This document shows, in pieces, positions 1 to 64,000 of a DNA stretch of 64,000 nt. Within the stretch, counting starts at the first letter, position 1; each line of letters starts with the position of its first letter. The DNA is from Candidatus Omnitrophota bacterium (GTDB lineage Bacteria; Omnitrophota; Gorgyraeia; B26-G9), in contig JAHITY010000099.1 in NCBI GenBank assembly GCA_018817165.1, positions 391-64,390 on the forward strand, written 5' to 3'. The translations under genes were made by a program, and so were the position numbers. Below the pieces are notes generated by a model. That model was given only the letters and a program-made list of their open reading frames with translations, had not been told where the DNA came from and made no database searches.

Positions 1-107
1 GCAGATGGTCTTATTCAAGCAGATGGACGGTTGAGGAATGCAAGACGATCACAACGAAATTCCTTAACGAGCATAAGTATTTTAACGGTAGTGTCCGCTG
101 GGGCGGG

Positions 108-512
108 ATGAGCTGGAGCCGTAACGGTGAAAAGACAGGAAGTATTGGCTTTGTGGTTTCTACGGTCGAGGGTGACGAATGTATTCGTTTCCAATACACG
201 CAGATAAACAGGAATACTGGCGAAAAGACCGAGCTTGATTATAAGATAAGGCTTGACTGGACGCCCTGTTATTTCGGGGGTCGACGGTGGTGGTTTATCT
301 GTCCTCTGGTGATCAATGGTCGGGTATGCAGTCGTCGGATAGGGTCGCTTCACTTAGATAATAGTAAATATTTTGGGTGCAGGCGTTGTTATAATCTCAC
401 CTATCAAAGCTCAAAAGAAAGCCATCGGTTTGATCGCCTCTACCGAGATTTAGGAAGAAATGTGGGAATAACCCCAAAACAAGTGAAAGATTCATTAAAA
501 GGAGGTTTTTGA
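108..512 (+). CDS. Hypothetical Cys-rich (zinc-ribbon-like) protein; reading frame is open back to the window edge (position 3), so it may be 5'-partial
   Basis: ORF track; C-P-x9-C ... C-x2-C spacing (WFICPLVINGRVCSRR ... GCRRCYNL); no stop in frame between position 3 and 108; translationally coupled to the next ORF (TGA overlapping ATG at 512-516). Confidence 0.4.
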   Translation: MSWSRNGEKTGSIGFVVSTVEGDECIRFQYTQINRNTGEKTELDYKIRLDWTPCYFGGRRWWFICPLVINGRVCSRRIGSLHLDNSKYFGCRRCYNLTYQSSKESHRFDRLYRDLGRNVGITPKQVKDSLKGGF

Positions 513-513
513 T

Positions 514-1434
514 ATGGCAACGGAGAAACAGATTGAAGCTAATAAAAAGAATGCGTTAATGTCAAAAGGAGCGGTGACAGACGCAGGCAAAGCCATTGTC
601 GCTCATAATGCTGTTAAGCACGGCGTATTTGCTCAAGACTTGATTATTTCAAGCGGTGATGGCAGAGAGAATGAGGATGAATATATTGAATTGCTGTATA
701 ACCTCACAAAAAGCCTTAATCCTTCAGGGCAGATGGAATATTTACTTGTTGAAAAGATCGCCGTTGACTTCTGGCGTTTACGCCGGGTATTACGCTTTGA
801 GACCGGGAGCATTCGCAAATATCTCGATATGGTGATTTATGATTATTACAATAAAGAAGATGGGTTAGGCAATAAAAAAATTAAAACTAATAGCGAGCTT
901 GAAGAAGAAATAAAAGAAAAACAGGAATCTTTAGACTGGAATAACGCATATATTAAAGCCCTAAAGAAAGGTGTTGTTATCTTTGACAATCCCACATGGG
1001 AAAACGAAGTCTTAGAGAGCGATATTGTTGACGATCTTTACGATGTTATTCGGGTGAATAAATACAGTATTTTGCAAGGTGAAGAATTGACCCAGTTTGA
1101 AGAAGGAGAGTTTGAGCATGATCAATTACGCTCGATTTTGAAGCGTGCCGAATATACAGACAAAGACATTGCTGATATTCTTATCATAGAATATCAGAAA
1201 CAAAACGAAGGCTACAAAAAAACTATTCATGACCTTGAACAGAAGAAGCAGAAGAACAGGATTGCTGAGGAAGTCAATATAAAGATTTGCTCTCTCCCCT
1301 CTGGTGATAACGCCGAAAAGGTTATGCGGTATGAGAAGTGTATTCAGAAGTCAATCTTTCAAAACCTTGCTATATTGAAAAAGCTCCAATCCCTGCCGGA
1401 TAACGCCCAGGATCGGGAAGATGAGGTTGATTAA
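514..1434 (+). CDS. Hypothetical acidic, coiled-coil-rich protein
   Basis: 306-aa ORF, E/K/D-rich, no recognisable catalytic motif; start overlaps the stop of the upstream ORF. Confidence 0.35.
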   Translation: MATEKQIEANKKNALMSKGAVTDAGKAIVAHNAVKHGVFAQDLIISSGDGRENEDEYIELLYNLTKSLNPSGQMEYLLVEKIAVDFWRLRRVLRFETGSIRKYLDMVIYDYYNKEDGLGNKKIKTNSELEEEIKEKQESLDWNNAYIKALKKGVVIFDNPTWENEVLESDIVDDLYDVIRVNKYSILQGEELTQFEEGEFEHDQLRSILKRAEYTDKDIADILIIEYQKQNEGYKKTIHDLEQKKQKNRIAEEVNIKICSLPSGDNAEKVMRYEKCIQKSIFQNLAILKKLQSLPDNAQDREDEVD

Positions 1435-1620
1435 ATGGGTTTGTTTTGTTAAAAAATTCAATGATTGACTTGATGGGAGTAGTGAAATACAATGGAATGA
1501 ATGGAATATAGATTAAAATTACCTAACGAGATGTAGAAAAGTAATTAAATTTATAAGATAATAGAAAATTGATTTTTGTTGAAGTTTTGGGATGTTAGGT
1601 ATATAAACATGGTAATATAT

Positions 1621-1710
1621 AGTCCCGAGTTTGAAGGAATAAATCCCGGACGTTAAAAAAGCAAAACCTTCGTTCAGTTTGAATAACTGGTCGAAGGTTT
1701 TTTATTTCGT
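1621..1710 (+). repeat. Intergenic repeat family B: conserved box AGTCCCGAGTT..AAATCCCGGAC..TAAAAAAG followed by a terminator hairpin (AAAACCTTCG...CGAAGGTTTTTT)
   Basis: Near-identical box plus hairpin recurs at 38102-38185, and the hairpin part at 25191-25240. Confidence 0.6.
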
Positions 1711-1786
1711 ATAGATTTCTCTGCGTGAAATTGATATAATGCTATAAATAAGGCAATATGGCTTACCCTATCAATTCACAGGAGTT

Positions 1787-1975
1787 GTGAAATATATGAA
1801 AACAAAGAATAAAAATATGCATAAGACCACGATTGAGCTTACTGAGGAACAGTATTTTTTCTTAAAGGAACGTGCTCTTACTTTACAACGTCAGAGGAAA
1901 AATTACTCCATTATTTCTATAATTAGAAATCTTATCGATGACGACCGAAAGAAATGGGATGCAAAGGGAAAATAA
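1787..1975 (+). CDS. Small ribbon-helix-helix (CopG-like) DNA-binding protein, candidate controller of the adjacent R-M genes
   Basis: 62 aa; N-terminal beta-strand then helix pattern (TTIELTEEQYFFLKERA...); sits 4 bp upstream of the first C5-MTase. Confidence 0.4.
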   Translation: MKYMKTKNKNMHKTTIELTEEQYFFLKERALTLQRQRKNYSIISIIRNLIDDDRKKWDAKGK

Positions 1976-1978
1976 ATA

Positions 1979-3037
1979 ATGGCTAAAAAAACAAGACTCA
2001 ACGTTCTGGACTTATTCTGCGGAGCTGGAGGATTTTCCGAAGGATTCAGGCAGTCGGGATACAACATACTGTCGGGAATTGATAATGATAAAAATACACT
2101 TGATACTTTTGCCAGGAATTTCCCTAAAGCGGTAGCGATCCAAAAAGATTTATCTGAGGATAACTTTTCAGGCATGGATAAGATTATCAATGAGCAGATT
2201 GATGTTATTATTGGTGGCCCTCCATGTCAGGGATTTTCAGTAGCAGGGAAAAGATTGAAAGATGACCCCAGAAATATTTTGTATAAAGCATACTTGAATC
2301 TTATCAAACATTTTAATCCAAAAGCGGTTGTTATTGAGAATGTCCCGACAATTTTAGGGCTTTATGGCGGTGAAATTGGAAGGCAGATTGTCGAGGATCT
2401 CGAACAGCTAAAATATAAAGTTAAAGTTCACAAAGTGATTACTTCAGATTACGGCATCCCTCAAACGAGAAGGAGAGTTTTTTTTGTGGGATTGCATTCT
2501 AAAAAAGATTTTTGTTTCCCGGAGGGGAGATATATTAAATCTCCGGTTACATCGGCAATGGCTATTTCAGATTTGCCGTTGCTGAATGGCTTTCTTGGAG
2601 AGTTACAGCAAGAATATCCTTCAAAACCCAAGAATGAATATCAAGCCTCGATGAGAAAAAAATCCCGATATTTATGGAACCATCAAGCAGTCGAACATAA
2701 GCAAAGAACGATTGATATAGTTAAGATGGTTCCAGATGGTGGAAATTATAAGGACTTGCCGGAGCATTTATGGGCAACAAGAAAAGTGAATATTGCATGG
2801 ACTAGGATGAATAGTGAAAAACCATGCTTTACAATAGATGCTGGGCATAATCACCATTTCCACTACAAAGCCAATAGAGTTCCTACTGTTCGTGAATGCG
2901 CGAGAATTCAATCATTTCCGGATAGATTTATTTTTTATGGAAACAGAACGAGCCAGTACAGACAGGTGGGCAATGCTGTGCCTCCTATGATTGCTAAAAT
3001 TCTAGCAACTTCTCTAAAAAAGGTAATTAGCTTATGA
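1979..3037 (+). CDS. DNA (cytosine-5)-methyltransferase (M1)
   Basis: Motif I FCGAGG, motif IV GGPPCQGFS, motif VI ENV, motif VIII QTRRRVFFVG, C-terminal RECARIQSFPD...YRQVGNAVPP. Confidence 0.92.
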   Translation: MAKKTRLNVLDLFCGAGGFSEGFRQSGYNILSGIDNDKNTLDTFARNFPKAVAIQKDLSEDNFSGMDKIINEQIDVIIGGPPCQGFSVAGKRLKDDPRNILYKAYLNLIKHFNPKAVVIENVPTILGLYGGEIGRQIVEDLEQLKYKVKVHKVITSDYGIPQTRRRVFFVGLHSKKDFCFPEGRYIKSPVTSAMAISDLPLLNGFLGELQQEYPSKPKNEYQASMRKKSRYLWNHQAVEHKQRTIDIVKMVPDGGNYKDLPEHLWATRKVNIAWTRMNSEKPCFTIDAGHNHHFHYKANRVPTVRECARIQSFPDRFIFYGNRTSQYRQVGNAVPPMIAKILATSLKKVISL

Positions 3038-4440
3038 GTATAGTGTTTAATCCCGAAAAACAGTATCGATGTACAATTATCAGAGGTAAAGCTCAAAATG
3101 AGATTGATGACCTCTTGCCTGCGTATGCGAAAGTTATAACTGACATATGCCCATGCGAAAAAAGTATTTTTATTGAACTTTTCGATAAGGCGATAGTTAA
3201 ATATCTTTATTCCCCCACTCAAAAAACTATAGCAAATCATAGAACGGAGATTGCCGGAAAGCTTTTCGGTATGTGGTGGGAAGATGAGAATGGTGTTGTT
3301 TACGCCTCTGAGAGGACAGTAAGATTGATGGAGAGTCAGGATAATCCAGAATTCTTTAAAGATGTAATAACTAAAATGCAATTCCCAAATGGTATGGATA
3401 AAATTCAAACAACTCTTGATAGAATAAAACACTCTATTAATATCAGACCTGTTTCCTATATTCTGAAAGTGTTGCTATTGTCCGAAGAACAGGGATTCGC
3501 ATTAACGAAAGATGAGATCGCTTACTATATTCTGAATAGTTTGGAAGTTCTGCAAGGTAAAGTTTCTCCTGAATTAGCAGTGAGCAAAATTATCGATAGG
3601 AGGAAACGAAAAATATTTAAAAGAGTGGAATATCCAGGCAAACAAGGTTCTTATTGCATGCAACATATTACAGAGCTTCTAAATATTATAGAGTTGGCGA
3701 ACCTTATACGTCATGAGCGCACAAAAAAAGCTATTATTGTAAGGCTGAATAGGAGAGAACTTTCTGTAATTAGCTATTTTGCAGAAAGTGCGATGGATGT
3801 CCCGGATTTCAATGTGTATTCCTATAACCTAGACGATTCCGAACAGCGTAAAAAACTTTCATATGATTGGATTAAGTACTATGCATCTTCTGATGATAAG
3901 GCTTCAATGTTTGCTACTTCAGTAGAAAGTCTTACTAAGGCTGAGGAAAAAGAAGAGCCTTGGCACATACCTGGCCCACTTGGTATTGATACTACTGTTA
4001 TAGGCGAAGAAGGAGAAAGAATTGTTTTTGAACGAGAAAAAGGGAGAGTTCGTTTGTTTAATGAGCGACTTGTAAATAAGGTTATTTATTTTGGTAAACA
4101 GAGAGGCCTTGGTTACGATATTAGTTCTATAAGAGCAGTCCTCGGGCCTTCAGCTGAGCATGCGATATATATTGAAGTGAAAAGTACAAAAAGAGTAACG
4201 AGACCAAGTAATCCATTGAAAGATCAATTTGATTTGACTCGGAATGAATGGGTTGCCGCTGAGCAACATAAAGATAATTACTTTGTGTATAGGGTATATA
4301 TAACTAATGATGGAATTTTTGTATTCATTATGAATGATCCTGTTGCTCTAAGAGATACAGGTGTTATATATGCAGAACCATTAAAATATCATGTTGAATT
4401 TGATGAAAAGGCTGGAAGGTTACAAGAATGGAAAAATTGA
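3034..4440 (+). CDS. Candidate restriction endonuclease with a C-terminal PD-(D/E)xK / DUF3883-like nuclease domain
   Basis: 468-aa ORF lies between two C5-MTases with overlapping starts and stops; C-terminus has GYDISS...IYIEVKST (D...E-x-K) followed by NEW...YFVYRV, a typical DUF3883/PD-(D/E)xK pattern. Confidence 0.55.
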   Translation: MSIVFNPEKQYRCTIIRGKAQNEIDDLLPAYAKVITDICPCEKSIFIELFDKAIVKYLYSPTQKTIANHRTEIAGKLFGMWWEDENGVVYASERTVRLMESQDNPEFFKDVITKMQFPNGMDKIQTTLDRIKHSINIRPVSYILKVLLLSEEQGFALTKDEIAYYILNSLEVLQGKVSPELAVSKIIDRRKRKIFKRVEYPGKQGSYCMQHITELLNIIELANLIRHERTKKAIIVRLNRRELSVISYFAESAMDVPDFNVYSYNLDDSEQRKKLSYDWIKYYASSDDKASMFATSVESLTKAEEKEEPWHIPGPLGIDTTVIGEEGERIVFEREKGRVRLFNERLVNKVIYFGKQRGLGYDISSIRAVLGPSAEHAIYIEVKSTKRVTRPSNPLKDQFDLTRNEWVAAEQHKDNYFVYRVYITNDGIFVFIMNDPVALRDTGVIYAEPLKYHVEFDEKAGRLQEWKN

Positions 4441-5399
4441 AAGCTATTTCACTGTTTTGCGGTTGTGGAGGGGCTGATCTTGGACTTACCGGAGGTTTTA
4501 CCTATTTGGGGAAGTGGTACCCTTCAACCGGAATAAATGTTATTCATTCTTCTGACATTGATGCAAAAGCAGTAAAGACTTATAACTCAAACTTTAAACA
4601 TGAAGCCCATACCGCAGATGTTCACGATCTTGTTTTTAAACGCTATTCTGCTGATATTGTAATGGGTGGATTTCCATGCCAGTCTTTTTCAACCGTTAAT
4701 CCTACCAAGAGGCCGGAAGATAAAAAGAATCAGCTGTTCTGGCAACTGGCCAGAGTTGTTGAACAGGTTTATCCCAAAGTTTTCATAGGTGAAAATGTAA
4801 AAGGGTTTTATACCCTGAAGAATGGGTTTTATTTTCATCTTGCAAAAGAAGAATTTGAACGGATTGGTTACAGGGTGTATCACCGTCTTGTAAACGCAAG
4901 CGATTTTGGAGTACCACAAAAAAGAGAACGTCTTATTATTATTGGTGTTAGGAAATCGGTTAAAAACAATTTTAGTTTTCCGGATCCATCACACGGAAAT
5001 GGTAAATATTCTAAAGCAGTTTTAAAACAGGTTATAGATAGTCTGGAGCCAGAAAATCCAAAATATTATTTTTCAAAAAGAGCTGTAGAAGGGGTAAAAA
5101 AAGCAAAACCCAATATGAAAAGAGCTTTAGCTCAGAATTTAGATGATCAGTGCCTGACTATTACAAGTCATCTTGCGAAGGTCAGTTTGAATTCAAGAGA
5201 TCCTGTTCTGCTTGTTGATAGAGAAAAGGAACTCTATAGGAGATTCACTCCGAGAGAAGCGGCTCGGATTCAATCGTTTCCTGATAATTTTATGTTTGAC
5301 GGAAGCGAAGGAGACGCATACAGGCAAATAGGCAATGCTGTACCTCCGGTTATGATGTGGCATCAGGCACGAGCATTAGTAAGGCAGATTTTTAAGTGA
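4428..5399 (+). CDS. DNA (cytosine-5)-methyltransferase (M2)
   Basis: Motif I LFCGCGG, motif IV GGFPCQSFS, ENV, QKRERLIIIG, C-terminal REAARIQSFPD...YRQIGNAVPP. Confidence 0.92.
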   Translation: MEKLKAISLFCGCGGADLGLTGGFTYLGKWYPSTGINVIHSSDIDAKAVKTYNSNFKHEAHTADVHDLVFKRYSADIVMGGFPCQSFSTVNPTKRPEDKKNQLFWQLARVVEQVYPKVFIGENVKGFYTLKNGFYFHLAKEEFERIGYRVYHRLVNASDFGVPQKRERLIIIGVRKSVKNNFSFPDPSHGNGKYSKAVLKQVIDSLEPENPKYYFSKRAVEGVKKAKPNMKRALAQNLDDQCLTITSHLAKVSLNSRDPVLLVDREKELYRRFTPREAARIQSFPDNFMFDGSEGDAYRQIGNAVPPVMMWHQARALVRQIFK

Positions 5400-5481
5400 C
5401 AGCATGTATGGTAAAGGACAAAAAATACTTAGAAGGCAAGAGTCCGCATAGGGACAAAAAATTTGGAATTTTGCGAAGACT

Positions 5482-5622
5482 ATGTTGCCGGTAAAAGATG
5501 TAAAAAAATATAACTGGGGATTACTTGATTTTGGAGCACTTGTGTGTACTGAAAGAAGCCCGAAATGCAGAGAATGTGTGTTAAGAAGGAAATGTAAATA
5601 CTGGAATAAGAATCGCAGGTAA
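5482..5622 (+). pseudogene. C-terminal remnant of an endonuclease III / MutY-type HhH-GPD DNA glycosylase (FeS-cluster loop only)
   Basis: Hand translation gives ...WGLLDFGALVCTERSPKCRECVLRRKCKYWNKNRR*, i.e. the C-x7-C-x2-C-x5-C [4Fe-4S] loop as in the Nth C-terminus (LILHGRYTCIARKPRCGSCIIEDLC); the frame has a stop 11 codons upstream and no catalytic domain. Confidence 0.55.
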
Positions 5623-5806
5623 AGACCATAGCAAGCAGAAGCTATTCGGTGGGATCATTATTCAGGTAAATGGTGAATGGCGTATCAATCAGCAAGAGTC
5701 TTACGATTGGGAAAAAACTTTGCGTAATGACTGGAGCGATTGGGAGTCCTTAAAGTTATAAAACGAAGAAGGTTTCGAGGAGTCGTATTTTAAGGAGGCA
5801 ATATAA

Positions 5807-6877
5807 ATGAAAATCGTTCTTGATACAAATATTTTACGTCAAGATTTTTTTCTTAAATCCAATAAATTTGAAATGTTAATCGATTTTATTTCTAAAACAG
5901 ATTACCAAGTTGTTTTTCCAGAGGTAGTATATAAAGAGATTGTTGCCCTATACAAAAGAAATCTCTTGGAAAAGCACGCTAATCTTGTCAAGAGCTATAA
6001 TGACTTTAAAAAGGATACGGCTGTTCCAGTTGAGTATAAAATACCAGAATTAGAAATTGATAAACAAGAAAGTGAATTTGTTAATAATATAAAAAATATG
6101 CTCAAGGTTAAAGATGTTGTTCCGTTGAATAATAATCACCTGCCTTATCTTGTAGAAAAAGCCATTAATCGTATCCATCCGTTTACAGAACATAGGTCTG
6201 AATTTAGAGATGCATTAATATGGTTATGTGTCCTTGAGTTAGCAGAATTGGAAAAAGAAAAGACGATATTTTTCATTTCCGCTAATACCAAAGACTTTGC
6301 TGATGGCACAGTTAATTTGCACTCAGAACTCTTGAAAGAATCGAACGCAAAAGGAGTGTCTGTCCAGTATTTCTCATCGGTAGATGCTTTTCTAAAGACT
6401 AAGGCAATAAAGATTGAGTTTATTACTAAAGATTGGATTGAGAGCAACTTAAACCTTAAACAGCTTGAAAATGAAATAGTTTCTAAAATAGAAATGTATG
6501 CTGATCGGTTAGATGAGTTAGCAAAAGATGAAGCCGATAATTTTGAGGAAATATTACAAATTGTTCAATGTGCACAGACTTGGGTGAACGACTTTTATAT
6601 ATATGAGATGTCCGATGGGACGCTTAGGATAGAGGTAACACTTGAGAGCGAGCTTGAGGTTGAATATGCTACGCATGAAGTTAGAAAAGAAAGTTGGGAT
6701 ATGGACTATGTCTTTGATTATTCCACAGGAGACTATGACATGGAACCTGTTTATAAAGAAAAGTTATTAAAAAAAGCTGAATCTAAATGCTTCTGTCCTA
6801 TTGCAGTGATTGAAATTCATGTTATTGTAGAAAATAGTAAAATTAAGTCTGTTGAATTGGTTGACTGTCATATTTGA
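5807..6877 (+). CDS. PIN-like domain protein (DUF4935-type)
   Basis: N-terminus MKIVLDTNIL...VVFPEVVYKEI is typical of PIN / DUF4935; strong AAGGAGG ribosome-binding site at 5795-5801. Confidence 0.5.
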   Translation: MKIVLDTNILRQDFFLKSNKFEMLIDFISKTDYQVVFPEVVYKEIVALYKRNLLEKHANLVKSYNDFKKDTAVPVEYKIPELEIDKQESEFVNNIKNMLKVKDVVPLNNNHLPYLVEKAINRIHPFTEHRSEFRDALIWLCVLELAELEKEKTIFFISANTKDFADGTVNLHSELLKESNAKGVSVQYFSSVDAFLKTKAIKIEFITKDWIESNLNLKQLENEIVSKIEMYADRLDELAKDEADNFEEILQIVQCAQTWVNDFYIYEMSDGTLRIEVTLESELEVEYATHEVRKESWDMDYVFDYSTGDYDMEPVYKEKLLKKAESKCFCPIAVIEIHVIVENSKIKSVELVDCHI

Positions 6878-7277
6878 TACTGCTTAAAACCTTTTGAATA
6901 ATCCTTCCTTGTCCTTCACTTGATAATTTTACAAGTGACCGCAATTTCCGCTCAGTGATATATCGTTTTGGCATGGGATCGCCCATTTTCTCGATTGTTT
7001 CTTTAACTTCTGGGGCAAGTTTTAACAAAGCGATGAAGTGGTTAACAGTTACTCGGGAAACGCCGATTTGTCGGGCAAGGTCAGACTCATTTCGGGCTTG
7101 ACCGGATTCAATCATGAGTTTGTATTGTTTAGCTAAGTATATGGGATTGCGATAATTATGTTGGGGTTTAATTTTTAAAGTAGTTTTTGTCTCAAGAATA
7201 ATCGTAAAGGAAAAAGTTCTACGCTCCAGCCACTTCGGGGAGCCAAATATTACACTGAGCGAACTCTTGGTTAACAC
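6843..7277 (-). CDS. Small ParB/KorB-like HTH protein (N-terminal CTPase/nuclease domain absent); start codon uncertain (track uses GTG)
   Basis: DLARQIGVSRVTVNHFIALLKLAPEVKETI matches the ParB HTH consensus (LAe.lGkSRs.VanlLRLLkLpeevq); paralogous to the minus-strand ORFs at 10130-10447 and 13047-13502. Confidence 0.5.
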   Translation of the reverse strand: MLTKSSLSVIFGSPKWLERRTFSFTIILETKTTLKIKPQHNYRNPIYLAKQYKLMIESGQARNESDLARQIGVSRVTVNHFIALLKLAPEVKETIEKMGDPMPKRYITERKLRSLVKLSSEGQGRIIQKVLSSIKYDSQPIQQT

Positions 7278-7408
7278 CGGGTTCGCTCTTTGTGTTTCTA
7301 TACAAAAAATTTCCTACCCTACAAATATTTCCATTGACATATTGCAAAAGTGTGTTAATTTATACATGTAAGATAAATATCTGAAAATACTCTCAGGAGG
7401 TATCTACG

Positions 7409-8200
7409 ATGAATAAAGATACAATAAGCCGTTTAGGGCCTATTGAGGCACAAATAATAGCGCGATTGACGTATGAAGCAAAAACTATTGTTTCAGCAGA
7501 AGAATTAGATACTCTCTTTAAACTCTCCGCTGTAGACCGCGCCAAGGTTGTTTCGCGGCTCAAGAAGAAAAATAGATTAGTTCCTATTAAGAGAGGACTT
7601 TATATTTTTTCCCCCCTTGAAACAGGTCCTTCAGGAAGGGGTATTGATGAGATGTTGATCCCGCCTTTATATTTACCCAAGAATAATTACTATATCGGGT
7701 ATTCGACAATGTTTAATTATTATGGATTTAGTGAACAGATATTCCAAACACTGTATGTTTTGAACACATCATTCAATAAAAAGAAGATTATTTGTGGTAT
7801 TTCATTTAAGTTTTTGAAGATTCCAGAAAATAGAATGTATGGCATAAAAAAAATAGAAGTAAAGGGGCGCGACATTATGGTCAGCGACAAGGAGAGAACG
7901 CTTATTGATTTATTGTACTTTAATAAACCAGTTGGGGGCATCTCTGTTGCGGCAGAGATTTTTATGGGAATTGTTCAGAAAAAACAATGTGATTTAAAGA
8001 AACTAATCAGCTATGCGAGCAAATTTCCGAATGTAACTATTAGAAAGAGGATAGGAGTTTTATTGGAAACTACGGGCATAAGTGAATTGGATTTAAATCC
8101 TTTGAACAAGTCTATTAAAAATACGGCAATTAGTTCTTTGGGGGAAACACGAAAAGGAAAAATAAATAAGAAATGGAGAGTTATTATTAATGCTTCATAA
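7409..8200 (+). CDS. AbiEi-like antitoxin / transcriptional regulator (type IV TA), copy 1
   Basis: 263 aa, N-terminal wHTH-like region; overlaps the downstream DUF1814 nucleotidyltransferase gene by 11 nt; paralog at 10816-11613. Confidence 0.6.
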   Translation: MNKDTISRLGPIEAQIIARLTYEAKTIVSAEELDTLFKLSAVDRAKVVSRLKKKNRLVPIKRGLYIFSPLETGPSGRGIDEMLIPPLYLPKNNYYIGYSTMFNYYGFSEQIFQTLYVLNTSFNKKKIICGISFKFLKIPENRMYGIKKIEVKGRDIMVSDKERTLIDLLYFNKPVGGISVAAEIFMGIVQKKQCDLKKLISYASKFPNVTIRKRIGVLLETTGISELDLNPLNKSIKNTAISSLGETRKGKINKKWRVIINAS

Positions 8201-9068
8201 AGATAAAGAGAAATTTTCTGACATGATTTACCGGGTTGTAAAACAGACGGGTTTCCCCGCGCAGCTTCTTGAAAAGGATTATTATCTGACGTTGATTCTT
8301 TCCAGGATCAATGATTTGTCCGCAGACCTTATTTTTAAGGGCGGAACGTGTCTGAATAAGGTTTATTATGTCTATTATCGATTAAGCGAAGATTTGGACT
8401 TTAGCATGAAACTGCCCGAATATACAACAACCCGCGGTAATCGGCGTAAATGTATTCAGCAGGTAAAGGATAATATTGAGAAATTCGTTGAACAATTCGG
8501 ATTGAAGGTCGACGATAAGGAAAACCCTGGACGTAATGAATCAAAGCAGTATGTTTATAATTTGTTTTATCAGTCCGCGCTGCGGCCACAGGAGATGAGA
8601 ATTAAATTTGAAATTGGCCTCAGGTTTAATCCGATTCTTGAAACTGAAATAAGGGAAGTTAAACACAAATTTTTGCATCCTTTTACTAAAGAACCATTAT
8701 TTGACGGCGGTAAAGTCAATTGTCTATCGTTAGAAGAGATTGTGAGTGAAAAGCTCCGCGCCGCAGCTCTTAGGTTGACTATTGCTCCTAGAGATTTCTA
8801 TGACCTCGATTTTATTATCCGGCAAGGTTTTAACTTAACCGATAAAAAGGTTCTAAATCTATTGGTTAAAAAGATAGAAGAAGACAACGGCGATCCCGAT
8901 CTGGCAAAGTATAAGATAAACCTCGGGCGTTCAGATAAAGAAATCAAAGACATGAAATCACGGATTGAAAATGAGCTGTTTGATGTATTGACAGTCAGAG
9001 AACGGGAAAACTTTGACTTGGATACGGCGTTGGAGAGGATAAATAGCGTTATGGGGGAAGTTGCATAA
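8190..9068 (+). CDS. AbiEii/AbiGii-family nucleotidyltransferase toxin (DUF1814), copy 1
   Basis: LIFKGGTCLNKVYY...YRLSEDLDFSM is the hallmark GGTaL...R(F/L)SEDiD motif of DUF1814 nucleotidyltransferases. Confidence 0.8.
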   Translation: MLHKDKEKFSDMIYRVVKQTGFPAQLLEKDYYLTLILSRINDLSADLIFKGGTCLNKVYYVYYRLSEDLDFSMKLPEYTTTRGNRRKCIQQVKDNIEKFVEQFGLKVDDKENPGRNESKQYVYNLFYQSALRPQEMRIKFEIGLRFNPILETEIREVKHKFLHPFTKEPLFDGGKVNCLSLEEIVSEKLRAAALRLTIAPRDFYDLDFIIRQGFNLTDKKVLNLLVKKIEEDNGDPDLAKYKINLGRSDKEIKDMKSRIENELFDVLTVRERENFDLDTALERINSVMGEVA

Positions 9069-9392
9069 ATTTAAAAAATTAATGGTGGCAGTATGACAGG
9101 ATGTCTAGAAAAAAACTAAAATGTCCCTAATGATGTAAGAAATATATTTTGGCAAGTATATTAGAGATTAAAATATGTGTGATTTGAATAAGTTAGACAA
9201 GATCATTCCCGCAATAAAAAGGGGGAAATGTGTATTTTGGATTGGTTCTGGATTATCTTGTATGATAACAAATTTAAAAACATGGCTAATGAAATATGTA
9301 ATATTTATGAAAAAAACAACGTTCACTTTTTAAGGGCTTTATGGGAAGAGTGGAATAATAAAAAAGAAAAGGAAATTAGTTAAATAATAGTT

Positions 9393-10133
9393 ATGCTCCC
9401 AATTTACGACTTAAATAAAATCAAATTTGCAATCGATGAAGAGACATTTCAACGCGCGGCTGGATTATATGAAAGTGGGAAAGTGACTGAAGTTGAAGAG
9501 CTTGGTGGAAGTTATACCGCTGTTGTTCTTGGAACAAAGCCATATCGTGTTTCGGTATCTGCTCACAATTTTAAGCATGGACATTGTACTTGTTATCTTG
9601 GTGGGAGGGATAGGATTTGTAAGCACATGGTTGCTCTTGCTCTATATGCGGCGGTGGATGGTCAGCCACTGAAAAATGAAGATAAACAACAGACATCAAA
9701 GATTACATGTAGTGACAATAGGGATATATTAAATAAAGCTAATTTAGCTGCGGTTAAGAAATCGATCACTGATTCAATGCGTTACATTAAACCATACAGA
9801 GGTCCTTCGAATAAATGGTTCGCGAATCAGGATTCACTTCAGGAAGGATGCAATAGATTAAGGGAGATTCTTTATGATTTGCCGGTTAATCGCCAATCGG
9901 CTGATCTTTTGGTTAAATTGCTTTTGCGGTTGGAGAAGAAGCTAAGCGCAGGTGGGGTGGATGATTCTAATGGTATTGTGGGGCAATTAGTTGCTGAAAT
10001 AGTGGCTTTGCTTGAAAAGTTTGCCCAAATTGTTCCGATTTGTATCAGTTCGTTTAAACCGCTCTGTGGAAAAGAATATTGTTTCGGTTGGGAAGATTCT
10101 CTTGTTCGTATTTATGATGAAACAATTTCCTAA
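9393..10133 (+). CDS. SWIM zinc-finger domain protein
   Basis: YRVSVSAHNFKHGHCTCYLGGRDRICKHMVALALYAA matches the SWIM signature C-x-C-x(n)-C-K-H-x2-A. Confidence 0.7.
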   Translation: MLPIYDLNKIKFAIDEETFQRAAGLYESGKVTEVEELGGSYTAVVLGTKPYRVSVSAHNFKHGHCTCYLGGRDRICKHMVALALYAAVDGQPLKNEDKQQTSKITCSDNRDILNKANLAAVKKSITDSMRYIKPYRGPSNKWFANQDSLQEGCNRLREILYDLPVNRQSADLLVKLLLRLEKKLSAGGVDDSNGIVGQLVAEIVALLEKFAQIVPICISSFKPLCGKEYCFGWEDSLVRIYDETIS

Positions 10134-10447
10134 AAACTATTGGTTCCAGTAGTATTTCTCAAGAACCGCTCCGTAATCATCTTTTCCTTCCCATATTCTA
10201 AAATATACTTCTGCTGATCCTCCGGTAGTTTTAGGAGGTTTAATATCTGGCATACCCGTACCCTTGAAATCCCTAGTTTTTGGGCTAGTTGGTTTTGGTT
10301 TAGCCATTCTTCCTTCATAATTCGTGTAAACTCTAGTGCCTTTTCAATCGGATTTTCATATGCTTGTACGTACTGATAATGACGCATTTCTTTCTGCGAA
10401 ACAATATGACTTTTTGGTATAAAATCCGGCTTTTTACCACGAAACAA
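10130..10447 (-). CDS. Small ParB/KorB-like HTH protein, copy 2; likely true start is the internal ATG at 10387
   Basis: LAQKLGISRVRVCQILNLLKLPEDQQKYILEYG is a ParB-type HTH; about 93% nucleotide identity to 13090-13500. Confidence 0.5.
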   Translation of the reverse strand: MFRGKKPDFIPKSHIVSQKEMRHYQYVQAYENPIEKALEFTRIMKEEWLNQNQLAQKLGISRVRVCQILNLLKLPEDQQKYILEYGKEKMITERFLRNTTGTNSF

Positions 10448-10815
10448 AGTCTTCGTTTTATTCTGCCATTTGTAAAAGTATGGGATTTCTTCACTTACTA
10501 CTTTTGAATTTGTTCGCTGTGAGTCTCGTTCGGGGAGCCAAATTATAAACCTTTGTAACGCAATAAGTTACAAGGGTTTTATTTTGCCAGTTTGGACACG
10601 TAGCGAACAAAGTATTGATGCCACTGAAGTTGACATCAGAATAGGAGATGGTAGCATAAGTTTCTTCGACGGTAGTTTGAGATATTTAGTTTGTATTTCA
10701 TCAGAGATGTGAATTTTTTAAGCATTTTTAATAATATGGTTGACATCGGGCAATAATATGGTAGTATATTTGATGTATGAAAATTATATATAGGTAACTG
10801 GAGGAGTTACTTGCT

Positions 10816-11613
10816 ATGAAGAAAAAAACAATAAGTGCCTTAACCCAAAAAGAGGCTGAAATTGTTGCCCGTTTATCATATGAGGAAAAGGATATTGTAA
10901 CGGCGCAAGAACTGGATTCTTTTTTGCCTGGCGATTTTCCTTATCGAAAACAGCTGGTTTACAACCTGAAAAAAAAGGGGATTTTAACCCCCATTAAGAG
11001 GGGAGTATATATCTTTGTACCTTTAGAATCTGTGCCGACCGGACGCAGGGTAAGCGAATTCTTAATTCCTCCCATTTTCTTTCCTAAAGATAACTATTAT
11101 ATCGGTTATTCGACCATGTTTAATTATTATGGGTTTACTGATCAGCAGTTTCAAATTATTTATGTGCTTAATACCACTCGTTGTATGAAAAAGACGATAG
11201 CGGGGGCATCATTTAAATTCGTAAAAATACCGTATAATAGGTTTTATGGTTTAGAGAAAATAAGCATAAAAAACAAGGAGATAATTATAAGTTCAAAAGA
11301 GAGGACATTGATTGATTTAATTTATTTCAACAAACCTGTTGGCGGCATCGAAACAGCGGGTGAAATTCTCAGGCGGTTTGTAACGGAAAAGAAATGCGAT
11401 ATTAAAAAGTTGATTGAATATTCTGTTCAATTTCCCGGGGTTAAGACAAAAAAGGTGATAGGTCTTAATCTTGAAAAGGCTGGTGTTTCAGATAACTTAT
11501 TAAAACCGCTGGAAAAAAGTGTGAAGAATACTTCACTCATCTCATTAGCGTATTCTCGTAAAGGGACTCTTAATAAAAAATGGAAGATTATTATTAATGA
11601 TACACAGAGATAA
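10816..11613 (+). CDS. AbiEi-like antitoxin / transcriptional regulator, copy 2
   Basis: 265 aa, co-linear homolog of 7409-8200 (e.g. YIGYSTMFNYYGF shared); overlaps the downstream toxin gene. Confidence 0.6.
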   Translation: MKKKTISALTQKEAEIVARLSYEEKDIVTAQELDSFLPGDFPYRKQLVYNLKKKGILTPIKRGVYIFVPLESVPTGRRVSEFLIPPIFFPKDNYYIGYSTMFNYYGFTDQQFQIIYVLNTTRCMKKTIAGASFKFVKIPYNRFYGLEKISIKNKEIIISSKERTLIDLIYFNKPVGGIETAGEILRRFVTEKKCDIKKLIEYSVQFPGVKTKKVIGLNLEKAGVSDNLLKPLEKSVKNTSLISLAYSRKGTLNKKWKIIINDTQR

Positions 11614-12472
11614 AGACAAATTTTCTAAATTAGTTGATCGTATTGCTTCTTTAACCGGATTTTATGCCCCATTGATGGAGAAGGACTATTATCTGACGCT
11701 TTTTCTTTCTAAAATAAATGAGCTTTCGGATAATCTTATTTTTAAGGGCGGGACCTGCCTTAATAAGATTTACTATTCTTATTATCGGTTAAGTGAAGAT
11801 TTGGACTTTAGCATGCGCCTTCCTGATTATACGACTACTCGCGATAATAGGCGCAAATGCATCCAGCCGGTAAAAGACAATATAGAAAATTTTGCTAAGC
11901 AGTTTGATTTAAAGCTTGAAGGCGCGGAAAACGCGGGGAGAAACGTATCAAAGCAATATGTTTATTATCTCGCGTATGATTCTGTCCTCCTGCCATCACA
12001 ACAAACAATAACGTTCGAAGTGGGATTAAGGTATAATCCAATTTTAAATCCAGAGTTAAAAGATGTTCAGCACAAATTTCTTAATCCTTTTTCTGATAAA
12101 CCCTTATTTGATGGCGGAAAAGTGAAGAGCATGTCTTTGAATGAAATCGTGAGTGAAAAACTCAGGGCTGCGGCCTTGAGGCAAATAATCGCCCCGCGAG
12201 ATTTCTATGACCTCGATTTTATTATCCGGCAAGGTTTTAACTTAGCGGATAAAGAGGTTATAAAGCTATTCGTTAAAAAGATTGAGGAGGACAATGGCGA
12301 TCTTGATCTGGCAAAATACAAAATCAACCTCGGTCGCTCAGACAAAGAAATCAAAGACATGAAATCACGTATTGAGAATGAGTTGTTTGATGTGTTAACA
12401 GTTAGCGAGCGGGAAAACTTTGACTTGGATACAGCGTTGAAGAGGATTAATGAAGTAATGGGCGGTATTTAA
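11597..12472 (+). CDS. AbiEii/AbiGii-family nucleotidyltransferase toxin (DUF1814), copy 2
   Basis: LIFKGGTCLNKIYY...YRLSEDLDFSM motif; the C-terminal ~110 aa are nearly identical to copy 1. Confidence 0.8.
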   Translation: MIHRDKDKFSKLVDRIASLTGFYAPLMEKDYYLTLFLSKINELSDNLIFKGGTCLNKIYYSYYRLSEDLDFSMRLPDYTTTRDNRRKCIQPVKDNIENFAKQFDLKLEGAENAGRNVSKQYVYYLAYDSVLLPSQQTITFEVGLRYNPILNPELKDVQHKFLNPFSDKPLFDGGKVKSMSLNEIVSEKLRAAALRQIIAPRDFYDLDFIIRQGFNLADKEVIKLFVKKIEEDNGDLDLAKYKINLGRSDKEIKDMKSRIENELFDVLTVSERENFDLDTALKRINEVMGGI

Positions 12473-12490
12473 TTAGGAGCATTATGTAGT

Positions 12491-13084
12491 ATGTCTTTTA
12501 TTCGAATAACCCAAAAACTCCAAAAAGAGATGGGAATAAAAAATGCTGATTTAGTATCGCAGGGAAAGTCCACAGAGGCTTTTCATGAATGGTACGCCCA
12601 TGTTTTTATTCTTGCTCGGAAAAAGCAAGTGATTTTTGTTGAGACGCAGACGTTGTTTTCCTTTTGTATTGAGAATGTTAACCTAAAAGATATTCGAGAG
12701 CGGTTGTCGGGACTTTTTGAGAAAGGTTTCGGGAAGGCTCTTTTTGTTGAGGGAGTAAGCGCTCTAATTATGTCAAAGGTGATGGAGATTTGTCGAGGGG
12801 AATTAAAATTTGCAAAAACTGAGAGCCGAATGACGATAGGGGCGATGAATGAGTTTGTTAAGCAACATAAATTTTGTTTTTCGTATAAAGATAGGGCAAT
12901 TGAGACGCAAGACCAGATGAATCGGTATATGCCGATGCGGGGATTTCCGGATGGATCCAAGGGTTATAAATTCCCCATAGAGGTTTTTGCTAAAGTAGTT
13001 AAAGATCAGTTTGATTTAGATTTCACTCCGCGCAAACAGGACTTTTTTAAGAAAATTTATTCTGATAGGGCGTTAGAGATTTAG
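12491..13084 (+). CDS. Hypothetical protein; third gene of the AbiE cassette 2, in the position taken by the SWIM gene in cassette 1
   Basis: 197-aa ORF with good coding features; no motif recognised. Confidence 0.35.
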   Translation: MSFIRITQKLQKEMGIKNADLVSQGKSTEAFHEWYAHVFILARKKQVIFVETQTLFSFCIENVNLKDIRERLSGLFEKGFGKALFVEGVSALIMSKVMEICRGELKFAKTESRMTIGAMNEFVKQHKFCFSYKDRAIETQDQMNRYMPMRGFPDGSKGYKFPIEVFAKVVKDQFDLDFTPRKQDFFKKIYSDRALEI

Positions 13085-13502
13085 ATGGAAACTCCTCTTT
13101 TCGCAATTGCCTTTCCGTAATCATCTTTTCCTTCCCATATTCTAAAATATACTTCTGCTGATCCTCCGGTAGCTTTAAGAGATTTAATAGCTGACATACC
13201 CGCACACTTGAAATCCCTAGTTTTTGGGCTAGTTGGTTTTGGTTTAGCCCTTCTTCCTTCATAATTCGTGTAAACTCTAGTGCCTTTTCAATAGGATTTT
13301 CATATGCTTGTACGTACTGATAATGACGCATTTCTTTCTGCGAAACAATATTACTTTTTGGTATAAAATCTGGCTTTTCACCACGAAATAAAGTCTTCGT
13401 TTTATTCTGCCATCTGTAATGGTATGGCAATACATCAGTTACAACGCGTGAATTTGTTCGCTGTGAGTCTCGTTCGGGGAGCCAAAAAATCAGAGAGTCC
13501 AA
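13047..13502 (-). CDS. Small ParB/KorB-like HTH protein, copy 3 (track start is TTG; likely true start is an internal ATG)
   Basis: LAQKLGISSVRVCQLLNLLKLPEDQQKYILEYG; near-identical to the copy at 10130-10447. Confidence 0.5.
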   Translation of the reverse strand: MDSLIFWLPERDSQRTNSRVVTDVLPYHYRWQNKTKTLFRGEKPDFIPKSNIVSQKEMRHYQYVQAYENPIEKALEFTRIMKEEGLNQNQLAQKLGISSVRVCQLLNLLKLPEDQQKYILEYGKEKMITERQLRKEEFPSKSLTPYQNKFS

Positions 13503-13818
13503 AAGGGCTCTCTTTTTTTGTCCGCGAGAACTCGAACCTCAAAAAAGGGTATTAGGGGAAAAGACTGTTTTCCCCTATCCCGAATGGGGAATATTTCTCT
13601 GGGTTAGCATCGGGACCCCGAAGAGTTTCTTTGGGGAGTTACTTCATTCGGGGTCGGCGTACTGGAACTTCTCGCGCAAGGAAGGGGTATCCAAGGGGAA
13701 CTGAAAGAGTGCACCTTTAAGGAGTGAGCGGACCTGTTTCTCAAGGGAGCGCTTGTCCCGCCGTATTTTGGCGGGGACACGACAGGTTCGGCGAAGCGAA
13801 AGTCCTCGCGGGGGGAGC
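13474..13818 (+). repeat. Structured ~345-bp repeat, copy 1: GGGGAGCCAAAAAA box, terminator hairpin (CAGAGAGTCC-AAAA-GGGCTCTCT-T7), then a GC-rich element with a closing helix (CCGCGAG...CTCGCGG), a variable middle and a conserved 3' block with hairpin GTCCCGCC-GTATTTT-GGCGGGGAC
   Basis: Direct repeat of 18131-18444; the 3' ~125 nt are nearly identical and the closing helix covaries between copies. Confidence 0.7.
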
Positions 13819-14000
13819 TAAAAAACCTAACAAGTTGTAACTAAATAAGTTGCAGCGGGTTATTTTTTTGCAAAAATCATTGATTCGTGGTATACTTTAA
13901 AATCTTTTTTAGTATGTGATTTTAAATCCTAACTTATTAAAATTGAATAAGTTGAAAGATAAGTAGCTTTAAGGCGGAATGAGGATCATTTAGGGTAAAA

Positions 14001-17000
14001 ATGAGAAAGAAAAAAAGTATCTATAAAATAATAGTCAATATTATTATATTAGCACTTGTGCAGGTATTAGCATTTTCTAATTCTGCATGGGCTCTTGAAG
14101 CTTCTTTGCAAAAAAACAGAGATACTTTATCTCCGCAAATCCAAACAAGTCTTCCATTGATTCAAAATGCCTATAGTTTTTTAAAAGCAAATAAAGAACA
14201 GGGGAATACTCTTTTCTTGCGCACAGAGGCAAGTATTGAAAAAACGCCAAGTGAGTTAAGAAAGGACTTACTTGAGCTTATGGAATTTCTTGGTAAAAAA
14301 GATTTTAAAATTCTTATAGATATAGCTTTTAAAGATAAAGTGCTAACTCAAGATCAATATGAAGTTTTGCTTTATTGCTTAAAGCAAGGGGCTGTATCTC
14401 TTGAAAAAATAGATAGGACTTTTTCACAGCAAAGAAGGGTTGATATTACTACTGTGACCAGGTGGCTTGTAGGCACAAGTGAACAGGGAAGAAAGGAAAT
14501 CGGGGCATATCAGATAATTTATGAGGACGCTTCGCCATCTCTTAGGGAGAAAATAGATCAAAAGCTGGCGGTTTATATTAAAGAAAATATATTTGATTTC
14601 TTCTTGAATCATATGGATGCTGAAATTAAAAATGTCATGGAAAAAGCTATTGAAAACTGGCAGGGTGAAGAGGTTGAAAAAGAAATTATTAGGATTAAGC
14701 TAAGCAATCCTGGTGTTGCATGGAAAGATATATATGAGCATGAAAATGTGAACTTAAAAAAAGGCAAATTTTATAAGACCCTTAAGCGTATAAAAAAGAA
14801 TTTCAATAAAGCTATTGATAATGAGGGAACTGTAATTATTGAAAAAATAATCATAGAAGAAAGCCCTCGAGCATTGAAATATCTTGCAGGTGATCTTATG
14901 GAATTAAAGACGGAATTGCTTGATGTAATCGAAACATCAGAAAGATTAAAAGTAAAAAAAATGGATGAAGAGGAAAAAAGCTTTGTGCTTAGAATGAGTT
15001 TGTTTGAAGGTGAAAAACATAGAGCAATCGATAAGATAAATAAATTTTTTCTGGGCAGATCACAGATGTTCTTGAATGGAAGAACTCTGGAGGAGAATTT
15101 TTATGAAGGGGCAAAGAAAATAAAACAGTTTTTATTGCTGCCTGGAGGGAAATATTTATGCTTCTTTGAGCCTAAAGATGAAATGATCAATAATTCCTTT
15201 GAAAAAAATAATCTTGTTTTTGCTGTGCTAAATTCAAGCTCTAAGGCAAAAAGAATTAATTTAGATAAATATATTATTAGTGGAAAAAGCTTGAGTTTAG
15301 GAGGGAATTTTGTCTGGAACCAGTACAAGATTAATTGCTCAAATTTTCAATCTGCAAATATTGAGTTTCGGGTTGAAAATGATATCCCACGCTTTATTAA
15401 ATTATTGCAAAATAAAGAGGGGCAACAGATCAGAGATAATAAAGGAGAGCCATTAGTAATCGAAGTCTTTGATATGTTTGGACAGAAGGTGTCAGTGCGG
15501 CGTCAGCTTGCGGACAAATATTTTTTAAAACTAAAGCTGAATGATAAGAAAATTCGTTGTTCATATAATGAAGCTGAAAAAAATGTGCATGAGGCGATTG
15601 TTGATCTAAAGAGAATCAGTATTGATCTTGATTCTTGGCAGTTTAAGAAAAAACTGCGTGAAGTAAAAAAAGCTTTGTGGGTTATAAGAGGAGATCTTAA
15701 GGGTAAGGAGCAAGAAACAGCGAGGTTTATCTGTGATATGGCAGGCAGAGATGATCTTTTTGAAATACTACAGAATATTTCGATGAAGGGAATGTTTAGA
15801 TCATATTTAACTTTTCAATCAGCTTTTGATGCTTATATGGCTCGGGATAAAGATAAAAGACATTTTGACAGCCTTAACTGCAGTAAGGCGAAAGGCGGAG
15901 ATATTACTTTGCTTGATGCGGTAAGAAATTATGGGATTTTAAAGCGTAAAATAGAAGCTGAATATAAAGATGTGCATGAAGCACATAAAGAATTTATGTT
16001 TATGGATAAGAAAGATATTTCGTATGTGCAGCTTTCCATGAGAAAAGACGATGGAGGCAATCCAATGTTATTAAAAGCATTTTATAAATTTCGCCAGGAA
16101 CTAAAAGATATATATGGTTTTACTTTGCCTGATAATACACATAAAAGAAAAAGTAAAAAGGAAGTTCAAGCCTTTCTTGATAATATTCCGGAGCGAGAGC
16201 AGACTCCTAAAAAATTGAAAGAAAATAATCTTTGGTGGGTTTATAATGGAGCAAAATATTATAAAATTGTATTGCCAAAAGAAAGAGATTTTATAGATAA
16301 TACAGGATATGATAGCTATAAAGAAAGAATTAATAATAGAAATAAATATCAAGAAGTGGACATGTTTGAATTGTGGCATAGCATGGAAACGGATCAGGAG
16401 GCAAGGAATCAGTTAATTGAATATTTTATGCCGATGATAATAGATACTGTTGAGGATTTTAATGGTCGAAAAGGAAAATATATTACAGAACATTCCCAGT
16501 TTTATCTGGATGGCGATATTAGTAGGGCGAGTGTGGCAATGATTGAGGCAATTGATGACTGGCATCCTGAGATGGATATGATGTTAGATGGTTTTGTTAA
16601 GGATCGGATTATCTCAGCGTTTAAGAAAAGTATAAATGAATTTTATAAAGATAAAAGAATAATGCAGTCATCGAATACGCCTAAAGGGAATAAAGATGGG
16701 AATTATGCAGGTAAAAGTGGTCCTTTTGGCAATGGGAGGATTAATACTCTTGATGATAAATTTGAAGCAAATACTGTTGCTGCTGATGATGCATTCGATA
16801 GGGTTCAGCGTATGGAAAGGGCAGTTGCCGGCATAGGTAAAGGGGATTACAGCTTCTTAGTTGGTAGTGAATTTGAAATCAATGAATCTATGCTTATACC
16901 CAAAATTAGAAAACAGCAATTTGCTGAAGAACTGCGCAGTTATCTGTTAAAGCGAGGTGTCCTTGAAAATATTTCAGGTAAATTTGCTATTTGGGTTATG

Positions 17001-17990
17001 GGCAGTATGGGAAATATCGGGCTTGCTCGAAAAGGAGACAGCGATGTTAATCTCATAGTGCTTATGCAGGCAAGCAATGGCCAATGTAAAGAAGCTGTTT
17101 GGAGTCTTGAGGCGCTGATCGGTACAGGAGAAATATTTGAGGGTAATGATGAAAATTTTATTTTAGAAATCGGAAAAAACGGGAGCAGACAGGAGCTGGA
17201 TTTTTATGCTCCGCAATTTGTTTCATTGCTTGAGAAATATGAGGTAGGAATAAATGGTAAAGGAGCTGCTTCTATTGAGGTGGTTTCCACAAATGCAGCG
17301 GGCTATGGAGATAATCGGGCATTGAAGCGGGCGCGTTTTCATGTGGTTGATGATATTACCGGGATGGGTACCAATGGGATATTGGTATTGGAATCTGATG
17401 AAGGGATAGCCCAAGAACTTAAACAACAAGTCAGAGACAGGTTTGTTGATGATTTTGAGTATCATATTGATTTTGCGAATGAGTACTTAATTTATTTTTT
17501 TGCAGAGCAAGTGGAAAAACTAAAATCAACGATTGATAAGAATAAAAAGGTTGAATTACCTTTAGAGCCAAACGTTGAAATTCAAGAAGAGGCTTCTGAG
17601 GAATCTTCCATATTTCAGAAAGCAGATTCGCCTAGAAATAGAGGCTTTTTTCAGGATAAGGTCAGGCTAGAGGTGTTTAATGGGTTTGTATCGATAAGAT
17701 TAATTGATCTTATCGAAGGCGGCGTGATGGCTTTTAAAGATGAGTGGCGGCATATGCTAACTGTATTTGAAGGAAAAAATATTTTTGTGGATGACTATCT
17801 TAAAACAGATAATGTAGACCCCGGTAAAGAAGAAGCGATTGAAGCGTTAAGTGATGAATTATTGATTTATCTTCAAAAAGAGATTCAGCAAATGTCTGGT
17901 CATCATGAAAAAGGGGGGCAGGGTTGGACATGCAGCAGCTTTGACTTTGAAATGTTAAGAGATAATGCAGAAGTAAAATCAGCAATATAA
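14001..17990 (+). CDS. Giant (1329-aa) signal-anchored, Lys/Glu-rich protein with an embedded minimal nucleotidyltransferase (Pol-beta superfamily) motif
   Basis: N-terminus MRKKKSIYKIIVNIIILALVQVLAFSNSAWA (signal peptide or anchor); about aa 993-1015 WVMGSMGNIGLARKGDSDVNLIVL fits hG[GS]-x10-D-x-D-h (GlnE/GlnD/CD-NTase-like); AT-rich and Lys-rich composition; strong TTGCAA-N17-TATACT promoter at 13868-13896. Confidence 0.55.
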   Translation: MRKKKSIYKIIVNIIILALVQVLAFSNSAWALEASLQKNRDTLSPQIQTSLPLIQNAYSFLKANKEQGNTLFLRTEASIEKTPSELRKDLLELMEFLGKKDFKILIDIAFKDKVLTQDQYEVLLYCLKQGAVSLEKIDRTFSQQRRVDITTVTRWLVGTSEQGRKEIGAYQIIYEDASPSLREKIDQKLAVYIKENIFDFFLNHMDAEIKNVMEKAIENWQGEEVEKEIIRIKLSNPGVAWKDIYEHENVNLKKGKFYKTLKRIKKNFNKAIDNEGTVIIEKIIIEESPRALKYLAGDLMELKTELLDVIETSERLKVKKMDEEEKSFVLRMSLFEGEKHRAIDKINKFFLGRSQMFLNGRTLEENFYEGAKKIKQFLLLPGGKYLCFFEPKDEMINNSFEKNNLVFAVLNSSSKAKRINLDKYIISGKSLSLGGNFVWNQYKINCSNFQSANIEFRVENDIPRFIKLLQNKEGQQIRDNKGEPLVIEVFDMFGQKVSVRRQLADKYFLKLKLNDKKIRCSYNEAEKNVHEAIVDLKRISIDLDSWQFKKKLREVKKALWVIRGDLKGKEQETARFICDMAGRDDLFEILQNISMKGMFRSYLTFQSAFDAYMARDKDKRHFDSLNCSKAKGGDITLLDAVRNYGILKRKIEAEYKDVHEAHKEFMFMDKKDISYVQLSMRKDDGGNPMLLKAFYKFRQELKDIYGFTLPDNTHKRKSKKEVQAFLDNIPEREQTPKKLKENNLWWVYNGAKYYKIVLPKERDFIDNTGYDSYKERINNRNKYQEVDMFELWHSMETDQEARNQLIEYFMPMIIDTVEDFNGRKGKYITEHSQFYLDGDISRASVAMIEAIDDWHPEMDMMLDGFVKDRIISAFKKSINEFYKDKRIMQSSNTPKGNKDGNYAGKSGPFGNGRINTLDDKFEANTVAADDAFDRVQRMERAVAGIGKGDYSFLVGSEFEINESMLIPKIRKQQFAEELRSYLLKRGVLENISGKFAIWVMGSMGNIGLARKGDSDVNLIVLMQASNGQCKEAVWSLEALIGTGEIFEGNDENFILEIGKNGSRQELDFYAPQFVSLLEKYEVGINGKGAASIEVVSTNAAGYGDNRALKRARFHVVDDITGMGTNGILVLESDEGIAQELKQQVRDRFVDDFEYHIDFANEYLIYFFAEQVEKLKSTIDKNKKVELPLEPNVEIQEEASEESSIFQKADSPRNRGFFQDKVRLEVFNGFVSIRLIDLIEGGVMAFKDEWRHMLTVFEGKNIFVDDYLKTDNVDPGKEEAIEALSDELLIYLQKEIQQMSGHHEKGGQGWTCSSFDFEMLRDNAEVKSAI

Positions 17991-18130
17991 AAATATATTA
18001 AATAAATATAAAATATTCAGCAATCAATGTAATGTGGTTTAGATGCTTGTTTAACAATTAGAACACGGCACATTAAGTTGTAAGTTTTTAAGCCTTTCTG
18101 AATCTTAAAAGTTACGAAATTTGTCAAATA

Positions 18131-18444
18131 CGGGGGAGCCAAAAAAATTAGAGAGTCCTTTTGGGCTCTCTGATTTTTCAGCGAGGACGAAGAACCTTAA
18201 AAAAGGGTTTTAGGGGAAAAGATGCCCGGGCTTACAAATCATCTTGAGAGCCTTCTGATGTTTCATGTTCAGGCATTCTCATAGGATTGTTCCCTTCCTA
18301 TCTCGAATGGGGAATATTAAGGGGGAACTGAAAGAGTGCCCCTTTAAGGAGTGAGCGGACCTGTTTCTCAAGGGAGCGCTTGTCCCGCCGTATTTTGGCG
18401 GGGACACGACAGGTTCGGCGAAGCGAAAGTCCTCGCGGGGGAGC
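18131..18444 (+). repeat. Structured repeat, copy 2 (direct repeat of 13474-13818), preceded by a remnant of the ParB-like gene 5' end
   Basis: CGGGGGAGCCAAAAAAATTAGAGAGTCCTTTTGGGCTCTCTGATTTTT, then closing helix CGAGGAC...GTCCTCG, then the identical 3' block with hairpin 18382-18405. Confidence 0.7.
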
Positions 18445-18506
18445 TTGTTTTTTAATCCATTATTATAGAAGCTTATAGTAAGGGGACTTTTTTTTATCTT
18501 GACAAA

Positions 18507-18531
18507 TAGTAATGATTACTATATAGTAATC
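18507..18531 (+). promoter_or_regulatory. Fur-family (Zur-like) operator TAGTAAT-G-ATTACTA with an overlapping half-site, inside the TTGACA-N17-TATAGT promoter of the fur-family gene
   Basis: Perfect 7-1-7 inverted repeat at 18507-18521 plus TAGTAATCAT at 18523-18532; -35 TTGACA at 18499-18504. Confidence 0.65.
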
Positions 18532-18533
18532 AT

Positions 18534-18971
18534 ATGGAAAAGGAAGCGCAGGACCTTAAGAAAATGTTCTATGATAAGTGTGCCGAGAAGGGATTAAAAA
18601 TAACCCCTCAACGTTTGCTTATTTTTGATGAGCTCTCAAAAGCTAAAGATCATCCTACGGCCGATGCCATCTATAGACGTGTACGCAAGAGTCTATCGAA
18701 TATTTCTTTCGATACTGTCTATCGGACTTTATTGTCTTTTACTGAAATAGGTATAGTTAATCTTGTAGAAGGTTCTGGACAGCAAAAACGCTTTGACCCT
18801 AATCGACATCTACATCATCATTTCAGATGTATTAAGTGCGACACTATTTACGATTTTGAGAATGATGCATATAATGATATTGCCGTGCCGAAGGCTGTGC
18901 AGAAACAAGGAGTTATTATCAATAAGAGGGTAGTGTTGGAAGGTATTTGTTCGAAGTGTAAGGGGAAGTAA
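18534..18971 (+). CDS. Fur-family metalloregulator (Fur/Zur/PerR)
   Basis: ITPQRLLIFDEL...HPTADAIYRRV...ISFDTVYRTL DNA-binding domain; HHHFRC..C and C-terminal C..C metal sites. Confidence 0.8.
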   Translation: MEKEAQDLKKMFYDKCAEKGLKITPQRLLIFDELSKAKDHPTADAIYRRVRKSLSNISFDTVYRTLLSFTEIGIVNLVEGSGQQKRFDPNRHLHHHFRCIKCDTIYDFENDAYNDIAVPKAVQKQGVIINKRVVLEGICSKCKGK

Positions 18972-18988
18972 TATTTTTTTACCTATTG

Positions 18989-19007
18989 AATAGTAATTAT
19001 TACTATT
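18989..19007 (+). promoter_or_regulatory. Second Fur-family box, a 19-bp perfect palindrome AATAGTAAT-T-ATTACTATT upstream of the PTPS-like gene
   Basis: Perfect inverted repeat about 110 bp upstream of 19118; same xxGTAATnATTACxx core as the box upstream of the regulator. Confidence 0.6.
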
Positions 19008-19117
19008 TAGTAGTCAAACGCAATTAAAGGAAGGGGTGATTTAGAAAATAAAACATGATTAGCGGAGGGCAGTAAGTAATATAAAAATAAAACACTAACC
19101 AAAAGGAGGGAACTATT

Positions 19118-19612
19118 ATGTTAAACGAAAAGTATACATCAATCGTAAAATTTGATTTTCAGTACGCGCATAGATTTATGAATTGGCCGCGCGAAGCAAA
19201 ACATCTTCATGGGCATTCCGGTCTTGTAACAATTGAACTGGAAGACACCGTAGATCCGGTGACAGGATATGCACACGCTTGTAAAGATGGATTCAAAAAA
19301 GCCTGGGAAGTCTGTGACCATTTCCACCACGCAACAATATTGCAAGAAGGCGACCCTCTGCTTGAGGCGATGCTTGCTGTATATAAAAAGGCAGGCATTA
19401 CTAATGACCCGGAGCATTGTGTTCCTCTTAAAAAGATAGACCACCCACTTGCTTGGTCATATCCGGAATACAGAATAGTTGTATCTAAAAAAGTTACTAC
19501 TTGTGAAAATTGGTGTGAACTTTTATACGAGCTTCTTAAAGACAAGATGCCAATCAAAAAAATTACTTTCCGCTCATCTTCTATGAACTGCGCATCGAAA
19601 GTATTTAAGTAA
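19118..19612 (+). CDS. 6-pyruvoyl-tetrahydropterin synthase (PTPS/QueD)-family protein, candidate Zur-regulated paralog (QueD2-like)
   Basis: FQYAHRF...AKHLHGHSGLV...VDPVTGYAHACKDGFKK...CDHFHHATIL matches the PTPS fold signature (AAHRL...HGH...TGmv.DF..lK...lDH). Confidence 0.55.
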   Translation: MLNEKYTSIVKFDFQYAHRFMNWPREAKHLHGHSGLVTIELEDTVDPVTGYAHACKDGFKKAWEVCDHFHHATILQEGDPLLEAMLAVYKKAGITNDPEHCVPLKKIDHPLAWSYPEYRIVVSKKVTTCENWCELLYELLKDKMPIKKITFRSSSMNCASKVFK

Positions 19613-19633
19613 AAAAAGGTTATATTTGTACTC

Positions 19634-19656
19634 ATCCACCGGCTTAGCCGGTGGAT
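19634..19656 (+). terminator. Rho-independent terminator CCACCGGCT-TA-GCCGGTGG followed by a T-rich run
   Basis: Perfect 9-bp stem immediately after the stop of 19118-19612. Confidence 0.6.
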
Positions 19657-19973
19657 GTTCTTTTCTATTACAAGTTGCGGAATAGAGAGAAGCCAGTAAA
19701 ATCAGAGAGTCCAAAAGGGCTCTCTTTTTTTGTCCGCGAGGGCAAAAACCTCAAAGGGAGTTTATAATCTGATATTATATAGTAGTTCATGTGAAAGTAT
19801 AAGATAAAGCAATGCTTCTATTAAGTAATAAAACATCAATATTGATAGCTTAGTGCAATTATAAGTATTTAAAGCATTATATTTGATATATTGTTGAATA
19901 TTGCAATAATGTATCAAATATGATATATTATATATTATAAGAGTCGTTAAAACTTCAAAAGTGAGGTGTTAAT

Positions 19974-20318
19974 ATGATTAAAAATGAAATGTCAGATGAG
20001 GCAATTTTAAATGAGATTGGATTGCGAATTGCTAGATGTAGGTTAAATAAGAATGTGACTCAATCAGCGCTAGCTATTGAATCAGGGGTTTCAACGCCAA
20101 CCATACAGCGTGCAGAAGGAGGTGCGTCAATTCAATTGGTGAAGTTGATACGAATTTTGCGCGCATTAAACTTGATTGAGAATATAGAATTGCTTGTCCC
20201 TGAACTTGCTTTCAGTCCTCTTCAACAACTTAAGATGAAAGGGAAAATAAGACGCCGCGCTTCATTGCTACATGAAAATGAAAAAGCAGCTGACTGGACA
20301 TGGGGGGATGAGGGATGA
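19974..20318 (+). CDS. hipB: HipB-like XRE-family HTH antitoxin
   Basis: HTH (VTQSALAIESGVSTPTIQRAEGG); its stop overlaps the hipA start (ATGA). Confidence 0.6.
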   Translation: MIKNEMSDEAILNEIGLRIARCRLNKNVTQSALAIESGVSTPTIQRAEGGASIQLVKLIRILRALNLIENIELLVPELAFSPLQQLKMKGKIRRRASLLHENEKAADWTWGDEG

Positions 20319-21610
20319 CTGTTGCAGAAGTAAGACTTTGGGGCAAGAAAATAGGGGCTGTTGCTTGGGATAGCAAAAAGAAAGTTGCGAATTTTGAGTA
20401 CGAGCCTTCCTTTATAAAAAGTGGTATTGAAGTTTCTCCCATAACTATGCCTCTTGATGCCCAAATATATTCCTTTCCAGCTTTGCCATTTGATACTTTC
20501 CACGGGCTTCCTGGATTATTAGCAGATTCTTTGCCAGACAAATATGGAAATGCATTAATTGATGCTTGGCTTGCGAAAGAGGGGAGGTTGCCGGGAAGCT
20601 TTAATTCCGTGGAGCGGCTTTGTTATATTGGAAAACGGGGGATGGGAGCTCTTGAATTTAAGCCTTCACATGAGCCAGGGGGTGGTGTACTAAAAAATAT
20701 CAATATAGAATCCTTGGTTGAACTAGCAAGTGAAATTTTGTCGAAGCGCAACGCTTTTAAAGCTTCTCTTGCAATGCCGACAAGGAAAAAAGCTTTGCAT
20801 GATATATTAAAAGTGGGAACTTCTGCGGGAGGAGCAAGAGCAAAGGCGGTTATTGCTTGGAACCCTAAAACTAAGGAAGTTCGTTCGGGTCAAATTGCTG
20901 CTGAATCAGGCTTTTCTGATTGGATCCTAAAATTTGACGGGGTATCGGCAAATACCGACAAGGAACTTGAAGATACAAAAGGATTTGGTCTTATTGAATA
21001 TGCGTATCATAAAATGGCATTAGGGGCTGGGATACAAATGAGCGAATCTAGTTTGTTATATGAAAATCACAGAAGTCATTTTATGACAAAGAGGTTTGAT
21101 AGAACTGATAAAGGGGAAAAAATACATATGCAATCCTTAAGTGCTCTCGCGCATTATGATTTTAATAGTACGGGGGCATATTCATATGAACAAGCTATTC
21201 AAGTAATGAGAAAATTAAAATTACCGATGATCGAAATAGAAGAACAATTTAGAAGAATTGTCTTTAATATTATAACGAGGAACCAGGATGATCATGTTAA
21301 AAATATAGCCTTCTTAATGAATAAGTTGGGGAAATGGAAACTTTCTCCGGCATTTGATGTTATTTATAGCTATAATCCTTTAGGTATTTGGACGAATATG
21401 CATCAAATGTCTATGAATGGTAAGAGGGATAAATTTAGCAAAGATGATTTTGTGGACTTTGCTAAAAACGCATCAATGAAAAAGGGGATTGCTGAAACTA
21501 TTATTACTCAGGTTAAAGAGGCTGTGAAAAAATGGCCAAATTATGCTAAAGAGGCGGGCATTGCTGAAGAACGACAAAAGTCAATAGCTGCAACTTTCAG
21601 AAAGCTATAA
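20315..21610 (+). CDS. hipA: HipA-family serine/threonine kinase toxin
   Basis: HipA N-domain followed by the catalytic motif ITRNQDDHVKNIAFLM...SPAFDVIYSY (HipA D-x-H-x-K-N). Confidence 0.85.
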   Translation: MTVAEVRLWGKKIGAVAWDSKKKVANFEYEPSFIKSGIEVSPITMPLDAQIYSFPALPFDTFHGLPGLLADSLPDKYGNALIDAWLAKEGRLPGSFNSVERLCYIGKRGMGALEFKPSHEPGGGVLKNINIESLVELASEILSKRNAFKASLAMPTRKKALHDILKVGTSAGGARAKAVIAWNPKTKEVRSGQIAAESGFSDWILKFDGVSANTDKELEDTKGFGLIEYAYHKMALGAGIQMSESSLLYENHRSHFMTKRFDRTDKGEKIHMQSLSALAHYDFNSTGAYSYEQAIQVMRKLKLPMIEIEEQFRRIVFNIITRNQDDHVKNIAFLMNKLGKWKLSPAFDVIYSYNPLGIWTNMHQMSMNGKRDKFSKDDFVDFAKNASMKKGIAETIITQVKEAVKKWPNYAKEAGIAEERQKSIAATFRKL

Positions 21611-21995
21611 AAAATACCTTTAAAAATCAAACAACCAGAAATGTGTTTTGAAATAATTCCGTATAGTCTTTTATCTCTAGCCAGTTGCGAAACTCGTCTA
21701 GCCCAGGGAGCTAAAAAATACGGAAGTCTATTTGGGCTTCCGATTTTTTTACTGCGTTTTGTTTCTGCGCGGAAGGTGGGATTTTTAATGAAGTATAATT
21801 TATGAAATATCATGAAATTCGCAATTGAATTATCTCCTATTTAATAAAAATAAGAAAACTGTTGCGAGTAATAGGTGAAAGCTTGTTCACTTTCTATAGG
21901 TAAAATTTAAAACACCTTGAATTAATTTATGATTGGAGATACAATTGTATTAATATTTATTCGGATAAATAAAAATCAAATAAAATTCAGGATAT

Positions 21996-23216
21996 ATGAT
22001 GAAAGATTGTTTTAATATTTTAATTTTTAATGGTGGTAGCTCATCATTGACTTATAAGATTTTTCAAGTAGATAATTCTAAGAATATTAAGGTTGTTTCT
22101 TATGGAAAAGCGCATAGGGTAGGGGTTAAAGGCGCCAAATCCTCTTTTATCGAACATTGTCTTAATGCTAAGATATCTAAAAATATAACGCCTATTCCAA
22201 GTCATCAAGCTGCGGCTAGGTTAATATTAAAACATATCGAGGATAATTGTATAAAAATAGATTCTATCGGGCATAGGTTTGTGCATGGGGGGAGTCATTT
22301 TAAAGAATCAATTTTGTTGGATAGGAATACTTTAAGTAAACTCTTGTTATGCTTGCCTTTAGCGCCTCTGCATAATCCTATTTCTTTGTCGGTTATTCAG
22401 GAATCAAGAAAATTTTTCCCTGATTTGCCGCAATATGTTGTTTTTGATTCTGCCTTTCATTCCACTATTCCAGCTCATGCTTATACTTATGCTTTGCCTA
22501 AAAGAATAATAAAAAAATTCGGATTTAGAAAATATGGATTCCATGGATTATCTTATTCTTATGTAGCTAGGGAAGTGCCTGTATTTTTAAAAGATAAATC
22601 GAAAAATCTTCGGATCGTTGCTTGTCATCTCGGTACCGGCGGTTCAAGCGTAGCTGCGATTAAAGGCGGCCGATCCGTAGATAATTCTATGGGGTATTCT
22701 CCGCTTTGCGGACTGGTTATGAGTACTCGTTGCGGGGATATTGATCCGATGCTTATGATTTATCTCATGAAAATCTATGACTATCGTCCAGATGAATTAA
22801 TGGATATTTTAAATACGAAAAGCGGTCTTTTGGGAATTTCCGGTTTTTCAAGTGATATTACCGATATAATACAGCGCATTGAAGGAGAAAAAGAAATAGA
22901 CAGGGCGAGCCTTGCTTTGAATATGTATATTCACCGTTTAAGAAAATATATTGGAAGTTATATTGTTGCTCTCGGGGGTGTGGATGCATTAGTATTTACG
23001 GATGATATTGGGGTTCATAACTGGCAGGTAAGAGAAAAGGTTTGCCAGGGCATGGAGTGGGCCGGTATAGTTTTGGACCGTAAGGTAAATCGTAAAATTA
23101 GCGGTAATGAAGTTTCATTGGTAAATGACGCTTGCTCTAAAGTAAAAATAGTGCTTCTTCCTGCTGAAGAAGAATTGATTATTTGTCTTGAGGGAACTAA
23201 ACTGTTGAGGTTGTAA
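21996..23216 (+). CDS. ackA: Acetate/propionate kinase
   Basis: ILIFNGGSSSLTYKIF (ATP motif), FDSAFHSTIP, RKYGFHGLSYSYV, VACHLGTGGSSVAAIKGGRSVDNSMGYSPLCGLVMSTRCGDIDP. Confidence 0.85.
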   Translation: MMKDCFNILIFNGGSSSLTYKIFQVDNSKNIKVVSYGKAHRVGVKGAKSSFIEHCLNAKISKNITPIPSHQAAARLILKHIEDNCIKIDSIGHRFVHGGSHFKESILLDRNTLSKLLLCLPLAPLHNPISLSVIQESRKFFPDLPQYVVFDSAFHSTIPAHAYTYALPKRIIKKFGFRKYGFHGLSYSYVAREVPVFLKDKSKNLRIVACHLGTGGSSVAAIKGGRSVDNSMGYSPLCGLVMSTRCGDIDPMLMIYLMKIYDYRPDELMDILNTKSGLLGISGFSSDITDIIQRIEGEKEIDRASLALNMYIHRLRKYIGSYIVALGGVDALVFTDDIGVHNWQVREKVCQGMEWAGIVLDRKVNRKISGNEVSLVNDACSKVKIVLLPAEEELIICLEGTKLLRL

Positions 23217-24278
23217 ATGATATTAATATTTGATCCATCCTTTTCCGCTTTACGCTGGTGTAATATAGAGGGTGAAAATTGTTCAGAATTTAAATGTGAG
23301 TTTAGCCCGGGATGGTTTGATCGGGTTATGAAAAGTATTGGTAATGTTAAGGAAATCGAAGCCATAGGTTATGTTTTATACCATGGTGGTGAAATTATTA
23401 GAAATCCCGTTGAAATTATTTCTTTGGAATTAATCAAAAAGCTGGAACAATGTGTTAAGTTTGATCCGGAGCGTAATGATTTAACTTTGAAAATTATTAT
23501 GCAATGTATCCGGCAATTTAAAGAAATAAAACATATTTTGCTTTGTGATACTGCCTTTTTTGCGGATTTGCCTGAGGAGGTAAGTACTTATGCGGTTCCT
23601 TATGAATTGCGGGAAAAGGGGATTAGGCGATATGGCAGGCAAGGTTTAAGTCATCAGTGGGCATGGGTGCAAACTAAAGCACTCGCGGAAAAAAATATTT
23701 GTAATGCCATAAGCGTTTATTTGGGCAATCATACCAATATGGTTGCGATAAAAAAAAGTAAAGCCCAAGAGACAAGCGTGGGTTTTACAAGTGTGGAAGG
23801 GATAATATCCACAGTAAGCTGTGGGGATATAGATCCTACTGTTATTTTTCAGATGCATTCTACCGGTATGTCCTTTAGGACAATAAATAGTATATTATCT
23901 CAAGAAAGTGGTTTTAAGGCTTTGTTAGGTAAAAAAAGCAGCTTATCCGATATTTTAAGCAAAAAGGGGAGTTCTAAGGAAATTGCTTTGCGGGAGATTT
24001 ATTGTTACAATATTTTAAAATATTTGGGTGGTTTTATTTCCTCGATTGGCGGGGTGGATACGCTAATATTTATTGGTGAAGATATAAACCAGGCTGTACC
24101 TTTTATTCGTGAAATTTGCTGCAGACTAAGATTTCTTGGGTTAAAACTTAAACGAAGCGTGACTAAAAGTGGAACATTATTTAATTTAACAACAAAGGAT
24201 TCTCCGATCAAAGTTTTTTGTTTAAAATATAATAAATGGAAAGTTTTAGCTTATTGGGCTAAGGAGGGATTGAGATGA
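23217..24278 (+). CDS. Degenerate acetate-kinase-like paralog (probable pseudo-enzyme)
   Basis: Co-linear with AckA (CDTAFFADLPE, VSCGDIDP) but lacks the N-terminal GGSSS phosphate loop and has RQG in place of the catalytic FHG histidine. Confidence 0.6.
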   Translation: MILIFDPSFSALRWCNIEGENCSEFKCEFSPGWFDRVMKSIGNVKEIEAIGYVLYHGGEIIRNPVEIISLELIKKLEQCVKFDPERNDLTLKIIMQCIRQFKEIKHILLCDTAFFADLPEEVSTYAVPYELREKGIRRYGRQGLSHQWAWVQTKALAEKNICNAISVYLGNHTNMVAIKKSKAQETSVGFTSVEGIISTVSCGDIDPTVIFQMHSTGMSFRTINSILSQESGFKALLGKKSSLSDILSKKGSSKEIALREIYCYNILKYLGGFISSIGGVDTLIFIGEDINQAVPFIREICCRLRFLGLKLKRSVTKSGTLFNLTTKDSPIKVFCLKYNKWKVLAYWAKEGLR

Positions 24279-25063
24279 AAAAAGAGAAGCGTTATCTTGA
24301 AGATGTGGGCATGAAAAATTTACCATTTCCCATGAATGTTGTATCCAAAGTTAGTAAAGACGGGCAATTTACGATTGCCGATATTTCTATTTCTGCGCGG
24401 ATTATGCAGGAATTTGAAGCTGATTGGATCGATAAGTTTATCCAGATTGTGCATAACCATCGTGATCGAATAGGGACAAAAACGCTTAAAGTTAATATCA
24501 AGGATTATGTCAAACAGTTGAATGCTTCAACAGTAAAAATTGATTTTAAGTATCCATTTTTTATTGAGAAGCGCACGCCTGTATCCAAAGAAAAATGTTT
24601 AGTTAGGTACCTGTGTACTTATTCGGTTAAGTCTAATGGAGAAGCAAAACCTACTGTTATTTTTAAGATAAAGATTCCCTGTATAACTACATATCCTGTA
24701 TCATTTGAAAAATCCGGGGGGCTTTTTGGTCAATTAAGTACAATGGTTATAGAAACAGAATCAAAAAAAGATATTTATCCTGAGGATCTGGTTGCGCTTG
24801 TGGATAAACATGCTTTAGTTCCGATATACTCATTTTTAACCAGAGAAGACCAGGAGTTTGTTATTCAGAAAATACATTCAGAAAAGAAAACTAGCGTTGT
24901 GCTGGTTGATGAAGTGAAAGATGAACTAGCCCGGATGCAAAATATTGAATCATACAAGGTTGATTGTTTTAACTTTGGGATGCTGCATTCTTATGGGACA
25001 TCTATTGGAACCGCAAAAAGCATGTGGATCCCCGGAAGTTCTTTTGAAGAAAATGAAATATAA
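24275..25063 (+). CDS. Hypothetical protein, possibly a divergent T-fold (FolE2/MptA-like) protein lacking the catalytic HMSR-type motif
   Basis: N-terminal LEDVGMKNLPFPMNVV resembles the FolE2 N-terminal region; no catalytic motif found; its start overlaps the upstream stop, so the three genes look like one operon. Confidence 0.25.
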   Translation: MKKEKRYLEDVGMKNLPFPMNVVSKVSKDGQFTIADISISARIMQEFEADWIDKFIQIVHNHRDRIGTKTLKVNIKDYVKQLNASTVKIDFKYPFFIEKRTPVSKEKCLVRYLCTYSVKSNGEAKPTVIFKIKIPCITTYPVSFEKSGGLFGQLSTMVIETESKKDIYPEDLVALVDKHALVPIYSFLTREDQEFVIQKIHSEKKTSVVLVDEVKDELARMQNIESYKVDCFNFGMLHSYGTSIGTAKSMWIPGSSFEENEI

Positions 25064-25361
25064 TAGTTGATTTTTGCGATAAAAGGGGTCATATTGGAAA
25101 ATGTTGATAGAATAATAGCTTCTAGATACTGGGAGATCTTAAATCAGGACATTTTTTAGTGAAAGAGGAAGCCTGAAATATAATTATAAAGTTTTGAGTT
25201 AAAAGTAAAACCTTCGCCAGAAAAAGGCGGGGGTTTTTGTTTGTTATTTTTGTTGCTTTGGATTTGATGGGGTATCATATTGTATTTTCTTTACAGGGAA
25301 TTATTGGATAAATATTAAACGATACTTTATTATAATAATACAACTGATTTAGAGGAAAGAA

Positions 25362-26711
25362 ATGGTTAAACTTGTTAAAAATAGCGTAAAAATAACTATT
25401 TTTAGAATGGCATTCCCGATGCTTATGGGGACTTTTGCGATGAATGCTTATCATCTTACAGATACTTGGTTTGTGTCAAGATTAGGGACAGAGGCTTTGG
25501 CCGCAATGGCCTTTACTTTTCCGGTTGTTATGTTTCTTAACTTTGTCGCAAGGGGATTAGGTACAGGCTCCATGACTTTGGTTTCGCATGCTTTAGGTCA
25601 AAAGGATGAAAAAAAAGCCGCAGCTCTAACAACTCATGCTTTTTTTCTTGCTGCGATAATAGTTGTTTTTATATCAACTGTTGGGATTATGACAATTCAG
25701 CCATTATTTAGATTTTTGGGAGCAGGCCCAGAAATATTACCGCTGGTAGAAGGGTATATGAGAATCTTGTACTTAGGAATGGTTTTTATGATCATCCCCA
25801 TGATGGCCGGTGATATTATTATTTCTACTGGGGATTCAAAGTCTGCAAGTTTATTGATGCTTGGTGGGGCTGTAATTAATATGATCTTGGATCCTATTTT
25901 GATTTTTGGTTTATTTGGCTTTCCTAAAATGGGTATTAGTGGTGCCGCATTGGGAACAGTGGTTTCGCAGTTTTTTATTTTTGTTGCGGCTTTATTTATT
26001 TTGCATTATCGGCATAATCTGATTTGTTTTTTATCAAATTCCAGAGAATTGATAATTATATCTTGGAAGAAAATACTGCATATAAGTATTCCTAGTATTT
26101 TTAGTATGATGTTAGTTCCTTTATCTCATGGAGTGATCACTCGGATTATTGCAGGTTTTGGATCTGCGGCGGTTGCTGCTACTGGAGCTGCTGTTCGAAT
26201 CGAAATGTTTGCTTTTATGATTCCCATGACAGTGGGCATGTCTTTGATGCCTTTTGTCAGTCAGAATTATGGCGCGGGTAGAATGGATCGAATAAAAGAA
26301 GCGTCTAAGTTTACTATTCTTTTTGCTATTTGTTATGGGTTTTTAATTGTAGTTGTGTTTTATATGATCGCGCCTTATTTTGGTAGGATATTTTCAAAAG
26401 ATCCTGAGGTGATCAAAGTTTTGGTTATGTATATTAGAATAGTTTCGTTTGGATATGGAATGGCAGAAGTTCATCGTTATTCAGGTTTTTATTTAATGGG
26501 GCTGCATAGACCGATTGCCGCGGCAATATTGAATATTGTGCGTGTTTTGGTTCTTTTGATTCCGCTATCATTTTTGGGAGCACGCTTTTTTGGGATTAAA
26601 GGCGCGTTTTTTGGGCGGCTTTTTGCGGATATTCTTGCTGGTATGATCGGAATAATCTGTACAGTTAATGTTCTTAAATCAACGGACTTTCCTAAATCCA
26701 GACATCAATAA
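25362..26711 (+). CDS. MATE-family efflux transporter
   Basis: 449 aa, about 12 predicted TM helices, NorM/DinF-like N-terminal pattern (FPMLMG..AMNAYHLTDTWFVSRLGTEALAA). Confidence 0.75.
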   Translation: MVKLVKNSVKITIFRMAFPMLMGTFAMNAYHLTDTWFVSRLGTEALAAMAFTFPVVMFLNFVARGLGTGSMTLVSHALGQKDEKKAAALTTHAFFLAAIIVVFISTVGIMTIQPLFRFLGAGPEILPLVEGYMRILYLGMVFMIIPMMAGDIIISTGDSKSASLLMLGGAVINMILDPILIFGLFGFPKMGISGAALGTVVSQFFIFVAALFILHYRHNLICFLSNSRELIIISWKKILHISIPSIFSMMLVPLSHGVITRIIAGFGSAAVAATGAAVRIEMFAFMIPMTVGMSLMPFVSQNYGAGRMDRIKEASKFTILFAICYGFLIVVVFYMIAPYFGRIFSKDPEVIKVLVMYIRIVSFGYGMAEVHRYSGFYLMGLHRPIAAAILNIVRVLVLLIPLSFLGARFFGIKGAFFGRLFADILAGMIGIICTVNVLKSTDFPKSRHQ

Positions 26712-27250
26712 GCAAAATATTTGAATGACAAAGGTTATTCCTAGTATAGGAATGTGTGACAGCTATAGAATGCAAAGAATGTTTTAACAAGAAAATAATT
26801 ATTATTATCGGGGTACTCTTTGTTGCGTAAGGGACGGTTACATTATTAGGTTTAGCCATATTTAATTGGCAAAGCAGGGACTTGAAAAAAAATAATAAAA
26901 TCAGAAAGCCCCAGAATCATTTTTTAAATTTCCAGGATTAAAGATAAACATTGTTTTATTCTTTTCTAGTCATATAATTATATTTAGCTTATCCTGGGGG
27001 TAAAAACTTGTTAATAAAAAAAACAAGGGCCGACATTTATATTTTTTATGAGAGGAATTAGCGTATTATTTAACAGGGGTTTCCTTGCAATATTCTTTGG
27101 GAAAAGGGGATGGTGTTAAATTGAATATTAATCGTATTTCATCCGAAAGTTAATAATCGGCGCTTAAGTAAAAAAATGAAGAATATTTTTGATGAATAAT
27201 TTAAAAGAATAAAAAATTGATTTATGGAATAATGGGAGGCAAATTAAGCT

Positions 27251-27466
27251 ATGTCGATAAAAAGCATAAATGGATGTATTGGCTGCGGTACATGCGTAAA
27301 GACATGCCCCACAGATGTAATTCGCTTAGATTTAAAAACTGGAAAGGCTAAAATTACCTTTCCAGAGGATTGTCAGATATGTCATTTATGTAGGATGTAT
27401 TGTCCTGTTGATGCTATTACTATCTCACCGGAGAAATCAATTCCGGTTATTATTTCCTGGGGGTAA
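27251..27466 (+). CDS. 2x[4Fe-4S] ferredoxin
   Basis: CIGCGTCVKTCP and CQICHLCRMYCP cluster motifs. Confidence 0.85.
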   Translation: MSIKSINGCIGCGTCVKTCPTDVIRLDLKTGKAKITFPEDCQICHLCRMYCPVDAITISPEKSIPVIISWG

Positions 27467-27469
27467 AAA

Positions 27470-28114
27470 ATGAAAGAAAAATCAAGATTAAATTATCTTA
27501 TTCCCTGGCTGCTATTTTATCTAGTAATCCCATTTTCATATTTGCTTCTTGGTAATTTTCCAAAACGGACTGTATTAAAAAATGCTATTTCTTTTTTGAC
27601 CTTAGGCGCGTATTTTATCATGCTTGGACAGTTTTATCTGAGCCGTAGCAATGTGATTATGCTGAGAGGACAGAAAATGTCTAAGGTTTTTAAACTGCAT
27701 AAGGTTCTGAGCTATATTTTTATTCCGATTCTTATATCGCATCCTTTTTTAATCGTTGTCCCTCGATTTTTTGAATCAGGAGTGGAGCCTATCGAAGCGT
27801 TCAGAACAATAATGACAACCTTTGGAAGCAGGGGAATTGTTCTTGGTATTTTTGCGATGGTTCTTATGCTTTTTCTCGGCATAACCTCGATTTTTCAAAA
27901 AAAAATGCAAAGAAACTATAGATCGTGGAGAATATCACACGGGCTTTTATCCAGTGTTTTTATTGTTTTAGCAACATGGCATGCTGTTGATCTTGGACGG
28001 CATACAGATATTATTCTGTCGGCATATATGATAATTCTTTTGACAGGGGGTATTTTCCTTTTAATAAGAACCTATTTTATAGAGATGCAAAGAGGAGATT
28101 CTAGAAATGGATGA
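27470..28114 (+). CDS. Polytopic membrane protein, possibly the di-heme b-type or ferric-reductase-like anchor for the downstream flavoprotein
   Basis: Several hydrophobic helices with conserved His residues (ISHPFL, RISHGLL, ATWHAV); overlaps the flavoprotein gene start. Confidence 0.35.
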   Translation: MKEKSRLNYLIPWLLFYLVIPFSYLLLGNFPKRTVLKNAISFLTLGAYFIMLGQFYLSRSNVIMLRGQKMSKVFKLHKVLSYIFIPILISHPFLIVVPRFFESGVEPIEAFRTIMTTFGSRGIVLGIFAMVLMLFLGITSIFQKKMQRNYRSWRISHGLLSSVFIVLATWHAVDLGRHTDIILSAYMIILLTGGIFLLIRTYFIEMQRGDSRNG

Positions 28115-29834
28115 AAAAGCTGAAAATAAAATTTCACGTCGACAATTTCTGGGACTTGCGGGTGGAGTTATCGGAGCAGGAGTACTTGCTTCAATAGGAT
28201 TGAATCCTTGGTTGACTAAAAATAAAAGAGAACTTGATTTGGACAGTATAGAATATCAAGAAAATGAAACCGACATTCTTGTTATTGGCGGGGGAATGGC
28301 AGGTCTTTTTGCGGCAGTAAAAGGTTATGATGCTGGTTCAAAAGTGCTTATGGTATCCAAGGGACGGCTTGGGACTTCAGGGCAAACACCTTTTGCTAAA
28401 GGAATGTTCGTTTATGATTCCTCTCAAGAAAAATTGAGTCTTGATGCGTTTACGGCTAAAGTTTCTGCTTCGGCTTTAAAGACAAATAATCCTGTTTATA
28501 CGCGACAGATGGCCGAACATTCAATGGCTAGAGTTAATGAATTGAAGAAATGGGGATTTTTTTCTTCCGTCTTTTGTCACAATGCTTTTATGAAGCCGAT
28601 TAAAGAAAGAAATATTCCTGTGATGGAACGAATTATGATTACTCATCTGATCAAGGGAAATGGGAAAATCGCAGGAGCAGCAGGTTTTAGCTTCGACGAT
28701 GCAAAGATTCATATTTTTAAGTCAAAATCTGTTATTTTGTGTACAGGTGCGGGTGGTTTTAAACCCAATGGATTTCCTATTTGTGATCTTACTCATGATG
28801 GGACGGTGATGGCTTATAATATTGGAGCTAAGGTGACGGGTAAGGAGTGGAACGACGGGCATTCCGGTATGGCAGAAAATGCCGCGGACTGTTATAACGG
28901 TTGGCACGGGATGTTCGAAAGAACTCCGGGTGTTACCGGTATAGAAGTTCATCACGATCTTGGAGTAGATGAAAACTATCAGGCTTATATGTTGGGAAAT
29001 CCTGTTAAGAGTGGGCCGGGTCGGTCTGCGGGGAAAACAGTTCAAGGTGGTCCGTACACTCCCGAAGAGTTTATTAGGCAAATGCCTTCAGGCGGAGATG
29101 GTCCTAGTGTGGATGGTGGTCATGAAGGTGGGGCGCCGAGTGGTCCGAGTGGTGCCTCTGTTGGTGGTTCCTCTGCTGGAATGTCTATTCATAAGTCTGA
29201 AGGTTTAGTTCCAATAAATGAGAAAGGAGAGTCAAATATCCCGGGTCTTTACGCCGCAGGCGATGCTTTGGGTTCATATATGGCAGGAGCAATCTATACT
29301 CAGATTGGCTCATCTCTTTCGGGTTCGGCAGTTCAGGGGGCGATTGTTTCGGAAGCTGCTGCAGAATATTGCAAGAAAACCGAGTCATCAGAAATATCTA
29401 CAAAATCTCTGACTATCATTAAAAAAGAAATTCTTGCGCCATTGAAGAGGGATACAGGATATAGCCCGGCATGGGTAACTCAAATTCTTCAGGGGATAAT
29501 GATTCCAAATTTTGTTATCTATATTAAGAAAGAACGTATTCTTAATGCGGCATTGGCTTATGTTGAAGAACTTCGTGATCACCATGTTCCTATGCTTAGA
29601 GCTGCTAATTTGCATGAGCTTAGATTGGCGCATGAAACTTCAAATATGATTATAAATGCTGAAATGAAATTAAGGGCGTCTTTAATGCGTAAAGAAAGCC
29701 GTTGTTCTCATTACCGGCTTGATTATCCTGATATTGATTATCAAAATTGGCAGGCATGGATAAATATTTCTAAGGATGTCAATGGTTTTATGAAGCTGGA
29801 AAAACAAGCATTTAGCAAATGGCCGGGGTATTAA
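28107..29834 (+). CDS. Tat-exported FAD-dependent oxidoreductase of the fumarate reductase / succinate dehydrogenase flavoprotein family
   Basis: Twin-arginine signal (SRRQFLGLAGGVIGAGVLAS), FAD motif DILVIGGGMAGLFAAV, C-terminal RCSHYRLDYPDIDYQNW as at the FrdA/SdhA C-terminus, and an internal Gly/Ser/Pro-rich low-complexity insert. Confidence 0.7.
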   Translation: MDEKAENKISRRQFLGLAGGVIGAGVLASIGLNPWLTKNKRELDLDSIEYQENETDILVIGGGMAGLFAAVKGYDAGSKVLMVSKGRLGTSGQTPFAKGMFVYDSSQEKLSLDAFTAKVSASALKTNNPVYTRQMAEHSMARVNELKKWGFFSSVFCHNAFMKPIKERNIPVMERIMITHLIKGNGKIAGAAGFSFDDAKIHIFKSKSVILCTGAGGFKPNGFPICDLTHDGTVMAYNIGAKVTGKEWNDGHSGMAENAADCYNGWHGMFERTPGVTGIEVHHDLGVDENYQAYMLGNPVKSGPGRSAGKTVQGGPYTPEEFIRQMPSGGDGPSVDGGHEGGAPSGPSGASVGGSSAGMSIHKSEGLVPINEKGESNIPGLYAAGDALGSYMAGAIYTQIGSSLSGSAVQGAIVSEAAAEYCKKTESSEISTKSLTIIKKEILAPLKRDTGYSPAWVTQILQGIMIPNFVIYIKKERILNAALAYVEELRDHHVPMLRAANLHELRLAHETSNMIINAEMKLRASLMRKESRCSHYRLDYPDIDYQNWQAWINISKDVNGFMKLEKQAFSKWPGY

Positions 29835-30150
29835 GATTAGGGGTTTATTTGATTATTTATTATACTAAATAAGATGCTTGATTGCGAAGCATTAAAGTTA
29901 TGTATAGGTCCTGTTATTTATATGCTTTAATAATAGAAGTTAAATCGGCTAATACCAGAAAGGTTATAAAACAAAAACAACAGAGTTTTTGATGCAGGGA
30001 TAAGATATAATTACATTAAGGGATAGTCTTTGGGCTATCCCTTTTTTTATAGATTTTTTATTAAGATGGAAACTTTTTTAAAAAAATAGTATCTAAATAA
30101 GTATAAGAGGGATTAATAAGGATATTAAAGGACTAATTAAAGGAGCTGAT

Positions 30151-30318
30151 ATGAATAAACCAATTCTAATAACTATTGTATTATTAATTTCCGCTACGTT
30201 TGTATTTAACTTGCAGGATCAACCCAAAAACCAAAATGAAATGCATTTAAAAATCCAGAAACGAGCAGCACAAGCAGTTATAGTAATTAAAGATTCCTCT
30301 GAGTTTGAAAAAATATAA
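30151..30318 (+). CDS. Small (55-aa) membrane or secreted protein
   Basis: ATG preceded by AGGAG at 30141-30145 (5-nt spacing); hydrophobic segment ILITIVLLISATFVF; found by hand translation, below the 60-aa cutoff of the ORF track. Confidence 0.4.
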   Translation: MNKPILITIVLLISATFVFNLQDQPKNQNEMHLKIQKRAAQAVIVIKDSSEFEKI

Positions 30319-30363
30319 AATAAATAATTTACCCAAAATCTTGATTAACAATAAGGCTATCCA

Positions 30364-30930
30364 ATGAAAAAAATAAAAAACAATACAGAAGCAATATTAG
30401 ATAAATATGCATCGTATGCGGCACTGATTCCTGCTATTAGTTTAATCATTTTTATGCTAATGCATGCTTTTTTGGGAATTTTAAACTTTGCGCATGATAT
30501 TTCAAGAATGATTAATACCCGAGATTTCGGCAATTTTCATCCTCAATCGCTCATATGGCTAGAGGTAGTAGCAACTATTATAATTCTCCTTAAAGCTTAT
30601 AAAGTTTTAATGTCTTATGTGAAAAATCACCATCTTATGCTTAAGGATTTATTAGAAATAACTTTTACTGCTTCCTGGTTAGAGCTTTTATTTAATGCTT
30701 CAAAATATGAATTAGATATGAAAATTATTTTTCTAGTTTTAGGATTATCAAGTATATTAATTTACTTAATATTCTATTCAAAAATAACGTCAATAAATGA
30801 ACTCTCCCATAAAAAAGAGGACGCTATAGCTAATTTTGAATCTTTTTCTCAAAAAAATGAAAGTAATAGAATAATACGGGACATCTATTGGAACCGCAAA
30901 AAGCATGTGGATTCCCGGGACTTCTTTTGA
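30364..30930 (+). CDS. Hypothetical membrane protein; its 3' end runs into a duplicated copy of the 3' end of gene 24275-25063 in another frame
   Basis: ORF track; TM-rich; 30878-30954 duplicates 24995-25071. Confidence 0.4.
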   Translation: MKKIKNNTEAILDKYASYAALIPAISLIIFMLMHAFLGILNFAHDISRMINTRDFGNFHPQSLIWLEVVATIIILLKAYKVLMSYVKNHHLMLKDLLEITFTASWLELLFNASKYELDMKIIFLVLGLSSILIYLIFYSKITSINELSHKKEDAIANFESFSQKNESNRIIRDIYWNRKKHVDSRDFF

Positions 30931-31098
30931 AGAAAATGAAATATAATAGTTGATATTTTTGATCTCAAACTTGAAACTAATTTAACCGCGGAGTTAAAAA
31001 ATACGGGAGTCCTTTTGGGCTCCCTGTTTTTTTAGAGTCTTTTGCTTTATCCTCCAGAAGCTCCCAAAGAAAAATCTTGACAGAATTATATTTTTGTT

Positions 31099-31134
31099 TT
31101 ATTATGTGAATGTGAAACCACATTCACATAATAA
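31099..31134 (+). promoter_or_regulatory. Candidate TetR operator, a 16-bp perfect inverted repeat TTATTATGTGAATGTG-aaac-CACATTCACATAATAA overlapping the -10 of TTGACA(31077)-N17-TATTAT
   Basis: Perfect palindrome directly upstream of the TetR gene start at 31149. Confidence 0.65.
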
Positions 31135-31148
31135 TAGCGGGAGAGTTA

Positions 31149-31748
31149 ATGAAAAGCAGTAAAGAAAAAACAGTTGTCAGGCAAGCGCAGATAATTGCTG
31201 CTGCTCTAGATGTAATTGCCAAGGATGGTTTTAAAGGTTTAACGATTGCGGCTATTGCCAAGAAAGTCGGTATTACCAATAGCAATGTTTATCGCCATTT
31301 TTCCGGCAGAGAAGCGATTGTTGAGGCAATCGTGAGCGAAGTTGAGATTAGTTTGCAAAAGATAATAAGTGAGGCATGTAGTAAAAATAATTTGCCTAGC
31401 CAATGTCTTGAGAATATTTTTTTGAAACACATTGAATTTTTAGAGACGCATAGAGGAATACCGCGGGTTATTTTCTCTGATGAAATGTATTCAGGGAATG
31501 AATTGCTAATTAGGAGGTTAAGGGGAATTGTTAAGCAGTACATGGGGGGAATAAAGAAGGTATTGAAAAAAGGGGTAGAGGAAAAAGAATTTGACTCAGG
31601 GTTAGATATTGATGCCGCGGCTATGACTTTTATGGGGTTTATTCAATCAACAGCTTTACAATGGATTTTATTTCGCTATTCGTTTTCTCCCAAAAAAAGA
31701 GGTAAAAAGATATGGAAAATATATTTAAGAGGAATATACTCAAGATAA
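31149..31748 (+). CDS. TetR-family transcriptional repressor
   Basis: N-terminal HTH IIAAALDVIAKDGFKGLTIAAIAKKVGITNSNVYRHF. Confidence 0.8.
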   Translation: MKSSKEKTVVRQAQIIAAALDVIAKDGFKGLTIAAIAKKVGITNSNVYRHFSGREAIVEAIVSEVEISLQKIISEACSKNNLPSQCLENIFLKHIEFLETHRGIPRVIFSDEMYSGNELLIRRLRGIVKQYMGGIKKVLKKGVEEKEFDSGLDIDAAAMTFMGFIQSTALQWILFRYSFSPKKRGKKIWKIYLRGIYSR

Positions 31749-33085
31749 TCAGCCTGGTTTTTCTCGGGACAATTGGTTTTGGTTCATGTTTATATGCTGA
31801 GATCATCGAAATCAGGCAAGTTTCTTTGTCTTTAGAGGATGCGATCTCATTGGCTTTTAAGAATAATAAAGATATTCTTATCCAGGAAAATGAAATCAAA
31901 GCCGCGAAAGCGAGGATTTTAGGAGCAAGAGGTGAATTTTTGCCAAAGGTTAATATTAATGGTGGCTATACGCACAGAGATTCAGTGATGAATTTGGGCG
32001 CGGCACAAGCCAGTAATTCAGATAAAGACCCTGGCGTGTTTGTGGGATATGAAGATGAAAAAAGGGTCGGCGTATCTGTAGAACAGGCACTATTTAAAGG
32101 TGGGAAGAATATCGCGAATTTAAAACAAGCAAACTTGAGGCTTAAAGTTCAGAAAGAGAATCTGCGTTTACGAAAGCTGGCTGTTGAGTTTGAAACCCAG
32201 CGACTCTATTATGGGATACTTCTCGCTTATGAGACTGAACGCATAGCTCAAGAATTACTCGATCAGGCGCAAGCACATTATGAGATTGTTAAGAAAAAAT
32301 TCGAGCAGGGAGCGGTGTCAAAATTTGACCTGCTGCAATCAAAAGTTCAGGTTTCCAAAGTAGTGCCGCAGCTTGTGCGGGCTCAAAACGCGAAAGAATT
32401 GATAATTGAAGAGTTTAAGAAGTTAATCGGTATAGATAGAAAGGAAATTGTTTTATTTCAGGATAAGTTGACTTATTCCGCAATTGATATAGATGAAGCA
32501 AAATTTTTGCAACTGGCTTATGAGCGAAGGCCGGATGTAATCATAAAAGCCCTTGAGATCAAGATTGGACAGCAGGGAATTTTAGCGGCAAAGGCGAGCG
32601 GAAGACCAGGAGTTAATGCCGGGTTTAACTATGATTATAAATCAGATGATGCCGAAGCGCTTTTTAACTCAAGGCATAATAATTGGAATATTGGGATTTC
32701 CATAAGTATTCCTGTGTTTGACGGCTTTTCAGCTAAGGCAAAGGTCGATGAAGCAAAAGCAAAATACGCGCAGGCAGAGTTGAGTAAGCAAGACGCGGCA
32801 GAAACAGTTTCGTTGGAAGTGAGCCAGGGAGTATTAAATCTAATTCAAGCCCAGGCAATTATTGAATCACAGCAAGACAGCGTTGAAGCAGCCAAGGAAG
32901 CGGTAAAGATAGCAGAAGTCAGATATGAAAACGGCGGAGGGACAAATATTGATGTCTTAGATACGCAAATATCCTTGAGTCAGATAGAGGAAAATCTTAG
33001 CCAAGGAATTTACGAGTATCTTATGGGGCATGCCTATTTAAATAAAACTATGGGCGTTAATTTATTTGAGGAGGAGACAAAATGA
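31712..33085 (+). CDS. TolC-like outer-membrane efflux protein (OMF family)
   Basis: Signal peptide, two repeated coiled-coil/beta-barrel halves, about 457 aa, sits in an efflux operon. Confidence 0.7.
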   Translation: MENIFKRNILKIISLVFLGTIGFGSCLYAEIIEIRQVSLSLEDAISLAFKNNKDILIQENEIKAAKARILGARGEFLPKVNINGGYTHRDSVMNLGAAQASNSDKDPGVFVGYEDEKRVGVSVEQALFKGGKNIANLKQANLRLKVQKENLRLRKLAVEFETQRLYYGILLAYETERIAQELLDQAQAHYEIVKKKFEQGAVSKFDLLQSKVQVSKVVPQLVRAQNAKELIIEEFKKLIGIDRKEIVLFQDKLTYSAIDIDEAKFLQLAYERRPDVIIKALEIKIGQQGILAAKASGRPGVNAGFNYDYKSDDAEALFNSRHNNWNIGISISIPVFDGFSAKAKVDEAKAKYAQAELSKQDAAETVSLEVSQGVLNLIQAQAIIESQQDSVEAAKEAVKIAEVRYENGGGTNIDVLDTQISLSQIEENLSQGIYEYLMGHAYLNKTMGVNLFEEETK

Positions 33086-33912
33086 AGAAAAAAATAAAAA
33101 TAATTTTGATCATAGTAGTTATTGGCTTTATTTCGATAAATATTTTTAAGCATTTTCAAAATAAAACGGCTAGTGATTCTTTGCCTATTTCCGGGACAGT
33201 TGAGGCCACTGAGGTCCGCTTATCTTTTCAGGTGGGAGGAAAAATTAAAGAAATTCTGACAGATGAAGGTAAATTTGTCAAGCAGGGAGAAGTCTTGTCC
33301 AGCTTAGACAAAGAGGAGCTTGGGGCAATAAAAAAACAGTCAGAGGCAGCGTATGAAGAAGCGAAACTTAACTACGAAAGGCTGGAAGAGGATTATTCCC
33401 GCGCGGAAAATCTCTATAAAGCCGGGGCAGTGCCGCAACAACAACGAGATGCTGTAAAAACAAATTTCGGTGTTGCTAAAGCCAAAATGGAGACGCTGCA
33501 ATCATCTTTGGATTTGACAAATTTAAGATTAAGCTACGCGGATTTACGTTCACCTTTAGACAGTTTTATTCTGGTGAAGAGTGCTGAAGTGGGGGAAGTT
33601 ATTCAGCCGGGGGCTTCGGTTTTTACCGTGATTGATTTAAAGAATGTATGGATTACGGGATATATCAATGAAACAGATTTGGGTAAAGTTAAACTTAATC
33701 AGGAGGCGAATATTCAGATAGATACTTATCCGAATAAGAAATATAAGGGAAGGGTGTCATTTATTTCTCAACAGTCGGAATTTACGCCCAAATATATTCA
33801 GACAGTTGAAGAAAGAACCAAACTTGTGTATCGGATTAAGATCAATGTAGATAATTCTGATTTTGAATTAAAGCCGGGAATGCCAGCGGATGCTTATATC
33901 CAAATAAGGTGA
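33082..33912 (+). CDS. HlyD-family membrane fusion protein (periplasmic adaptor)
   Basis: N-terminal TM, coiled-coil, biotinyl-lipoyl-like and beta-barrel segments; YbhG-like operon position. Confidence 0.7.
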   Translation: MKKKIKIILIIVVIGFISINIFKHFQNKTASDSLPISGTVEATEVRLSFQVGGKIKEILTDEGKFVKQGEVLSSLDKEELGAIKKQSEAAYEEAKLNYERLEEDYSRAENLYKAGAVPQQQRDAVKTNFGVAKAKMETLQSSLDLTNLRLSYADLRSPLDSFILVKSAEVGEVIQPGASVFTVIDLKNVWITGYINETDLGKVKLNQEANIQIDTYPNKKYKGRVSFISQQSEFTPKYIQTVEERTKLVYRIKINVDNSDFELKPGMPADAYIQIR

Positions 33913-33919
33913 GCAATAA

Positions 33920-34648
33920 ATGATTAAAACAAATAGATTAACTCGAAAGTTTGCTAATGTGAAGGCGGTTGATGCTCTGTCACTTGAAATCCCCAAGGGA
34001 GAAATTTTTGGTTTGGTCGGTCCTGACGGTGCCGGTAAAACTACGACGATGCGCTTGTTAACCGGCATCTTAGAGCCGACAAGCGGTCAGGCGTGGGTAA
34101 ACGGAAGCGACATTGTCAAAGACTCTGAGAAAATAAAAGAAAATATTGCCTATATGTCGCAACGCTTTGGGCTATACGGGGATTTGACCGTAATGGAAAA
34201 TATTAATTTTTACGCGGACATTTATTCTGTTCCGGCAAAAGAAAGGCCTGAGCAAATAAAGCGGCTTTTGAATTTTTCAAATTTAACGCCGTTTAAGGAT
34301 AGGCTGGCCCGGAACCTTTCGGGCGGGATGAAACAAAAACTGGGGCTTGCTTGCGCGCTTGTGCACACTCCGCAAGTTCTTTTCTTGGATGAACCGACGA
34401 ATGGGGTTGACCCTGTCTCCCGAAGAGATTTTTGGCGAATCCTTTATCAGCTTTTAAAAGAAAAAGTGACGATATTTTATTCAACGGCCTATTTAGATGA
34501 AGCCGAGCGGTGTAAAAGAGTCGGGCTTATCCATAAAGGTAGGCTGCTTCGATGTGATGTTCCTTTGAATATAAAAAAAGAAAGAAACGCTAAAACTCTT
34601 GAGCAAGCATTTATCTCTATCATAAGCGAGTATAAAGATGAAAAGTGA
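33920..34648 (+). CDS. ABC transporter ATP-binding protein 1
   Basis: Walker A GPDGAGKTT, signature LSGGMKQK, Walker B LFLDEPTNGVD. Confidence 0.85.
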   Translation: MIKTNRLTRKFANVKAVDALSLEIPKGEIFGLVGPDGAGKTTTMRLLTGILEPTSGQAWVNGSDIVKDSEKIKENIAYMSQRFGLYGDLTVMENINFYADIYSVPAKERPEQIKRLLNFSNLTPFKDRLARNLSGGMKQKLGLACALVHTPQVLFLDEPTNGVDPVSRRDFWRILYQLLKEKVTIFYSTAYLDEAERCKRVGLIHKGRLLRCDVPLNIKKERNAKTLEQAFISIISEYKDEK

Positions 34649-35591
34649 AAAAGCAGTTGAAGTCATAAATCTAGAAAAAAAATTCGGAAAGTTTACAGCG
34701 GTCAACCGAATTAGTTTTGCGGTCAATAAAGGGGAAATTTTTGGTTTTCTCGGGCCTAATGGCGCGGGAAAATCGACGACGATTAGGATGTTGTGCGGGA
34801 TTCTTTCTCCCACGTCAGGCGATGGGCATGTGGGAGGCAACAATATTATAAAAGAACAAGAAGCGATAAAACAAAACATTGGATATATGTCACAGAAGTT
34901 TTCTTTGTATGATGATCTGACTGTTGAGGAAAATATTAACTTTTATAGCGGGATATACCGAATAAGTGATCAAAAAAAAGCGGAAAGAAAAGAGTGGGTT
35001 ATTAAAATGGCCGGGCTAGAGGATCTAAGGTCCAGCCGGACAGCGATTCTTGCCGGAGGATGGAAACAGCGTCTGGCCTTGGGGTGCGCAATTATTCATG
35101 AACCCAAAATCGTATTCTTAGATGAACCGACATCCGGGGTTGATCCGATATCCCGACGCGATTTTTGGATACTTATTAAGGAAATGGCGAAAAATGGGGT
35201 AACGGTTTTTGTGACAACGCATTATATGGATGAAGCGGAAAATTGTAATCGGATAGCGCTGATCTATAAAGGTAATATTATTGCTTTGGGCAGTCCGCAT
35301 GAATTAAAAACTGAAATTATGCGGGAAGAGGTGTTAGAAATAATAATTGATACTCCGGAGGATTGGATTGAACGTTTGATGAAGCTGGAAGTTGTTAAAG
35401 AGATTGCTTTGTTTGGAAACGCGCTTCACGCGGTTGTGGAAAACGCTGAATTGTCTATACCGCTGATCAAAGACTTTTTAACAAATGAGAAAGCGAGTAA
35501 TTATAAGATCGAAAAGATTGAACCATCTTTGGAAGATGTGTTTGTTTCACTGATCGAGTCTTATGATAAAAATGAGGAAAAGATAAAGTGA
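34638..35591 (+). CDS. ABC transporter ATP-binding protein 2
   Basis: Walker A GPNGAGKST, signature variant (LAGGWKQR), Walker B VFLDEPTSGVD. Confidence 0.85.
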   Translation: MKSEKAVEVINLEKKFGKFTAVNRISFAVNKGEIFGFLGPNGAGKSTTIRMLCGILSPTSGDGHVGGNNIIKEQEAIKQNIGYMSQKFSLYDDLTVEENINFYSGIYRISDQKKAERKEWVIKMAGLEDLRSSRTAILAGGWKQRLALGCAIIHEPKIVFLDEPTSGVDPISRRDFWILIKEMAKNGVTVFVTTHYMDEAENCNRIALIYKGNIIALGSPHELKTEIMREEVLEIIIDTPEDWIERLMKLEVVKEIALFGNALHAVVENAELSIPLIKDFLTNEKASNYKIEKIEPSLEDVFVSLIESYDKNEEKIK

Positions 35592-36718
35592 ATTTAATCA
35601 GAGTTAAGGCTATTGCCCAAAAAGAATTTATTCATATTTTCCGTGATCCAAGGAGCCTGGGGATGGCGATTGCTATCCCAATGCTTTTATTGATTTTATT
35701 TGGTTATGCCTTGACCTTAGATGTGGATAATGTCCCATTGGTGATATGGGACCAGGATAAAACACAAATGTCGCAAGATTACATTTTGGATTTTAAAAAT
35801 TCGCCGTATTTTAATATCGTCGGATATTTTGAGGGATATCAAGATCTTCAGGCAGCTATTGATAAAAATCAGGCGCTGATGGCCATGGTTGTTCCCACTG
35901 ATTTTTCTCGGCGAATTGAATCTAATCAGAATACGCCGGTGCAACTTTTGGTTGATGGCAGTGATTCAAACACCGCGACGATTGCTATCGGGTATGTTAC
36001 CGCGGTTACTGCGAAATATAATAAGAATCTTATTGTTAATGAGTTGTCGCAGTTAGGGATTAAAGATATGACGCCTATCGATATGCGCTCAAGGGTTTGG
36101 TTTAATGCTGATTTAAAGAGTAGAAATTACATTATTCCGGGACTTATTGCCGTGATTATGATGGTTATCGCCGCCTTGTTGACGTCATTAACTGTGGCTA
36201 AAGAATGGGAATCCGGAACAATGGAACAGCTGATCTCAACCCCGGTTAAATCAAATGAACTTATTCTGGGAAAACTCATTCCTTATTTTACGATTGGGCT
36301 GTTTGATGTTGTTGTAGCGGTCGCGATGGGGCAGTTTTTATTTCATGTGCCATTACGGGGAAATGTGGCTTTGCTGTTTATTTTAAGCGGATTCTTTTTG
36401 GTCGGGGCATTGAGTTTGGGGATGCTTATTTCTATTGTGACTAAGAATCAACTTGTGGCAAGTCAGTTGGCCATGGTTACGACATTCTTGCCCGCGTTTT
36501 TACTCTCGGGGTTTATGTATTCTATCGCGAATATGCCCAAAGCCATACAAGTGTTAACACATCTTATTCCGGCACGCTATTTTGTTGTAATTTTGAAAGG
36601 GATTTATTTAAAAGGGGTGGGAATGAAAGTCCTGGGTATACAGGTTTTTTATTTGTTTTTGTTCGCTGTTATTGTTCTGAATGTTGCCAATAGAAAATTC
36701 AAAAAGAAGGTCGGCTAA
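35588..36718 (+). CDS. ABC-2 type transporter permease (YbhS/YbhR-like)
   Basis: 376 aa; N-terminal FRDPRSLGMAIAIP; six C-terminal TM helices. Confidence 0.7.
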   Translation: MNLIRVKAIAQKEFIHIFRDPRSLGMAIAIPMLLLILFGYALTLDVDNVPLVIWDQDKTQMSQDYILDFKNSPYFNIVGYFEGYQDLQAAIDKNQALMAMVVPTDFSRRIESNQNTPVQLLVDGSDSNTATIAIGYVTAVTAKYNKNLIVNELSQLGIKDMTPIDMRSRVWFNADLKSRNYIIPGLIAVIMMVIAALLTSLTVAKEWESGTMEQLISTPVKSNELILGKLIPYFTIGLFDVVVAVAMGQFLFHVPLRGNVALLFILSGFFLVGALSLGMLISIVTKNQLVASQLAMVTTFLPAFLLSGFMYSIANMPKAIQVLTHLIPARYFVVILKGIYLKGVGMKVLGIQVFYLFLFAVIVLNVANRKFKKKVG

Positions 36719-37849
36719 ATGTTTGAACGGATAAAACATATTCTTATCAAAGAATTTATTCAGATCTTTCGCGATCCGCGGATGAAAGCGGTTATATTTA
36801 TCATGCCGCTTATCCAAGTCATGGTGTTTGGCTATGCTGTTACCACGGATGTTAAGGATATTTCAACCGCGATTTATGACTTAGATCAATCCGCACAGAG
36901 TCGAAGCTTAATCAGGGAATTTACTTATTCGGGGTATTTTGATCTGAAGCGAAATATTACTACAGATAAAGAACAGGAGAGTTTGATAGATAAATCGTTT
37001 GTTAATGCGGTTATTCGGATTAATCGGGGATTTGCCCAAGACCTTGGCGCAAATAGGACGGCGCAGGTGCAGTTAATCGTTGATGGAACGGATTCTAATA
37101 CAGCGTCGATAATATTAAATTATGCTAATCAGATTGTAGAAAAATATTCTTTGGGGATCCTGGATAAACGCGCTAAAACGCTGCTGCACAGACCTAATGA
37201 TTTTCCGAAAATTGAGCTTAAGACCCGGGCATGGTTTAATGATAATTTGGAATCAAGGAATTTTTATGTTCCGGGGGTTATCGCCCTGATCGTAATGCTG
37301 ATCACGCTGCTTTTGACATCGATGGCTATAGTGCGGGAAAAAGAAATTGGAACGATCGAACAGCTGATCGTTAGCCCTATCCGCTCTTATGAACTGATTA
37401 TTGGTAAGCTGCTGCCTTTTGCGGTAATAGGCTTAGTCGACGCGGTCTTAGTAACATTAGTCGGGGTCTTGTGGTTTAAGGTGCCGATTCAAGGAAATAT
37501 CCTTCTGCTCTTTGGTTCAACTTGTTTATATCTTTTAACTACTTTAGGTATTGGATTATTTATATCGACATTAGCCTCAACTCAGCAGGAAGCGATGATG
37601 TCGACTTTTTTCTTTTATTTTCCGGCGGTGCTGCTTTCGGGATTTATGTTCCCCATCGCGAATATGCCAAAAATAATTCAATATGTCACTTATCTTAATC
37701 CGCTGAGGTATTTTTTGGTTATTCTTAGAGGGATTTTTCTGAAAGGCAGCGGCTTTAATATTTTATGGCCGCAAATGCTGGCGCTTTTGATTATGGGGGT
37801 GGGGATTCTTATTTTGAGTTCAATGAGATTTCAGAAGCGGTTGGGATAG
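36719..37849 (+). CDS. ABC-2 type transporter permease (YbhS/YbhR-like), paralog
   Basis: 376 aa, co-linear with the preceding permease (FRDPRMKAVIFIMP...). Confidence 0.7.
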   Translation: MFERIKHILIKEFIQIFRDPRMKAVIFIMPLIQVMVFGYAVTTDVKDISTAIYDLDQSAQSRSLIREFTYSGYFDLKRNITTDKEQESLIDKSFVNAVIRINRGFAQDLGANRTAQVQLIVDGTDSNTASIILNYANQIVEKYSLGILDKRAKTLLHRPNDFPKIELKTRAWFNDNLESRNFYVPGVIALIVMLITLLLTSMAIVREKEIGTIEQLIVSPIRSYELIIGKLLPFAVIGLVDAVLVTLVGVLWFKVPIQGNILLLFGSTCLYLLTTLGIGLFISTLASTQQEAMMSTFFFYFPAVLLSGFMFPIANMPKIIQYVTYLNPLRYFLVILRGIFLKGSGFNILWPQMLALLIMGVGILILSSMRFQKRLG

Positions 37850-38208
37850 TTTTATAATTAAAAAACTCATTCAGCATTAAAAGTAAAAATGTACGCGATG
37901 GTCATTCTGTTGAATTTACGTGTTCTGTGGTGGGGAATTGTTTAAATTTAAAATATAAAGTGCGCGTCGTAGGATGTAAGTATCATGGTTTCTGAAGTCA
38001 TAAATATTTGTAAATAAATGTTTTGCATTGTTAAAATACGTCGTGGAATAAGCTTTTTGACAGTTTGATGGAGCAGCTGTAAACTAAAAATATAGCTATG
38101 AAGTCCCGAGTTGAGAAGGAAGAAATCCCGGACTATAAAAAAGTAAAACCTTCGTCAAGAAAAAACGGAGGTTATTTTATTTTCAGATAAAATCCTAATG
38201 AAATTAGA

Positions 38209-38727
38209 ATGTGCAGGGGTTGGTCAATGGAAAACATTTCAAAAATATTTAATCAACAAACAATAACCGGATTAGCATTGCTGTTTTCTTTTATGATCAA
38301 TCGTAAAAAAACATTTCTGGCGGTTAAGATAGCTTATAAGAAATTGATAGATATTTTGCCTGCATTTTTGTTTATGTTAATTTTCATCTCGATCACTCTT
38401 TTTATTTTTCCTAGTGAAAATCTTGCAAATTATTTTGGGAAAGAGAATCAATTTCAGGGAGTTCTTTTGGCATTATTTTTGGGCTCTGTGACTTTGGTAC
38501 CGGGGTTTATCGCCTTTCCGTTATGCGGTATTCTATTGAAAGAAGGGGTTTCTTATACGATTTTGTCGGCTTTTACGACAAGCTTAATGATGGTCGGCGT
38601 CTTGACTTATCCCATAGAGAAAAAATATTTTGGAAAAAGAGTGACGATTATAAGAAACAGCATTAGTCTTTTTATCGCGATTATTGTGGCAATTATTACA
38701 GGCATCTTTTTTGGGGAGATTTTCTGA
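38209..38727 (+). CDS. Membrane permease half-protein (DUF318/ArsP-like two-component permease subunit)
   Basis: 172 aa, four TM helices; paired with the adjacent, similarly sized membrane ORF with overlapping stop and start (TGATG). Confidence 0.35.
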   Translation: MCRGWSMENISKIFNQQTITGLALLFSFMINRKKTFLAVKIAYKKLIDILPAFLFMLIFISITLFIFPSENLANYFGKENQFQGVLLALFLGSVTLVPGFIAFPLCGILLKEGVSYTILSAFTTSLMMVGVLTYPIEKKYFGKRVTIIRNSISLFIAIIVAIITGIFFGEIF

Positions 38728-39254
38728 TGAAAAAATCTGTCTTGATTAAAATTTCGGGAATAATAATTTATTTTCTATTTTTAGGATTTTCTTATAGTTT
38801 TGGATTTAATCCGGGCAAAGAAATTGGATTTAACTTTTTTTCTTTTTCCAAAGAATTGCTGAAAATATTACCGTTTGCCTTTATTCTAATAGGATTATTT
38901 GAGGTATGGGTTAAAAAAGAAACAGTGGAAAAGCATTTAGGTCAAGATGCTGGTATCCTGGGATATCTTTGGGTGGTGTTGCTTGCCGGAACTGTCGTGG
39001 GCGGGTTATATGTCGCTTTTCCGATTGCGTATGCTCTGCGTAATAAAGGCGCAAGACTCAGCATTATTTTTACCTATATTGGAGCTTCGGCAATTGCCAG
39101 AGTGCCGATGACAATATTTGAAGCATCTTTTCTGGGGATTAGATTTACCGCAATAAGGCTAATCGTGTCCTTGCCTTTGGTGATTATGACTTCAATAATG
39201 TTAGAAAAGTATTTAGTAAAGAATAATTATAAGATGAAAGAACAAAACAATTAA
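38727..39254 (+). CDS. Membrane permease half-protein (second subunit)
   Basis: 175 aa, TM-rich; LPFAFILIGLFE motif typical of the DUF318 family. Confidence 0.35.
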   Translation: MKKSVLIKISGIIIYFLFLGFSYSFGFNPGKEIGFNFFSFSKELLKILPFAFILIGLFEVWVKKETVEKHLGQDAGILGYLWVVLLAGTVVGGLYVAFPIAYALRNKGARLSIIFTYIGASAIARVPMTIFEASFLGIRFTAIRLIVSLPLVIMTSIMLEKYLVKNNYKMKEQNN

Positions 39255-39447
39255 TATTTATACCATAAAGTTTGATAAAAAATTTAAAGATGAACAATTA
39301 GAATTATTTATTCCGAGATCTCTGGATGTTTGGTTCGAGGTGTTTTTATGGGATTGTTTTTAGCGGAATTTTTTTAAAAGAAATAAAGTGATTTTTGATT
39401 GTGTTTGTATTATATTGAATCAGGAAAATTAAACCAGAGGGATTATA

Positions 39448-40344
39448 ATGACTTTGCCAAAGCATATAAGAAAAATAATAGAATACATTGTTATAATTTT
39501 TGCCGGTGCGCTTTATGCTGTGGCGATCAAGTATTTTATTTTTCCGTCACAGATTATCATGACAGGTACGGAAGGTTTTTCTATTGCCACTGCGTATTTT
39601 TTTGATAATCAAAGAATATTTATTTGGCTGTATTTGATTTTTCAGTCCATGCTGCTTATTTTCGCGTTTTATAAAATAGGCTTTCGTTTTGCCTTTAGGA
39701 CAGCGCTTGTCATAGGTGCTGTTGTTGGTTTGTTAAGCGTGCTTCCTGAATATCAGTTTGCCAGCCCTGAACCCCAGAATGAACGGATTATTTTGGTAAT
39801 CTTCGGCGGTATCCTTGCCGGTATTGCTAAAGCGATAGCTTTTCGTTGCGGGGCATCGACTGGTGATGAAGATGTGCTAGCGGCATATTTTTCAATGAAA
39901 TATTTAAAACCAGTGGGCAGTATCGCGGTCATAGCTGCTATTGTATCCACAGTTTTTGGTCTGGCTTTGGCTTTTATAAAAACTCATCAGATAGCGCCGG
40001 TTATAAATACTTTGATGTATACCGCTATTTATATATTCATGAGCGCTGAGACTTTGAACAATTTTTATCGTAAATTCAAGCTGGCCTTGATAAATGTAAT
40101 AGCAAAAGCTCCTGAAAAAATAGGGGAGAGTATTAATGCGGTATGCCCGCATCGGACATATACGATACAGGATGGGCATGGCGGTTATTTGAAAGGTAAT
40201 GTTAAGATACTCCGGGCAATTATTACTTTTGAGGAACTTCCCAGTATTGTGCGGGCTATTGAAAATGCCGACAAGAAGGCTTTCTTCTATTACAATCAAA
40301 TAGAAGGCGTATCTAAACATTATTATATCTCACCGATTCGGTAA
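39448..40344 (+). CDS. YitT-family membrane protein (DUF161) with a C-terminal DUF2179 domain
   Basis: N-terminal IIFAGALYAVAIKYFIFPSQIIMTGTEGFSI; C-terminal soluble domain TIQDGHGGYLKGNVKILRAIITFEELPSIVRAIENADKKAFFYYNQIEGV. Confidence 0.55.
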   Translation: MTLPKHIRKIIEYIVIIFAGALYAVAIKYFIFPSQIIMTGTEGFSIATAYFFDNQRIFIWLYLIFQSMLLIFAFYKIGFRFAFRTALVIGAVVGLLSVLPEYQFASPEPQNERIILVIFGGILAGIAKAIAFRCGASTGDEDVLAAYFSMKYLKPVGSIAVIAAIVSTVFGLALAFIKTHQIAPVINTLMYTAIYIFMSAETLNNFYRKFKLALINVIAKAPEKIGESINAVCPHRTYTIQDGHGGYLKGNVKILRAIITFEELPSIVRAIENADKKAFFYYNQIEGVSKHYYISPIR

Positions 40345-40504
40345 CTAGAAAATAATGGTCCTACGTTTAAAAGGTGTGAGTTTAATTTTTAGAGTTTTTA
40401 TTTTACCCCGCAAGGTCGAGAACCTCAAAAATATGAAGTGGGTTTAAAAAATATTTGACAAGCTTATAAACTGATGCTATATTAGTATCAGTTTGGAGTG
40501 AGAA

Positions 40505-40933
40505 ATGAAACTATTGACTAAAAATACAGATTATGCGATCAGAGCGCTTATTGAATTGACTGTGCATAAAGAAGAATATTTATCCGCGCGCTCTATAGCA
40601 AATAAGCAAAAAATGCCTTTTCAATTCTTGAGAAGTATTATGCAGGAATTGATCAAATATAAGATCGTCTCTTCAAAAGAAGGGGTTAAAGGGGGACTTA
40701 AGTTAATAGCAGATCCTGCAAAAATAAAAATAGTTGATATTATTCGGATATTTCAAGGAGAAATCGAGCTTTCGGATTGTATGTTTCAGCAAAAGATATG
40801 TGAAAATCGAAAAACATGTGTATTGCGCAAAGAAATTAAAAGGATTGAAAAATTAGTAGAAAATGAATTTGGTAAATTAACTGTTAAGGGATTAGTCAAA
40901 AAAATCAGTAAACAAGAAAAAGGAGGTAAATGA
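40505..40933 (+). CDS. Rrf2-family transcriptional regulator (NsrR/IscR-like, three-Cys cluster ligands)
   Basis: [12 protein letters not shown]...SARSIA HTH; C-x6-C-x5-C ([15 protein letters not shown]); promoter TTGACA(40456)-N17-TATATT overlapped by inverted repeat AAACTGATGCTA-tat-TAGTATCAGTTT. Confidence 0.75.
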
Positions 40934-40934
40934 A

Positions 40935-42566
40935 ATGAGTATGTTTTGTTATCAATGTCAAGAAACAGTAAGAAATACAGGTTGTACAATCAAGGGTGTT
41001 TGCGGTAAAGAGGCAAAAACATCGGATTTAATGGATTTAATGATTTATGTTTTACAGGGGCTTTCGCTTTATGCTGAGAAGGCAGGAAATGTTGATAAAA
41101 AATACGGGGTGTTTACCTGCCAAGCTCTTTTTTCAACGATTACAAATGCTAATTTTGATGATAATAGGATTATAGAACTTATCAAAAAAGCAATTGTATT
41201 AAGATCTGAACTTAAGCAAAAAGTACAAATTGCGCCAGAAGGTCTGCATGATTCTGCTGTTTGGACAGCTGATTCAGCGGATGAATTTATGAAAAAGGCA
41301 GTTGAAGTCAGCCCGCTTTCGTACAGTGATAATGAGGATATTAGATCTTTAAAATCATTGCTTTTGTATGGATTGAAAGGAATTGCGGCATATACTGATC
41401 ATGCGGCTGTATTGGGGCAGTATGACCAGTCGATTTTTAAGTTTATGTTCAAAGGGCTGGCCGCGATTACAAAAGAGCTGTCAGCGGATGAATTAACCGC
41501 GCTTGTTCTTGAAGCCGGAGAAAATGGGGTTAAAGCCATGGCGGTATTGGATAAAGCTAATACTAGTGCTTATGGCAATCCGGAAATCACAAAGGTGAAT
41601 CTGGGGGTAAGAAATAATCCCGGGATTTTGATCTCAGGGCATGATTTAAAGGATATGGAAGAATTGCTAAAACAAACTAAAGGAACGGGCATTGATGTTT
41701 ATACGCATAGCGAAATGCTGCCGGCGCATTATTATCCAGCGTTTAAGAAATATGAGCATTTTGCGGGAAATTATGGCGGTTCCTGGTGGCATCAGAACAA
41801 AGACTTTGAGACCTTTAATGGCCCGATACTGATGACAACAAATTGTATTATTCCGGTGAAGGATTCTTATAAGGAGAGGATTTTTACAACCGGCATGGCT
41901 GGTTATCCTGGGATAAAGCATATTGCTGATCGATCTGCTGGGGGAAGTAAAGATTTCAGCGAGATTGTCGAGTTGGCAAAGAAATGTAAAGCTCCTCAAG
42001 AAATAGAAACAGGAGAGATTGTTGGCGGTTTTGCGCACAATCAAGTTTTTGCTTTAGCGGACAAAGTTGTCGCGGCGGTAAAGTCAGGCGCGATCAAACG
42101 TTTTATCGTTATGGCCGGCTGTGATGGTCGCCAAAAGCCCCGCAGTTATTTTACGGAAGTTGCCGAAAAATTACCCAAAGATACCGTGATTTTAACAGCA
42201 GGCTGTGCTAAATACCGATATATTAAACTAGGTTTGGGTGATATCGGAGGCATTCCGCGTGTTTTAGACGCAGGACAATGTAATGATTCCTATTCGTTGG
42301 CAATTATTGCCTTAAAGCTTAAGGAAGTGTTTGGTCTTGATGATGTTAATAAGTTGCCGCTTTCATTTGATATTGCCTGGTATGAACAAAAAGCAGTAAT
42401 CGTTCTTTTGGCGTTATTACATCTGGGTTTTAAAAACATGCGGTTAGGACCGACCTTGCCAGCTTTTCTTTCTCCGAATGTGGTGAAAGTCCTTGTTGAA
42501 AAGTTTAATATTAAATTAATAGCTGCCGCCGATGATGATGTCGCGGCAATGATGGTAGGCGCATAG
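40935..42566 (+). CDS. hcp: Hybrid cluster protein / hydroxylamine reductase
   Basis: N-terminal MFCYQCQET...[10 protein letters not shown] is the classic Hcp cubane-cluster motif; 543 aa. Confidence 0.9.
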
Positions 42567-42670
42567 CTTTAATCAGGGCGGTTTATTGTGAATTCGGTCA
42601 TTACTAAAATTATGCTTACTGTACAATATCGTGCGTATTAACAATAGCAATTATTGCGGAGGAGTTTACT

Positions 42671-42991
42671 ATGATAAATGTATTGGATAATATTCCCTAT
42701 CAAGATAACGGTTTAGGTAAAAGAAAACTAGTTGATCAGGATGATTTATTAGTTATGCAAATCGCGCTTAAGCCGGGGCAACAAGTGCCGCGACATAATG
42801 CAAATTCAAATGTCCACCTTTTAATTTTAAAGGGCTCATCAGCGACTGTAATACTTGATGGGGTAGATACGCAAGGAAAAGCGGGCGATCTTATTCCTGT
42901 TGCATATCAAACCCCGATGTCTATAAAAAATACAGGTAATGATGATGTAAACTTTATGGTTATTAAGACGCCAAATCCGAGTAAGATGTAA
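42671..42991 (+). CDS. Cupin-domain protein
   Basis: 106 aa; small-barrel pattern with HNANSNVHLLILKGS. Confidence 0.45.
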   Translation: MINVLDNIPYQDNGLGKRKLVDQDDLLVMQIALKPGQQVPRHNANSNVHLLILKGSSATVILDGVDTQGKAGDLIPVAYQTPMSIKNTGNDDVNFMVIKTPNPSKM

Positions 42992-43128
42992 CCAGTCGTA
43001 AGTTTAATAGTGTTTTAGCTTATTTTCTTTAATATTATCAAACGGGTGAGATATATTTTATATGAAAGGCAGACATAAAGGTGTAATGTGACAGGGAGCA
43101 TTAGCATAAGAAGGAGAATGCGAAAGTC

Positions 43129-43578
43129 ATGATGCTGAATAAATATTGGGTCGCTATTCAAACCGCATTTTTGCTTTTAATTGTGCTCTGGCCGTTTAAG
43201 ATTGAATTGTCTTTGCCTGATATTATTAAAAATACAGGCATGTTTTTTTGCATAGTAGGGCTGGTCCTTATGGTTGTTGCCGCAAAAACGCTGAAAGACA
43301 ATCTGCGTCCGTCTCCAATACCAAAAGTTGGAGGAGAATTGATTACAACGGGGCTGTATTCTATTGTCCGGCATCCGGCGTACAGTGCTATTATAATCAT
43401 GGTTTTCAGTTTTAGCCTGTGGACAGGGGATGCTGCGAGATTAATGTTATCAGCCTGTTTGCTTTTTTTCTTTAATGCAAAGTCAAAAATGGAAGAAAAA
43501 AAGCTGAAGATAATTTATCCTGAGTATGTTAGTTATCAGAAGCAAGTAAATAAGAAATTTATTCCTGGGGTATTATAG
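43129..43578 (+). CDS. Isoprenylcysteine carboxyl methyltransferase (ICMT)-family / phospholipid methyltransferase-like membrane protein
   Basis: ELITTGLYSIVRHPAYSAIIIMVFSFSLWTG matches the ICMT family motif (L.t.GlY...RHP.Y). Confidence 0.6.
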   Translation: MMLNKYWVAIQTAFLLLIVLWPFKIELSLPDIIKNTGMFFCIVGLVLMVVAAKTLKDNLRPSPIPKVGGELITTGLYSIVRHPAYSAIIIMVFSFSLWTGDAARLMLSACLLFFFNAKSKMEEKKLKIIYPEYVSYQKQVNKKFIPGVL

Positions 43579-43609
43579 TTTTGTTACAATAGTATTTAAG
43601 TAATAGAAA

Positions 43610-44329
43610 ATGGACGAACTTATGGATAATATCAGAGCGCTTTTTTTTGATGTCGGGGGGACTATATTTGATTGGAAAAATACAGCGCGGGAAAAAATTC
43701 AGACATTGGCTGCTGAAAAGGGTCAAGTAATGGACTGCGAAGCCTTCGCCGTTGACTGGCGGGAAGAAATGATGAGAGTTCACATGCAGGTTAGACAGGG
43801 AAATCTGCTATGGATAAATTCTGATGATATGCATTTAAGGGCATTAGACAGTTTGACAAATAGCTATCCGTTTTTAACTTTAATTGACCGAATGTCTCTG
43901 GTGAAATCTACATGGCATAATCTGAAAGCTTTTGCCGGAGCTCCTGAAGCAATCAGCCGTTTGCGCAGTAAATATACGGGTGTAGTTCTTTCCATACTGA
44001 GCTGGGAAAGCATTGTCAACAGTTCAAAAAGAGCCAATGTGCAATGGGATGGGATCCTTTAGTGTGAGTTTTTGGGTTATTATAAACCTTCTTTACAAGC
44101 TTATCTTAAAGGGATTAGCCTCTTGGGATTAAAACCTGCTCAGACCATGATGGTTGCAGCCCATAAAGGTGATTTGGCAGCGGCTCAGACTGCCGGGATG
44201 CATACGGCATATGTTCGTGTCCCAGAAGAAGATTATCTGGGTGAAGGCTTTGGGAAAGTAGGCGAGATAAAGTTTGATATTGAGGCGGATGGTTTTGAAG
44301 ATTTATGTAATAAGCTAGAAGTATATTAG
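43610..44329 (+). pseudogene. HAD-superfamily (haloacid-dehalogenase type II-like) hydrolase interrupted by an in-frame TAG at 44060-44062
   Basis: ORFs 43610-44062 and 44072-44329 are in the same frame (..WDGIL*CEFLGYYKPS..); motif I FFDVGGTIFDW (D-x-Y/G-G-T), motif III YKPS, motif IV HKGD. Confidence 0.6.
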
Positions 44330-44383
44330 AACAGCGTTCTATTAAATGATTAAGCATAATTTTCTAAGTATTTTTATACATTA

Positions 44384-44462
44384 AAAAGTTGCAAAACTTG
44401 TCTAATATGGGGAGTCACTAAAATAAAAAAGGAGTCGATTATGGCTCCTTTTTTATTTTATA
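44384..44462 (+). repeat. Roughly 79-bp repeat, copy 1 (AAAGTTGCAAAACTTGTCTAATATGGGGAGTCACTAAAAT box plus A-tract/T-tract hairpin AAAAAAGGAG-TCGATTATGG-CTCCTTTTTT)
   Basis: Near-identical (3 mismatches) direct repeat at 49835-49914; belongs to the GGGAG-AAAA plus hairpin family. Confidence 0.75.
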
Positions 44463-44654
44463 ATACCTCTAAATAATTAATTTTAAGGTTATAGGGTAAT
44501 CGGGTTTATAAAGAAAAATCAGTGAAATTTGCAAATTATCAATTAAGTGGTATACTTTATAAAATACTTTATTAAGCACTAATGTTTATAGCTTAAAATA
44601 TGCTGAATCACTGTTTGGTTTAAAAATTCTATACTATATAAAAGGATACGGAAA

Positions 44655-47600
44655 ATGTTAAGAAGAATATTAAGTCTCATATTGATTTACAGTTTTGTAT
44701 TATTGCCAGTGCAGCCGGCATTAAGCGGAATTGCCCATTCTTCTGCTCAAACTATTGTTGTTTGCCAGACGCTTTCTCCAACTCTTGTTCTAAATGAACA
44801 AAACATGAGGGGGCTGTTTCTTGATGCTAGTACTTGGGATCTAGCTGCTTTGTCTGAATCCATTGAACTAGAGAATGATTTAATAAAAGAAAATATAAAA
44901 TCAAGGTATTTTAACGGCCATCAAATTCTTAGTATTTCAAAGGAGATTTTTGATTCAGCAATAAAAGTAAGCAAATTATTTTTTGAATATGCCTTTCCAA
45001 AAGCAAAAAAAACCATCAGAAATTCAATATTTCTGATTACTGTGTTCGCACAGATACTTATGCCGATATTCTCTTTTGCGGGAATCGGTACTTATATGGC
45101 GGCAAGCAATATGTTGGTTACATTTGATTCTGATAGCGGGGAAGTCAAGATGATGACTCTTTCCGGGAAAACATTTATAAACTATATCCTGGGAAAAGAT
45201 GGGAAAAAAACACCCCTGATGCTTACTCCCGGTTATGATGAAGATAGCATTCTTAATCAGTTTACCGCGCCAAGCGAAGCGGGAAGTGCTATTGTTAATA
45301 TGAATGATGATCCGAGAGCCGCAGCGGATCCGTTCACTGATTATTATAAGCTGACCTATACCAATAAAGACATTGATCCTGCAATTGCTGCTGCAATACT
45401 TAATTCAGAGGAAACAGGCTTGAGAGCAGAACCAAACATTATGCATGAGGTCAATGCTATTAATAATTATTTTGATCCGAATATAAAACCTTATGACCTT
45501 GAAAATTGGGGACTTCTGGCTTTAAAAATACCCAGTGCATGGGATATATTAAATCAATATGACAGCAATGTATTTCCCCCAGTAGGTGCAGGGATTATGG
45601 ATAGTGGTGTTTGGGATTACAATTCAAATCTGCAAGGAATGGTAATAAATCCTGAGCAGAGCTATTTTGATCCGAACAGTGACAATCCCCACGGAACTAT
45701 AGTTGCCGGTGTCTTGAAAGAAGCAGCGCCTTATTCGTCTGTAAAAATTATTAATGCCGGAGGCTTGCCCGGCGGATCCGGAACCACGGAATCTATTTTA
45801 ATGGCGATCAAAGACCTGATTGATCTTGCCATTGAAAATGGGCTGGATAAAAGGCTGATCGCAAATTGCAGTTTCGGCTCTGATGGGCTTATGGAAAATT
45901 CCATTCTAGATGCTTGGAAACGTGCTGCTGAACTAACCAATATTTTTATTGGTCCTGCCGCGGGAAATATAGGAACATATTTTGATCAAAATAATTGGGG
46001 GCATTATTGGGAAGGACCGCTTTTTCATCCAGTAAGTTCGATTAATATAAATGGGCAAGCATCAGATTTTAGTAATTACAGCCAGTGGATTCCCTATGCT
46101 TCGGGTGAAGATATCTTGGGCATTTTTCCTGATGGACATACAGAGTATGTGAGCGGCACATCTTTTTCCGCACCTTATAGAAACGGGATTGTAGCAGATA
46201 TAATAATAAACCAGGCTATGGTGCATGGGTTTTATTCTGTTCCGTTTGATCATGAAGAAATTGCCAGCATTATCTGGAATACTGGTGATATCAAGATCAA
46301 TACTGTGGATAGAAGACAGATGCTGGTTGTTAATGCTGAACAAGCGCTTAAGGTGGCCTATCCGGGTGTGGCGCTGATTGAAAATGAGGATAGAAACATA
46401 GTTGTATATAATGGGCGTCCGATTATCGGAACAGCACGTGTATACGGAGGCTGGGAGCATTTTTCTTCATACACGCTGCAGATAAAAAACTTTGCTGAAG
46501 ATGAATGGACAACGATTAATTATAGTGAGACTCCGGTAACTAATGGAGTGCTGGGTACGCTTGATGAAAATATAGCTGAAGGCTGGTATGCTTTGCGTTT
46601 GACTGTTAAAAACACAGAAGGCCAGGAATTTGTATGTGAGGGCAATATCGGGGTTAATCGTTCGCTTGTTCCGGGTTGGCCGCAGGAAATGCCAGGATGG
46701 GTATATTCAAATATATTAGCACAGTTGAATGATTCGCCAGACAAAGAGATGTTTATGCTTATGTCTGGCAAGAATAGTATTGTAAAAGACTCGCAAGGTA
46801 ATGATGTAGCGGGTTGGGAAAATGCCTCTGAAACAGAGCGTCCTTATGGCTTAACATTGACAGCTGATTTTAGTAAAAAAGATGGAACCGAGGGAAGCGA
46901 TGGAATTGACGAATTAATAGTCAATGAATTCCCTGCTACGATAACGGTTATGAATGCAACTGGAACAGTTAAATGGAGTGAAAATATCTGCAAAGCAGAG
47001 TATAGTTATTGTCTGGTGCAGGATATGATTGTTGTTGATTTTGACGCAGACAAAAAACCAGAACTGGCAATAACCGCATATGTTGTGGATAATGAAAAAA
47101 ACCTTTGGAATTTAGTGCAGGTATTTGAGCTGGGGAATAATGGGATGAAAGAAATTTATCAAACTAAAGTCCCGGAAGCCCGGTACGGCAGTACTGTTTT
47201 CTTGTTTGCAGTAGAAGCAGGCAACAATAAAAAAAATCTGGGTATTGGAATAAGCGGCAATGATGGCCAGAGCAGAACAGATAATAAATATGAGACTAAA
47301 TTAAGTCTTGTTGATATTACCCTGGGTAAGGAAATCGCTAGCCGCAATTTTATTGATAAGGTAATATACAAAACACCTGTATCTGTGGATTCTGATGGGG
47401 ACAATAAATCAGAAATATTTATCCTGGGATTAGATGCTGAGCCTTTAGACCGGAATGAGCCAACAGTTGCTGAGGTCTATGGCTTGACTAGTGATTTAAA
47501 AGATTCATTGCCGGGGTTTCCGGTTAGATTAGCGGGGGTTCAGACACCACCCATAGCTTTGGCTACAGAGCCTGCAGCCGGCAGAACCATGGGCGATGAT

Positions 47601-48887
47601 AAGGGCTGGCGGATAGTTTTTGGTATGGAAGGGGTATATGACAAGACGAATCGATTGGTTATAGTGCCCATCGATGATCCTCAGAGCACTATGCAAATCA
47701 TGACAGCTCCCTCTGTGAATAATCCATTGATAATCACAGTTGATAATACTGTGGGTGATAATGAGCAAAACAATGAAGATTATATGCAAACGCTTGTTGC
47801 TGTTTCTGTAAACCGAGGAATTGCACTATATGACCTTAAAACAGGGAAATTAGAAAGGTCAATACCATATGATGATTATCCTACAGCAGGAGTGGTAGCT
47901 TTTAATGGTCAGCATGGGTCGATTCTTTTATCTGCTGGAGCAGGATATCATCCTGTGTATAAATATACAGATTATCCCGCTGAAATGTTTCTTATGGAGG
48001 TTAAGGGTTTAGATGGTTCGAAAGTGAAAGGTTGGGTCCAATGGGGTGAAGTCCGCGGTGAGGGGCAGACAGGATTGCCGCAAATTCTGCCATTTGATAA
48101 AAATGATGAAGATAGAGAAGATGATATAGATAATTCTGATGATGGGCAAGAAGATCTGGATGCCTCGGATGATAATATCGATAAAGATAAAGACCCGGAA
48201 GTAAAAAAACCTGGTTCACGACGTGGAGGACTTGGACGGAGTACGGATTGGTTGGGACGGATTGAAATCAAACCAATAGTATCTAATGAGGTTACGGAGC
48301 CAGAAAAGATAGAGGCAGAAGAGCTCAAGACAATGCCGGAAAAATTAAAAAATAATAAGGAGCGTGATTCTAATTCTAAGAAAGCAGCAGAATCCACTGT
48401 TATTTCAGATAAAAAATATCCGGTTGCGAGCAAAGTAAAACCAGAAGAGCAAAAAGTGGAATATGCGCTGAATATTTCTGAAAAAAAAGCCGACAAAGCT
48501 ATTGAACATACGCAAGATTTGTCAGGAATATTTAATTTATTAAGCGTGCTGTCTATTGCCTGGGTTGCAGTGTGTATTGGGGGAATAGGCACGGTTACAG
48601 TTCTTACTGGATTAATAGTTGCTCGTCTATGGGAACGGCTGAACAGGTCAAATAAACAAGCAGTTGAGGATACTGATACTGATGTTTCTTCGAAGTCTCC
48701 TAATAAAACGCAGGCTAAAAAAGCGATATTCATGGGATTTGCACAGCATAAGCAAGGAAAAAATGCTTCAAAACAGACAGTGAGCACTGATCCGGATCAA
48801 CATAAATATACCGTGATACCCCCTGCCCTCCAAGTTGAAAAAAGGGATATTCTATTTACTTCTTACGCGATGGAGCGTTCAATCTAA
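44655..48887 (+). CDS. Giant (1410-aa) cell-surface subtilisin-like (S8) serine protease with FG-GAP/beta-propeller-like repeats, an acidic low-complexity region and a C-terminal TM anchor
   Basis: Signal peptide; S8 catalytic triad regions GAGIMDSGVWD (Asp), NPHGTIVAGV (His), VSGTSFSAPY (Ser); D.D.DG repeats; C-terminal TM helix LSVLSIAWVAVCIGGIGTVTVLTGLIVARLW. Confidence 0.7.
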   Translation: MLRRILSLILIYSFVLLPVQPALSGIAHSSAQTIVVCQTLSPTLVLNEQNMRGLFLDASTWDLAALSESIELENDLIKENIKSRYFNGHQILSISKEIFDSAIKVSKLFFEYAFPKAKKTIRNSIFLITVFAQILMPIFSFAGIGTYMAASNMLVTFDSDSGEVKMMTLSGKTFINYILGKDGKKTPLMLTPGYDEDSILNQFTAPSEAGSAIVNMNDDPRAAADPFTDYYKLTYTNKDIDPAIAAAILNSEETGLRAEPNIMHEVNAINNYFDPNIKPYDLENWGLLALKIPSAWDILNQYDSNVFPPVGAGIMDSGVWDYNSNLQGMVINPEQSYFDPNSDNPHGTIVAGVLKEAAPYSSVKIINAGGLPGGSGTTESILMAIKDLIDLAIENGLDKRLIANCSFGSDGLMENSILDAWKRAAELTNIFIGPAAGNIGTYFDQNNWGHYWEGPLFHPVSSININGQASDFSNYSQWIPYASGEDILGIFPDGHTEYVSGTSFSAPYRNGIVADIIINQAMVHGFYSVPFDHEEIASIIWNTGDIKINTVDRRQMLVVNAEQALKVAYPGVALIENEDRNIVVYNGRPIIGTARVYGGWEHFSSYTLQIKNFAEDEWTTINYSETPVTNGVLGTLDENIAEGWYALRLTVKNTEGQEFVCEGNIGVNRSLVPGWPQEMPGWVYSNILAQLNDSPDKEMFMLMSGKNSIVKDSQGNDVAGWENASETERPYGLTLTADFSKKDGTEGSDGIDELIVNEFPATITVMNATGTVKWSENICKAEYSYCLVQDMIVVDFDADKKPELAITAYVVDNEKNLWNLVQVFELGNNGMKEIYQTKVPEARYGSTVFLFAVEAGNNKKNLGIGISGNDGQSRTDNKYETKLSLVDITLGKEIASRNFIDKVIYKTPVSVDSDGDNKSEIFILGLDAEPLDRNEPTVAEVYGLTSDLKDSLPGFPVRLAGVQTPPIALATEPAAGRTMGDDKGWRIVFGMEGVYDKTNRLVIVPIDDPQSTMQIMTAPSVNNPLIITVDNTVGDNEQNNEDYMQTLVAVSVNRGIALYDLKTGKLERSIPYDDYPTAGVVAFNGQHGSILLSAGAGYHPVYKYTDYPAEMFLMEVKGLDGSKVKGWVQWGEVRGEGQTGLPQILPFDKNDEDREDDIDNSDDGQEDLDASDDNIDKDKDPEVKKPGSRRGGLGRSTDWLGRIEIKPIVSNEVTEPEKIEAEELKTMPEKLKNNKERDSNSKKAAESTVISDKKYPVASKVKPEEQKVEYALNISEKKADKAIEHTQDLSGIFNLLSVLSIAWVAVCIGGIGTVTVLTGLIVARLWERLNRSNKQAVEDTDTDVSSKSPNKTQAKKAIFMGFAQHKQGKNASKQTVSTDPDQHKYTVIPPALQVEKRDILFTSYAMERSI

Positions 48888-49227
48888 TTGCTGTTAAAAA
48901 ATTGTGCCACCAAAGGTCATGAGTATATTAGTAGATATGCTCAGTGTAACTCATTTAATACGGGAGCAAAAATAATAAAATCACTACATGGTTAGTGGTT
49001 TTTTATTCTGTTTAGCAATTCGGTGAGAAGCAAAAGGGATTTTAAAGAAAAAAAGCGTTTTCTCCCTTATCGGATAAATGTACTTTTTTGCGCAAGGTAG
49101 AGGAACGGCGATTATTTTTATCCTGAGCTTAGAAAATAAAAATTAGCTTGAGATTAAAGTAATCCAGGAGTATATTAGCATAAGAAGAACAACTTTGGGA
49201 TTGAAAGAATTAGTTTCGAGATTCCCC

Positions 49228-49259
49228 GTCCCAAAACAGTGGGACACGCGAGGGTTGCC
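49228..49259 (+). repeat. Short REP-like hairpin GTCCC-aaaacagt-GGGAC followed by ACGCGAGGG, a miniature of the conserved hairpin in the 13.5 kb and 18.2 kb structured repeats
   Basis: Shares GTCCC..GGGACACG(A/C)..AGG with 13755-13790 and 18382-18417. Confidence 0.45.
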
Positions 49260-49305
49260 CCTAAAAATTTAAAGGACCATCTTTTTCAATTTCAGAAAGA
49301 CATTT

Positions 49306-49788
49306 ATGAGTGTAATAGAGAAGGCTTTTGCAGTTCTGCAAAGAATAGAATTTGTCGCAATGGCTACTTCTGGTAAAAATGGAAAGCCAAATTCCTCTTC
49401 TAAATTATTATTAAAGATAGAGGGCAGCACGGTGTATTTTATAGATTATAGTATCGGCAGAACCGCCGAAAATCTACAAGTTAATCCGGAAGTTTCTTTA
49501 TCTTTTATTGATATTAATTCTCTGCTTGGTTTTAGATTGAACGGTAAGGTGAAAATTATTGGAAAAGGTAAGACCTTTGATGAATGCCGGAAAGATTTGC
49601 AGAAAAAAGAAATAAAGCTTTCCGCGGAGCGGATTATTAGAGGCATACACGAGGGTAAGTCGTATAAAGAATTTGAATTGGCAATTCCTGAACGCTTCTT
49701 GGTGTATAAGGTCAAGGTCGAAGAAGGTTGTGAAATAAGCCCTCGCGGTGAAATAAAACGTGAAGACAGTTCTGTCATCCATGGCTAA
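49306..49788 (+). CDS. Pyridoxamine 5'-phosphate oxidase-like FMN-binding split-barrel protein
   Basis: EFVAMATSGKNGKPNSSSKLL..GSTVYFIDYSIGRTAENLQVNPEVSLSF pattern typical of the PNPOx-like family. Confidence 0.5.
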   Translation: MSVIEKAFAVLQRIEFVAMATSGKNGKPNSSSKLLLKIEGSTVYFIDYSIGRTAENLQVNPEVSLSFIDINSLLGFRLNGKVKIIGKGKTFDECRKDLQKKEIKLSAERIIRGIHEGKSYKEFELAIPERFLVYKVKVEEGCEISPRGEIKREDSSVIHG

Positions 49789-49834
49789 TTCTCGGCATAG
49801 TTTTCATTCAATGGTCATGGATTAAACTCATTCA

Positions 49835-49914
49835 AAAAGTTGCGAAACTCGTCTAATAGGGGGAGTCACTAAAATAAAAAAGGAGTCGATTATGGCTCCT
49901 TTTTTATTTTATAA
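49835..49914 (+). repeat. Roughly 79-bp repeat, copy 2 (direct repeat of 44384-44462)
   Basis: AAAGTTGCGAAACTCGTCTAATAGGGGGAGTCACTAAAATAAAAAAGGAGTCGATTATGGCTCCTTTTTTATTTTATAA. Confidence 0.75.
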
Positions 49915-50086
49915 CACCTCCTGAAGCCTTTGGTGAAGATAGGGTTTTTCTCTATGGAGTGAATGCCAGAGCGGGGGAGACAATTATTTTAACCACTTGT
50001 AAATAAATAAGTTGCTAGGGGTTATTTTTTTAAAGCTTTTAAGCATAATTATTGATAATATGGTATGTTTATAGTAGAGGATAATT

Positions 50087-50785
50087 ATGAAAAAAAATGT
50101 TGTTTTATCAGTATTGTGCTTACTAATTTTATCATTCGCATATGTCTTTGGGGTAAAAAGTGGAACTTGTTTGCTGGCTAATCCTGTAAACAAGTTTGTT
50201 TATACGATTAGCCCCTTGGGAGTAGCTGATTTTAGTGATTTAGGAATAGTTAAGTTATGCGGGCAGGATGTAAGATTGCATACTTTGAAAACGCGAATAT
50301 TTGGGTTTGAGGATACTGAAATAATTTATAGCGACCTAAAGACATTCTTGCCGATTCGCATAGAACGTGATGTCGCCCGGTGGTTGGGAAAAGAGCGTAT
50401 AGTAGAGGAATATGATCAGGAAAATTTCACGCTTACTACCAAGAAGTTTAGAGGCTGTAGACAAATACAGGAATCTGTAATTGAAAATGATGGCCCGATC
50501 AATAATGCGATTCTGGCGCTATATGATTTACGTACATTTCCTGAACTGGAAATAGGGCAAAGTTTTAAGGCAAATCTTCCTACTGAATTTGAGATAAAAT
50601 TGGAGTCAATAGATCAGCTAAAGATCAGCAAAGATATATTTGAGACCTATCATTTTATAAGTGTCCCTGATAAATTTGAAACTTGGATCAGTAAGGATAA
50701 ACGCAGAATGCCTCTAAAAATAAAATTGCGTATTGGTGTGGGATATACTTTGGTATTAAAAGAGTATTTTGAGGATTCAGATTGA
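50087..50785 (+). CDS. Hypothetical secreted protein
   Basis: Signal peptide MKKNVVLSVLCLLILSFAYVFG; no catalytic motif recognised. Confidence 0.35.
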   Translation: MKKNVVLSVLCLLILSFAYVFGVKSGTCLLANPVNKFVYTISPLGVADFSDLGIVKLCGQDVRLHTLKTRIFGFEDTEIIYSDLKTFLPIRIERDVARWLGKERIVEEYDQENFTLTTKKFRGCRQIQESVIENDGPINNAILALYDLRTFPELEIGQSFKANLPTEFEIKLESIDQLKISKDIFETYHFISVPDKFETWISKDKRRMPLKIKLRIGVGYTLVLKEYFEDSD

Positions 50786-50960
50786 GACAACTAGTCGCGA
50801 AACTTGTCCGATATTGGCAGTTCAATATTTCAATTATCTATGAATTAATGATTAATGGTGCATTTCCTTGTGAAGTGTTATAATATAAAAATAGAGTAAA
50901 CGTCACGGAGGGGCTACGTGGCGTTTTTAGTTTTATCTGATTAGTTTTTGAGAAATATTC

Positions 50961-52124
50961 TTGCTGGCAATAAAAAGATTGGTGTTTAATGAAATTATTA
51001 TGTTAGAAAAACTTGATTTTGATTATTCAATACCTAAAACGCTTATTGTTAAATTGGAAGGAGATTGGCAGATTTCTGCCGGGCTTCTTCCGATAACGGA
51101 AATTACCGCACAGCTCACCAGTCATCCTGATATCAGACAAATCAATCTTAATGTTTCCGAAGAGTTGCAGTGGGACAGCGGACTTATTGCTTTTTTATTT
51201 AAGTTAATCAGGGAGTGCGAGCAAAAAAAAATTCAGGTTGATCACAAAAATTTACCGCCGGGAGCGCAGAAGCTACTCGAGATTGCTTTAAAAGTACATG
51301 AAAAAAATATTTTACCTCAACAGCCGCGCGAGTCGTTTTTTGAAAAAACCGGAGACAAGGTTTTGCAAATTTATCAAAGCCTGTGCTTAATACTCAATTT
51401 TCTGGGGGATATTACGGTTTCTTTTTCCAGGACAATTAAAGGCAAGGTATATTTTCGCTGGGATGATTTTATGCTTATTGTCAAGAGATGCGGAGTAGAT
51501 ACATTATTGCTTGTTTGTTTAATAAATTTATTAGTCGGCATGATTCTGGCCTTTGTCGGGTCAATACAGCTTAAAATTTTCGGGGCGCAAATTTATATTG
51601 CGGATATAGTTGGGATCGCAATGGTGCGCGTATTGGCAGCAGTGATGACCGGGATCATTGTGTCCGGACGTATTGGGGCGTCTTTCGCGGCAGAACTGGG
51701 GATGATGGAATCAAGCGAGGAAATCGACGCGCTTAAAACATTAGGGGTTTCGCCAGTTGAATTTTTAGTTATTCCGCGTGTCATAGCACTAGTAATTATG
51801 ATGCCGATTTTAACAATATACGCGGATCTTATGGGTATATTAGGCGGTTTTATTATCAGTGTGGGCATGCTGGGGCTTAATCCGATTGAATATTTAAATC
51901 ATACTCAAGTAGCCGTACAGCTTAGTTTTGTCTGGATAGGGCTTATTCATAGTATTGTTTTTGGCGTGATTATTGCTGTGTCGGGGTGTTTGAGGGGGAT
52001 TAATTGCCAAAGAAACGCGGCCGGTGTGGGAATGGCCACTACCTCGGCAGTAGTCACCGGGATAACCGGGATTGTAATCGCCACGGCAATCATTACTTTT
52101 ATTTGTCAGATTTTAGGGGTATAA
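50961..52124 (+). CDS. mlaE: MlaE-family ABC permease with an N-terminal STAS (MlaB-like) domain
   Basis: C-terminal LGVSPVEFLVIPRVIALVIMMPILTIYADLMGILGG (MlaE signature); N-terminal ~120 aa STAS-like (IVKLEGDW...LNVSEELQWDSGLIAFLF). Confidence 0.7.
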   Translation: MLAIKRLVFNEIIMLEKLDFDYSIPKTLIVKLEGDWQISAGLLPITEITAQLTSHPDIRQINLNVSEELQWDSGLIAFLFKLIRECEQKKIQVDHKNLPPGAQKLLEIALKVHEKNILPQQPRESFFEKTGDKVLQIYQSLCLILNFLGDITVSFSRTIKGKVYFRWDDFMLIVKRCGVDTLLLVCLINLLVGMILAFVGSIQLKIFGAQIYIADIVGIAMVRVLAAVMTGIIVSGRIGASFAAELGMMESSEEIDALKTLGVSPVEFLVIPRVIALVIMMPILTIYADLMGILGGFIISVGMLGLNPIEYLNHTQVAVQLSFVWIGLIHSIVFGVIIAVSGCLRGINCQRNAAGVGMATTSAVVTGITGIVIATAIITFICQILGV

Positions 52125-52127
52125 ACC

Positions 52128-52901
52128 ATGGATTCAAAAGTGCTGCCGATTATTGAAGTGAAAGATCTTGATATCGGGTATAATAATATTCCGGTTATGC
52201 GTAATCTTAACTTTAGCGTGAATAAAGGCGATATTTTTATTTTTATGGGGGTAAGCGGCTGCGGAAAAAGCACTTTGCTTAAGAGTCTGATTGGGCTTAA
52301 GCAGCCGGATAAAGGCAAGGTTTTATATTCTGGAAAAAGTTTTTGGGATGAAGATGAGCCAGGGCAAAAAAATATTATGCGGCGTTTTGGGGTTCTTTAT
52401 CAAAGCGGAGCTTTATGGAGTTCTTTGACTGTGGGCGAAAATGTGGCGCTTCCTTTGCAGCTGTATACTAAGTTATCTGTGCAGCAGATACAGGAAATAG
52501 TATCGTTAAAACTTTCTCTGGTAGGCATGGAAGAATACGCGGACTCTTTACCTTCGGGAATAAGCGGAGGAATGCGTAAAAGAGCCGCCCTGGCGCGGGC
52601 AATCGCGCTGGATCCGGATATTATTTTTTTTGATGAGCCTTCAGCCGGTCTTGACCCGATAAACGCGCGAAAACTTGATGATTTGATCCTTGACCTAAGA
52701 GATAGTTTGGGCGCTACGATAGTTATTGTTACTCACGAACTCGCCAGTATCTTTGCTATCGGAAATAACTCCGTGTTTCTTGACGCGGAAACTAAAACCA
52801 TGATCGCCACAGGCTCGCCGAAGGATTTATTGGCTAATTCCCAGGATGAAAAAGTTATTCAGTTTTTAACCAGAGCTAAAAAGCAGGAGCTTAAACAATG
52901 A
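52128..52901 (+). CDS. mlaF: MlaF-like ABC transporter ATP-binding protein
   Basis: Walker A GVSGCGKST, signature PSGISGGMRKR, Walker B IIFFDEPSAGLD. Confidence 0.8.
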   Translation: MDSKVLPIIEVKDLDIGYNNIPVMRNLNFSVNKGDIFIFMGVSGCGKSTLLKSLIGLKQPDKGKVLYSGKSFWDEDEPGQKNIMRRFGVLYQSGALWSSLTVGENVALPLQLYTKLSVQQIQEIVSLKLSLVGMEEYADSLPSGISGGMRKRAALARAIALDPDIIFFDEPSAGLDPINARKLDDLILDLRDSLGATIVIVTHELASIFAIGNNSVFLDAETKTMIATGSPKDLLANSQDEKVIQFLTRAKKQELKQ

Positions 52902-53593
52902 GTAAAAAAGCGAACAAAACCATTATTGGAGTGTTTACGGCAGGGGCACTAATATTATTGATAATCGGAATAGTGGTTTTTGGTTCGGGAATGCTTTTTA
53001 AAAAAACTAATGAATTTGTTTTGTATTTTGATGGTTCGGTTAAAGGACTTTCCGTAGGAGCTCCGGTTATGTTTCGGGGAGTCAGCATTGGCACAGTTAA
53101 AGACATTAGCTTGATTTATGATTCAAAAGCGGGAACGATTATGCTGCCGGTAATTATCGAAATTGAACAAGGCCGGATTGAAGGTACTCCGAGTTTTGGG
53201 GAAGCGGGAGCGGATAAGAAGTTGATCGAATTAGGCTTAAGAGCAAAGCTTGAAGTTCGGAGTTTTTTAACCGGAGAGCTGATGATCGCCTTTGATTTAT
53301 ACCCGGATAGCCCTGCTCAGCTGCGCAATATTCAGAAAGCTTATCCGGAATTGCCTACACTTTCTACTTCGCCGGATATTTTTGCGATTATGGAGCAGCT
53401 TCCTATTAAAGAAATCGCCAACAATGTAAAGACTGCCACCCAAGGAATCGATCGATTGGTAAATTCAAGCGACTTGCAAAATATGTTTACGGAGATAAAA
53501 CAGGCAATGCTATCATTTCGTTTGCTTAATGAATATCTTGAACAACATCCGGAAGCGTTTTTAAAAGGTAAATCCGCTGATTCCCAACGTTGA
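52898..53593 (+). CDS. mlaD: MlaD-like MCE-domain periplasmic substrate-binding protein
   Basis: N-terminal TM then MCE core VLYFDGSVKGLSVGAPVMFRGVSIGTVKDI. Confidence 0.75.
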   Translation: MSKKANKTIIGVFTAGALILLIIGIVVFGSGMLFKKTNEFVLYFDGSVKGLSVGAPVMFRGVSIGTVKDISLIYDSKAGTIMLPVIIEIEQGRIEGTPSFGEAGADKKLIELGLRAKLEVRSFLTGELMIAFDLYPDSPAQLRNIQKAYPELPTLSTSPDIFAIMEQLPIKEIANNVKTATQGIDRLVNSSDLQNMFTEIKQAMLSFRLLNEYLEQHPEAFLKGKSADSQR

Positions 53594-53632
53594 TCAGCGA
53601 CTGATGCTTATTAGAGTGTTGTTATAGTTGAC

Positions 53633-54358
53633 TTGACACCCAGCCTAATGGGAGTGGCTGGTGTTGTGTCTCTACACAAGGAGAAAAAGATGAAACAGAA
53701 AAAAAATAATGGTTTGATAAATTTACTGCGAGATTATTGCCGGTTTATATGCATTGCCTGCTTTTGTCTGGTTTTAAATGGTTGTGCCTTGGTACCTACT
53801 ACTCCAAGCCCCAGGTTTTATGTGCTTGGGGCAGTTTCGGAAAATTTGGTCAGCAAAAAAATAAATATTTCTTCAGATGCCTTGATTGGCGTGGGGCCAA
53901 TTAAAATTCCGGGATATCAGAACAGGCCGCAAATTGTAACCCAAGACAAAGAAAAAATGATTAAATTCGCTCAATTTGATCGTTGGGGAGAATCGCTGGA
54001 AATTGGCCTGCAGCGCATAATAGGAGAGGATCTATTGGTCATGATTCCTGGGGTAAAATTCGTTTTGTATCCCTGGAATCAATCGATTGAGGTTAAATAT
54101 CAGGTAGTTTTAGAAATTATTCAGCTTGATAGCGAGCTGGATAAAGACATGTTCCTTGTCGCGCAATGGATGGTTATTGATCCTAAAGATTCAAAAACGA
54201 TTATGATCAAAAGATCAGAATTCCGGCATCCGGTCATTCCGCAAAACTATTCTGGTTTAGCCAAAACACTGAGTATTGCCTGCGCTTCATTAAGCAGCGA
54301 GATTGCTGTTGAATTGGAAGCAATCTTAAAAGCAAAAAGGATGCTAAAGATTGAATAG
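53633..54358 (+). CDS. ABC-type transport auxiliary lipoprotein (PqiC/YmbA-like, DUF330), likely starting at the internal Met near 53690
   Basis: Lipobox LVLNGC; conserved position after mlaD in mce operons. Confidence 0.5.
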   Translation: MTPSLMGVAGVVSLHKEKKMKQKKNNGLINLLRDYCRFICIACFCLVLNGCALVPTTPSPRFYVLGAVSENLVSKKINISSDALIGVGPIKIPGYQNRPQIVTQDKEKMIKFAQFDRWGESLEIGLQRIIGEDLLVMIPGVKFVLYPWNQSIEVKYQVVLEIIQLDSELDKDMFLVAQWMVIDPKDSKTIMIKRSEFRHPVIPQNYSGLAKTLSIACASLSSEIAVELEAILKAKRMLKIE

Positions 54359-54773
54359 TAAAAGCAGTATATGCAGAGACATAATAGTTTATTAAATTTA
54401 GTTGGGCTAGGGGTGTAGTATTAGCTGCAATTAATTCAGCAGCACAGATTGTATAGAGAATATCGTATTGTTTATCAAATATAAAAAGACAATAAATCGG
54501 GTTTTTATATTTTTTAACTTATTCCAAAATTAAACAATTGCAAAACTCGGATAGTATAGGGAGTAAATTAACAATCAAAACTTTTTATGCTTAGTTGTTG
54601 TAATATGATGTGGTATAATATATTTCAAGTGGACGATTGAAACAGTTTAGATATTAGAGGCAATTGATGTGGTGAGTTAGAATTAGTCTCCTAATGCCTG
54701 ATCTGGCCCTGTTAAGTAATTAAGTCTTGTGTCGATTTATATTCCGGATTAATATTCAACTGTATACACTCTA

Positions 54774-56762
54774 TTGGAATTTCTCATGAAAAAGCTAATA
54801 AAAGTTTTTCTTTTCCTGCTTATTGCGACAGCGATATTAGTATTATTTTATTTAAAGATTAATCCTAAACGTTTAAGTAAGGTAAACGTTTTATTTATTG
54901 TTTTAGATGCTGCTCGTGCCGATCATTTTTCCTGTTATGGGTATGAAAAAAACACTACCCCAAACATAGATGCAATCGCTAGCAAAGGGGCGATGTTCTT
55001 AAATAATTTCACCCAAGCAACCTATACACAGAGGTCAGTGCCCCAAATCTTCTTTTCACGTTATTATTCAAAACCAGTATTTGTTGACCATTCGGGTCGT
55101 TATCTTAAAACTAATTTTCAAGTGGAAGCCCCCTGGACAATCTTTAACAGTTATGATGATGAGCAGATTATTTTGCCTGAGGTATTGTCCTTAAATGGTT
55201 ATAGGACAGTTTTATTTACGGAGCATCCGCTCTTAGCATCACCCAGCGATTACTTTGGCCGAAAATTTGATGAAGTTTATTATAATTCTTGTTATGAATC
55301 TTATAGTCTCGATAATACTTCTTTAGAAAAGTTCGATGATCTGAAACCGGTATCAGGAGTAATCTCTTGGCTTGAGAAAAATAAAGAAAAAAGTTTTTTT
55401 ATTTATTGCCATATTATGCTGCCGCATATCCCTTATAGAGTTAAAAAAGAAGATTCAGAATTTTTAAAGAGTGACATGTCTGCTGCTGTGGAGTTAGTGA
55501 GAGAGAAGGCCAATGTCAAACAGTACGGTTCCCTGGAAAATTGGAGCGAGGAAGATATTAGAATTCTTAAGGAATTATACGATAGCAATCTACAATACGC
55601 GGATAAATGGATTGGAATACTTTATAGTGAATTTAAAAAGTTAGACCTTGAAAAAAATACTTTGGTAATTATTACCTCGGACCATGGGGAGAATCTTGGC
55701 GATCATGATAGCGGCAAGCATGGTCTATTTCATGGAGGCCCTCCGTGGGATTCGGTGACTCATGTGCCTTTAATTATGAGCTTTCCTCCGCTTATCCCTG
55801 CTGGAATTAGAATAAAAGCTTTAACCGAATCGGTGGGCATTATGCCTTCGATTATCGATATTTGCAAGCTTAAATTTCCCAAAAATAAATCGATGGATGG
55901 AACAAGTCTGATGAAATTTATTAAATATCCTTTTCTTCAAGGCAAGCGTTATATATTCTCTCGGAATTTTATCCGTTCAAATGAATATAAATGCATTTTA
56001 AAATTAGATGATTATAAGTATCTGACTGAAGATGTTCTGATTGATCTTAAGAATGACCCTAAGGAAAAACAAGATATTTCAAATGAAAATTATGAAGTAA
56101 AAGAAAAGTTAAGAAAAATTTTTGAACAAAAAATGCGTCCATATCAATTGCGCCAGGACAAACAAAAAAGAAATACTGTAATAGATTATCCGTTTTGTTA
56201 TCTCATGTCGAGTTTTAAAATATCGCCAAAGGACAGCATTGGAATATTGGATGAACCAAAGTTTTCTTCTTTTTTGGATAAAAAAGATCAGATAAACAAG
56301 CCGTGTATTTTAAATACTTATCTTTTTGATCAATACTTTGCCTATTTACCTGAAAAAGGCCGCTTGCCGCAGCTGACTCTATCCGCGAAAGTACCGAATG
56401 GGACCTATCAGGTGAGTATATTAATAAGAATGTTTGGCAATTCCTATACAAAAAATCAGCTTGGATTAAAGTATCGATTTGATGGAAATAAACCATTTAC
56501 TTTGCCTGCCCAGTTGAACCAGGCTGAGGAGTACGATTCAGTTCACCCATATTATTATCTGGAATTGGGCAAAACTCAGGTTGACAAAGAAAAATTTTCA
56601 GTTGAAATCGAGTTTAATCCACCAGACAAAAAAATTTATGCCATATATCATATAAAATTCACCCCCAATGAAAGCCAGGAAAAGAATGTGATTCAAAAGC
56701 TTGATGACGCTGAGCAGGCAAAAAGGCTTGAGAGCTTAAAGGCTCTTGGTTATGCGCAATAA
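54774..56762 (+). CDS. Sulfatase / alkaline-phosphatase-superfamily protein (membrane-anchored; no C/S-x-P-x-R formylglycine motif seen)
   Basis: VLFIVLDAARADHFSCYGYEKNTTPNIDAIASKGAMFLNNF N-terminal sulfatase signature; N-terminal TM. Confidence 0.7.
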   Translation: MEFLMKKLIKVFLFLLIATAILVLFYLKINPKRLSKVNVLFIVLDAARADHFSCYGYEKNTTPNIDAIASKGAMFLNNFTQATYTQRSVPQIFFSRYYSKPVFVDHSGRYLKTNFQVEAPWTIFNSYDDEQIILPEVLSLNGYRTVLFTEHPLLASPSDYFGRKFDEVYYNSCYESYSLDNTSLEKFDDLKPVSGVISWLEKNKEKSFFIYCHIMLPHIPYRVKKEDSEFLKSDMSAAVELVREKANVKQYGSLENWSEEDIRILKELYDSNLQYADKWIGILYSEFKKLDLEKNTLVIITSDHGENLGDHDSGKHGLFHGGPPWDSVTHVPLIMSFPPLIPAGIRIKALTESVGIMPSIIDICKLKFPKNKSMDGTSLMKFIKYPFLQGKRYIFSRNFIRSNEYKCILKLDDYKYLTEDVLIDLKNDPKEKQDISNENYEVKEKLRKIFEQKMRPYQLRQDKQKRNTVIDYPFCYLMSSFKISPKDSIGILDEPKFSSFLDKKDQINKPCILNTYLFDQYFAYLPEKGRLPQLTLSAKVPNGTYQVSILIRMFGNSYTKNQLGLKYRFDGNKPFTLPAQLNQAEEYDSVHPYYYLELGKTQVDKEKFSVEIEFNPPDKKIYAIYHIKFTPNESQEKNVIQKLDDAEQAKRLESLKALGYAQ

Positions 56763-56804
56763 ACAAAGGGTTTAGAGCATACTGAAATTGTCAAAAATTC
56801 TTGA

Positions 56805-56996
<192 letters not shown>

Positions 56997-57152
56997 TAAT
57001 TTGCCTGGTAAGATAGGTGAGCTTTGAGAGATTTTAGTTTAGATAGTATAGAAAACTCATTAATTTGCAATAGTAAGGTGAAGATGGTATAGTTTACTAA
57101 CTAAAAAAACACAATTTTTAAGTATTGAGGTCTATAATCTGCGAGAATCCAT

Positions 57153-58667
57153 ATGAAATATTTTAGAAAAATAACGAATATAATTCTGTTTTTTCTCCTG
57201 ATAGTTTTTTCTAGTGTATCAGCGCAATGCAGCGATCTATATTCTGCGCAGAATATAAATAGAGAAAATTTAGCGCCGAGTCTTTATATTCAAGCAAGGG
57301 ATATTCAGGCATTGTTTGCAGTTTATGAACAACCTGGAATTCTTGATGGAATGACGATATTGCGGTTTTCCTCTTATTATGATTTGACCGGGGGGACAGA
57401 GGTTCATATTCAGAATCTTAATGCCGCGCTTTTACGGCGCAATGATATGAAAATTATTCAGATGTATATTACTGTACGTGAAGATAATGAAGATATTCAG
57501 CAAATAAAGATTGGCAGGGGAACTCTGGTGAAAGCGCCTGTTTTATCATGGCTGAAAACCAGAGGTATTGAAACAGTGCAGGCGTCTTCGGCGGGGGGGA
57601 TGTTATATTCAATGGGGAAAAAGGTTTTGAAAAAGCTTAAGGTGACGGATATTCTTAAGTACTGGTTGCAGACGACGCGGTTTATGCCGATTCTTACTAG
57701 GTTGCCGATGTCAGGACAATTTTACCATGAAACAGGGCGGACATCAAATTATACGGGAGTAAAAGAAAAAATTCAGCAGGTTCTTGATTCTCAGCAGGTT
57801 GATTTTGTTATGATTCATACTATAGGCGCAAGTGAGTCAGGAATTATTATAGAGGCGGCAAAAGCCCGGGGCATTCCTGTTTTAGTTCAGAATCATTTGG
57901 ACAATACAGTATTTAATGATGTTGCCGCGCGGAGTCGGTTAAAAAATGTGACGGCGGTTGGCGGAGTAAGTCAGCGTAATGTTCCCTCTTTTTTGCAGGC
58001 GGTTTTCAGTTATCTAGGCAATGGGATTGATACGAAGTTTTTTTCCCGGGATGCTTCAGGAATTATTCCTAAAAAGTTTGATAAACCAGTTGTTTTTCTG
58101 CCGGGCAGAATTGATCCGAATAAGGGGCATCTTGATTTGGTGGAAATCGCATATGATTTGCATATCGAAGGGATTGACGTAAAAGTGGTTTTTGCCGGAC
58201 GTGCTGATAATCTGGATTTTTGCGAGGAGATCAAGTCCTTGGCAAAAAAATATGGTATTGCTGATAATGTAATTTTTGCCGGAGAGTTGACGCAGAAAGA
58301 ATTACGTGATTATTATTTTTCCAGTGATGTTGTTGTTTTGCCGTCACAATCCGAAGGTATTCCTCGCGTATTACTTGAAGCGCAGGCAATGGAGGTGCCC
58401 GTCATTGCTTATGATGTCGGCGGTGTTTCCGATGCGATTGGAAGCGGAAAAACAGGATATATAGTACCGGTGAATAATAAGGGATTATTTGCAAGGTCAC
58501 TGAAGAGGGTGCTTCAAGATAATGATTTATCAACTGAGATGGGAAAAGCCGGAAAAGATTTTGTTGAAAATAATTTTTCGCTGTCTGCCTTGGCATCACG
58601 GCATGAGAAATTTTATATCACCAAGCATGCCGTATCTATCAATCGCTGGCTTCAGCAGTCACTATAG
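57153..58667 (+). CDS. Glycosyltransferase family 4 (GT-B fold) with an N-terminal signal/anchor
   Basis: C-terminal VVLPSQSEGIPRVLLEAQAMEVPVIAYDVGGVSDAIGSGKTGYIV (E-x7-E motif). Confidence 0.75.
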   Translation: MKYFRKITNIILFFLLIVFSSVSAQCSDLYSAQNINRENLAPSLYIQARDIQALFAVYEQPGILDGMTILRFSSYYDLTGGTEVHIQNLNAALLRRNDMKIIQMYITVREDNEDIQQIKIGRGTLVKAPVLSWLKTRGIETVQASSAGGMLYSMGKKVLKKLKVTDILKYWLQTTRFMPILTRLPMSGQFYHETGRTSNYTGVKEKIQQVLDSQQVDFVMIHTIGASESGIIIEAAKARGIPVLVQNHLDNTVFNDVAARSRLKNVTAVGGVSQRNVPSFLQAVFSYLGNGIDTKFFSRDASGIIPKKFDKPVVFLPGRIDPNKGHLDLVEIAYDLHIEGIDVKVVFAGRADNLDFCEEIKSLAKKYGIADNVIFAGELTQKELRDYYFSSDVVVLPSQSEGIPRVLLEAQAMEVPVIAYDVGGVSDAIGSGKTGYIVPVNNKGLFARSLKRVLQDNDLSTEMGKAGKDFVENNFSLSALASRHEKFYITKHAVSINRWLQQSL

Positions 58668-58897
58668 GTTTTGGGCTTATGGGCCTCTCCTGATTTAATA
58701 TCTTCATGTTTTTTTACAGTTTTCATTTTCAATTAGGGAATTCAATTCCTGAGCAGGTAACAATTTTTTCGTTAAAAACGCTTGACACCCACACAAACGT
58801 GTGGTTATATAAAAGTATAACAAAATAGATAAATTAAGACATGATATAAGGCGAATTGTGATATTAATAATTTTGCTAAGCATGGGGGAACTTAATT

Positions 58898-59779
58898 TTG
58901 ACAAAGAGTATTTCTATTGATAGCCCTAAATATCCTAAATTGCTGAAGCTGATTCCAGCTGCTCCGAAAAGACTTTATTATAAAGGGGTTTGGGATGAAA
59001 ATATTTTTTCCCAGTGCTTGGCAGTTGTCGGCGCCCGCAGAATGACCCGCTATGGCAAACATATAACAGATCTGCTTGTATCGGAATTAGCCGCAGTTGG
59101 AATAACGATTGTTTCTGGCTTTATGTATGGAATTGACGCGGCAGCGCATCAAGCGGCAGTTAATATTCAAGGTCGGACAATTGCTTGTATGCCGTGCGGC
59201 ATTGAGATTATTCACCCGGCATATCAGAAAAAATTATATGAGCAGATATTGGACAATCATGGATTGATTGTATCGGAATATGAAGGAAATTTCCCTCCGG
59301 ATAAATGGACATATCCCCGCCGTAATAGAATAGTGGCCGGATTATCATCCGCGACAATGGTGGTTGAAGCTGGTCAGAAAAGCGGTTCAATGATTACTGC
59401 GGACTTGACTGCTAAGTTTGAGCGGAAACTTTTTGCTGTGCCGGGAATGCTTACCAGTGTTTTATCCAAAGGTCCGATGCAATTAATAAAACAAGGAGCA
59501 CAGATTGTAACATCTGCTGCTGATATTATGGATTTTTATGGAATCAGCGCGCGAGGATTCGCGGAAGATCTTTCAATAAGCAGTTCCAGCCAATTACAGC
59601 AGAGTATCCTAACAGAGCTTAAGTATGAGCCTATGGATATAGACATATTATCCTACAAATTAAGCACTTCAATTCCGCAGGTAAGCATGGAAATTTCATT
59701 GCTGCAGTTAAAAGGTTTAATTATCGAAGAAGCCGGAAAGTATAATCTAAATATTAAGAGGCAGATAAATGTTAGTTAA
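58898..59779 (+). CDS. dprA: DNA processing protein DprA (Smf)
   Basis: GARRMTRYGKHITDLLVSELAAVGITIVSGFMYGIDAAAHQAA Rossmann-like DprA core plus C-terminal wH. Confidence 0.8.
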   Translation: MTKSISIDSPKYPKLLKLIPAAPKRLYYKGVWDENIFSQCLAVVGARRMTRYGKHITDLLVSELAAVGITIVSGFMYGIDAAAHQAAVNIQGRTIACMPCGIEIIHPAYQKKLYEQILDNHGLIVSEYEGNFPPDKWTYPRRNRIVAGLSSATMVVEAGQKSGSMITADLTAKFERKLFAVPGMLTSVLSKGPMQLIKQGAQIVTSAADIMDFYGISARGFAEDLSISSSSQLQQSILTELKYEPMDIDILSYKLSTSIPQVSMEISLLQLKGLIIEEAGKYNLNIKRQINVS

Positions 59780-61295
59780 GGTATGTTCAGTTTCCAATTC
59801 AGGGCTTAAAACAATTGGGATTGAAGTAGAAGTAAATGTTGCTTCACGCGGTTTGCCGGCACTAGAGATTGTTGGTTTACCGAGCAAAGCAGTTGCGGAA
59901 AGTAAAGAGCGGGTAAAGACAGCAATAGTAAATTCCCAATTAAGTTTTCCGCAGCGCAGGATCATTATTAATCTGGCGCCGGCTGATGTACCCAAAGAAG
60001 GTTCCTGTTATGATTTGCCGATTGCTGTTGGGATTTTAAGTTCAGGGCTAGAATGCGGTTTACCACAAAGAAGTTTGTTTTTCGGAGAGCTTTCTTTGGA
60101 TGGGAGTTTACGTCACACTAAGGGAGCTTTATTATTGGCTTTATTTGCTAAAGAAAATGATTTTGTGAATGTGTTTGTACCTAAAGCTTCAGCAAACGAA
60201 GCGGCAATTGTTAAGGGAGTAAATGTTTATCCGGTAGAGAGCTTAAATCAACTGATAAAGCATTTTTCCGGGTTAATTCAGATAATGCCTACAGAATATC
60301 GAGAATCTTCTCAGGATAAATTTGATGCTGAGTTTAATATGTCGGAAGTTTTGGGTCAGGAGCAGGCCAAGAGAGCTTTGGAAATTTCGGCAGCCGGAGG
60401 GCATAATTTTTTAATGGTTGGCAGTCCAGGAGCAGGTAAGACAATGTTAGCGCGGGCATTGCCCGGGATATTACCTCCTTTGAGTGAAAAAGAGTCTTTG
60501 GAGGTGACTAAGATTTTTTCAGCTTCCGGCAGAATACCTCCGGAAGGTTCTTTGGTCAGGACAAGGCCGTTTCGGGCGCCGCATCATACTGTTTCACAGG
60601 TGGGACTGACCGGAGGGGGAACAAAGCCTCAGCCCGGAGAAATAAGTTTAGCGCATCGTGGTGTATTGTTTTTGGATGAATTCAATGAGTTTCCTCGCAG
60701 TGTGCTTGAAGCTTTGCGCCAGCCAATGGAAGACGGTCGGTTGACTATTTCCCGCAGCCAGCAAAGAGTTGAATATCCAGCCCGGTTTATTTTGGCTGCC
60801 TCAGCCAATCCTTGTCCTTGCGGATACTTAGATCATCCCAAACGAGCTTGTCTGTGTACGGAGCGGGAAATAGAAAAATACCGTAAGCGTGTTTCCGGCC
60901 CTTTATTAGACAGGATCGACCTGCATATAAAAGTTCCGGTAGTGGATATAGAAGAGTTAGCGCGCTTTGAACCGCTTAAAAAAAGACAAACTACTTCGGA
61001 TGAAATACGCGTTAGAGTGATTCAAGCTCGGCAGGTCCAACAGGAGCGGTTTAGTGAGGATGGAATTCATACTAATGCGGAAATGAAAAATAAACAAATC
61101 GCAAAATATTGTGTTTTGTCAAAACCAGTAAAACAGCTATTGGTTCAAGCAGGACAAAAGTTTCATTTATCTGCCCGCTCATACTATAAAATGGTAAAAG
61201 TAGCGCGGACTATTGCGGACCTGGATAAATCAGATGAAATCAATATTGCTCATATGGCGGAAGCTTTGCAATATCGCTTGAGAATTAAACTATGA
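59769..61295 (+). CDS. comM: YifB/ComM-family Mg-chelatase-like AAA+ ATPase
   Basis: N-terminal Lon-like domain (SVSNSGLKTIGIEVEV), Walker A GSPGAGKTM, Walker B/arginine finger region, C-terminal ChlI-like. Confidence 0.85.
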   Translation: MLVKVCSVSNSGLKTIGIEVEVNVASRGLPALEIVGLPSKAVAESKERVKTAIVNSQLSFPQRRIIINLAPADVPKEGSCYDLPIAVGILSSGLECGLPQRSLFFGELSLDGSLRHTKGALLLALFAKENDFVNVFVPKASANEAAIVKGVNVYPVESLNQLIKHFSGLIQIMPTEYRESSQDKFDAEFNMSEVLGQEQAKRALEISAAGGHNFLMVGSPGAGKTMLARALPGILPPLSEKESLEVTKIFSASGRIPPEGSLVRTRPFRAPHHTVSQVGLTGGGTKPQPGEISLAHRGVLFLDEFNEFPRSVLEALRQPMEDGRLTISRSQQRVEYPARFILAASANPCPCGYLDHPKRACLCTEREIEKYRKRVSGPLLDRIDLHIKVPVVDIEELARFEPLKKRQTTSDEIRVRVIQARQVQQERFSEDGIHTNAEMKNKQIAKYCVLSKPVKQLLVQAGQKFHLSARSYYKMVKVARTIADLDKSDEINIAHMAEALQYRLRIKL

Positions 61296-61660
61296 ATGTA
61301 GGTAAAACGAATAAATCAAAAACAGGCATGATCGGAGAAAATATAGCTAGAAAATTTCTCCAGAAAAAAGGATACACGATTGTTGAGCAGAATTTTCGCA
61401 CAAAATATTCAGAGATGGATCTGGTTGTAAAGAAAAAAGATTTGCTGGTTTTTGTCGAAGTAAGAACCAAAACCAATGAATATTTCGGCTCGCCGGAGCA
61501 AACAATAAATAAAGACAAAATTAATCGGCTTATTCGCAGCGCTCAGGCTTATGTTGCATACAATAAATATTCCGGAAACTATAGAATTGATGCTGTGTGT
61601 ATTGTACTTAATCCAGATGATTCTCCCCAACGCATTTCGCATTATCAATCAATAACCTAA
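61292..61660 (+). CDS. yraN: YraN-family (UPF0102) endonuclease
   Basis: GENIARKFLQKKGYTIVEQNFR...EMDLVVKKKDLLVFVEVRTK matches the YraN/UPF0102 pattern. Confidence 0.7.
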   Translation: MNVGKTNKSKTGMIGENIARKFLQKKGYTIVEQNFRTKYSEMDLVVKKKDLLVFVEVRTKTNEYFGSPEQTINKDKINRLIRSAQAYVAYNKYSGNYRIDAVCIVLNPDDSPQRISHYQSIT

Positions 61661-62404
61661 TAAGGGACACAATACTTAATTCATTGAAATAAAGGTCAAA
61701 AAAATAAGGGAAGGTCATGGCACGTATTGCGCGAGTAGTTGCTCCGAAGTATCCGCACCATATTGTTCAGAGGGGAAATAGACGACAGAAAGTATTCTTT
61801 TTGCAAGAAGATTATGAGTTGTATCTGCGTTTGCTAAAATTTTATTCTCAAAAGTTTAATCTAAAAGTAGTTAGTTATTGTCTAATGCCGAATCATGTGC
61901 ATTTAATAGTTATCCCAGAGCAAAAGCAAAGCCTCGCCCAAGCAATTGGTGAAACTCATAGAAATTATACAACAATAATAAATAAGAGAGAACTGTGGAC
62001 GGGATATTTATGGCAGGGCAGATTTTATTCACATGTGCTAGATGAACGATATCTAATAGCTGCAGTGCGATATGTCTTACTTAATCCAGTTAGAGCAAGC
62101 TTGGTAGGTAAAGCAAAAGATTATGCGTGGTCAAGTATAAAAATACATCTAAAAAAACAAAAGAATAGTTTGGTTAAAGATGATTTATTGCAAGAAATTA
62201 TAACAGACTGGCATAATCTTCTTGCAAATGCTGAGGATGAAGACATTAGTCAGAAAATAAGAAAGCATTCTAGAACAGGCAGGCCTTTAGGAGGGCAGGG
62301 GTTTGTAAAAGAACTGGAAGAACAGCTTAATATTAAACTGGCTAAGCAAAAACCAGGGAGAAAAACCCGTACTTAATAAGCAATTAAGTATTGTGTCCCC
62401 TTAT
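61661..62404 (+). mobile_element. REP-associated tyrosine transposase (RAYT / IS200-like Y1 HuH) unit: gene 61717-62376 flanked by 22-bp inverted repeats TAAGGGACACAATACTTAATTC (61661-61682) and GAATTAAGTATTGTGTCCCCTTA (62382-62404)
   Basis: YPHHIVQRGNRRQKVFF...YCLMPNHVHLIVIP...RYVLLNPVRA closely matches E. coli RAYT (YPHHVVQRGNNRQ..CLMTNHVHLLLTP..RYIELNPVRA); flanking inverted repeats match 21 of 22. Confidence 0.85.
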
Positions 62405-62432
62405 ATCAAAAAGGGAAGTTTGTTATATGGAA

Positions 62433-63890
62433 TTATATGGAACGCTCTACAGCAAAATTTCTCTTTAAACCAGGATCTCTTATTTTTCTTGCCGGAGGTT
62501 TTATTATTACTTGGTAATTTTTTTCCAGTTCCAATAATTCATCGATGCGTGAAAAGGCTGCTTTCTCTATGTTTTTATTTTCCTCAGAATTAAGCGGAAC
62601 TAGATAATACGGAACGATTCCTCGTAAACTCAGGTCATCTCCATATTCACCTGTATTTGCAAGTAATAAGCGTGTCATAGCCTGTTTATTTGTTAAGAAA
62701 GTGTGAACTTCTTTTTTGAGTTTTTTTTCAGATTTCTTAATCTGCAAGAGTGACTCTTGAACCCCTTGCTGATATGCCTGATGAAAAATGCCTGTAGGTT
62801 CCACGGACATTAAAAGAACTCTATTACCTCCTAACAGTCCCCCCCTGTACTCCCGGTATATTTTCTCAAAGTCTTCAAAGCTTTTAATGTTAGAAAATCC
62901 TTTTCCAAAAATCGCCTCCATGTCTATGGGAACCAAATCTTCGTTTTCTGAGAGAAGAATATTATTAAAAGTTATATCGGATAATCCAAGAATATAAAAC
63001 ATAGGTAAGAGCTTTCCCAACATTCGAGCTTGTTTTTCACTGCGAATTTTTCCAGGGAATTCTGGCGCTTGTGTAATATACTCTACAAATGCATAATCTC
63101 CAAAATTGTCGTGGAATACATGGACGGGAGCAGTGTGTTTGTAGCCCATGGTATTGATGAGGTCAGCTGCTGCTTTTTCGCTTGATACGCCACTAAAAGG
63201 TTTGTAAATAAATGGAATGATATTACCTTGCTCATCTTTAAAAAGAAGCTTACGCACAAAATCTATAATATATTTATTTTGCTTATCTCTTAACATGTTT
63301 CGTATTATAAATCGGCCAAAATAGTCAATTTTTGACTCCAAGTCTTCTTCCCAAGAAGACGAAAGAGGAACTCTATCAACTCGTCCTAAGTAATATTTTG
63401 AGCGTTTTTTTATTTCACTATTGTATTTTTCCCAGAAATTAAAACCAAATACTTTTGTTCTGGTATCTTGAAAAATTGCATCCATATCATCGAATGACAT
63501 GGGAACATGTCCCATATCTATAGAAATCCCATCCACGTCAGAATTCAAGATATTGGGTTCTAAGAGTAAATGTTTATTGGCATTGCTGAGTTCCTCTATT
63601 CCAATATAGGTAACTTTCTTGCCGAATATATCATCGAATATATTAGCTTCAAGGGCTGAAGCAATTCTCTTGAGGAAAATATCTTGCTGCTGAAGCGGTG
63701 GAATGCTTGTATGATTTCTGTTTGGATAAGAAAATTCTCTAAAAGAATTTTGAAACAGGTTAGTATCACACACTATTTTAGAAGATAATGCAAAGCTCTG
63801 TCTGACAAATGCACAAGAAAACGCAGCGCATAATATTACGGTCAGAAATTTTAAAATAATTTTATTGTTTTGGGAGTAGTATATGTTCAT
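62433..63890 (-). CDS. Secreted hypothetical protein, possibly with a PI3/PI4-kinase-like (atypical kinase) catalytic core
   Basis: Signal peptide; YILGLSDITFNNILLSENEDLVPIDMEAIFG resembles the ILGxGDRHxxNILL...IDFG catalytic and activation loops, but DRH is replaced by DIT. Confidence 0.3.
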   Translation of the reverse strand: MNIYYSQNNKIILKFLTVILCAAFSCAFVRQSFALSSKIVCDTNLFQNSFREFSYPNRNHTSIPPLQQQDIFLKRIASALEANIFDDIFGKKVTYIGIEELSNANKHLLLEPNILNSDVDGISIDMGHVPMSFDDMDAIFQDTRTKVFGFNFWEKYNSEIKKRSKYYLGRVDRVPLSSSWEEDLESKIDYFGRFIIRNMLRDKQNKYIIDFVRKLLFKDEQGNIIPFIYKPFSGVSSEKAAADLINTMGYKHTAPVHVFHDNFGDYAFVEYITQAPEFPGKIRSEKQARMLGKLLPMFYILGLSDITFNNILLSENEDLVPIDMEAIFGKGFSNIKSFEDFEKIYREYRGGLLGGNRVLLMSVEPTGIFHQAYQQGVQESLLQIKKSEKKLKKEVHTFLTNKQAMTRLLLANTGEYGDDLSLRGIVPYYLVPLNSEENKNIEKAAFSRIDELLELEKNYQVIIKPPARKIRDPGLKRNFAVERSI

Positions 63891-64000
63891 AACTTATTGC
63901 TTTCAGGTAAAATACGATAATAATAAAGATTTTAAAGTTTACCATATTATAGGGTAGTGTGCAAGGGAAAGGGGGGAATGTGTCAAGCCAAAGTAAGAAT

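Follow-up and report, generated by a model that had tools for sequence, protein, structure and literature searches.

Sigma factors engage RNA polymerase by docking their regions 2.1/2.2 onto the clamp helices of the beta-prime subunit. Bacteria of the uncultured phylum Omnitrophota have been described as host-dependent or predatory, and their giant proteins, most of which bear a signal or transmembrane (TM) segment, have been read as effectors (West-Roberts et al., 2023 preprint, 10.1101/2023.11.21.568195; 2026 preprint, 10.64898/2026.06.07.730766). Sigma-like and nucleotidyltransferase (NTase) modules are mentioned in neither of these two reports (both terms occur 0 times), and a three-term full-text literature search returned nothing relevant. 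Here we describe a Candidatus Omnitrophota protein in which a domain resembling sigma-70 domain 2 is followed by an NTase domain of the Pol-beta fold. It is encoded in a 64,000-nucleotide stretch of contig JAHITY010000099.1, hereafter the window.

14001..17990, + strand: open reading frame (ORF) of 1329 aa encoding the protein under study, boundaries exact
13867..13896, + strand: promoter-like site TTGCAA-17-TATACT with TG extension, a match to consensus only

The ORF is a real gene. Its product is identical to the NCBI entry 'MAG: hypothetical protein KJ915_09285, Candidatus Omnitrophica', and the promoter-like site lies ~105 nt 5' of the ATG. Two compositional claims of the initial annotation do not hold: the product, called Lys/Glu-rich, has only 10.2% K and 9.0% E and no low-complexity tract, and the supposed AT-richness relative to neighbours is slight (GC 34.6% in the gene, 37.2% in the window, with other 1-kb bins lower), the GC-rich neighbours being the flanking repeats themselves.

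The whole protein is nearly an orphan, with one 53% homologue. Its C-terminal module of ~560 residues, comprising the sigma2-like domain, a Gly/Asn-rich linker, the NTase domain and a small C-terminal domain, is more widely distributed, occurring in ~30 proteins, most of them mosaics of 2,000-7,000 aa, and sometimes in two or three copies per protein. A search of 1.84 billion representatives gave 33 family proteins, 13 of them at E <= 1e-30. Family members share only 23-47% identity with the 1329-aa protein over the module. Each of the five for which a source name or assembly title is available belongs to Ca. Omnitrophota, and the source name of P0007 and P0012 is 'Candidatus Omnitrophota'. 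Scanning one genome per species for a degenerate DNA version of the GS...D/N-x-N motif yielded nine verified loci: Ca. Omnitrophota MAGs account for six, MAGs labelled Planctomycetia/Planctomycetales for two and a MAG titled only 'uncultured bacterium' for one; two Thermoplasmata matches were due to chance.

The N-terminal half is itself modular:

14001..14093, + strand: leader, residues 1-31, with basic MRKKK, ~20 hydrophobic residues, then AWA|LE
14124..14138, + strand: short motif TLSPQ, residues 42-46
14298..15140, + strand: module A, helical, residues ~100-380
15153..15575, + strand: module B, a beta-rich domain, residues ~385-525
15786..16130, + strand: module C, residues ~596-710, two copies of a ~57-aa helical repeat

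The sole hydrophobic segment of the protein (residues ~5-32), with MRKKK before it and AWA|LE after it, agrees with the signal peptide or anchor first proposed, and its sequence is predicted to be like a Sec-type signal peptide or signal anchor; a class III (prepilin) signal was dropped by eye, the G|F..E motif being absent. Given an N-in leader of the Sec type, the bulk of the protein is predicted to lie outside the cell membrane or to be secreted. A TLSPQ-type motif after the hydrophobic segment is common to many large, otherwise unrelated proteins of the lineage, and the leader with [TN]L[SA]P is found on many large proteins with cytoplasmic-type enzyme domains (S8 peptidase, GT1 glycosyltransferase, FBPase, and GNAT with NTP_transf_2). 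The ORF3 product of locus L001, a canonical NTP_transf_2 protein, has no homology to the 1329-aa protein beyond the leader, and a 1410-aa ORF at 44655 in the window was rejected as a paralogue.

Fold search of the N-terminal model gave matches solely of helix-turn-helix (HTH), winged-helix and sigma-region-4 type. Module A recurs in the L001 ORF1 product, P0022, P0028, P0031 and P0033, and module B in P0025, P0030, P0034, P0006 and P0007. The 57-aa repeat (..Y....y.ALm.rP...RT...L......GG[ND]..Ll.Ay.kF..eL...YgF.LP) reaches 37 copies in homologues, often N-terminal to the C-terminal module. Profiles of the repeat and of the N-terminal half matched only designed repeat proteins or noise among PDB sequences, those of the repeat being designed helical-repeat proteins only.

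The first part of the C-terminal module is sigma-like:

16371..16655, + strand: sigma-70 domain-2-like domain, residues ~791-885, with a regions 2.1-2.4 pattern
16656..16805, + strand: Gly/Asn/Lys-rich linker, residues ~886-935, conserved and predicted to be disordered

The loose resemblance to sigma-70 region 2 noted earlier N-terminal to the NTase is real. Among PDB sequences, 36 of 44 matches to the family profile are sigma factors (best E = 2.2e-4), all over region 2, and NCBIfam SigI models match the homologue as well as the 1329-aa protein itself (E = 9e-6 to 5e-4). The domain carries an insertion between regions 2.1 and 2.2, and the linker after it has the consensus S..P.GNKdG.N..GK.GPFG.G...T.dD. 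With ~790 residues ahead of this domain, a signal-like leader among them, the protein is not a sigma factor.

The remainder of the module contains the following:

16896..17555, + strand: Pol-beta-fold NTase domain, then a long helix, residues ~966-1185, pLDDT 88-98
17001..17051, + strand: motif segment GSMGNIGLARKGDSDVN, residues 1001-1017
17277..17279, + strand: E1093 in strand SIEVVS, candidate third metal ligand, nearly invariant E/D
17646..17987, + strand: module F, a small alpha/beta C-terminal domain, residues ~1216-1329

AF2, given 20 homologous modules, produced a model of residues 771-1329 that has a mean pLDDT of 75.5 and reaches 88-98 in the NTase core. Foldseek on this model returned the same two classes, sigma2-like and Pol-beta NTase, bearing out the proposal of an NTase buried in the protein, and the minimal alpha-beta-alpha-beta-alpha-beta core of the Pol-beta NTase superfamily is present. 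Among the homologues, the closer ones (P0003-P0005, P0010 and P0011) have a conserved module F. Pfam, NCBIfam and PADLOC searches with the whole protein and seven sub-segments gave nothing beyond the weak SigI matches, and the single 1329-aa protein as query found no match among PDB sequences. The statement that no known system matches is supported for the NTase domain, which has no sequence match in Pfam, NCBIfam, PADLOC or PDB sequences.

The motif that led to the NTase assignment needs more revision. The string GSMGNIGLARKGDSDVNLIVL is present, at residues 1001-1021 rather than around residue 995, and the aspartates numbered D1006/D1008 are actually D1013/D1015. Its loose form, G[GS]-x9-13-D-x-[DE], occurs in 38% of shuffles of the protein and is therefore by itself no evidence for an NTase; the protein does not contain the strict form hG[GS]..Dh[DE]h. 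Nor is the DxD the textbook catalytic one, the family signature being GS...D-x-N...E. The first strand ends in V-M-G1001-S1002, with G and S nearly invariant (>=90%) across the family, and D1015 is nearly invariant, while D1013 varies (D/E/L/A/S/R/N/Y). In place of two carboxylates, [DE]h[DE]h, the second strand reads D1015-V-N1017-L. N1017, which sits where the canonical second carboxylate would be, is invariant in all 30 aligned copies covering the motif, from 25 proteins; P0016, P0026 and P0029 have N-x-N in place of D-x-N. D1015, N1017 and E1093 were assigned to canonical positions by secondary-structure register and motif alignment, not by superposition. An Asn at the second metal-ligand position is, to our knowledge, unlike every characterised active Pol-beta NTase, and the domain may therefore be catalytically dead.

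Taken as a whole, the protein is best read as exported or anchored and lineage-specific. Tentatively, and with not quite an even chance of being right, we regard it as a lineage-specific Ca. Omnitrophota multidomain protein with a module that engages either RNA polymerase or nucleic acid and that, by non-canonical chemistry, binds a nucleotide or transfers one. The sigma2-like domain would hold the module on RNA polymerase or on single-stranded nucleic acid, and further DNA contacts would come from the HTH-type domains. The NTase domain would bind an NTP and serve either as a sensor of nucleotides or as a transferase whose metal coordination is non-canonical. The predicted Sec-type leader is hard to reconcile with binding of the cell's own RNA polymerase or DNA.

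It is possible, if rather doubtful, that the module is instead a non-catalytic scaffold, its NTase fold a pseudoenzyme like NF45/NF90 or MiD51 and its sigma2- and HTH-like domains protein-protein interaction modules, in structural, surface or membrane scaffolds of helical repeats. The replacement of DxD by D-x-N in all copies (or N-x-N in the three named above), the setting of the module among dozens of 57-aa helical repeats and the want of any matching enzymatic family model are consistent with this. However, decayed pseudoenzymes usually vary at such ligand positions, whereas here strong conservation of GS, D1015, E1093, R1110 and N1125 and invariance of N1017 persist at only 23-47% module identity, which argues for a constrained rather than a decayed ligand site.

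We consider it unlikely that the protein is an exported effector of epibiotic or predatory Omnitrophota, one whose leader directs its secretion or delivery into a prey or host cell, where the sigma2-like and HTH-type domains settle on the foreign RNA polymerase or DNA as a sigma mimic or competitor and the NTase attaches a nucleotide to the polymerase, to nascent RNA or to some other target, halting or hijacking transcription. The signal-like leader and [TN]L[SA]P shared with large proteins carrying cytoplasmic-type enzyme domains, the retention of the sigma2 fold with its region-2.2-like pattern, and the published description of Omnitrophota as host-dependent or predatory, with giant putative effectors (West-Roberts et al., 2023; 2026 preprint), speak for it. 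Yet the long hydrophobic stretch is equally compatible with a membrane anchor, the NTase is without its canonical second carboxylate, and no conserved secretion-system neighbour was seen among the homologue contigs examined. Less probable still is the specific proposal that the sigma2-like/linker/D-x-N NTase module is an exported RNA-polymerase-targeting device, which docks on prey polymerase and nucleotidylates the polymerase or the transcript through a new Asp/Asn/Glu site.

The initial annotation had placed the gene between direct repeats inside a defence/toxin-antitoxin (TA) island and suggested that it might be mobile cargo. The repeats are indeed present:

13476..13825, + strand: upstream direct repeat, beginning GGGGAGCCAAAAAA
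18133..18441, + strand: downstream direct repeat, with its core at 18315-18441

They are 310-350 nt long, flank exactly the 14001..17990 gene and have 127-nt cores that are 97% identical. The upstream copy has a terminator-like hairpin (13492-13513) and, near its end, the GC-rich core (13688-13814); the hairpin at ~18148-18169 in the downstream copy is likely the terminator of the gene. No Rfam family matched the repeats at gathering threshold (sub-threshold ylbH only, E = 0.25), they contain no tRNA or tmRNA, and their folding energy on both strands equals that of shuffles. By exact matching, a 26-nt probe from the repeat core found no copy in JGI metagenome contigs, and a 31-nt probe found none in L001/L002. 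Upstream lies an island with a restriction-modification (R-M) system, PIN_12 and two AbiEi/AbiEii pairs, the AbiEii genes 1.5-6 kb from the gene. The 3' side, however, begins with fur and queD, which are not defence genes, followed by a HipBA pair; the gene adjoins the island rather than lying inside it. queD is also downstream in the orthologous locus. The L001 orthologue is flanked by two other giant ORFs. Four homologue contigs were examined, and no common neighbours emerged: P0004 and P0005 have named neighbours, which differ from each other and from L001, the 2.4-kb contig of P0010 has only unannotated, cut-off neighbours, and that of P0013 holds the gene alone.

That the gene is repeat-bounded, mobile anti-phage or toxin cargo, whose NTase either produces a nucleotide signal or acts as a toxin by nucleotidylating a target, is very improbable despite the exact repeats, the R-M, PIN_12, AbiE and HipBA genes around it and a 4.6-kb Logan contig with the same gene that ends within both repeats, because PADLOC matched no defence system to the protein, the Pfam-scanned ORFs on either side (1979-13502 and 18534-25063; ORF 9393-10133 had no match) revealed neither an integrase domain nor a gene for a partner or effector, homologues have unrelated neighbours, 2.9 million viral contigs gave no hits, the GC difference is small and the module occurs mostly in giant mosaic Omnitrophota proteins. 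We find no evidence here for the protein as a defence-system component; it is the product of an ordinary chromosomal gene of its lineage.

The module constitutes a domain family new to Pfam, NCBIfam and PADLOC, whose NTase domain has no sequence relative among solved structures. It pairs a sigma-factor domain of core-binding type with a Pol-beta-fold domain in which an invariant Asn takes the place of the second metal ligand, which would be a catalytic variant of a new kind or else a conserved sensor of nucleotides. It also supplies a recognisable module for the large 'dark' share of giant proteins in Omnitrophota, and the common N-terminal leader motif may be a sorting signal; if the module does target RNA polymerase as an exported device, the leader would be a previously unrecognised Omnitrophota cargo-sorting signal. 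Should the sigma-like domain bind RNA polymerase, the family would link transcription in a new way to the transfer or sensing of nucleotides, or else form a new class of effectors acting between bacteria; should it not, the protein would be one more lineage-specific mosaic.

Compared with sigma-70 factors (SigI, SigK, RpoS, ECF), the protein has the sigma-2 domain (regions 2.1-2.4) of that family and keeps the region-2.2-like pattern (regions 2.1/2.2 read ARNQLIEYF...DGDISRASVAMIEAIDDW here and ARNMLIEHNL...EDLISIGTIGLIKGIESY in sigmaK). In contrast, no sigma-3 or sigma-4 domain (regions 4.1-4.2) follows the sigma2-like domain, scores are 19-26 bits against family cut-offs of >240, and family-profile alignments do not clearly show the aromatic residues of region 2.3/2.4 that recognise the -10 element. 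By fold, the NTase domain is nearest to TUT4/TUT7, GLD-2, Cid1 and CutA (poly(A)/terminal uridylyl transferases), DrrA/GlnE-type AMPylases, ANT(4')/AAD(9) and MNT. It shares with Pol-beta NTases a helix, a strand ending in hGS, a short helix, a strand with the first Asp, a later strand with an acidic residue and a long helix after the core; unlike them, it has an invariant Asn where the [DE]h[DE]h strand would bring its second carboxylate, is fused C-terminal to a sigma2-like domain and is embedded in giant proteins. The family-conserved G-x11-[DE]-x-[DE] and model match that mark GlnE/GlnD/DrrA are not found together here. CD-NTases (CBASS) and AbiEii/MNT have the Pol-beta fold in common with it, but fold similarity to them is no better than to other NTases, and size and architecture are unrelated. 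The former combine a SMODS/Mab-21-type model match with an adjacent Cap effector gene, whereas here PADLOC and Pfam gave no match and there is no partner gene. The latter are small stand-alone NTases with a HEPN/AbiEi partner and a Pfam NTP_transf_2/AbiEii match, whereas the present protein, at 1329 aa, matches no Pfam model and lacks a partner beside it, the upstream AbiE pairs being separate, complete genes. Finally, although its 1329 aa fall well below the giant mosaic Omnitrophota proteins (West-Roberts et al., 2023; 2026 preprint), to which type P0006, P0007 and P0012 belong, the protein comes from the same phylum and has in common with them an N-terminal signal/TM segment and a mosaic of cytoplasmic-type enzyme domains and tandem repeats.

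The 1329-aa protein encoded on the + strand at 14001..17990, an open reading frame that the initial annotation had positioned exactly, belongs to a family with a defined domain architecture, in which a sigma-70 domain-2-like module is joined to a Pol-beta-fold nucleotidyltransferase (NTase) module with a D-x-N signature. No match to the whole protein was found in Pfam, PADLOC or PDB sequences, and NCBIfam gave a weak SigI match alone (residues 792-875). A search of 5.8 billion clustered proteins returned the protein itself (NCBI 'MAG: hypothetical protein KJ915_09285, Candidatus Omnitrophica') and one homologue, P0002 (53% identical). When 1.84 billion representatives were searched exhaustively with HMMER, a profile built from these two matched 33 proteins (13 with E <= 1e-30), most of them 2,000-7,000 aa in size. 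Local domain mapping placed the module borders as follows:

Residues 1-60, leader
Residues ~100-380, module A
Residues ~385-525, module B
Residues ~596-710 (window 15786-16130), module C, two ~57-aa repeat copies
Residues ~791-885, module D, sigma-70 domain-2-like
Between D and E, conserved Gly/Asn-rich linker
Residues ~966-1185, module E, NTase-like
Residues ~1216-1329, module F, C-terminal domain

The widely shared core of the family is the block D-linker-E(-F), which occurs twice in the homologue P0003; the NTase part occurs three times in P0012. The ~57-aa helical repeat (consensus ..Y....y.ALm.rP...RT...L......GG[ND]..Ll.Ay.kF..eL...YgF.LP) is found in tandem in P0003 (37 copies), P0004 (22 copies), P0005 (16 copies) and P0012, and the only PDB sequences matched by its profile were designed helical-repeat proteins. 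Source names of homologues include 'metallophosphoesterase [Candidatus Omnitrophota]' (P0007, 7,051 aa), 'helix-turn-helix domain-containing protein [Candidatus Omnitrophota]' (P0012) and 'glycerate-2-kinase/RsmA...' (P0006). The intein (Intein_splicing/Hint) at residues 78-466 of family member P0020 and the phosphate acetyltransferase (PTA_PTB) fragment that ends P0021 (residues 698-787) are examples of the mosaic make-up of these proteins.

A textbook minimal NTase motif had been described around residue ~995. The string is present, at residues 1001-1021, but it is not a textbook DxD: the canonical [DE]h[DE]h reads D-V-N-L. The loose pattern G[GS]-x9-13-D-x-[DE] is present in 38% of shuffled versions of the protein, and the loose motif alone is therefore no proof. 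In a family alignment of the domain (30 copies from 25 proteins), the signature is hhhGS[ML]Gx[IL]GxAxKxx[SC][DN]xNhhhh ... IGK ... A[ST][IL]E.VS ... R..FH ... G.N..LV.ES, with N1017 invariant and G1001, S1002, D1015 and E1093 nearly invariant. The first Asp proposed as catalytic, D1013, occupies a position that holds D, E, L, A, S, R, N or Y across the family and is therefore unconserved. Structure prediction confirmed the NTase fold, with no distinct subfamily: an AlphaFold2 model of residues 771-1329, which used 20 homologous modules, has pLDDT 88-98 throughout the domain, whose elements run in the order helix, strand FAIWVMG, short helix, strand (D)VNLIVLM, helix, two strands, helices, strand SIEVVS.... 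D1015, N1017 and E1093 are candidate occupants of the three metal-ligand positions, an assignment made from the register of the strands and the alignment of the motif. Such a domain would bind or transfer nucleotide with unusual metal coordination; a non-catalytic scaffold role is a serious rival reading.

The resemblance to sigma-70 region 2 has proved well founded. When residues 780-900 are searched alone against NCBIfam, six to ten SigI/sigma models match, the best at E = 9e-6, and such models likewise match the P0002 counterpart. Sigma factors account for 36 of the 44 matches of the family profile to PDB sequences, all across region 2, the best being sigmaK (E = 2.2e-4; aligned patterns ARN.LIE... 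and D.i..a..a.iEaid.W). Judged by these sequence matches, the sigma-2-like character of module D is genuine. Neither sigma-3 nor sigma-4 comes after it; it is followed by a 46-residue linker that is conserved yet predicted to be disordered in the AlphaFold2 model. The sigma-2-like domain would hold the module on RNA polymerase or on single-stranded nucleic acid, and HTH-type domains would supply DNA contacts. An AF2 model of residues 30-790 reached a mean pLDDT of 69.5, with well-predicted stretches at residues ~89-164, 209-279, 419-499 and 599-769, and the profile of the N-terminal half found only designed helical repeats or noise among PDB sequences.

The signal- or anchor-like N-terminus is also borne out. 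The sole hydrophobic segment (residues ~5-32) is preceded by MRKKK and followed by AWA|LE, and therefore resembles a signal peptide of the Sec type or a signal anchor. The claims of a Lys/Glu-rich protein and an AT-rich gene are weakened: K (10.2%) and E (9.0%) are ordinary for a 37% GC genome, and gene GC (34.6%) is lower than the window mean (37.2%) by a small margin only. The leader follows a pattern (basic N-terminus, ~20 hydrophobic residues, 10-20 residues, then [TN]L[SA]P[QSTE]) that is carried by three window proteins, by P0003-P0005 and by proteins at two other loci:

Window 14001-14140, + strand, leader in the protein under study
Window 44655-44800, leader in a 1410-aa S8-peptidase protein (ORF at 44655)
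Window 57153-57300, leader in a 504-aa GT1 glycosyltransferase (ORF at 57153)
L001 (contig with the P0002 locus) 12-200, 3951-4100 and 7969-8120, leader in all three giant ORFs
L015 559-640, leader in an FBPase-domain protein

The leader-bearing proteins are otherwise unrelated; besides the protein under study they include ones with S8 peptidase, GT1 glycosyltransferase, GNAT+NTase or FBPase domains. This distribution suggests that the leader may be a lineage-specific (Omnitrophota) sorting or anchoring signal on cytoplasmic-type domains. A signal peptide or TM helix has been reported in 94% of long Omnitrophota proteins (10.64898/2026.06.07.730766); sigma-like or NTase modules are mentioned neither in that work nor by West-Roberts et al. 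(10.1101/2023.11.21.568195). The main tension in this interpretation comes from the export-type leader, which favours either an effector that acts in a different cell or a topology other than the canonical one.

The family is taxonomically restricted. A degenerate DNA pattern for the NTase motif, scanned over one genome per species, gave 11 loci. Nine were true family members by HMM, from Ca. Omnitrophota MAGs (6, three on one contig), Planctomycetia/Planctomycetales-labelled MAGs (2) and a MAG with the bare title 'uncultured bacterium' (1); most are in frames open >2,666 aa. Neither this pattern nor tblastn found a match in 2.9 million viral contigs. The neighbourhoods of P0002, P0004 and P0005 differ. 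P0002 is flanked by two further giant ORFs, one with module A in common and the other with GNAT and a canonical NTP_transf_2, and GH116 and smpB come next, with queD at a greater distance; P0004 adjoins an AMP-binding/acyltransferase gene and cbiMQO, and P0005 has as neighbours a giant protein with an FBPase domain and a radical-SAM gene. The gene directly after P0002 in L001 (7969-11550) encodes 1193 aa with the same leader, GNAT and a canonical Pfam NTP_transf_2/Polbeta, and thus two different NTase-bearing giant proteins stand side by side.

The defence/TA island in which the gene had been placed is real and lies upstream of it (window 1979-13502):

1979-5399, two C5 DNA methylases flanking a BpuJI-like restriction endonuclease
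5807-6877, PIN_12
7409-9068, AbiEi/AbiEii pair 1
10816-12472, AbiEi/AbiEii pair 2
12491-13084, DUF6933
13047-13502, minus strand, ParB-type HTH gene

Downstream are fur (18534-18971), queD, an HTH-HipA pair, acetate-kinase-like genes and folE2. Directly 5' (18490-18539) and 3' (18974-19023) of fur stands a near-palindromic box (AATAGTAATGATTACTAT / ATAGTAATTATTACTATT), in each case probably a Fur box, and the upstream one overlaps an 11/12 promoter match (18499-18527). Two adjacent acetate-kinase-family ORFs (21996-23216 and 23217-24278, the second covering profile positions 78-389 only) may reflect a gene duplication or a gene that has been split.

The gene is indeed bracketed by direct repeats, non-coding and 310-350 nt long (13476-13825 and 18133-18441), the only two copies within the window. 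At its 5' end each has GGGGAGCCAAAAAA and a hairpin resembling a terminator, and at its 3' end a 127-nt core that is GC-rich and 97% identical between copies. Nothing in Rfam and no tRNA or tmRNA matched them, and their folding energy is not unusual. An exact 26-nt core probe was absent from JGI metagenome contigs, and a 31-nt stretch of the core had no exact match in L001/L002. An independent assembly of the gene, L020 (Logan SRR6514274, 4586 nt), stops 216 nt before the gene and 380 nt after it; both ends fall within the repeats, which is what a repeat would be expected to cause. The scanned neighbour genes yielded no integrase domain, and the flanking repeats do not by themselves show mobility. 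The reading of the gene as defence cargo draws on this island and these repeats; no link of the gene to defence was found, and that reading is the least supported.

Overall, the initial annotation was largely right in what it observed and partly right in its interpretation. Made from known folds, the protein, whose function is putative, represents a variant that is new in its architecture and its active site and is confined to a poorly known phylum.

Follow-up and report, generated by a model that had tools for sequence, protein, structure and literature searches.

A direct repeat of 77 nt in the DNA of an uncultured Omnitrophota bacterium is the scar of a past insertion of DNA at the 3' end of a gene, and the reading preferred for its origin, with the chances of its being right judged about evenly balanced, is a homology-anchored displacement of that 3' end by one recombination event acting without a dedicated recombinase. 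Within the window (the whole 64,000-nt stretch of DNA analyzed), the repeat joins the functional end of a FolE2-family gene (copy A) with an orphan fragment of the same gene (copy B) on the far side of a block of accessory-type genes (Table 1). The two copies are spaced 5,883 nt apart and differ by 3.9%, with mismatches (copy A/copy B) at 25030/30913 (C/T), 25036/30919 (A/G), and 25038/30921 (G/C). Perfect blocks of 35 nt (24995-25029) and 33 nt (25039-25071) each occur exactly twice in the window, compared with zero occurrences expected from 100 shuffles, and the repeat reaches 89 nt at 92% identity when weaker flanks are included (24992-25080 and 30875-30963). In the FolE2 frame, two of the three mismatches are synonymous and the third is a Ser/Thr difference; all fall within 9 nt of each other (clustering P = 0.027). 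Identity between the copies runs out 8 nt past the stop codon, and each copy then has its own terminator, beginning at 25207 on the copy A side and at 31005 on the copy B side. Read in its own frame, copy B translates as YGTSIGTAKSMWIPGTSFEENEI followed by a stop, and the gene itself ends in GSSFEENEI followed by a stop. A gene-end duplication of this length with three mismatches, the second copy of which codes in its own frame and lies out of frame within the ORF at 30364-30930, had been described in an earlier sequence-only reading, and both statements are borne out by the alignment and the translations. At the joint between ORF188 and copy B, the visible microhomology is limited to TA or TAC, which is common with the sequence preceding copy A.

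Table 1. Features of the FolE2-family locus, the bracketed block, and the region downstream (window coordinates).
Feature	Position	Strand	Remarks
FolE2/GCYH-IB-family gene, intact, 262 aa	24275..25063	+	Pfam PF02649, E 1e-23
Copy A of the repeat	24995..25071	+	FolE2 codons 240-262, stop codon, and 8 nt; functional gene end
Terminator-like hairpin with T-run	25207..25237	+	144 nt past the FolE2 stop; first feature of the block
MATE efflux transporter	25362..26711	+	Pfam MatE, E 3e-54; TIGR00797 above cut-off
2x[4Fe-4S] ferredoxin, 71 aa	27251..27466	+	Profile match
Ferric_reduct-type haem-b membrane protein	27470..28114	+	Pfam PF01794, E 8e-13
Tat-signal flavoprotein (twin-arginine SRRQFLG)	28107..29834	+	Closest solved relatives are APS/PAPS reductase alpha subunits
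Terminator-like hairpin after the flavoprotein operon	30018..30043	+	
Small ORF, 55 aa (ORF55), low GC	30151..30318	+	No family match
Small membrane-protein ORF188, 188 aa	30364..30930	+	Reads into copy B out of frame for its final 17 codons
Right-hand recombination joint	30877..30878	+	ORF188 3' region abuts FolE2 codon 240; within Logan contig L068
Copy B of the repeat	30878..30954	+	Orphan FolE2 3' fragment; in-frame stop two codons upstream; no start codon
Terminator-like hairpin with T-run	31005..31024	+	59 nt past the copy B stop codon
Promoter-like site TTGACA-17-TATTAT	31077..31134	+	Perfect 16-nt inverted repeat overlaps the -10 hexamer
TetR, outer-membrane factor, HlyD-type adaptor, two ABC ATPases, two ABC-2 permeases	31149..37849	+	Displaced downstream operon

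Several smaller features of the repeat and its surroundings were also considered. Degenerate third and fourth copies (25174-25205 and 30842-30877) do not stand out from an empirical null drawn from the whole window; one of them is nominally significant against simple shuffles, and both are probable chance matches in AT-rich DNA. Motifs common to the inner ends of the block amount to one 11-mer and one 12-mer, both A/T-rich and unconvincing. Among homologs of the FolE2-family protein, Ser is the commoner residue at the Ser/Thr mismatch, which by itself would favor copy A as the ancestral copy. The DNA of one related locus (L069) matches copy B at one mismatch and copy A at another.

The repeat is not an assembly artefact. 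Such an artefact, or a chimeric contig in which two strains meet at a common k-mer, might be suspected in a metagenome-assembled genome, and the Logan contigs covering the region do break inside the repeat, but this explanation is highly improbable. Three Logan contigs, produced by a different assembler from two sequencing runs, are 100% identical to the window (L001, 24170-25992; L068, 25042-30907; L028, 30925-38152); L068 runs across the joint between ORF188 and FolE2, and both L001 and L068 run across the one where copy A meets the block. The contig L068 consists of the block plus exactly 30 nt of each repeat (k-1 at k=31), so that the breaks fall within the perfect blocks just where a true two-copy repeat predicts them, and no common k-mer could have mis-joined the left joint of copy B. 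The artefact that the earlier reading had named as a way in which its proposal might fail is thus answered by a second assembler giving both junctions again.

The gene at the left end of the block closes a conserved operon of acetate-kinase, acetate-kinase-like, and FolE2-like genes. Its product, for which a Candidatus Omnitrophica metagenome-assembled genome encodes a 100% identical protein, scores under the NCBIfam FolE2 cut-off and aligns with FolE2 chains in the PDB over residues 8-241 of 262. Profile matches and ORFs confirm the cargo reported for the block from its sequence, namely a MATE pump, a ferredoxin, a haem-b membrane protein, a Tat flavoprotein, and two small ORFs. The ferredoxin is 85% identical to that of the same operon in other contigs (L031-L033), and the flavoprotein has homologs at 65-79% identity in many phyla, a distribution indicating that its operon travels horizontally. 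For ORF188, the sole homolog found is a protein of 158 aa (P0122; 51% identity over residues 12-146). Past copy B, the hairpin at 31005 probably once terminated the FolE2 operon, and the inverted repeat that follows (arms 31099-31114 and 31119-31134) is a likely TetR operator.

Comparison with related loci was based on protein-guided scans, which gave 19 loci from genome contigs and 34 from metagenome contigs, and on eleven exact-protein look-ups; altogether, 68 FolE2 loci were examined (~45 non-redundant). The upstream Ack-Ack-FolE2 block is kept in all relatives examined, and in every one of them synteny breaks off 3' of FolE2, where the DNA encodes MazE/ECF sigma/MacB (L002, L005, L010), a ketoacyl synthase in convergent orientation (L007, L034), or a secreted protein (L069, L013). 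The closest relatives (76-85% amino acid identity in FolE2) each have different downstream genes. Among the 68 loci, whose relatives reach at most 85% amino acid identity, none contains a second FolE2 3' fragment and none has the block or the TetR flank adjoining FolE2. Likewise, a MATE, ferredoxin, or flavoprotein gene adjoins FolE2 at no locus of this sample, in which close relatives number nil, so the missing donor version carries little weight. An exact scan of metagenome contigs with a 29-nt core of the repeat gave no matches.

These observations are best accommodated by recombination between two versions of one locus. Identity ends where the conserved gene stops and the variable region starts, which gives the junction the look of two recombined versions of the locus, and the right joint, where an ORF continues into the fragment in the wrong frame, suggests an arbitrary breakpoint. 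The composition of the block is that of the host, with GC3 values of 0.30-0.32 (0.29-0.31 in neighboring genes) and a tetranucleotide distance of 0.143 (window range 0.112-0.181); together with a repeat divergence of only 3.9%, this points to a closely related donor. The mismatch pattern would likewise be that expected of two alleles, with a synonymous bias that involves three sites (P ~0.16, a rough estimate); the clustering of the mismatches within 9 nt is not predicted by displacement.

In the sequence of events envisaged, closely related genomes would have possessed two versions of the acetate-kinase/FolE2 locus, one in which a terminator and then the TetR-efflux operon came after FolE2, and another in which FolE2 was followed by a different terminator and the genes for MATE, ferredoxin, haem-b protein, Tat flavoprotein, ORF55, and ORF188. 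A cell with the former version would have acquired DNA of the latter, the left end of this DNA recombining homologously within the conserved operon and its right end, in the 3' region of ORF188, being joined illegitimately to codon 240 of the resident FolE2 gene, an event of the type termed homology-facilitated illegitimate recombination. Alternatively, a Campbell-type single crossover of a circularized fragment could have led to the same product. As a result, FolE2 remains whole but ends in a new 3' sequence with a new terminator, and its former last 77 nt, together with their own terminator and the TetR promoter/operator, now lie 5.9 kb downstream, where the fragment is non-coding and supplies ORF188 with an out-of-frame tail of 17 residues. 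An intact conserved anchor, an orphan 3' copy past the insert, and homology ending at the gene boundary are all present, and DprA and ComM-like genes in the window lend weak support to DNA uptake by transformation. Homology-facilitated illegitimate recombination is rare, usually deletes recipient DNA, and seldom duplicates part of its anchor. Because neither the donor version nor an empty site was found in any collection, it is the anatomy of the locus that argues for displacement, and an integrase could be encoded elsewhere in the genome.

A direct repeat that takes in the end of a conserved gene and leaves that gene intact is also the classic geometry of site-specific integration, and the block is possibly, if doubtfully, the remnant of an integrative element that lost its integrase (i.e., a CIME-like element or decayed genomic island). 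The copies would then be attL and attR, derived from an attP whose sequence imitates the 3' end of FolE2, and the gene for the tyrosine or serine recombinase would have been lost or would act in trans. The perfect 35- and 33-nt blocks could hold a crossover core, the cargo is of the accessory type, its flavoprotein operon is widespread, and the de Bruijn graph of run SRR6514274 (k=31) fits a circle plus an empty site just as well as the integrated form. CIMEs, moreover, by definition possess attL and attR and lack integration genes (PMC5704250). Against a remnant of this kind, neither the block nor the ~25 kb on either side contains a recombinase, excisionase, relaxase, or replication gene, and Pfam and PHROG screens of ORFs of at least 150 aa found no tyrosine or serine recombinase in the block or window, in agreement with the absence of an integrase noted earlier. 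The sole transposase-like gene in the window is an IS200-type Y1 gene 31 kb off. No tRNA or tmRNA usable as an att site lies in the window, and an Rfam scan of its whole length found no RNA family. Transposon hallmarks are also absent, since the block has no terminal inverted repeats and no transposase, and the repeat is 77 nt rather than 2-15 bp long.

Partners for such an element were sought as well. Neither an attP-like copy nor the block itself was found in the viral, phage, and plasmid collections (viral contig scans; distant blastn against plasmids and phages), and blastn against plasmids and phages gave only two weak matches, both to the flavoprotein gene on plasmids; searches extended to genomes and metagenomes likewise returned no autonomous partner element or attP-like copy. 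FolE2 does not appear to be a recurrent target, given that no locus carries a second fragment and that no recombinase family is common to at least 2 of the 96 ORFs downstream of FolE2 among the 25 most common families listed, a comparison that a single integrase could escape. The block is not foreign in composition, a supposed attP would overlap an ORF, the left end has the look of sequence natively found 3' of FolE2, complete with a terminator, and a 71-kb contig spans both copies, indicating that the integrated form dominates. With a right junction that cuts an ORF and a natural-looking terminator behind each copy, recombination between two locus versions fits better than an evolved attP. 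Of the att-type integration proposed in the sequence-only reading, the insertion of DNA at a gene 3' end with the gene kept stands; the assignment of attL and attR finds no support beyond the repeat itself, given the missing recombinase, the host-like composition, and the lack of second fragments or an attP-like copy. It similarly seems unlikely that the block is a non-autonomous Omnitrophota integrative element with the FolE2-family 3' end as its att site, mobilized in trans by a recombinase whose gene lies elsewhere and transferring the efflux pump, along with a Tat-exported APS-reductase-like redox module, from cell to cell.

Host composition and the absence of mobility genes would also suit an origin in place, in which the block is native, a tandem duplication of 24995-30877 made the joint between ORF188 and FolE2, and the second copy was then almost completely deleted. 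Tandem duplications are frequent in bacteria. Nevertheless, this route is quite unlikely, as it needs two illegitimate events compared with one for displacement, requires the end point of the deletion to have landed fortuitously no more than a few nt from the FolE2 stop (~40 positions in 5,883, <1%, an estimate), and leaves unexplained why the orphan has its own well-placed terminator.

Nothing shows the block to be an active mobile element; the finding is an ordinary one, and the scar matters little beyond this genome. Within an uncultured Omnitrophota lineage, the scar records the gain or re-shuffling of an efflux pump and a periplasmic redox module behind a conserved operon, and it identifies the DNA 3' of the Ack-Ack-FolE2 operon as a hotspot for gene turnover. 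It also cautions against inferring an integrase-driven island from nothing more than a direct repeat of a gene end. If it were found to excise, the block would count among the rare mobile elements documented for the Omnitrophota.

Known systems offer three points of comparison. Campbell-type integration, in which a circle enters by a single homologous crossover, resembles the present case in the direct duplication of a homologous stretch on both sides of the insert; here, that route would still need a prior illegitimate event making a circle with the FolE2 3' end. A stretch of 77 nt is also short for RecA-dependent recombination. CIMEs, elements that have kept attL and attR and lost their integration genes (PMC5704250), and decayed islands share with the block the bracketing of accessory genes by direct repeats of a gene 3' end and the lack of encoded integration or transfer genes. 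They differ in that no related autonomous element, integrase, or recurrent target was found here, and in that the composition of the block is not foreign and its right end interrupts an ORF. In T6SS effector-immunity arrays of Vibrio cholerae, orphan 3' ends behind a conserved anchor have been ascribed to homology-facilitated illegitimate recombination (PMC5361080), and Rhs loci are described as having likewise displaced 3' ends or C-termini (PMC2935791, as cited in PMC5361080). Unlike these systems, the Omnitrophota locus records a single event rather than an array, has a metabolic anchor rather than a toxin, and has only 77 nt displaced. As in T6SS and Rhs displacement, however, the upstream gene is intact with a new 3' end, non-homologous genes stand directly behind it, and the old 3' end has been pushed downstream as an orphan, apparently with no integrase involved.

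The 3' end of the FolE2-family gene 24275-25063 is present twice in the window as a 77-nt direct repeat with a spacing of 5,883 nt and three mismatches: copy A (24995-25071), which comprises codons 240-262 of the gene, the stop codon and 8 nt beyond it, and copy B (30878-30954), which together bracket a block of ~5.8 kb. The two perfect blocks within the repeat (35 nt and 33 nt) each occur twice in the 64-kb window, where none would be expected by chance, and with weaker flanking similarity the repeat reaches 89 nt at 92% identity. In its own preserved frame, copy B translates to YGTSIGTAKSMWIPGTSFEENEI*, and it is an orphan because an in-frame stop codon lies two codons 5' of the fragment; read out of frame, it supplies the last 17 codons of ORF188, a small membrane protein of 188 aa. 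Direct sequence comparison and translation bear out the sequence-only reading on the 77-bp duplication with 3 mismatches, and on a copy B that keeps the gene's terminal codons in its own frame yet is fused out of frame to ORF188. In the FolE2 frame, the mismatches (copy A/copy B: 25030/30913, 25036/30919, and 25038/30921; 3.9% divergence) affect Ile (synonymous), Gly (synonymous), and Ser/Thr, which hints that both copies may have evolved as coding sequence, although three sites prove little. All three fall within 9 nt, between the perfect blocks (P = 0.027 if placed at random), a clustering that no model considered accounts for. Two degenerate sequences resembling the gene end (25174-25205, 78% over 32 nt, 120 nt beyond copy A; 30842-30877, ~80% over 21-29 nt, abutting copy B upstream) fall within the range of a window-wide null and probably arose by chance in AT-rich DNA, with a small residual probability that they are remnants of older events.

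That the repeat is an artefact of assembly is highly improbable, since three Logan contigs built by a different assembler (k=31) from two sequencing runs reproduce the window, including both junctions, at 100% identity. L001 (run SRR7067536) equals 24170-25992 and passes uninterrupted through copy A; L068 equals 25042-30907 and holds the block extended on either side by exactly 30 nt (k-1) of a perfect block; and L028 equals 30925-38152, its first 30 nt being the final 30 nt of copy B. This break pattern is the de Bruijn graph signature of a real two-copy repeat. The k=31 graph is compatible with the integrated form as well as with a circle plus an empty site; the 71-kb MAG contig spans both copies, and the integrated form is therefore the main form. 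Unlike run SRR6514274, L001 lacks the k=31 break at copy A, likely because of low coverage, and possibly because of a variant without copy B in the SRR7067536 sample.

The product of the FolE2-like gene matches a protein of a Candidatus Omnitrophica MAG at 100% identity and is a member of the FolE2/GCYH-IB family by Pfam (E 1e-23), with a score under the NCBIfam FolE2 cut-off. PDB FolE2 chains cover residues 8-241, so the repeat corresponds to a subfamily-specific C-terminal tail just past the conserved fold; this strongly conserved additional tail (NFGMLHSYSTSIGTEKSMWIP) belongs to a protein that may have a function other than GTP cyclohydrolase IB. The gene closes an acetate-kinase operon, near which lies a PTPS/QueD-like gene (19118-19612). 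The same Ack-Ack-FolE2 arrangement was found in 25 of the 41 related loci whose upstream DNA reached far enough for a check, spanning Omnitrophota, Planctomycetota, Spirochaetota, Ignavibacteriota, and Elusimicrobiota (among L002-L055). All of the nearest relatives (FolE2 identity 76-85%) keep it, and the downstream genes differ in each: MazE, an ECF sigma factor, and a MacB-type efflux system in L002, L005, and L010; a convergent ketoacyl synthase gene in L007 and L034; and a secreted protein in L069 and L013, with yet other genes in further relatives. Neither the block nor the TetR operon adjoins FolE2 in any of the nearest relatives. Judged from these comparisons, the FolE2 end is a synteny breakpoint, a conserved anchor beside fast gene turnover.

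Features of the window, in order of position
Feature	Coordinates	Details
Defence and toxin-antitoxin genes	1979-21610	two C5 cytosine methylases around a BpuJI-type endonuclease; PIN_12 protein; two AbiEi/AbiEii pairs; DUF6933 protein; 1,329-aa protein without family match; HipB/HipA
Acetate-kinase operon	21996-25063	acetate kinase, acetate-kinase-like (divergent paralogue), FolE2-like (last)
Terminator-like hairpin	25207-25237	first feature of block
MATE transporter gene		second feature of block
Reductase-like operon	27251-29834	71-aa 2x[4Fe-4S] ferredoxin, Ferric_reduct haem-b membrane protein, Tat-signal flavoprotein
Terminator	30018-30043	second of block
ORF55	30151-30318	55 aa, low GC, right end of block
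ORF188	30364-30930	low GC, right end of block
Terminator	31005-31024	after copy B
Strong promoter-like site		11/12 sigma-70-like; beyond preceding terminator, just 5' of TetR gene
Perfect 16-nt inverted repeat	31099-31134	TTATTATGTGAATGTG-aaac-CACATTCACATAATAA; overlaps -10 hexamer; likely a TetR operator
TetR, then outer-membrane-factor/HlyD/ABC-2 efflux operon		3' of promoter-like site
IS200-like Y1 transposase domain protein	61717-62376	219 aa; Pfam E 1.5e-14

Family searches recovered the gene content that had been assigned to the bracketed segment. The closest solved relatives of the Tat flavoprotein are APS/PAPS reductase alpha subunits, and counterparts of its operon (65-79% amino-acid identity) are spread over many anaerobe phyla, Spirochaetota, Desulfobacterota, and Bacteroidota among them, usually followed by TatC/TatA/TatB genes (absent here) and never adjoining FolE2 (e.g., L031, L032, and L033); the operon looks like a horizontally moving, uncharacterised periplasmic reductase module. 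ORF188 is a genuine though rare gene; its one homologue (158 aa, 51% identity over residues 12-146) lies in an unrelated context. The composition of the block is indistinguishable from that of the host (GC3 0.30-0.32, as in flanking genes; tetranucleotide distance to the whole window 0.143, against 0.112-0.181 for equal-sized pieces). Its right end (30044-30954) is clearly below the rest of block and window in GC (0.29) and GC3 (0.23-0.25), and the block itself may be composite.

Neither the block nor any ORF of at least 150 aa in the window was found to contain a recombinase, excisionase, relaxase, or replication gene, in agreement with the earlier statement that the window lacks an integrase, and the window contains no tRNA or tmRNA genes. 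Its sole transposase-like gene, the Y1 gene, lies 31 kb from the repeat, and IS200-type Y1 transposases are not known to generate repeats of this kind. Among 68 loci collected around FolE2 homologues and other relatives, a second FolE2 fragment was seen in the window only; the 96 ORFs downstream of FolE2 (~45 non-redundant loci) yielded no recombinase family with at least two members among the matches listed; and neither viral contigs scanned with both repeat blocks nor phage and plasmid collections queried with the whole region by distant blastn gave an attP-like copy. In the data available, FolE2 is thus no recurrent target of integration. Of the proposed attL/attR integration, the insertion scar at a gene 3' end stands (repeat, intact gene), while the integrase-mediated part is supported by nothing but the repeat, and several observations speak against it. 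A decayed, integrase-less island (a CIME as defined in PMC5704250) has the classic repeat geometry and accessory cargo in its favor, with a flavoprotein operon that clearly moves between phyla and an integrase that might be encoded outside the window, and is nevertheless somewhat unlikely. Elsewhere in the window, defence and toxin-antitoxin genes abound between 1979 and 21610, and a DprA gene lies beside a ComM-like gene of the Mg-chelatase family (58898-61295), both of which are tied to natural transformation in other bacteria.

Identity ends 8 nt past the stop codon; farther on, a separate terminator follows each copy at a natural spacing (144 nt from the stop after copy A, 59 nt after copy B). 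The copies resemble the ends of two versions of one locus whose downstream neighbours differ. The 3.9% divergence and identical composition point to a donor in the same lineage or in one very close to it. Under every scenario, the 30877/30878 joint (ORF188 3' region to FolE2 interior) must be illegitimate recombination. Tandem duplication followed by deletion is improbable, as it requires two events, makes the deletion end point at a stop codon a coincidence, and leaves the second terminator without reason. The simplest single event would be a homology-anchored insertion, with a single exchange inside the conserved operon and an illegitimate joint at the far end, pushing the resident FolE2 3' end downstream; a circularised fragment integrating by a Campbell-type single crossover would give the same product. 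Taken together, these two routes to a scar without a dedicated recombinase are given roughly an even chance. FolE2 would thereby have remained intact and acquired a new terminator, the orphan fragment, without a start codon, would be non-coding, the 17-residue tail of ORF188 would be accidental, and the TetR-controlled efflux operon would retain its own promoter and putative operator. The repeat is another instance of an already known scar type, insertion at a gene 3' end. For T6SS effector-immunity arrays and Rhs loci that contain orphan 3' ends, homology-anchored insertion has been proposed as their origin (PMC5361080).

Follow-up and report, generated by a model that had tools for sequence, protein, structure and literature searches.

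Two direct repeats enclosing a 5.4-kb segment of an Omnitrophota genome are best read as att-derived junctions, since their left arm corresponds to the tail of a large serine recombinase (LSR), their core matches the end of tRNA-Asn, the contig starts with the 3′ end of a tRNA-Asn and an LSR gene, and modules of the same kind form a co-oriented array. We regard it as probable, though well short of certain, that the repeats are copies of an att-derived junction module in an island built by successive integrations, with the S8 protease and PNPOx-like genes of the segment as cargo units. What we observe is how the module is built and what it is homologous to, a contig that opens with tRNA-Asn and an LSR, a co-oriented array of modules, and an in-frame join between the LSR and a ParB-HTH ORF; an origin of the modules by site-specific integration and the mobility of the S8–PNPOx segment are what we infer.

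The window, i.e. the whole stretch of DNA analysed, is 64,000 nt long. A repeat search shows an 87-nt direct repeat in it, at 44383–44469 (copy 1, a full junction module 3′ of a HAD-like gene) and 49834–49920 (copy 2, a full junction module 3′ of the PNPOx gene), both on the plus strand, with 83/87 identical positions (95%) and a spacing of 5451 nt. The near-identical 79-bp repeats with three differences described in the first-pass annotation are real and form a 79-nt core inside this longer repeat. The four mismatches are at 44393 (A/G), 44399 (T/C), 44408 (T/G) and 44464 (T/C); three of the four lie left of the core of the module, and the core together with what follows it is identical over 55 nt (44409–44463), a left-skewed distribution with p ~0.016 under random placement by our own calculation. 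The flanks of the two copies show no similarity beyond the repeat edge, their local alignment scores being in the range of shuffled sequences. The annotation had also assigned the pair to a GGGAG–AAAA–hairpin boundary family, and this family is borne out, with 11 other GGGAG–A-rich–hairpin members aligned in the window. As these are 44–67% identical to each other and to the pair over the same span, compared with 95% within the pair, the latter is exceptional inside a real family.

Upstream of copy 1, a gene for a HAD-family hydrolase (43610–44329, plus strand) is interrupted by an in-frame TAG at 44060–44062. The S8 and PNPOx genes indeed lie between the copies: the first (44655–48887, plus strand) codes for a protein of 1410 aa whose subtilase (S8) domain is weak and for which a word-based search, scoring the 8000 candidates that had most words in common with it, found no homologue but itself, and the second (49306–49788, plus strand) codes for a PNPOx-like protein of 160 aa. 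Between the two lies a divergent module (48962–49007, plus strand; GGGAGCAA, an A-rich spacer, a CACTAC/TAGTGG hairpin and a T-run), so that the segment looks like two units, S8 and then PNPOx. Right after copy 2, a second module (49973–50031, plus strand; GGGGGAGACA with a TTGTAA..GTTGC hairpin, 78% identical to 13811–13869) makes two junctions adjoin each other, as no gene intervenes. It is followed by a DUF3108 gene (50087–50785, plus strand) and a degenerate module (50794–50823); in another MAG, the module that follows the 80% identical DUF3108 homologue, 23 nt past the stop, is intact.

Each copy of the repeat consists of three parts: a 21-nt box (GTTGCRAAACTYGTCTAAT), the motif GGGGAG(T/C)CA, and an A-tract followed by a hairpin and a U-tract. 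The left arm of copy 1, a putative P-arm relic, is GTTGCAAAACTTGTCTAATAT (44388–44408, plus strand; profile E-value 1.6e-2). Its minus strand reads L-P-I-L-D-K-F-C-N-F-L, preceded by TGA and ending at a stop after 16 codons, and this peptide is, judging from its sequence, a relic of an LSR tail. The left arm of copy 2 is GTTGCGAAACTCGTCTAATAG (49839–49859, plus strand; E-value 1.1e-5), with L-P-L-L-D-E-F-R-N-F-L on the minus strand. The core is GGGGAGTCA in copy 1 (44409–44417) and in copy 2 (49860–49868), both on the plus strand. It differs at one position from GGGGAGCCA, which matches the tRNA-Asn acceptor end, the discriminator G and CCA, and these 9 nt are all that the repeat copies hold of the tRNA. 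The right arm extends over 44420–44459 in copy 1 (hairpin GGAGTC-GATTAT-GGCTCC), where it looks like a bidirectional intrinsic terminator, and over 49871–49910 in copy 2, again on the plus strand.

On the opposite strand, the box encodes WLPxLDEFRN. In the codons past this motif, the mismatches among five DNA copies are distributed 44/37/66 over the three codon positions, i.e. with a third-position excess, and of the codon differences among the same copies 36 are synonymous versus 62 non-synonymous; a 21-nt indel in them is in frame. Moreover, WLPxLDEFRN directly continues an LSR-homologous C-terminal fragment in L043, L016, L045, L046, P0128 and P0154, the homology of these fragments being to residues 389–496 of LegLSR (E-value 1e-14). 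An intact 499-aa Legionella LSR ends in ...KWLPGQDLNL* and reads antisense into tRNA-Asn; with the WLPxLDEFRN tail, C-terminal fragments were recovered and no intact LSR. Pfam, NCBIfam and PDB gave no relatives of the minus-strand peptide, literature searches with the DNA or peptide strings of the box gave nothing relevant, and phage and plasmid collections searched for the box gave nothing meaningful. We rejected the idea that a large protein starts with this peptide, as profile searches gave essentially short ORFs only (two long proteins, P0091 and P0107, were also listed), and set aside an LSR-like ORF in L020 (146–1525), which has a different end and no adjoining module.

The source contig, 71 kb of an Omnitrophota MAG, breaks inside a tRNA-Asn: its positions 3–33 are the 3′ 31 nt of this tRNA, 30/31 of them identical to the tRNA-Asn of a motif locus (L012). 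A 527-aa ORF reads antisense into it and has its domains in LSR order, namely Resolvase (1e-33), Recombinase (1e-26) and Zn_ribbon_recom (9e-15). The proposed attR of the first element (E1, 14.2 kb) is a module at 7237–7294 (plus strand; core GGGGAGCCA and hairpin), whose core is crossed in frame F-G-S-P by the ORF of a ParB-type HTH tail (6843–7277, minus strand). When the two junctions of E1, the proposed attL and attR with GGGGAGCCAAA as their shared core, are recombined in silico, the LSR and this ParB-HTH ORF join in frame across the core into one 650-aa ORF with no internal stop. Past the LSR, about 15 modules are spread over 54 kb, all on the plus strand and including partial tRNA-Asn copies of 14–17 nt. 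A tRNA at the edge, an adjacent recombinase gene and scattered direct repeats of the tRNA 3′ end are the marks of a tRNA island. The contig is thus probably, as part of our preferred reading and with the same reserve, a tRNA-Asn-anchored island in which an LSR element that seems complete adjoins the tRNA, and in which older segments, lacking a recombinase and each closed by a module, lie further out. Against this reading, some genes of the island (Mla, ABC transporters) seem to serve core functions.

The box in the form GTTGCRAARCTYGTCTA-N6-GGAG occurs six times in the window (0.5 expected), and all modules are on the plus strand. A diverged partial tRNA-Asn end (GAGTCTCGTTCGGGGAGCCA, from 10521) belongs to the module at 10532–10585, just upstream of which a ParB-HTH ORF (10130–10447) lies on the opposite strand. 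The module at 13476–13519 is of the same type, and the mechanically called ParB-HTH ORF there (13047–13502, minus strand) has a TTG start in the hairpin loop and runs through the core as ..F-W-L-P-E-R-D. A box found after some hairpins, CCGCGAGAACTCGAACCTC (13522–13540), was considered as a recombinase KPFDLL relic and actually repeats 19 nt of the T arm of tRNA-Asn in inverted orientation. Partial tRNA-Asn 3′ ends occur at 13801–13869, with a hairpin and 14 nt identical to the genome's own tRNA-Asn (13801–13814), and at 18428–18453, where 17/17 nt are identical to the contig-start tRNA-Asn (18428–18444). The exact copies of this 3′ end, all on the plus strand, measure 17 nt, 14 nt and 11 nt (18131–18141), with several 9-nt cores besides. 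The module at 18111–18178, 3′ of a 1329-aa protein, combines a degenerate P arm, GGGGGAGCCA and a hairpin; that at 21684–21750 has an exact P-arm box and reads LPGLDEFRNWLEIKDYTELFQNTFLVV (27 codons) on its minus strand; that at 30988–31033 has the core GCGGAGTTA and a GGGAGTCC/GGGCTCCC hairpin. The last one in the window, at 54537–54566, is a degenerate P-arm box with GGGAG and no hairpin. Omnitrophota modules have hairpins of three or more types, a diversity not expected from simple serial integration at one attB and thus a point against our reading.

The box recurs, always with a spacing of exactly 6, in the genomes of 21 species (Omnitrophota 14, Zixibacteria 3, Saccharibacteria/Patescibacteria 4, and others). 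The motif loci of Saccharibacteria and Omnitrophota have the same layout, a tRNA-Asn and then genes that each have a module at their end. In the motif loci of the genome scan, tRNA-Asn is the only tRNA (L012, L027 and L029), always upstream and co-oriented. The modules of L029 bear the downstream hairpin of the tRNA-Asn itself, and its cassettes include DHFR/RibD_C-like, PhnB/glyoxalase-like and deaminase enzymes, which are kinds common in integron cassettes.

If the repeats are att-derived, the modules would have arisen by site-specific integration. The left arm would be the antisense of the last codons (WLPxLDEFRN...) of the LSR gene in the non-integrated element, the core GGGGAG(C/T)CA, as the tRNA-Asn acceptor end with CCA, would be the presumed place of strand exchange, and the right arm, with its A-tract, hairpin and U-tract, would double as a terminator-like end of the upstream gene. 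The 95% identity of the pair would then stem from a single event, either recombination or duplication, by which the S8–PNPOx block came to its place or was put there anew, and not from later homogenisation; for example, a circular molecule with the cargo may have integrated at a module that was already present. LSRs normally require just a 2-bp overlap and act at the central dinucleotide within sites of about 40–50 bp. An identity over 87 nt is therefore not demanded by the LSR mechanism and equally fits gene conversion or homologous recombination, so that gene conversion between neighbouring modules could be the source of the 95% identity.

A conversion of this kind is also part of the alternative in which the pair are conserved intrinsic terminators, made identical by gene conversion of nearby copies, and the genes were never mobile. 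Both copies fold strongly (−26.5 and −28 kcal/mol, z −5.4 and −5.9) directly 3′ of genes, with a stable hairpin and then a U-run on the strand of the gene, as in an intrinsic terminator. Like Rho-independent terminators, the modules have a G+C-containing hairpin between an A-tract and a U-tract, 50–330 nt past stop codons. The exact 55-nt block covers the structurally constrained hairpin, the repeat edges are sharp with no target duplication, and the composition of the segment is unremarkable, its GC content and skew being those of the flanks. By our own reading, ∼11–12 of the terminator-like sites of the window, which number about 19, are family members, so that conserved terminators, the scenario with which the first-pass annotation would have refuted its own proposal, turn out to be half true: the modules are also terminator-like. 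A simple terminator consensus scan did not list the two repeat sites, at a guess because of too few G-C pairs in the stem, and Rfam 15 gave no match at gathering score for the modules, the sub-threshold matches being weak and the aligned ones mainly on the terminator hairpin. What terminators leave unexplained is the LSR tail on the opposite strand of the left arm, a core that equals the tRNA-Asn end, and arrays that start at a tRNA-Asn beside an LSR; a terminator by itself accounts neither for the 30 nt that are conserved ahead of the hairpin nor for the identity across phyla. We therefore hold this alternative to be rather unlikely, and conversion may be the cause of the pair's identity within an att-derived family as well.

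Still less probable, and indeed very unlikely, is that the 87-nt unit copies itself to sites 3′ of genes as a small transposable element of a non-autonomous kind (MITE-, REP- or BIME-like). The family is dispersed, multi-copy and strand-biased, with hairpins and with decayed copies at orthologous sites, and a Y1 transposase gene adjoins the DUF3108 homologue in L004. However, no terminal inverted repeats, target-site duplications or flank similarity were seen, the hairpin sequence varies among copies while the linear left arm is conserved, and the homology to an LSR tail and to the tRNA-Asn end points to another origin. It is hardly credible that a functional small antisense gene (about 30–38 aa, WLPxLDEFRNWLxSEEAxxLYKEL), or a cis-antisense RNA regulating the upstream gene, has the box as its 5′ part. 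The codon-position signature, the consistent stop position and an ATG just before WLP in a few copies (e.g. P0034 and P0020) speak for it, but the LSR tail accounts for the coding signature, most copies, including all three in the window, have no start codon and a stop directly before L-P, the hairpin and U-tract lie immediately upstream on the minus strand, and Saccharibacteria keep the first ten codons only, the remainder overlapping the upstream gene. Finally, an assembly artefact, with a chimeric join at a repeated terminator, is extremely improbable: short-k Logan contigs do break exactly at the repeat, but the copies differ at four positions, independent contigs of the same run cover all four flanks with 100% identity, and a contig of a second run (SRR7067536) crosses copy 2 unbroken. 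One Logan contig corresponds exactly to 44434–49889 with 100% identity; it reflects a break of the k=31 graph at the 55-nt exact block and is no evidence of a circle. Other candidates were discarded as well: the box as a promoter (sigma-70, sigma-54, ECF or a phage-type GGGAG start) suffers from a spacing misfit and no enrichment in consensus scans, no tRNA or tmRNA gene was detected at the repeats, pairing of the box with 16S, 23S or 5S rRNA is no better than that of shuffled sequences, and plus-strand coding of the box (VAKLV*) has no upstream ORF.

The proposal that large cargo was acquired in modular fashion at boundary repeats thus gains a concrete and known mechanism from the junction homology and from the array downstream of a tRNA-Asn with its LSR element. 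It is supported as regards the family, which is homologous to recombination junctions, and the anchored, co-oriented array; it is not supported as regards joint movement of the whole 5.4-kb segment. Relatives, metagenomes and Logan contigs gave no empty-site allele and no strain variant of the segment, an exact-hairpin metagenome scan for the empty site gave 0 hits, and no circular-junction sequence was found. Among the Logan contigs of the flanking genes, the left junction is covered by one sample only and broken at the repeat, and synteny is not conserved in the relatives with 74–80% identical DUF3108 used for the empty-site comparison. No recombinase was found inside the segment, adjoining it or elsewhere in the window. 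The suggested link with giant surface proteins rests on two cases.

Among known systems, the tycheposons of Prochlorococcus are tRNA-anchored islands of successively integrated site-specific-recombinase elements with adaptive or defence genes as cargo, whose mobility has been shown experimentally and of which 27/937 use an LSR (bioRxiv 10.1101/2020.12.28.424599). The Omnitrophota island shares with them a tRNA at the edge with an adjoining integrase, partial tRNA repeats flanking elements, and scattered partial tRNAs and fragmented integrases, and on our reading newer elements push older ones outward here too. It differs in its LSR and tRNA-Asn, in its hosts (Omnitrophota, Zixibacteria and Saccharibacteria) and in the conserved repeat, of which the tRNA makes up just 9–17 nt and the arm on the side of the element, i.e. 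the recombinase tail, most of the rest. A second parallel is found in temperate mycobacteriophages, in which, as Broussard et al. reportedly described in 2013, the attP core lies inside the repressor gene and integration truncates this gene. There too the crossover falls inside the 3′ end of a gene, and the integrated and excised proteins differ in their C-termini, but here it is the recombinase gene itself that is affected, with either a 30-aa tail or a ParB-type HTH domain of 140 aa being exchanged. With integron arrays, the modules share co-oriented, often single-gene units, a recombination-site-like repeat soon after the stop, and one anchor site. Unlike in integrons, there is no IntI tyrosine recombinase and no attI, the anchor being a tRNA gene with a serine recombinase: no tyrosine recombinase was found among the Pfam-scanned proteins (part of the window ORFs) or in the precomputed Pfam domains of the contig's first 18 kb, and on inspection the attC boxes RYYYAAC/GTTRRRY are absent from the modules, the linear arm being conserved instead. 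As a tentative suggestion, which we think unlikely to hold in full, an LSR lineage in Omnitrophota, Zixibacteria and Saccharibacteria might run an integron-like capture at tRNA-Asn, with recombinase-less units bounded by tail, core and terminator (including S8 and PNPOx) excised and re-inserted in trans, and with LSR activity or directionality switched by exchange of the C-terminal tail (30-aa or ParB-HTH).

Omnitrophota and CPR bacteria are uncultured and have small genomes, and little is known of their gene exchange. If the modules are integration junctions, the sequence tag GTTGCGAAACTCGTCTAAT-N-GGGGAGCCA would delimit flexible islands and their cargo units, among them giant surface proteins, defence systems and stress genes, and conserved terminators in these genomes could be recycled att sites. 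There would also be an LSR lineage with its attachment core in its own reading frame, in which integration rewrites the C-terminus of the enzyme; this could amount to a built-in switch and may interest developers of LSR genome-engineering tools.

A repeat search of the window returned an 87-nt direct repeat (44383-44469 and 49834-49920; 95% identity, 5451 nt apart), which confirms that near-identical direct repeats bracket the S8 protease and PNPOx genes, as proposed in the first-pass annotation. The copies differ at four positions (44393, 44399, 44408 and 44464) and share an exact 55-nt block (44409-44463); comparison of their flanks gave no similarity above chance. The GGGAG-A-rich-hairpin sites form a real family, and since the 11 other sites of the window show just 44-67% identity over the span of the repeat, compared with 95% for the pair, the latter is either unusually young or homogenized within this family. 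Between the copies lie the gene for a 1410-aa protein with a weak S8 domain (44655-48887) and the PNPOx-like gene, separated by a third, divergent module (48962-49007). In a word-based search of 5.8 billion proteins, with the 8000 candidates sharing most words being scored, the 1410-aa protein matched only itself. The GC content and skew of the segment are ordinary. A Logan contig of 5456 nt corresponds to 44434-49889; its ends are explained by the assembly graph (k=31) breaking at the 55-nt exact block, and it gives no evidence of a circular form. A HAD-like hydrolase gene (43610-44329) lies upstream of copy 1, divided into two same-frame ORFs by a TAG at 44060-44062 that could reflect a pseudogene or a sequencing error. 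The gene downstream of copy 2 encodes a DUF3108 protein; in a related MAG (locus L004, 1-631), an IS200-type Y1 transposase gene is located directly upstream of its 80%-identical homologue.

The module comprises a 21-nt box (GTTGCRAAACTYGTCTAAT), then GGGGAGTCA, an A-rich spacer and a hairpin (GGAGTC-GATTAT-GGCTCC) with its stem lengthened by A- and U-tracts. In the two repeat copies the hairpin folds with energies of -26.5 and -28 kcal/mol (z of -5.4 and -5.9), and after the HAD and PNPOx genes the hairpin and tracts have the shape of a putative bidirectional intrinsic terminator. Six box matches were observed in the window against 0.5 expected, every one on the + strand: 18111, 21684, 44388, 49839, 50794 and 54537, of which 21684 is exact and 18111, 50794 and 54537 are degenerate. 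Another repeat family associated with terminators, which shares no sequence relationship with the GGGAG family, occurs at 1633-1705, 25201-25245 and 38115-38183 (GTCCCGAG..AAATCCCGGAC..AAAAAGYAAAACCTTCG followed by a hairpin).

The window comes from a Candidatus Omnitrophota MAG, and conservation of the box reaches well past this genome. A scan for GTTGCRAARCTYGTCTA-N(3-9)-GGAG across genomes, with each species represented once, gave 32 loci, with about 15 estimated by chance. Matches with a spacing other than 6 fall within long ORFs from unrelated phyla, whereas the spacing is exactly 6 at 21 loci (Omnitrophota 14, Zixibacteria 3, Saccharibacteria/Patescibacteria 4, Firestonebacteria 1 and a bin labelled Planctomycetia 1), and a profile search of the scan loci added degenerate copies. 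Most of these lie 3-100 nt past the stop of a gene on the same strand, ahead of a hairpin and T-run whose sequence varies from copy to copy. At least three types of hairpin occur among the Omnitrophota modules, a diversity not predicted by a single attB.

No normal gene is present at the box in any frame of either strand; its minus strand invariably encodes W-L-P-x-[LIV]-D-E-F-R-N. Profile searches recovered essentially only short predicted ORFs with a common ending of about 30 aa (WLPxLDEFRN[WF]Lx[ST]EEAxxLYKELxxI*). In the codons after the core, five DNA copies show 44, 37 and 66 mismatches at the first, second and third positions and an in-frame 21-nt indel; this third-position excess, together with the indel, indicates that the sequence evolved as protein. 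In the three window copies of this peptide unit a stop stands directly ahead of L-P and the frame closes after 16-27 codons; they are relics. A few WLPxLDEFRN ORFs have longer, genuine N-terminal parts; that of P0072 (...LFKSSEVDTKRQILNTVLQNCEANDATLVPTYRKPFDLLAKGLSRSNWLPVLDEFRNWL...), for example, is similar to the last 100 residues of proteins annotated as 'recombinase family proteins'. Of these matches, the one with the best annotation is a Legionella large serine recombinase (LSR) of 499 aa with Resolvase, Recombinase and Zn_ribbon_recom domains. Its end, ...KWLPGQDLNL*, is encoded antisense to a tRNA-Asn(GTT) gene, across the 3' end of the latter, and W-L-P thus corresponds in antisense to GGGGA-G-CCA (acceptor end, then discriminator, then CCA). 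At L043, L016, L045 and L046, other C-terminal fragments that resemble LSRs continue directly into the tail; the L046 fragment (WLPLVDEFRT; 1427-1762) lies between identical two-gene units (115-1012 and 1765-2662). The profile searches recovered no intact LSR with a WLPxLDEFRN tail.

The sole tRNA among the motif loci of the genome scan is tRNA-Asn, located upstream of the modules and co-oriented with them at all three loci concerned (L012, L027 and L029); a recombinase-based metagenome scan gave a tRNA-Gln at L047. At L012, tRNA-Asn is followed by a transporter gene, a module, a DNA-alkylation repair gene and a further module. On the Saccharibacteria scaffold JAQBRT010000001.1 (L029, 2562-7330), SmpB and tRNA-Asn are followed by eight short co-oriented ORFs, including a deaminase, a histidine phosphatase, a RibD_C/DHFR-like protein and a PhnB-like protein. 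At least four of the eight have a clear module 7-30 nt downstream, with weaker matches after most others, and the clear modules repeat the downstream spacer and hairpin of the tRNA-Asn itself. The arrangement resembles an integron-style cassette array, with no recombinase in the 8 kb of the locus examined.

There is no recombinase within the window. The source contig is 71,088 nt long (the window is 6969-70968), and its first 18.4 kb were examined. It begins with GTCCGAGGTTCGAGTCCTCGCGGGGGAGCCA, the final 31 nt of tRNA-Asn, and convergent with this lies the gene for a full LSR (527 aa or more) whose C-terminus (...PMLQFGSPARTRTSD) runs antisense into the tRNA. Next come DUF4145, HTH_3 and M78 peptidase genes forming a pair of repressor type, a replication gene (Prim-Pol/DUF5906), two DNA methylases with a BpuJI-like protein, a PIN protein (PIN_12) and a ParB-HTH tail ORF (6843-7277, minus strand), which crosses the core GGGGAGCCA (7237-7245) as F-G-S-P, in the LSR's frame. 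Recombining the two cores in silico yields a single uninterrupted 650-aa ORF, LSR plus ParB-HTH, so that contig 33 to window 7245 can be read as a 14.2-kb LSR element, E1, with the tRNA junction as putative attL and module 7237 as putative attR. E1 (contig 1-6968 plus window 1-7294) is apparently a complete integrative element.

Opposite-strand ParB-HTH ORFs also adjoin modules 10532 and 13476, the latter reading through the core. Segments 7409-10585 and 10816-13519 are tandem diverged copies (74-94% identity), each with a 263-265-aa ORF, an AbiEii-type ORF, a third ORF and an opposite-strand ParB-HTH ORF beside the module; the two resemble relic elements that lack a recombinase and carry an AbiE-type system. 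Exact partial tRNA-Asn sequences occur at 13801 (14 nt) and 18428 (17 nt). Inverted copies of the tRNA-Asn T arm, truncated at the core, lie just past several module hairpins (13522-13540, 19 nt; 18181-18188 and 19734-19741, 8 nt each), an arrangement that fits no explanation so far. A 127-nt repeat (13688-13814 and 18315-18441; 97% identity), without an Rfam match, flanks the gene for a 1329-aa protein (14001-17990) without a Pfam domain; the 3' end of the repeat is a partial tRNA-Asn and the minus strand of the repeat is open throughout (LPREDFRFAEPVVSPPKYGG...). An 89-nt repeat (24992-25080 and 30875-30963; 92% identity) spans the last 72 nt of a folE2-like gene (24275-25063) and the end of an unannotated 188-aa ORF (30364-30930); it was rejected as a hairpin module, being a duplicated gene 3' end.

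We propose, as the most likely mechanism, that the acceptor end of tRNA-Asn serves as the integration site of LSR elements. With the core sitting within the 3' part of the recombinase gene, integration would strand the gene's tail at the far junction, which would then consist of the antisense tail, the core and the post-core sequence of the target, including its terminator. Serial integration, a logic described for Prochlorococcus tRNA islands (bioRxiv 10.1101/2020.12.28.424599), with decay and perhaps inter-module recombination, would produce a co-oriented array in which each cargo segment ends in a module. The S8 protease and PNPOx genes would each be a cargo unit, with modules 44383, 48962 and 49834 as boundaries, and the near-identity of the outer pair suggests that a single event may have duplicated or re-used a module as the block was placed. 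Three of the four mismatches lie left of the core, and the 55 nt that begin with the core and run rightward are identical (p of about 0.016 if mismatches were placed at random). The 95% identity could also result from gene conversion alone, acting between neighbouring terminators. The modular acquisition of cargo at boundary repeats, as first suggested, is partly supported by the context of modules, LSR and tRNA-Asn. DUF3108 relatives, a metagenome hairpin scan and Logan contigs revealed neither empty sites nor circle junctions nor strain differences; the proposed association of giant surface proteins with flanked segments amounts to two cases.

Among known systems, tRNA-anchored islands assembled from integrase elements, which contain partial tRNA repeats and fragments of integrases, come closest; tycheposons are an example, and 27 of 937 of them use an LSR (bioRxiv 10.1101/2020.12.28.424599). 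An integron was rejected (no IntI among the proteins scanned against Pfam, no attC architecture), as was a MITE or REP family (no inverted ends, no target duplications). Compared with known tRNA-anchored islands, the attachment core here falls within the recombinase gene itself, the element-side arm shows cross-phylum conservation, and single-gene arrays are found at tRNA-Asn in Saccharibacteria.
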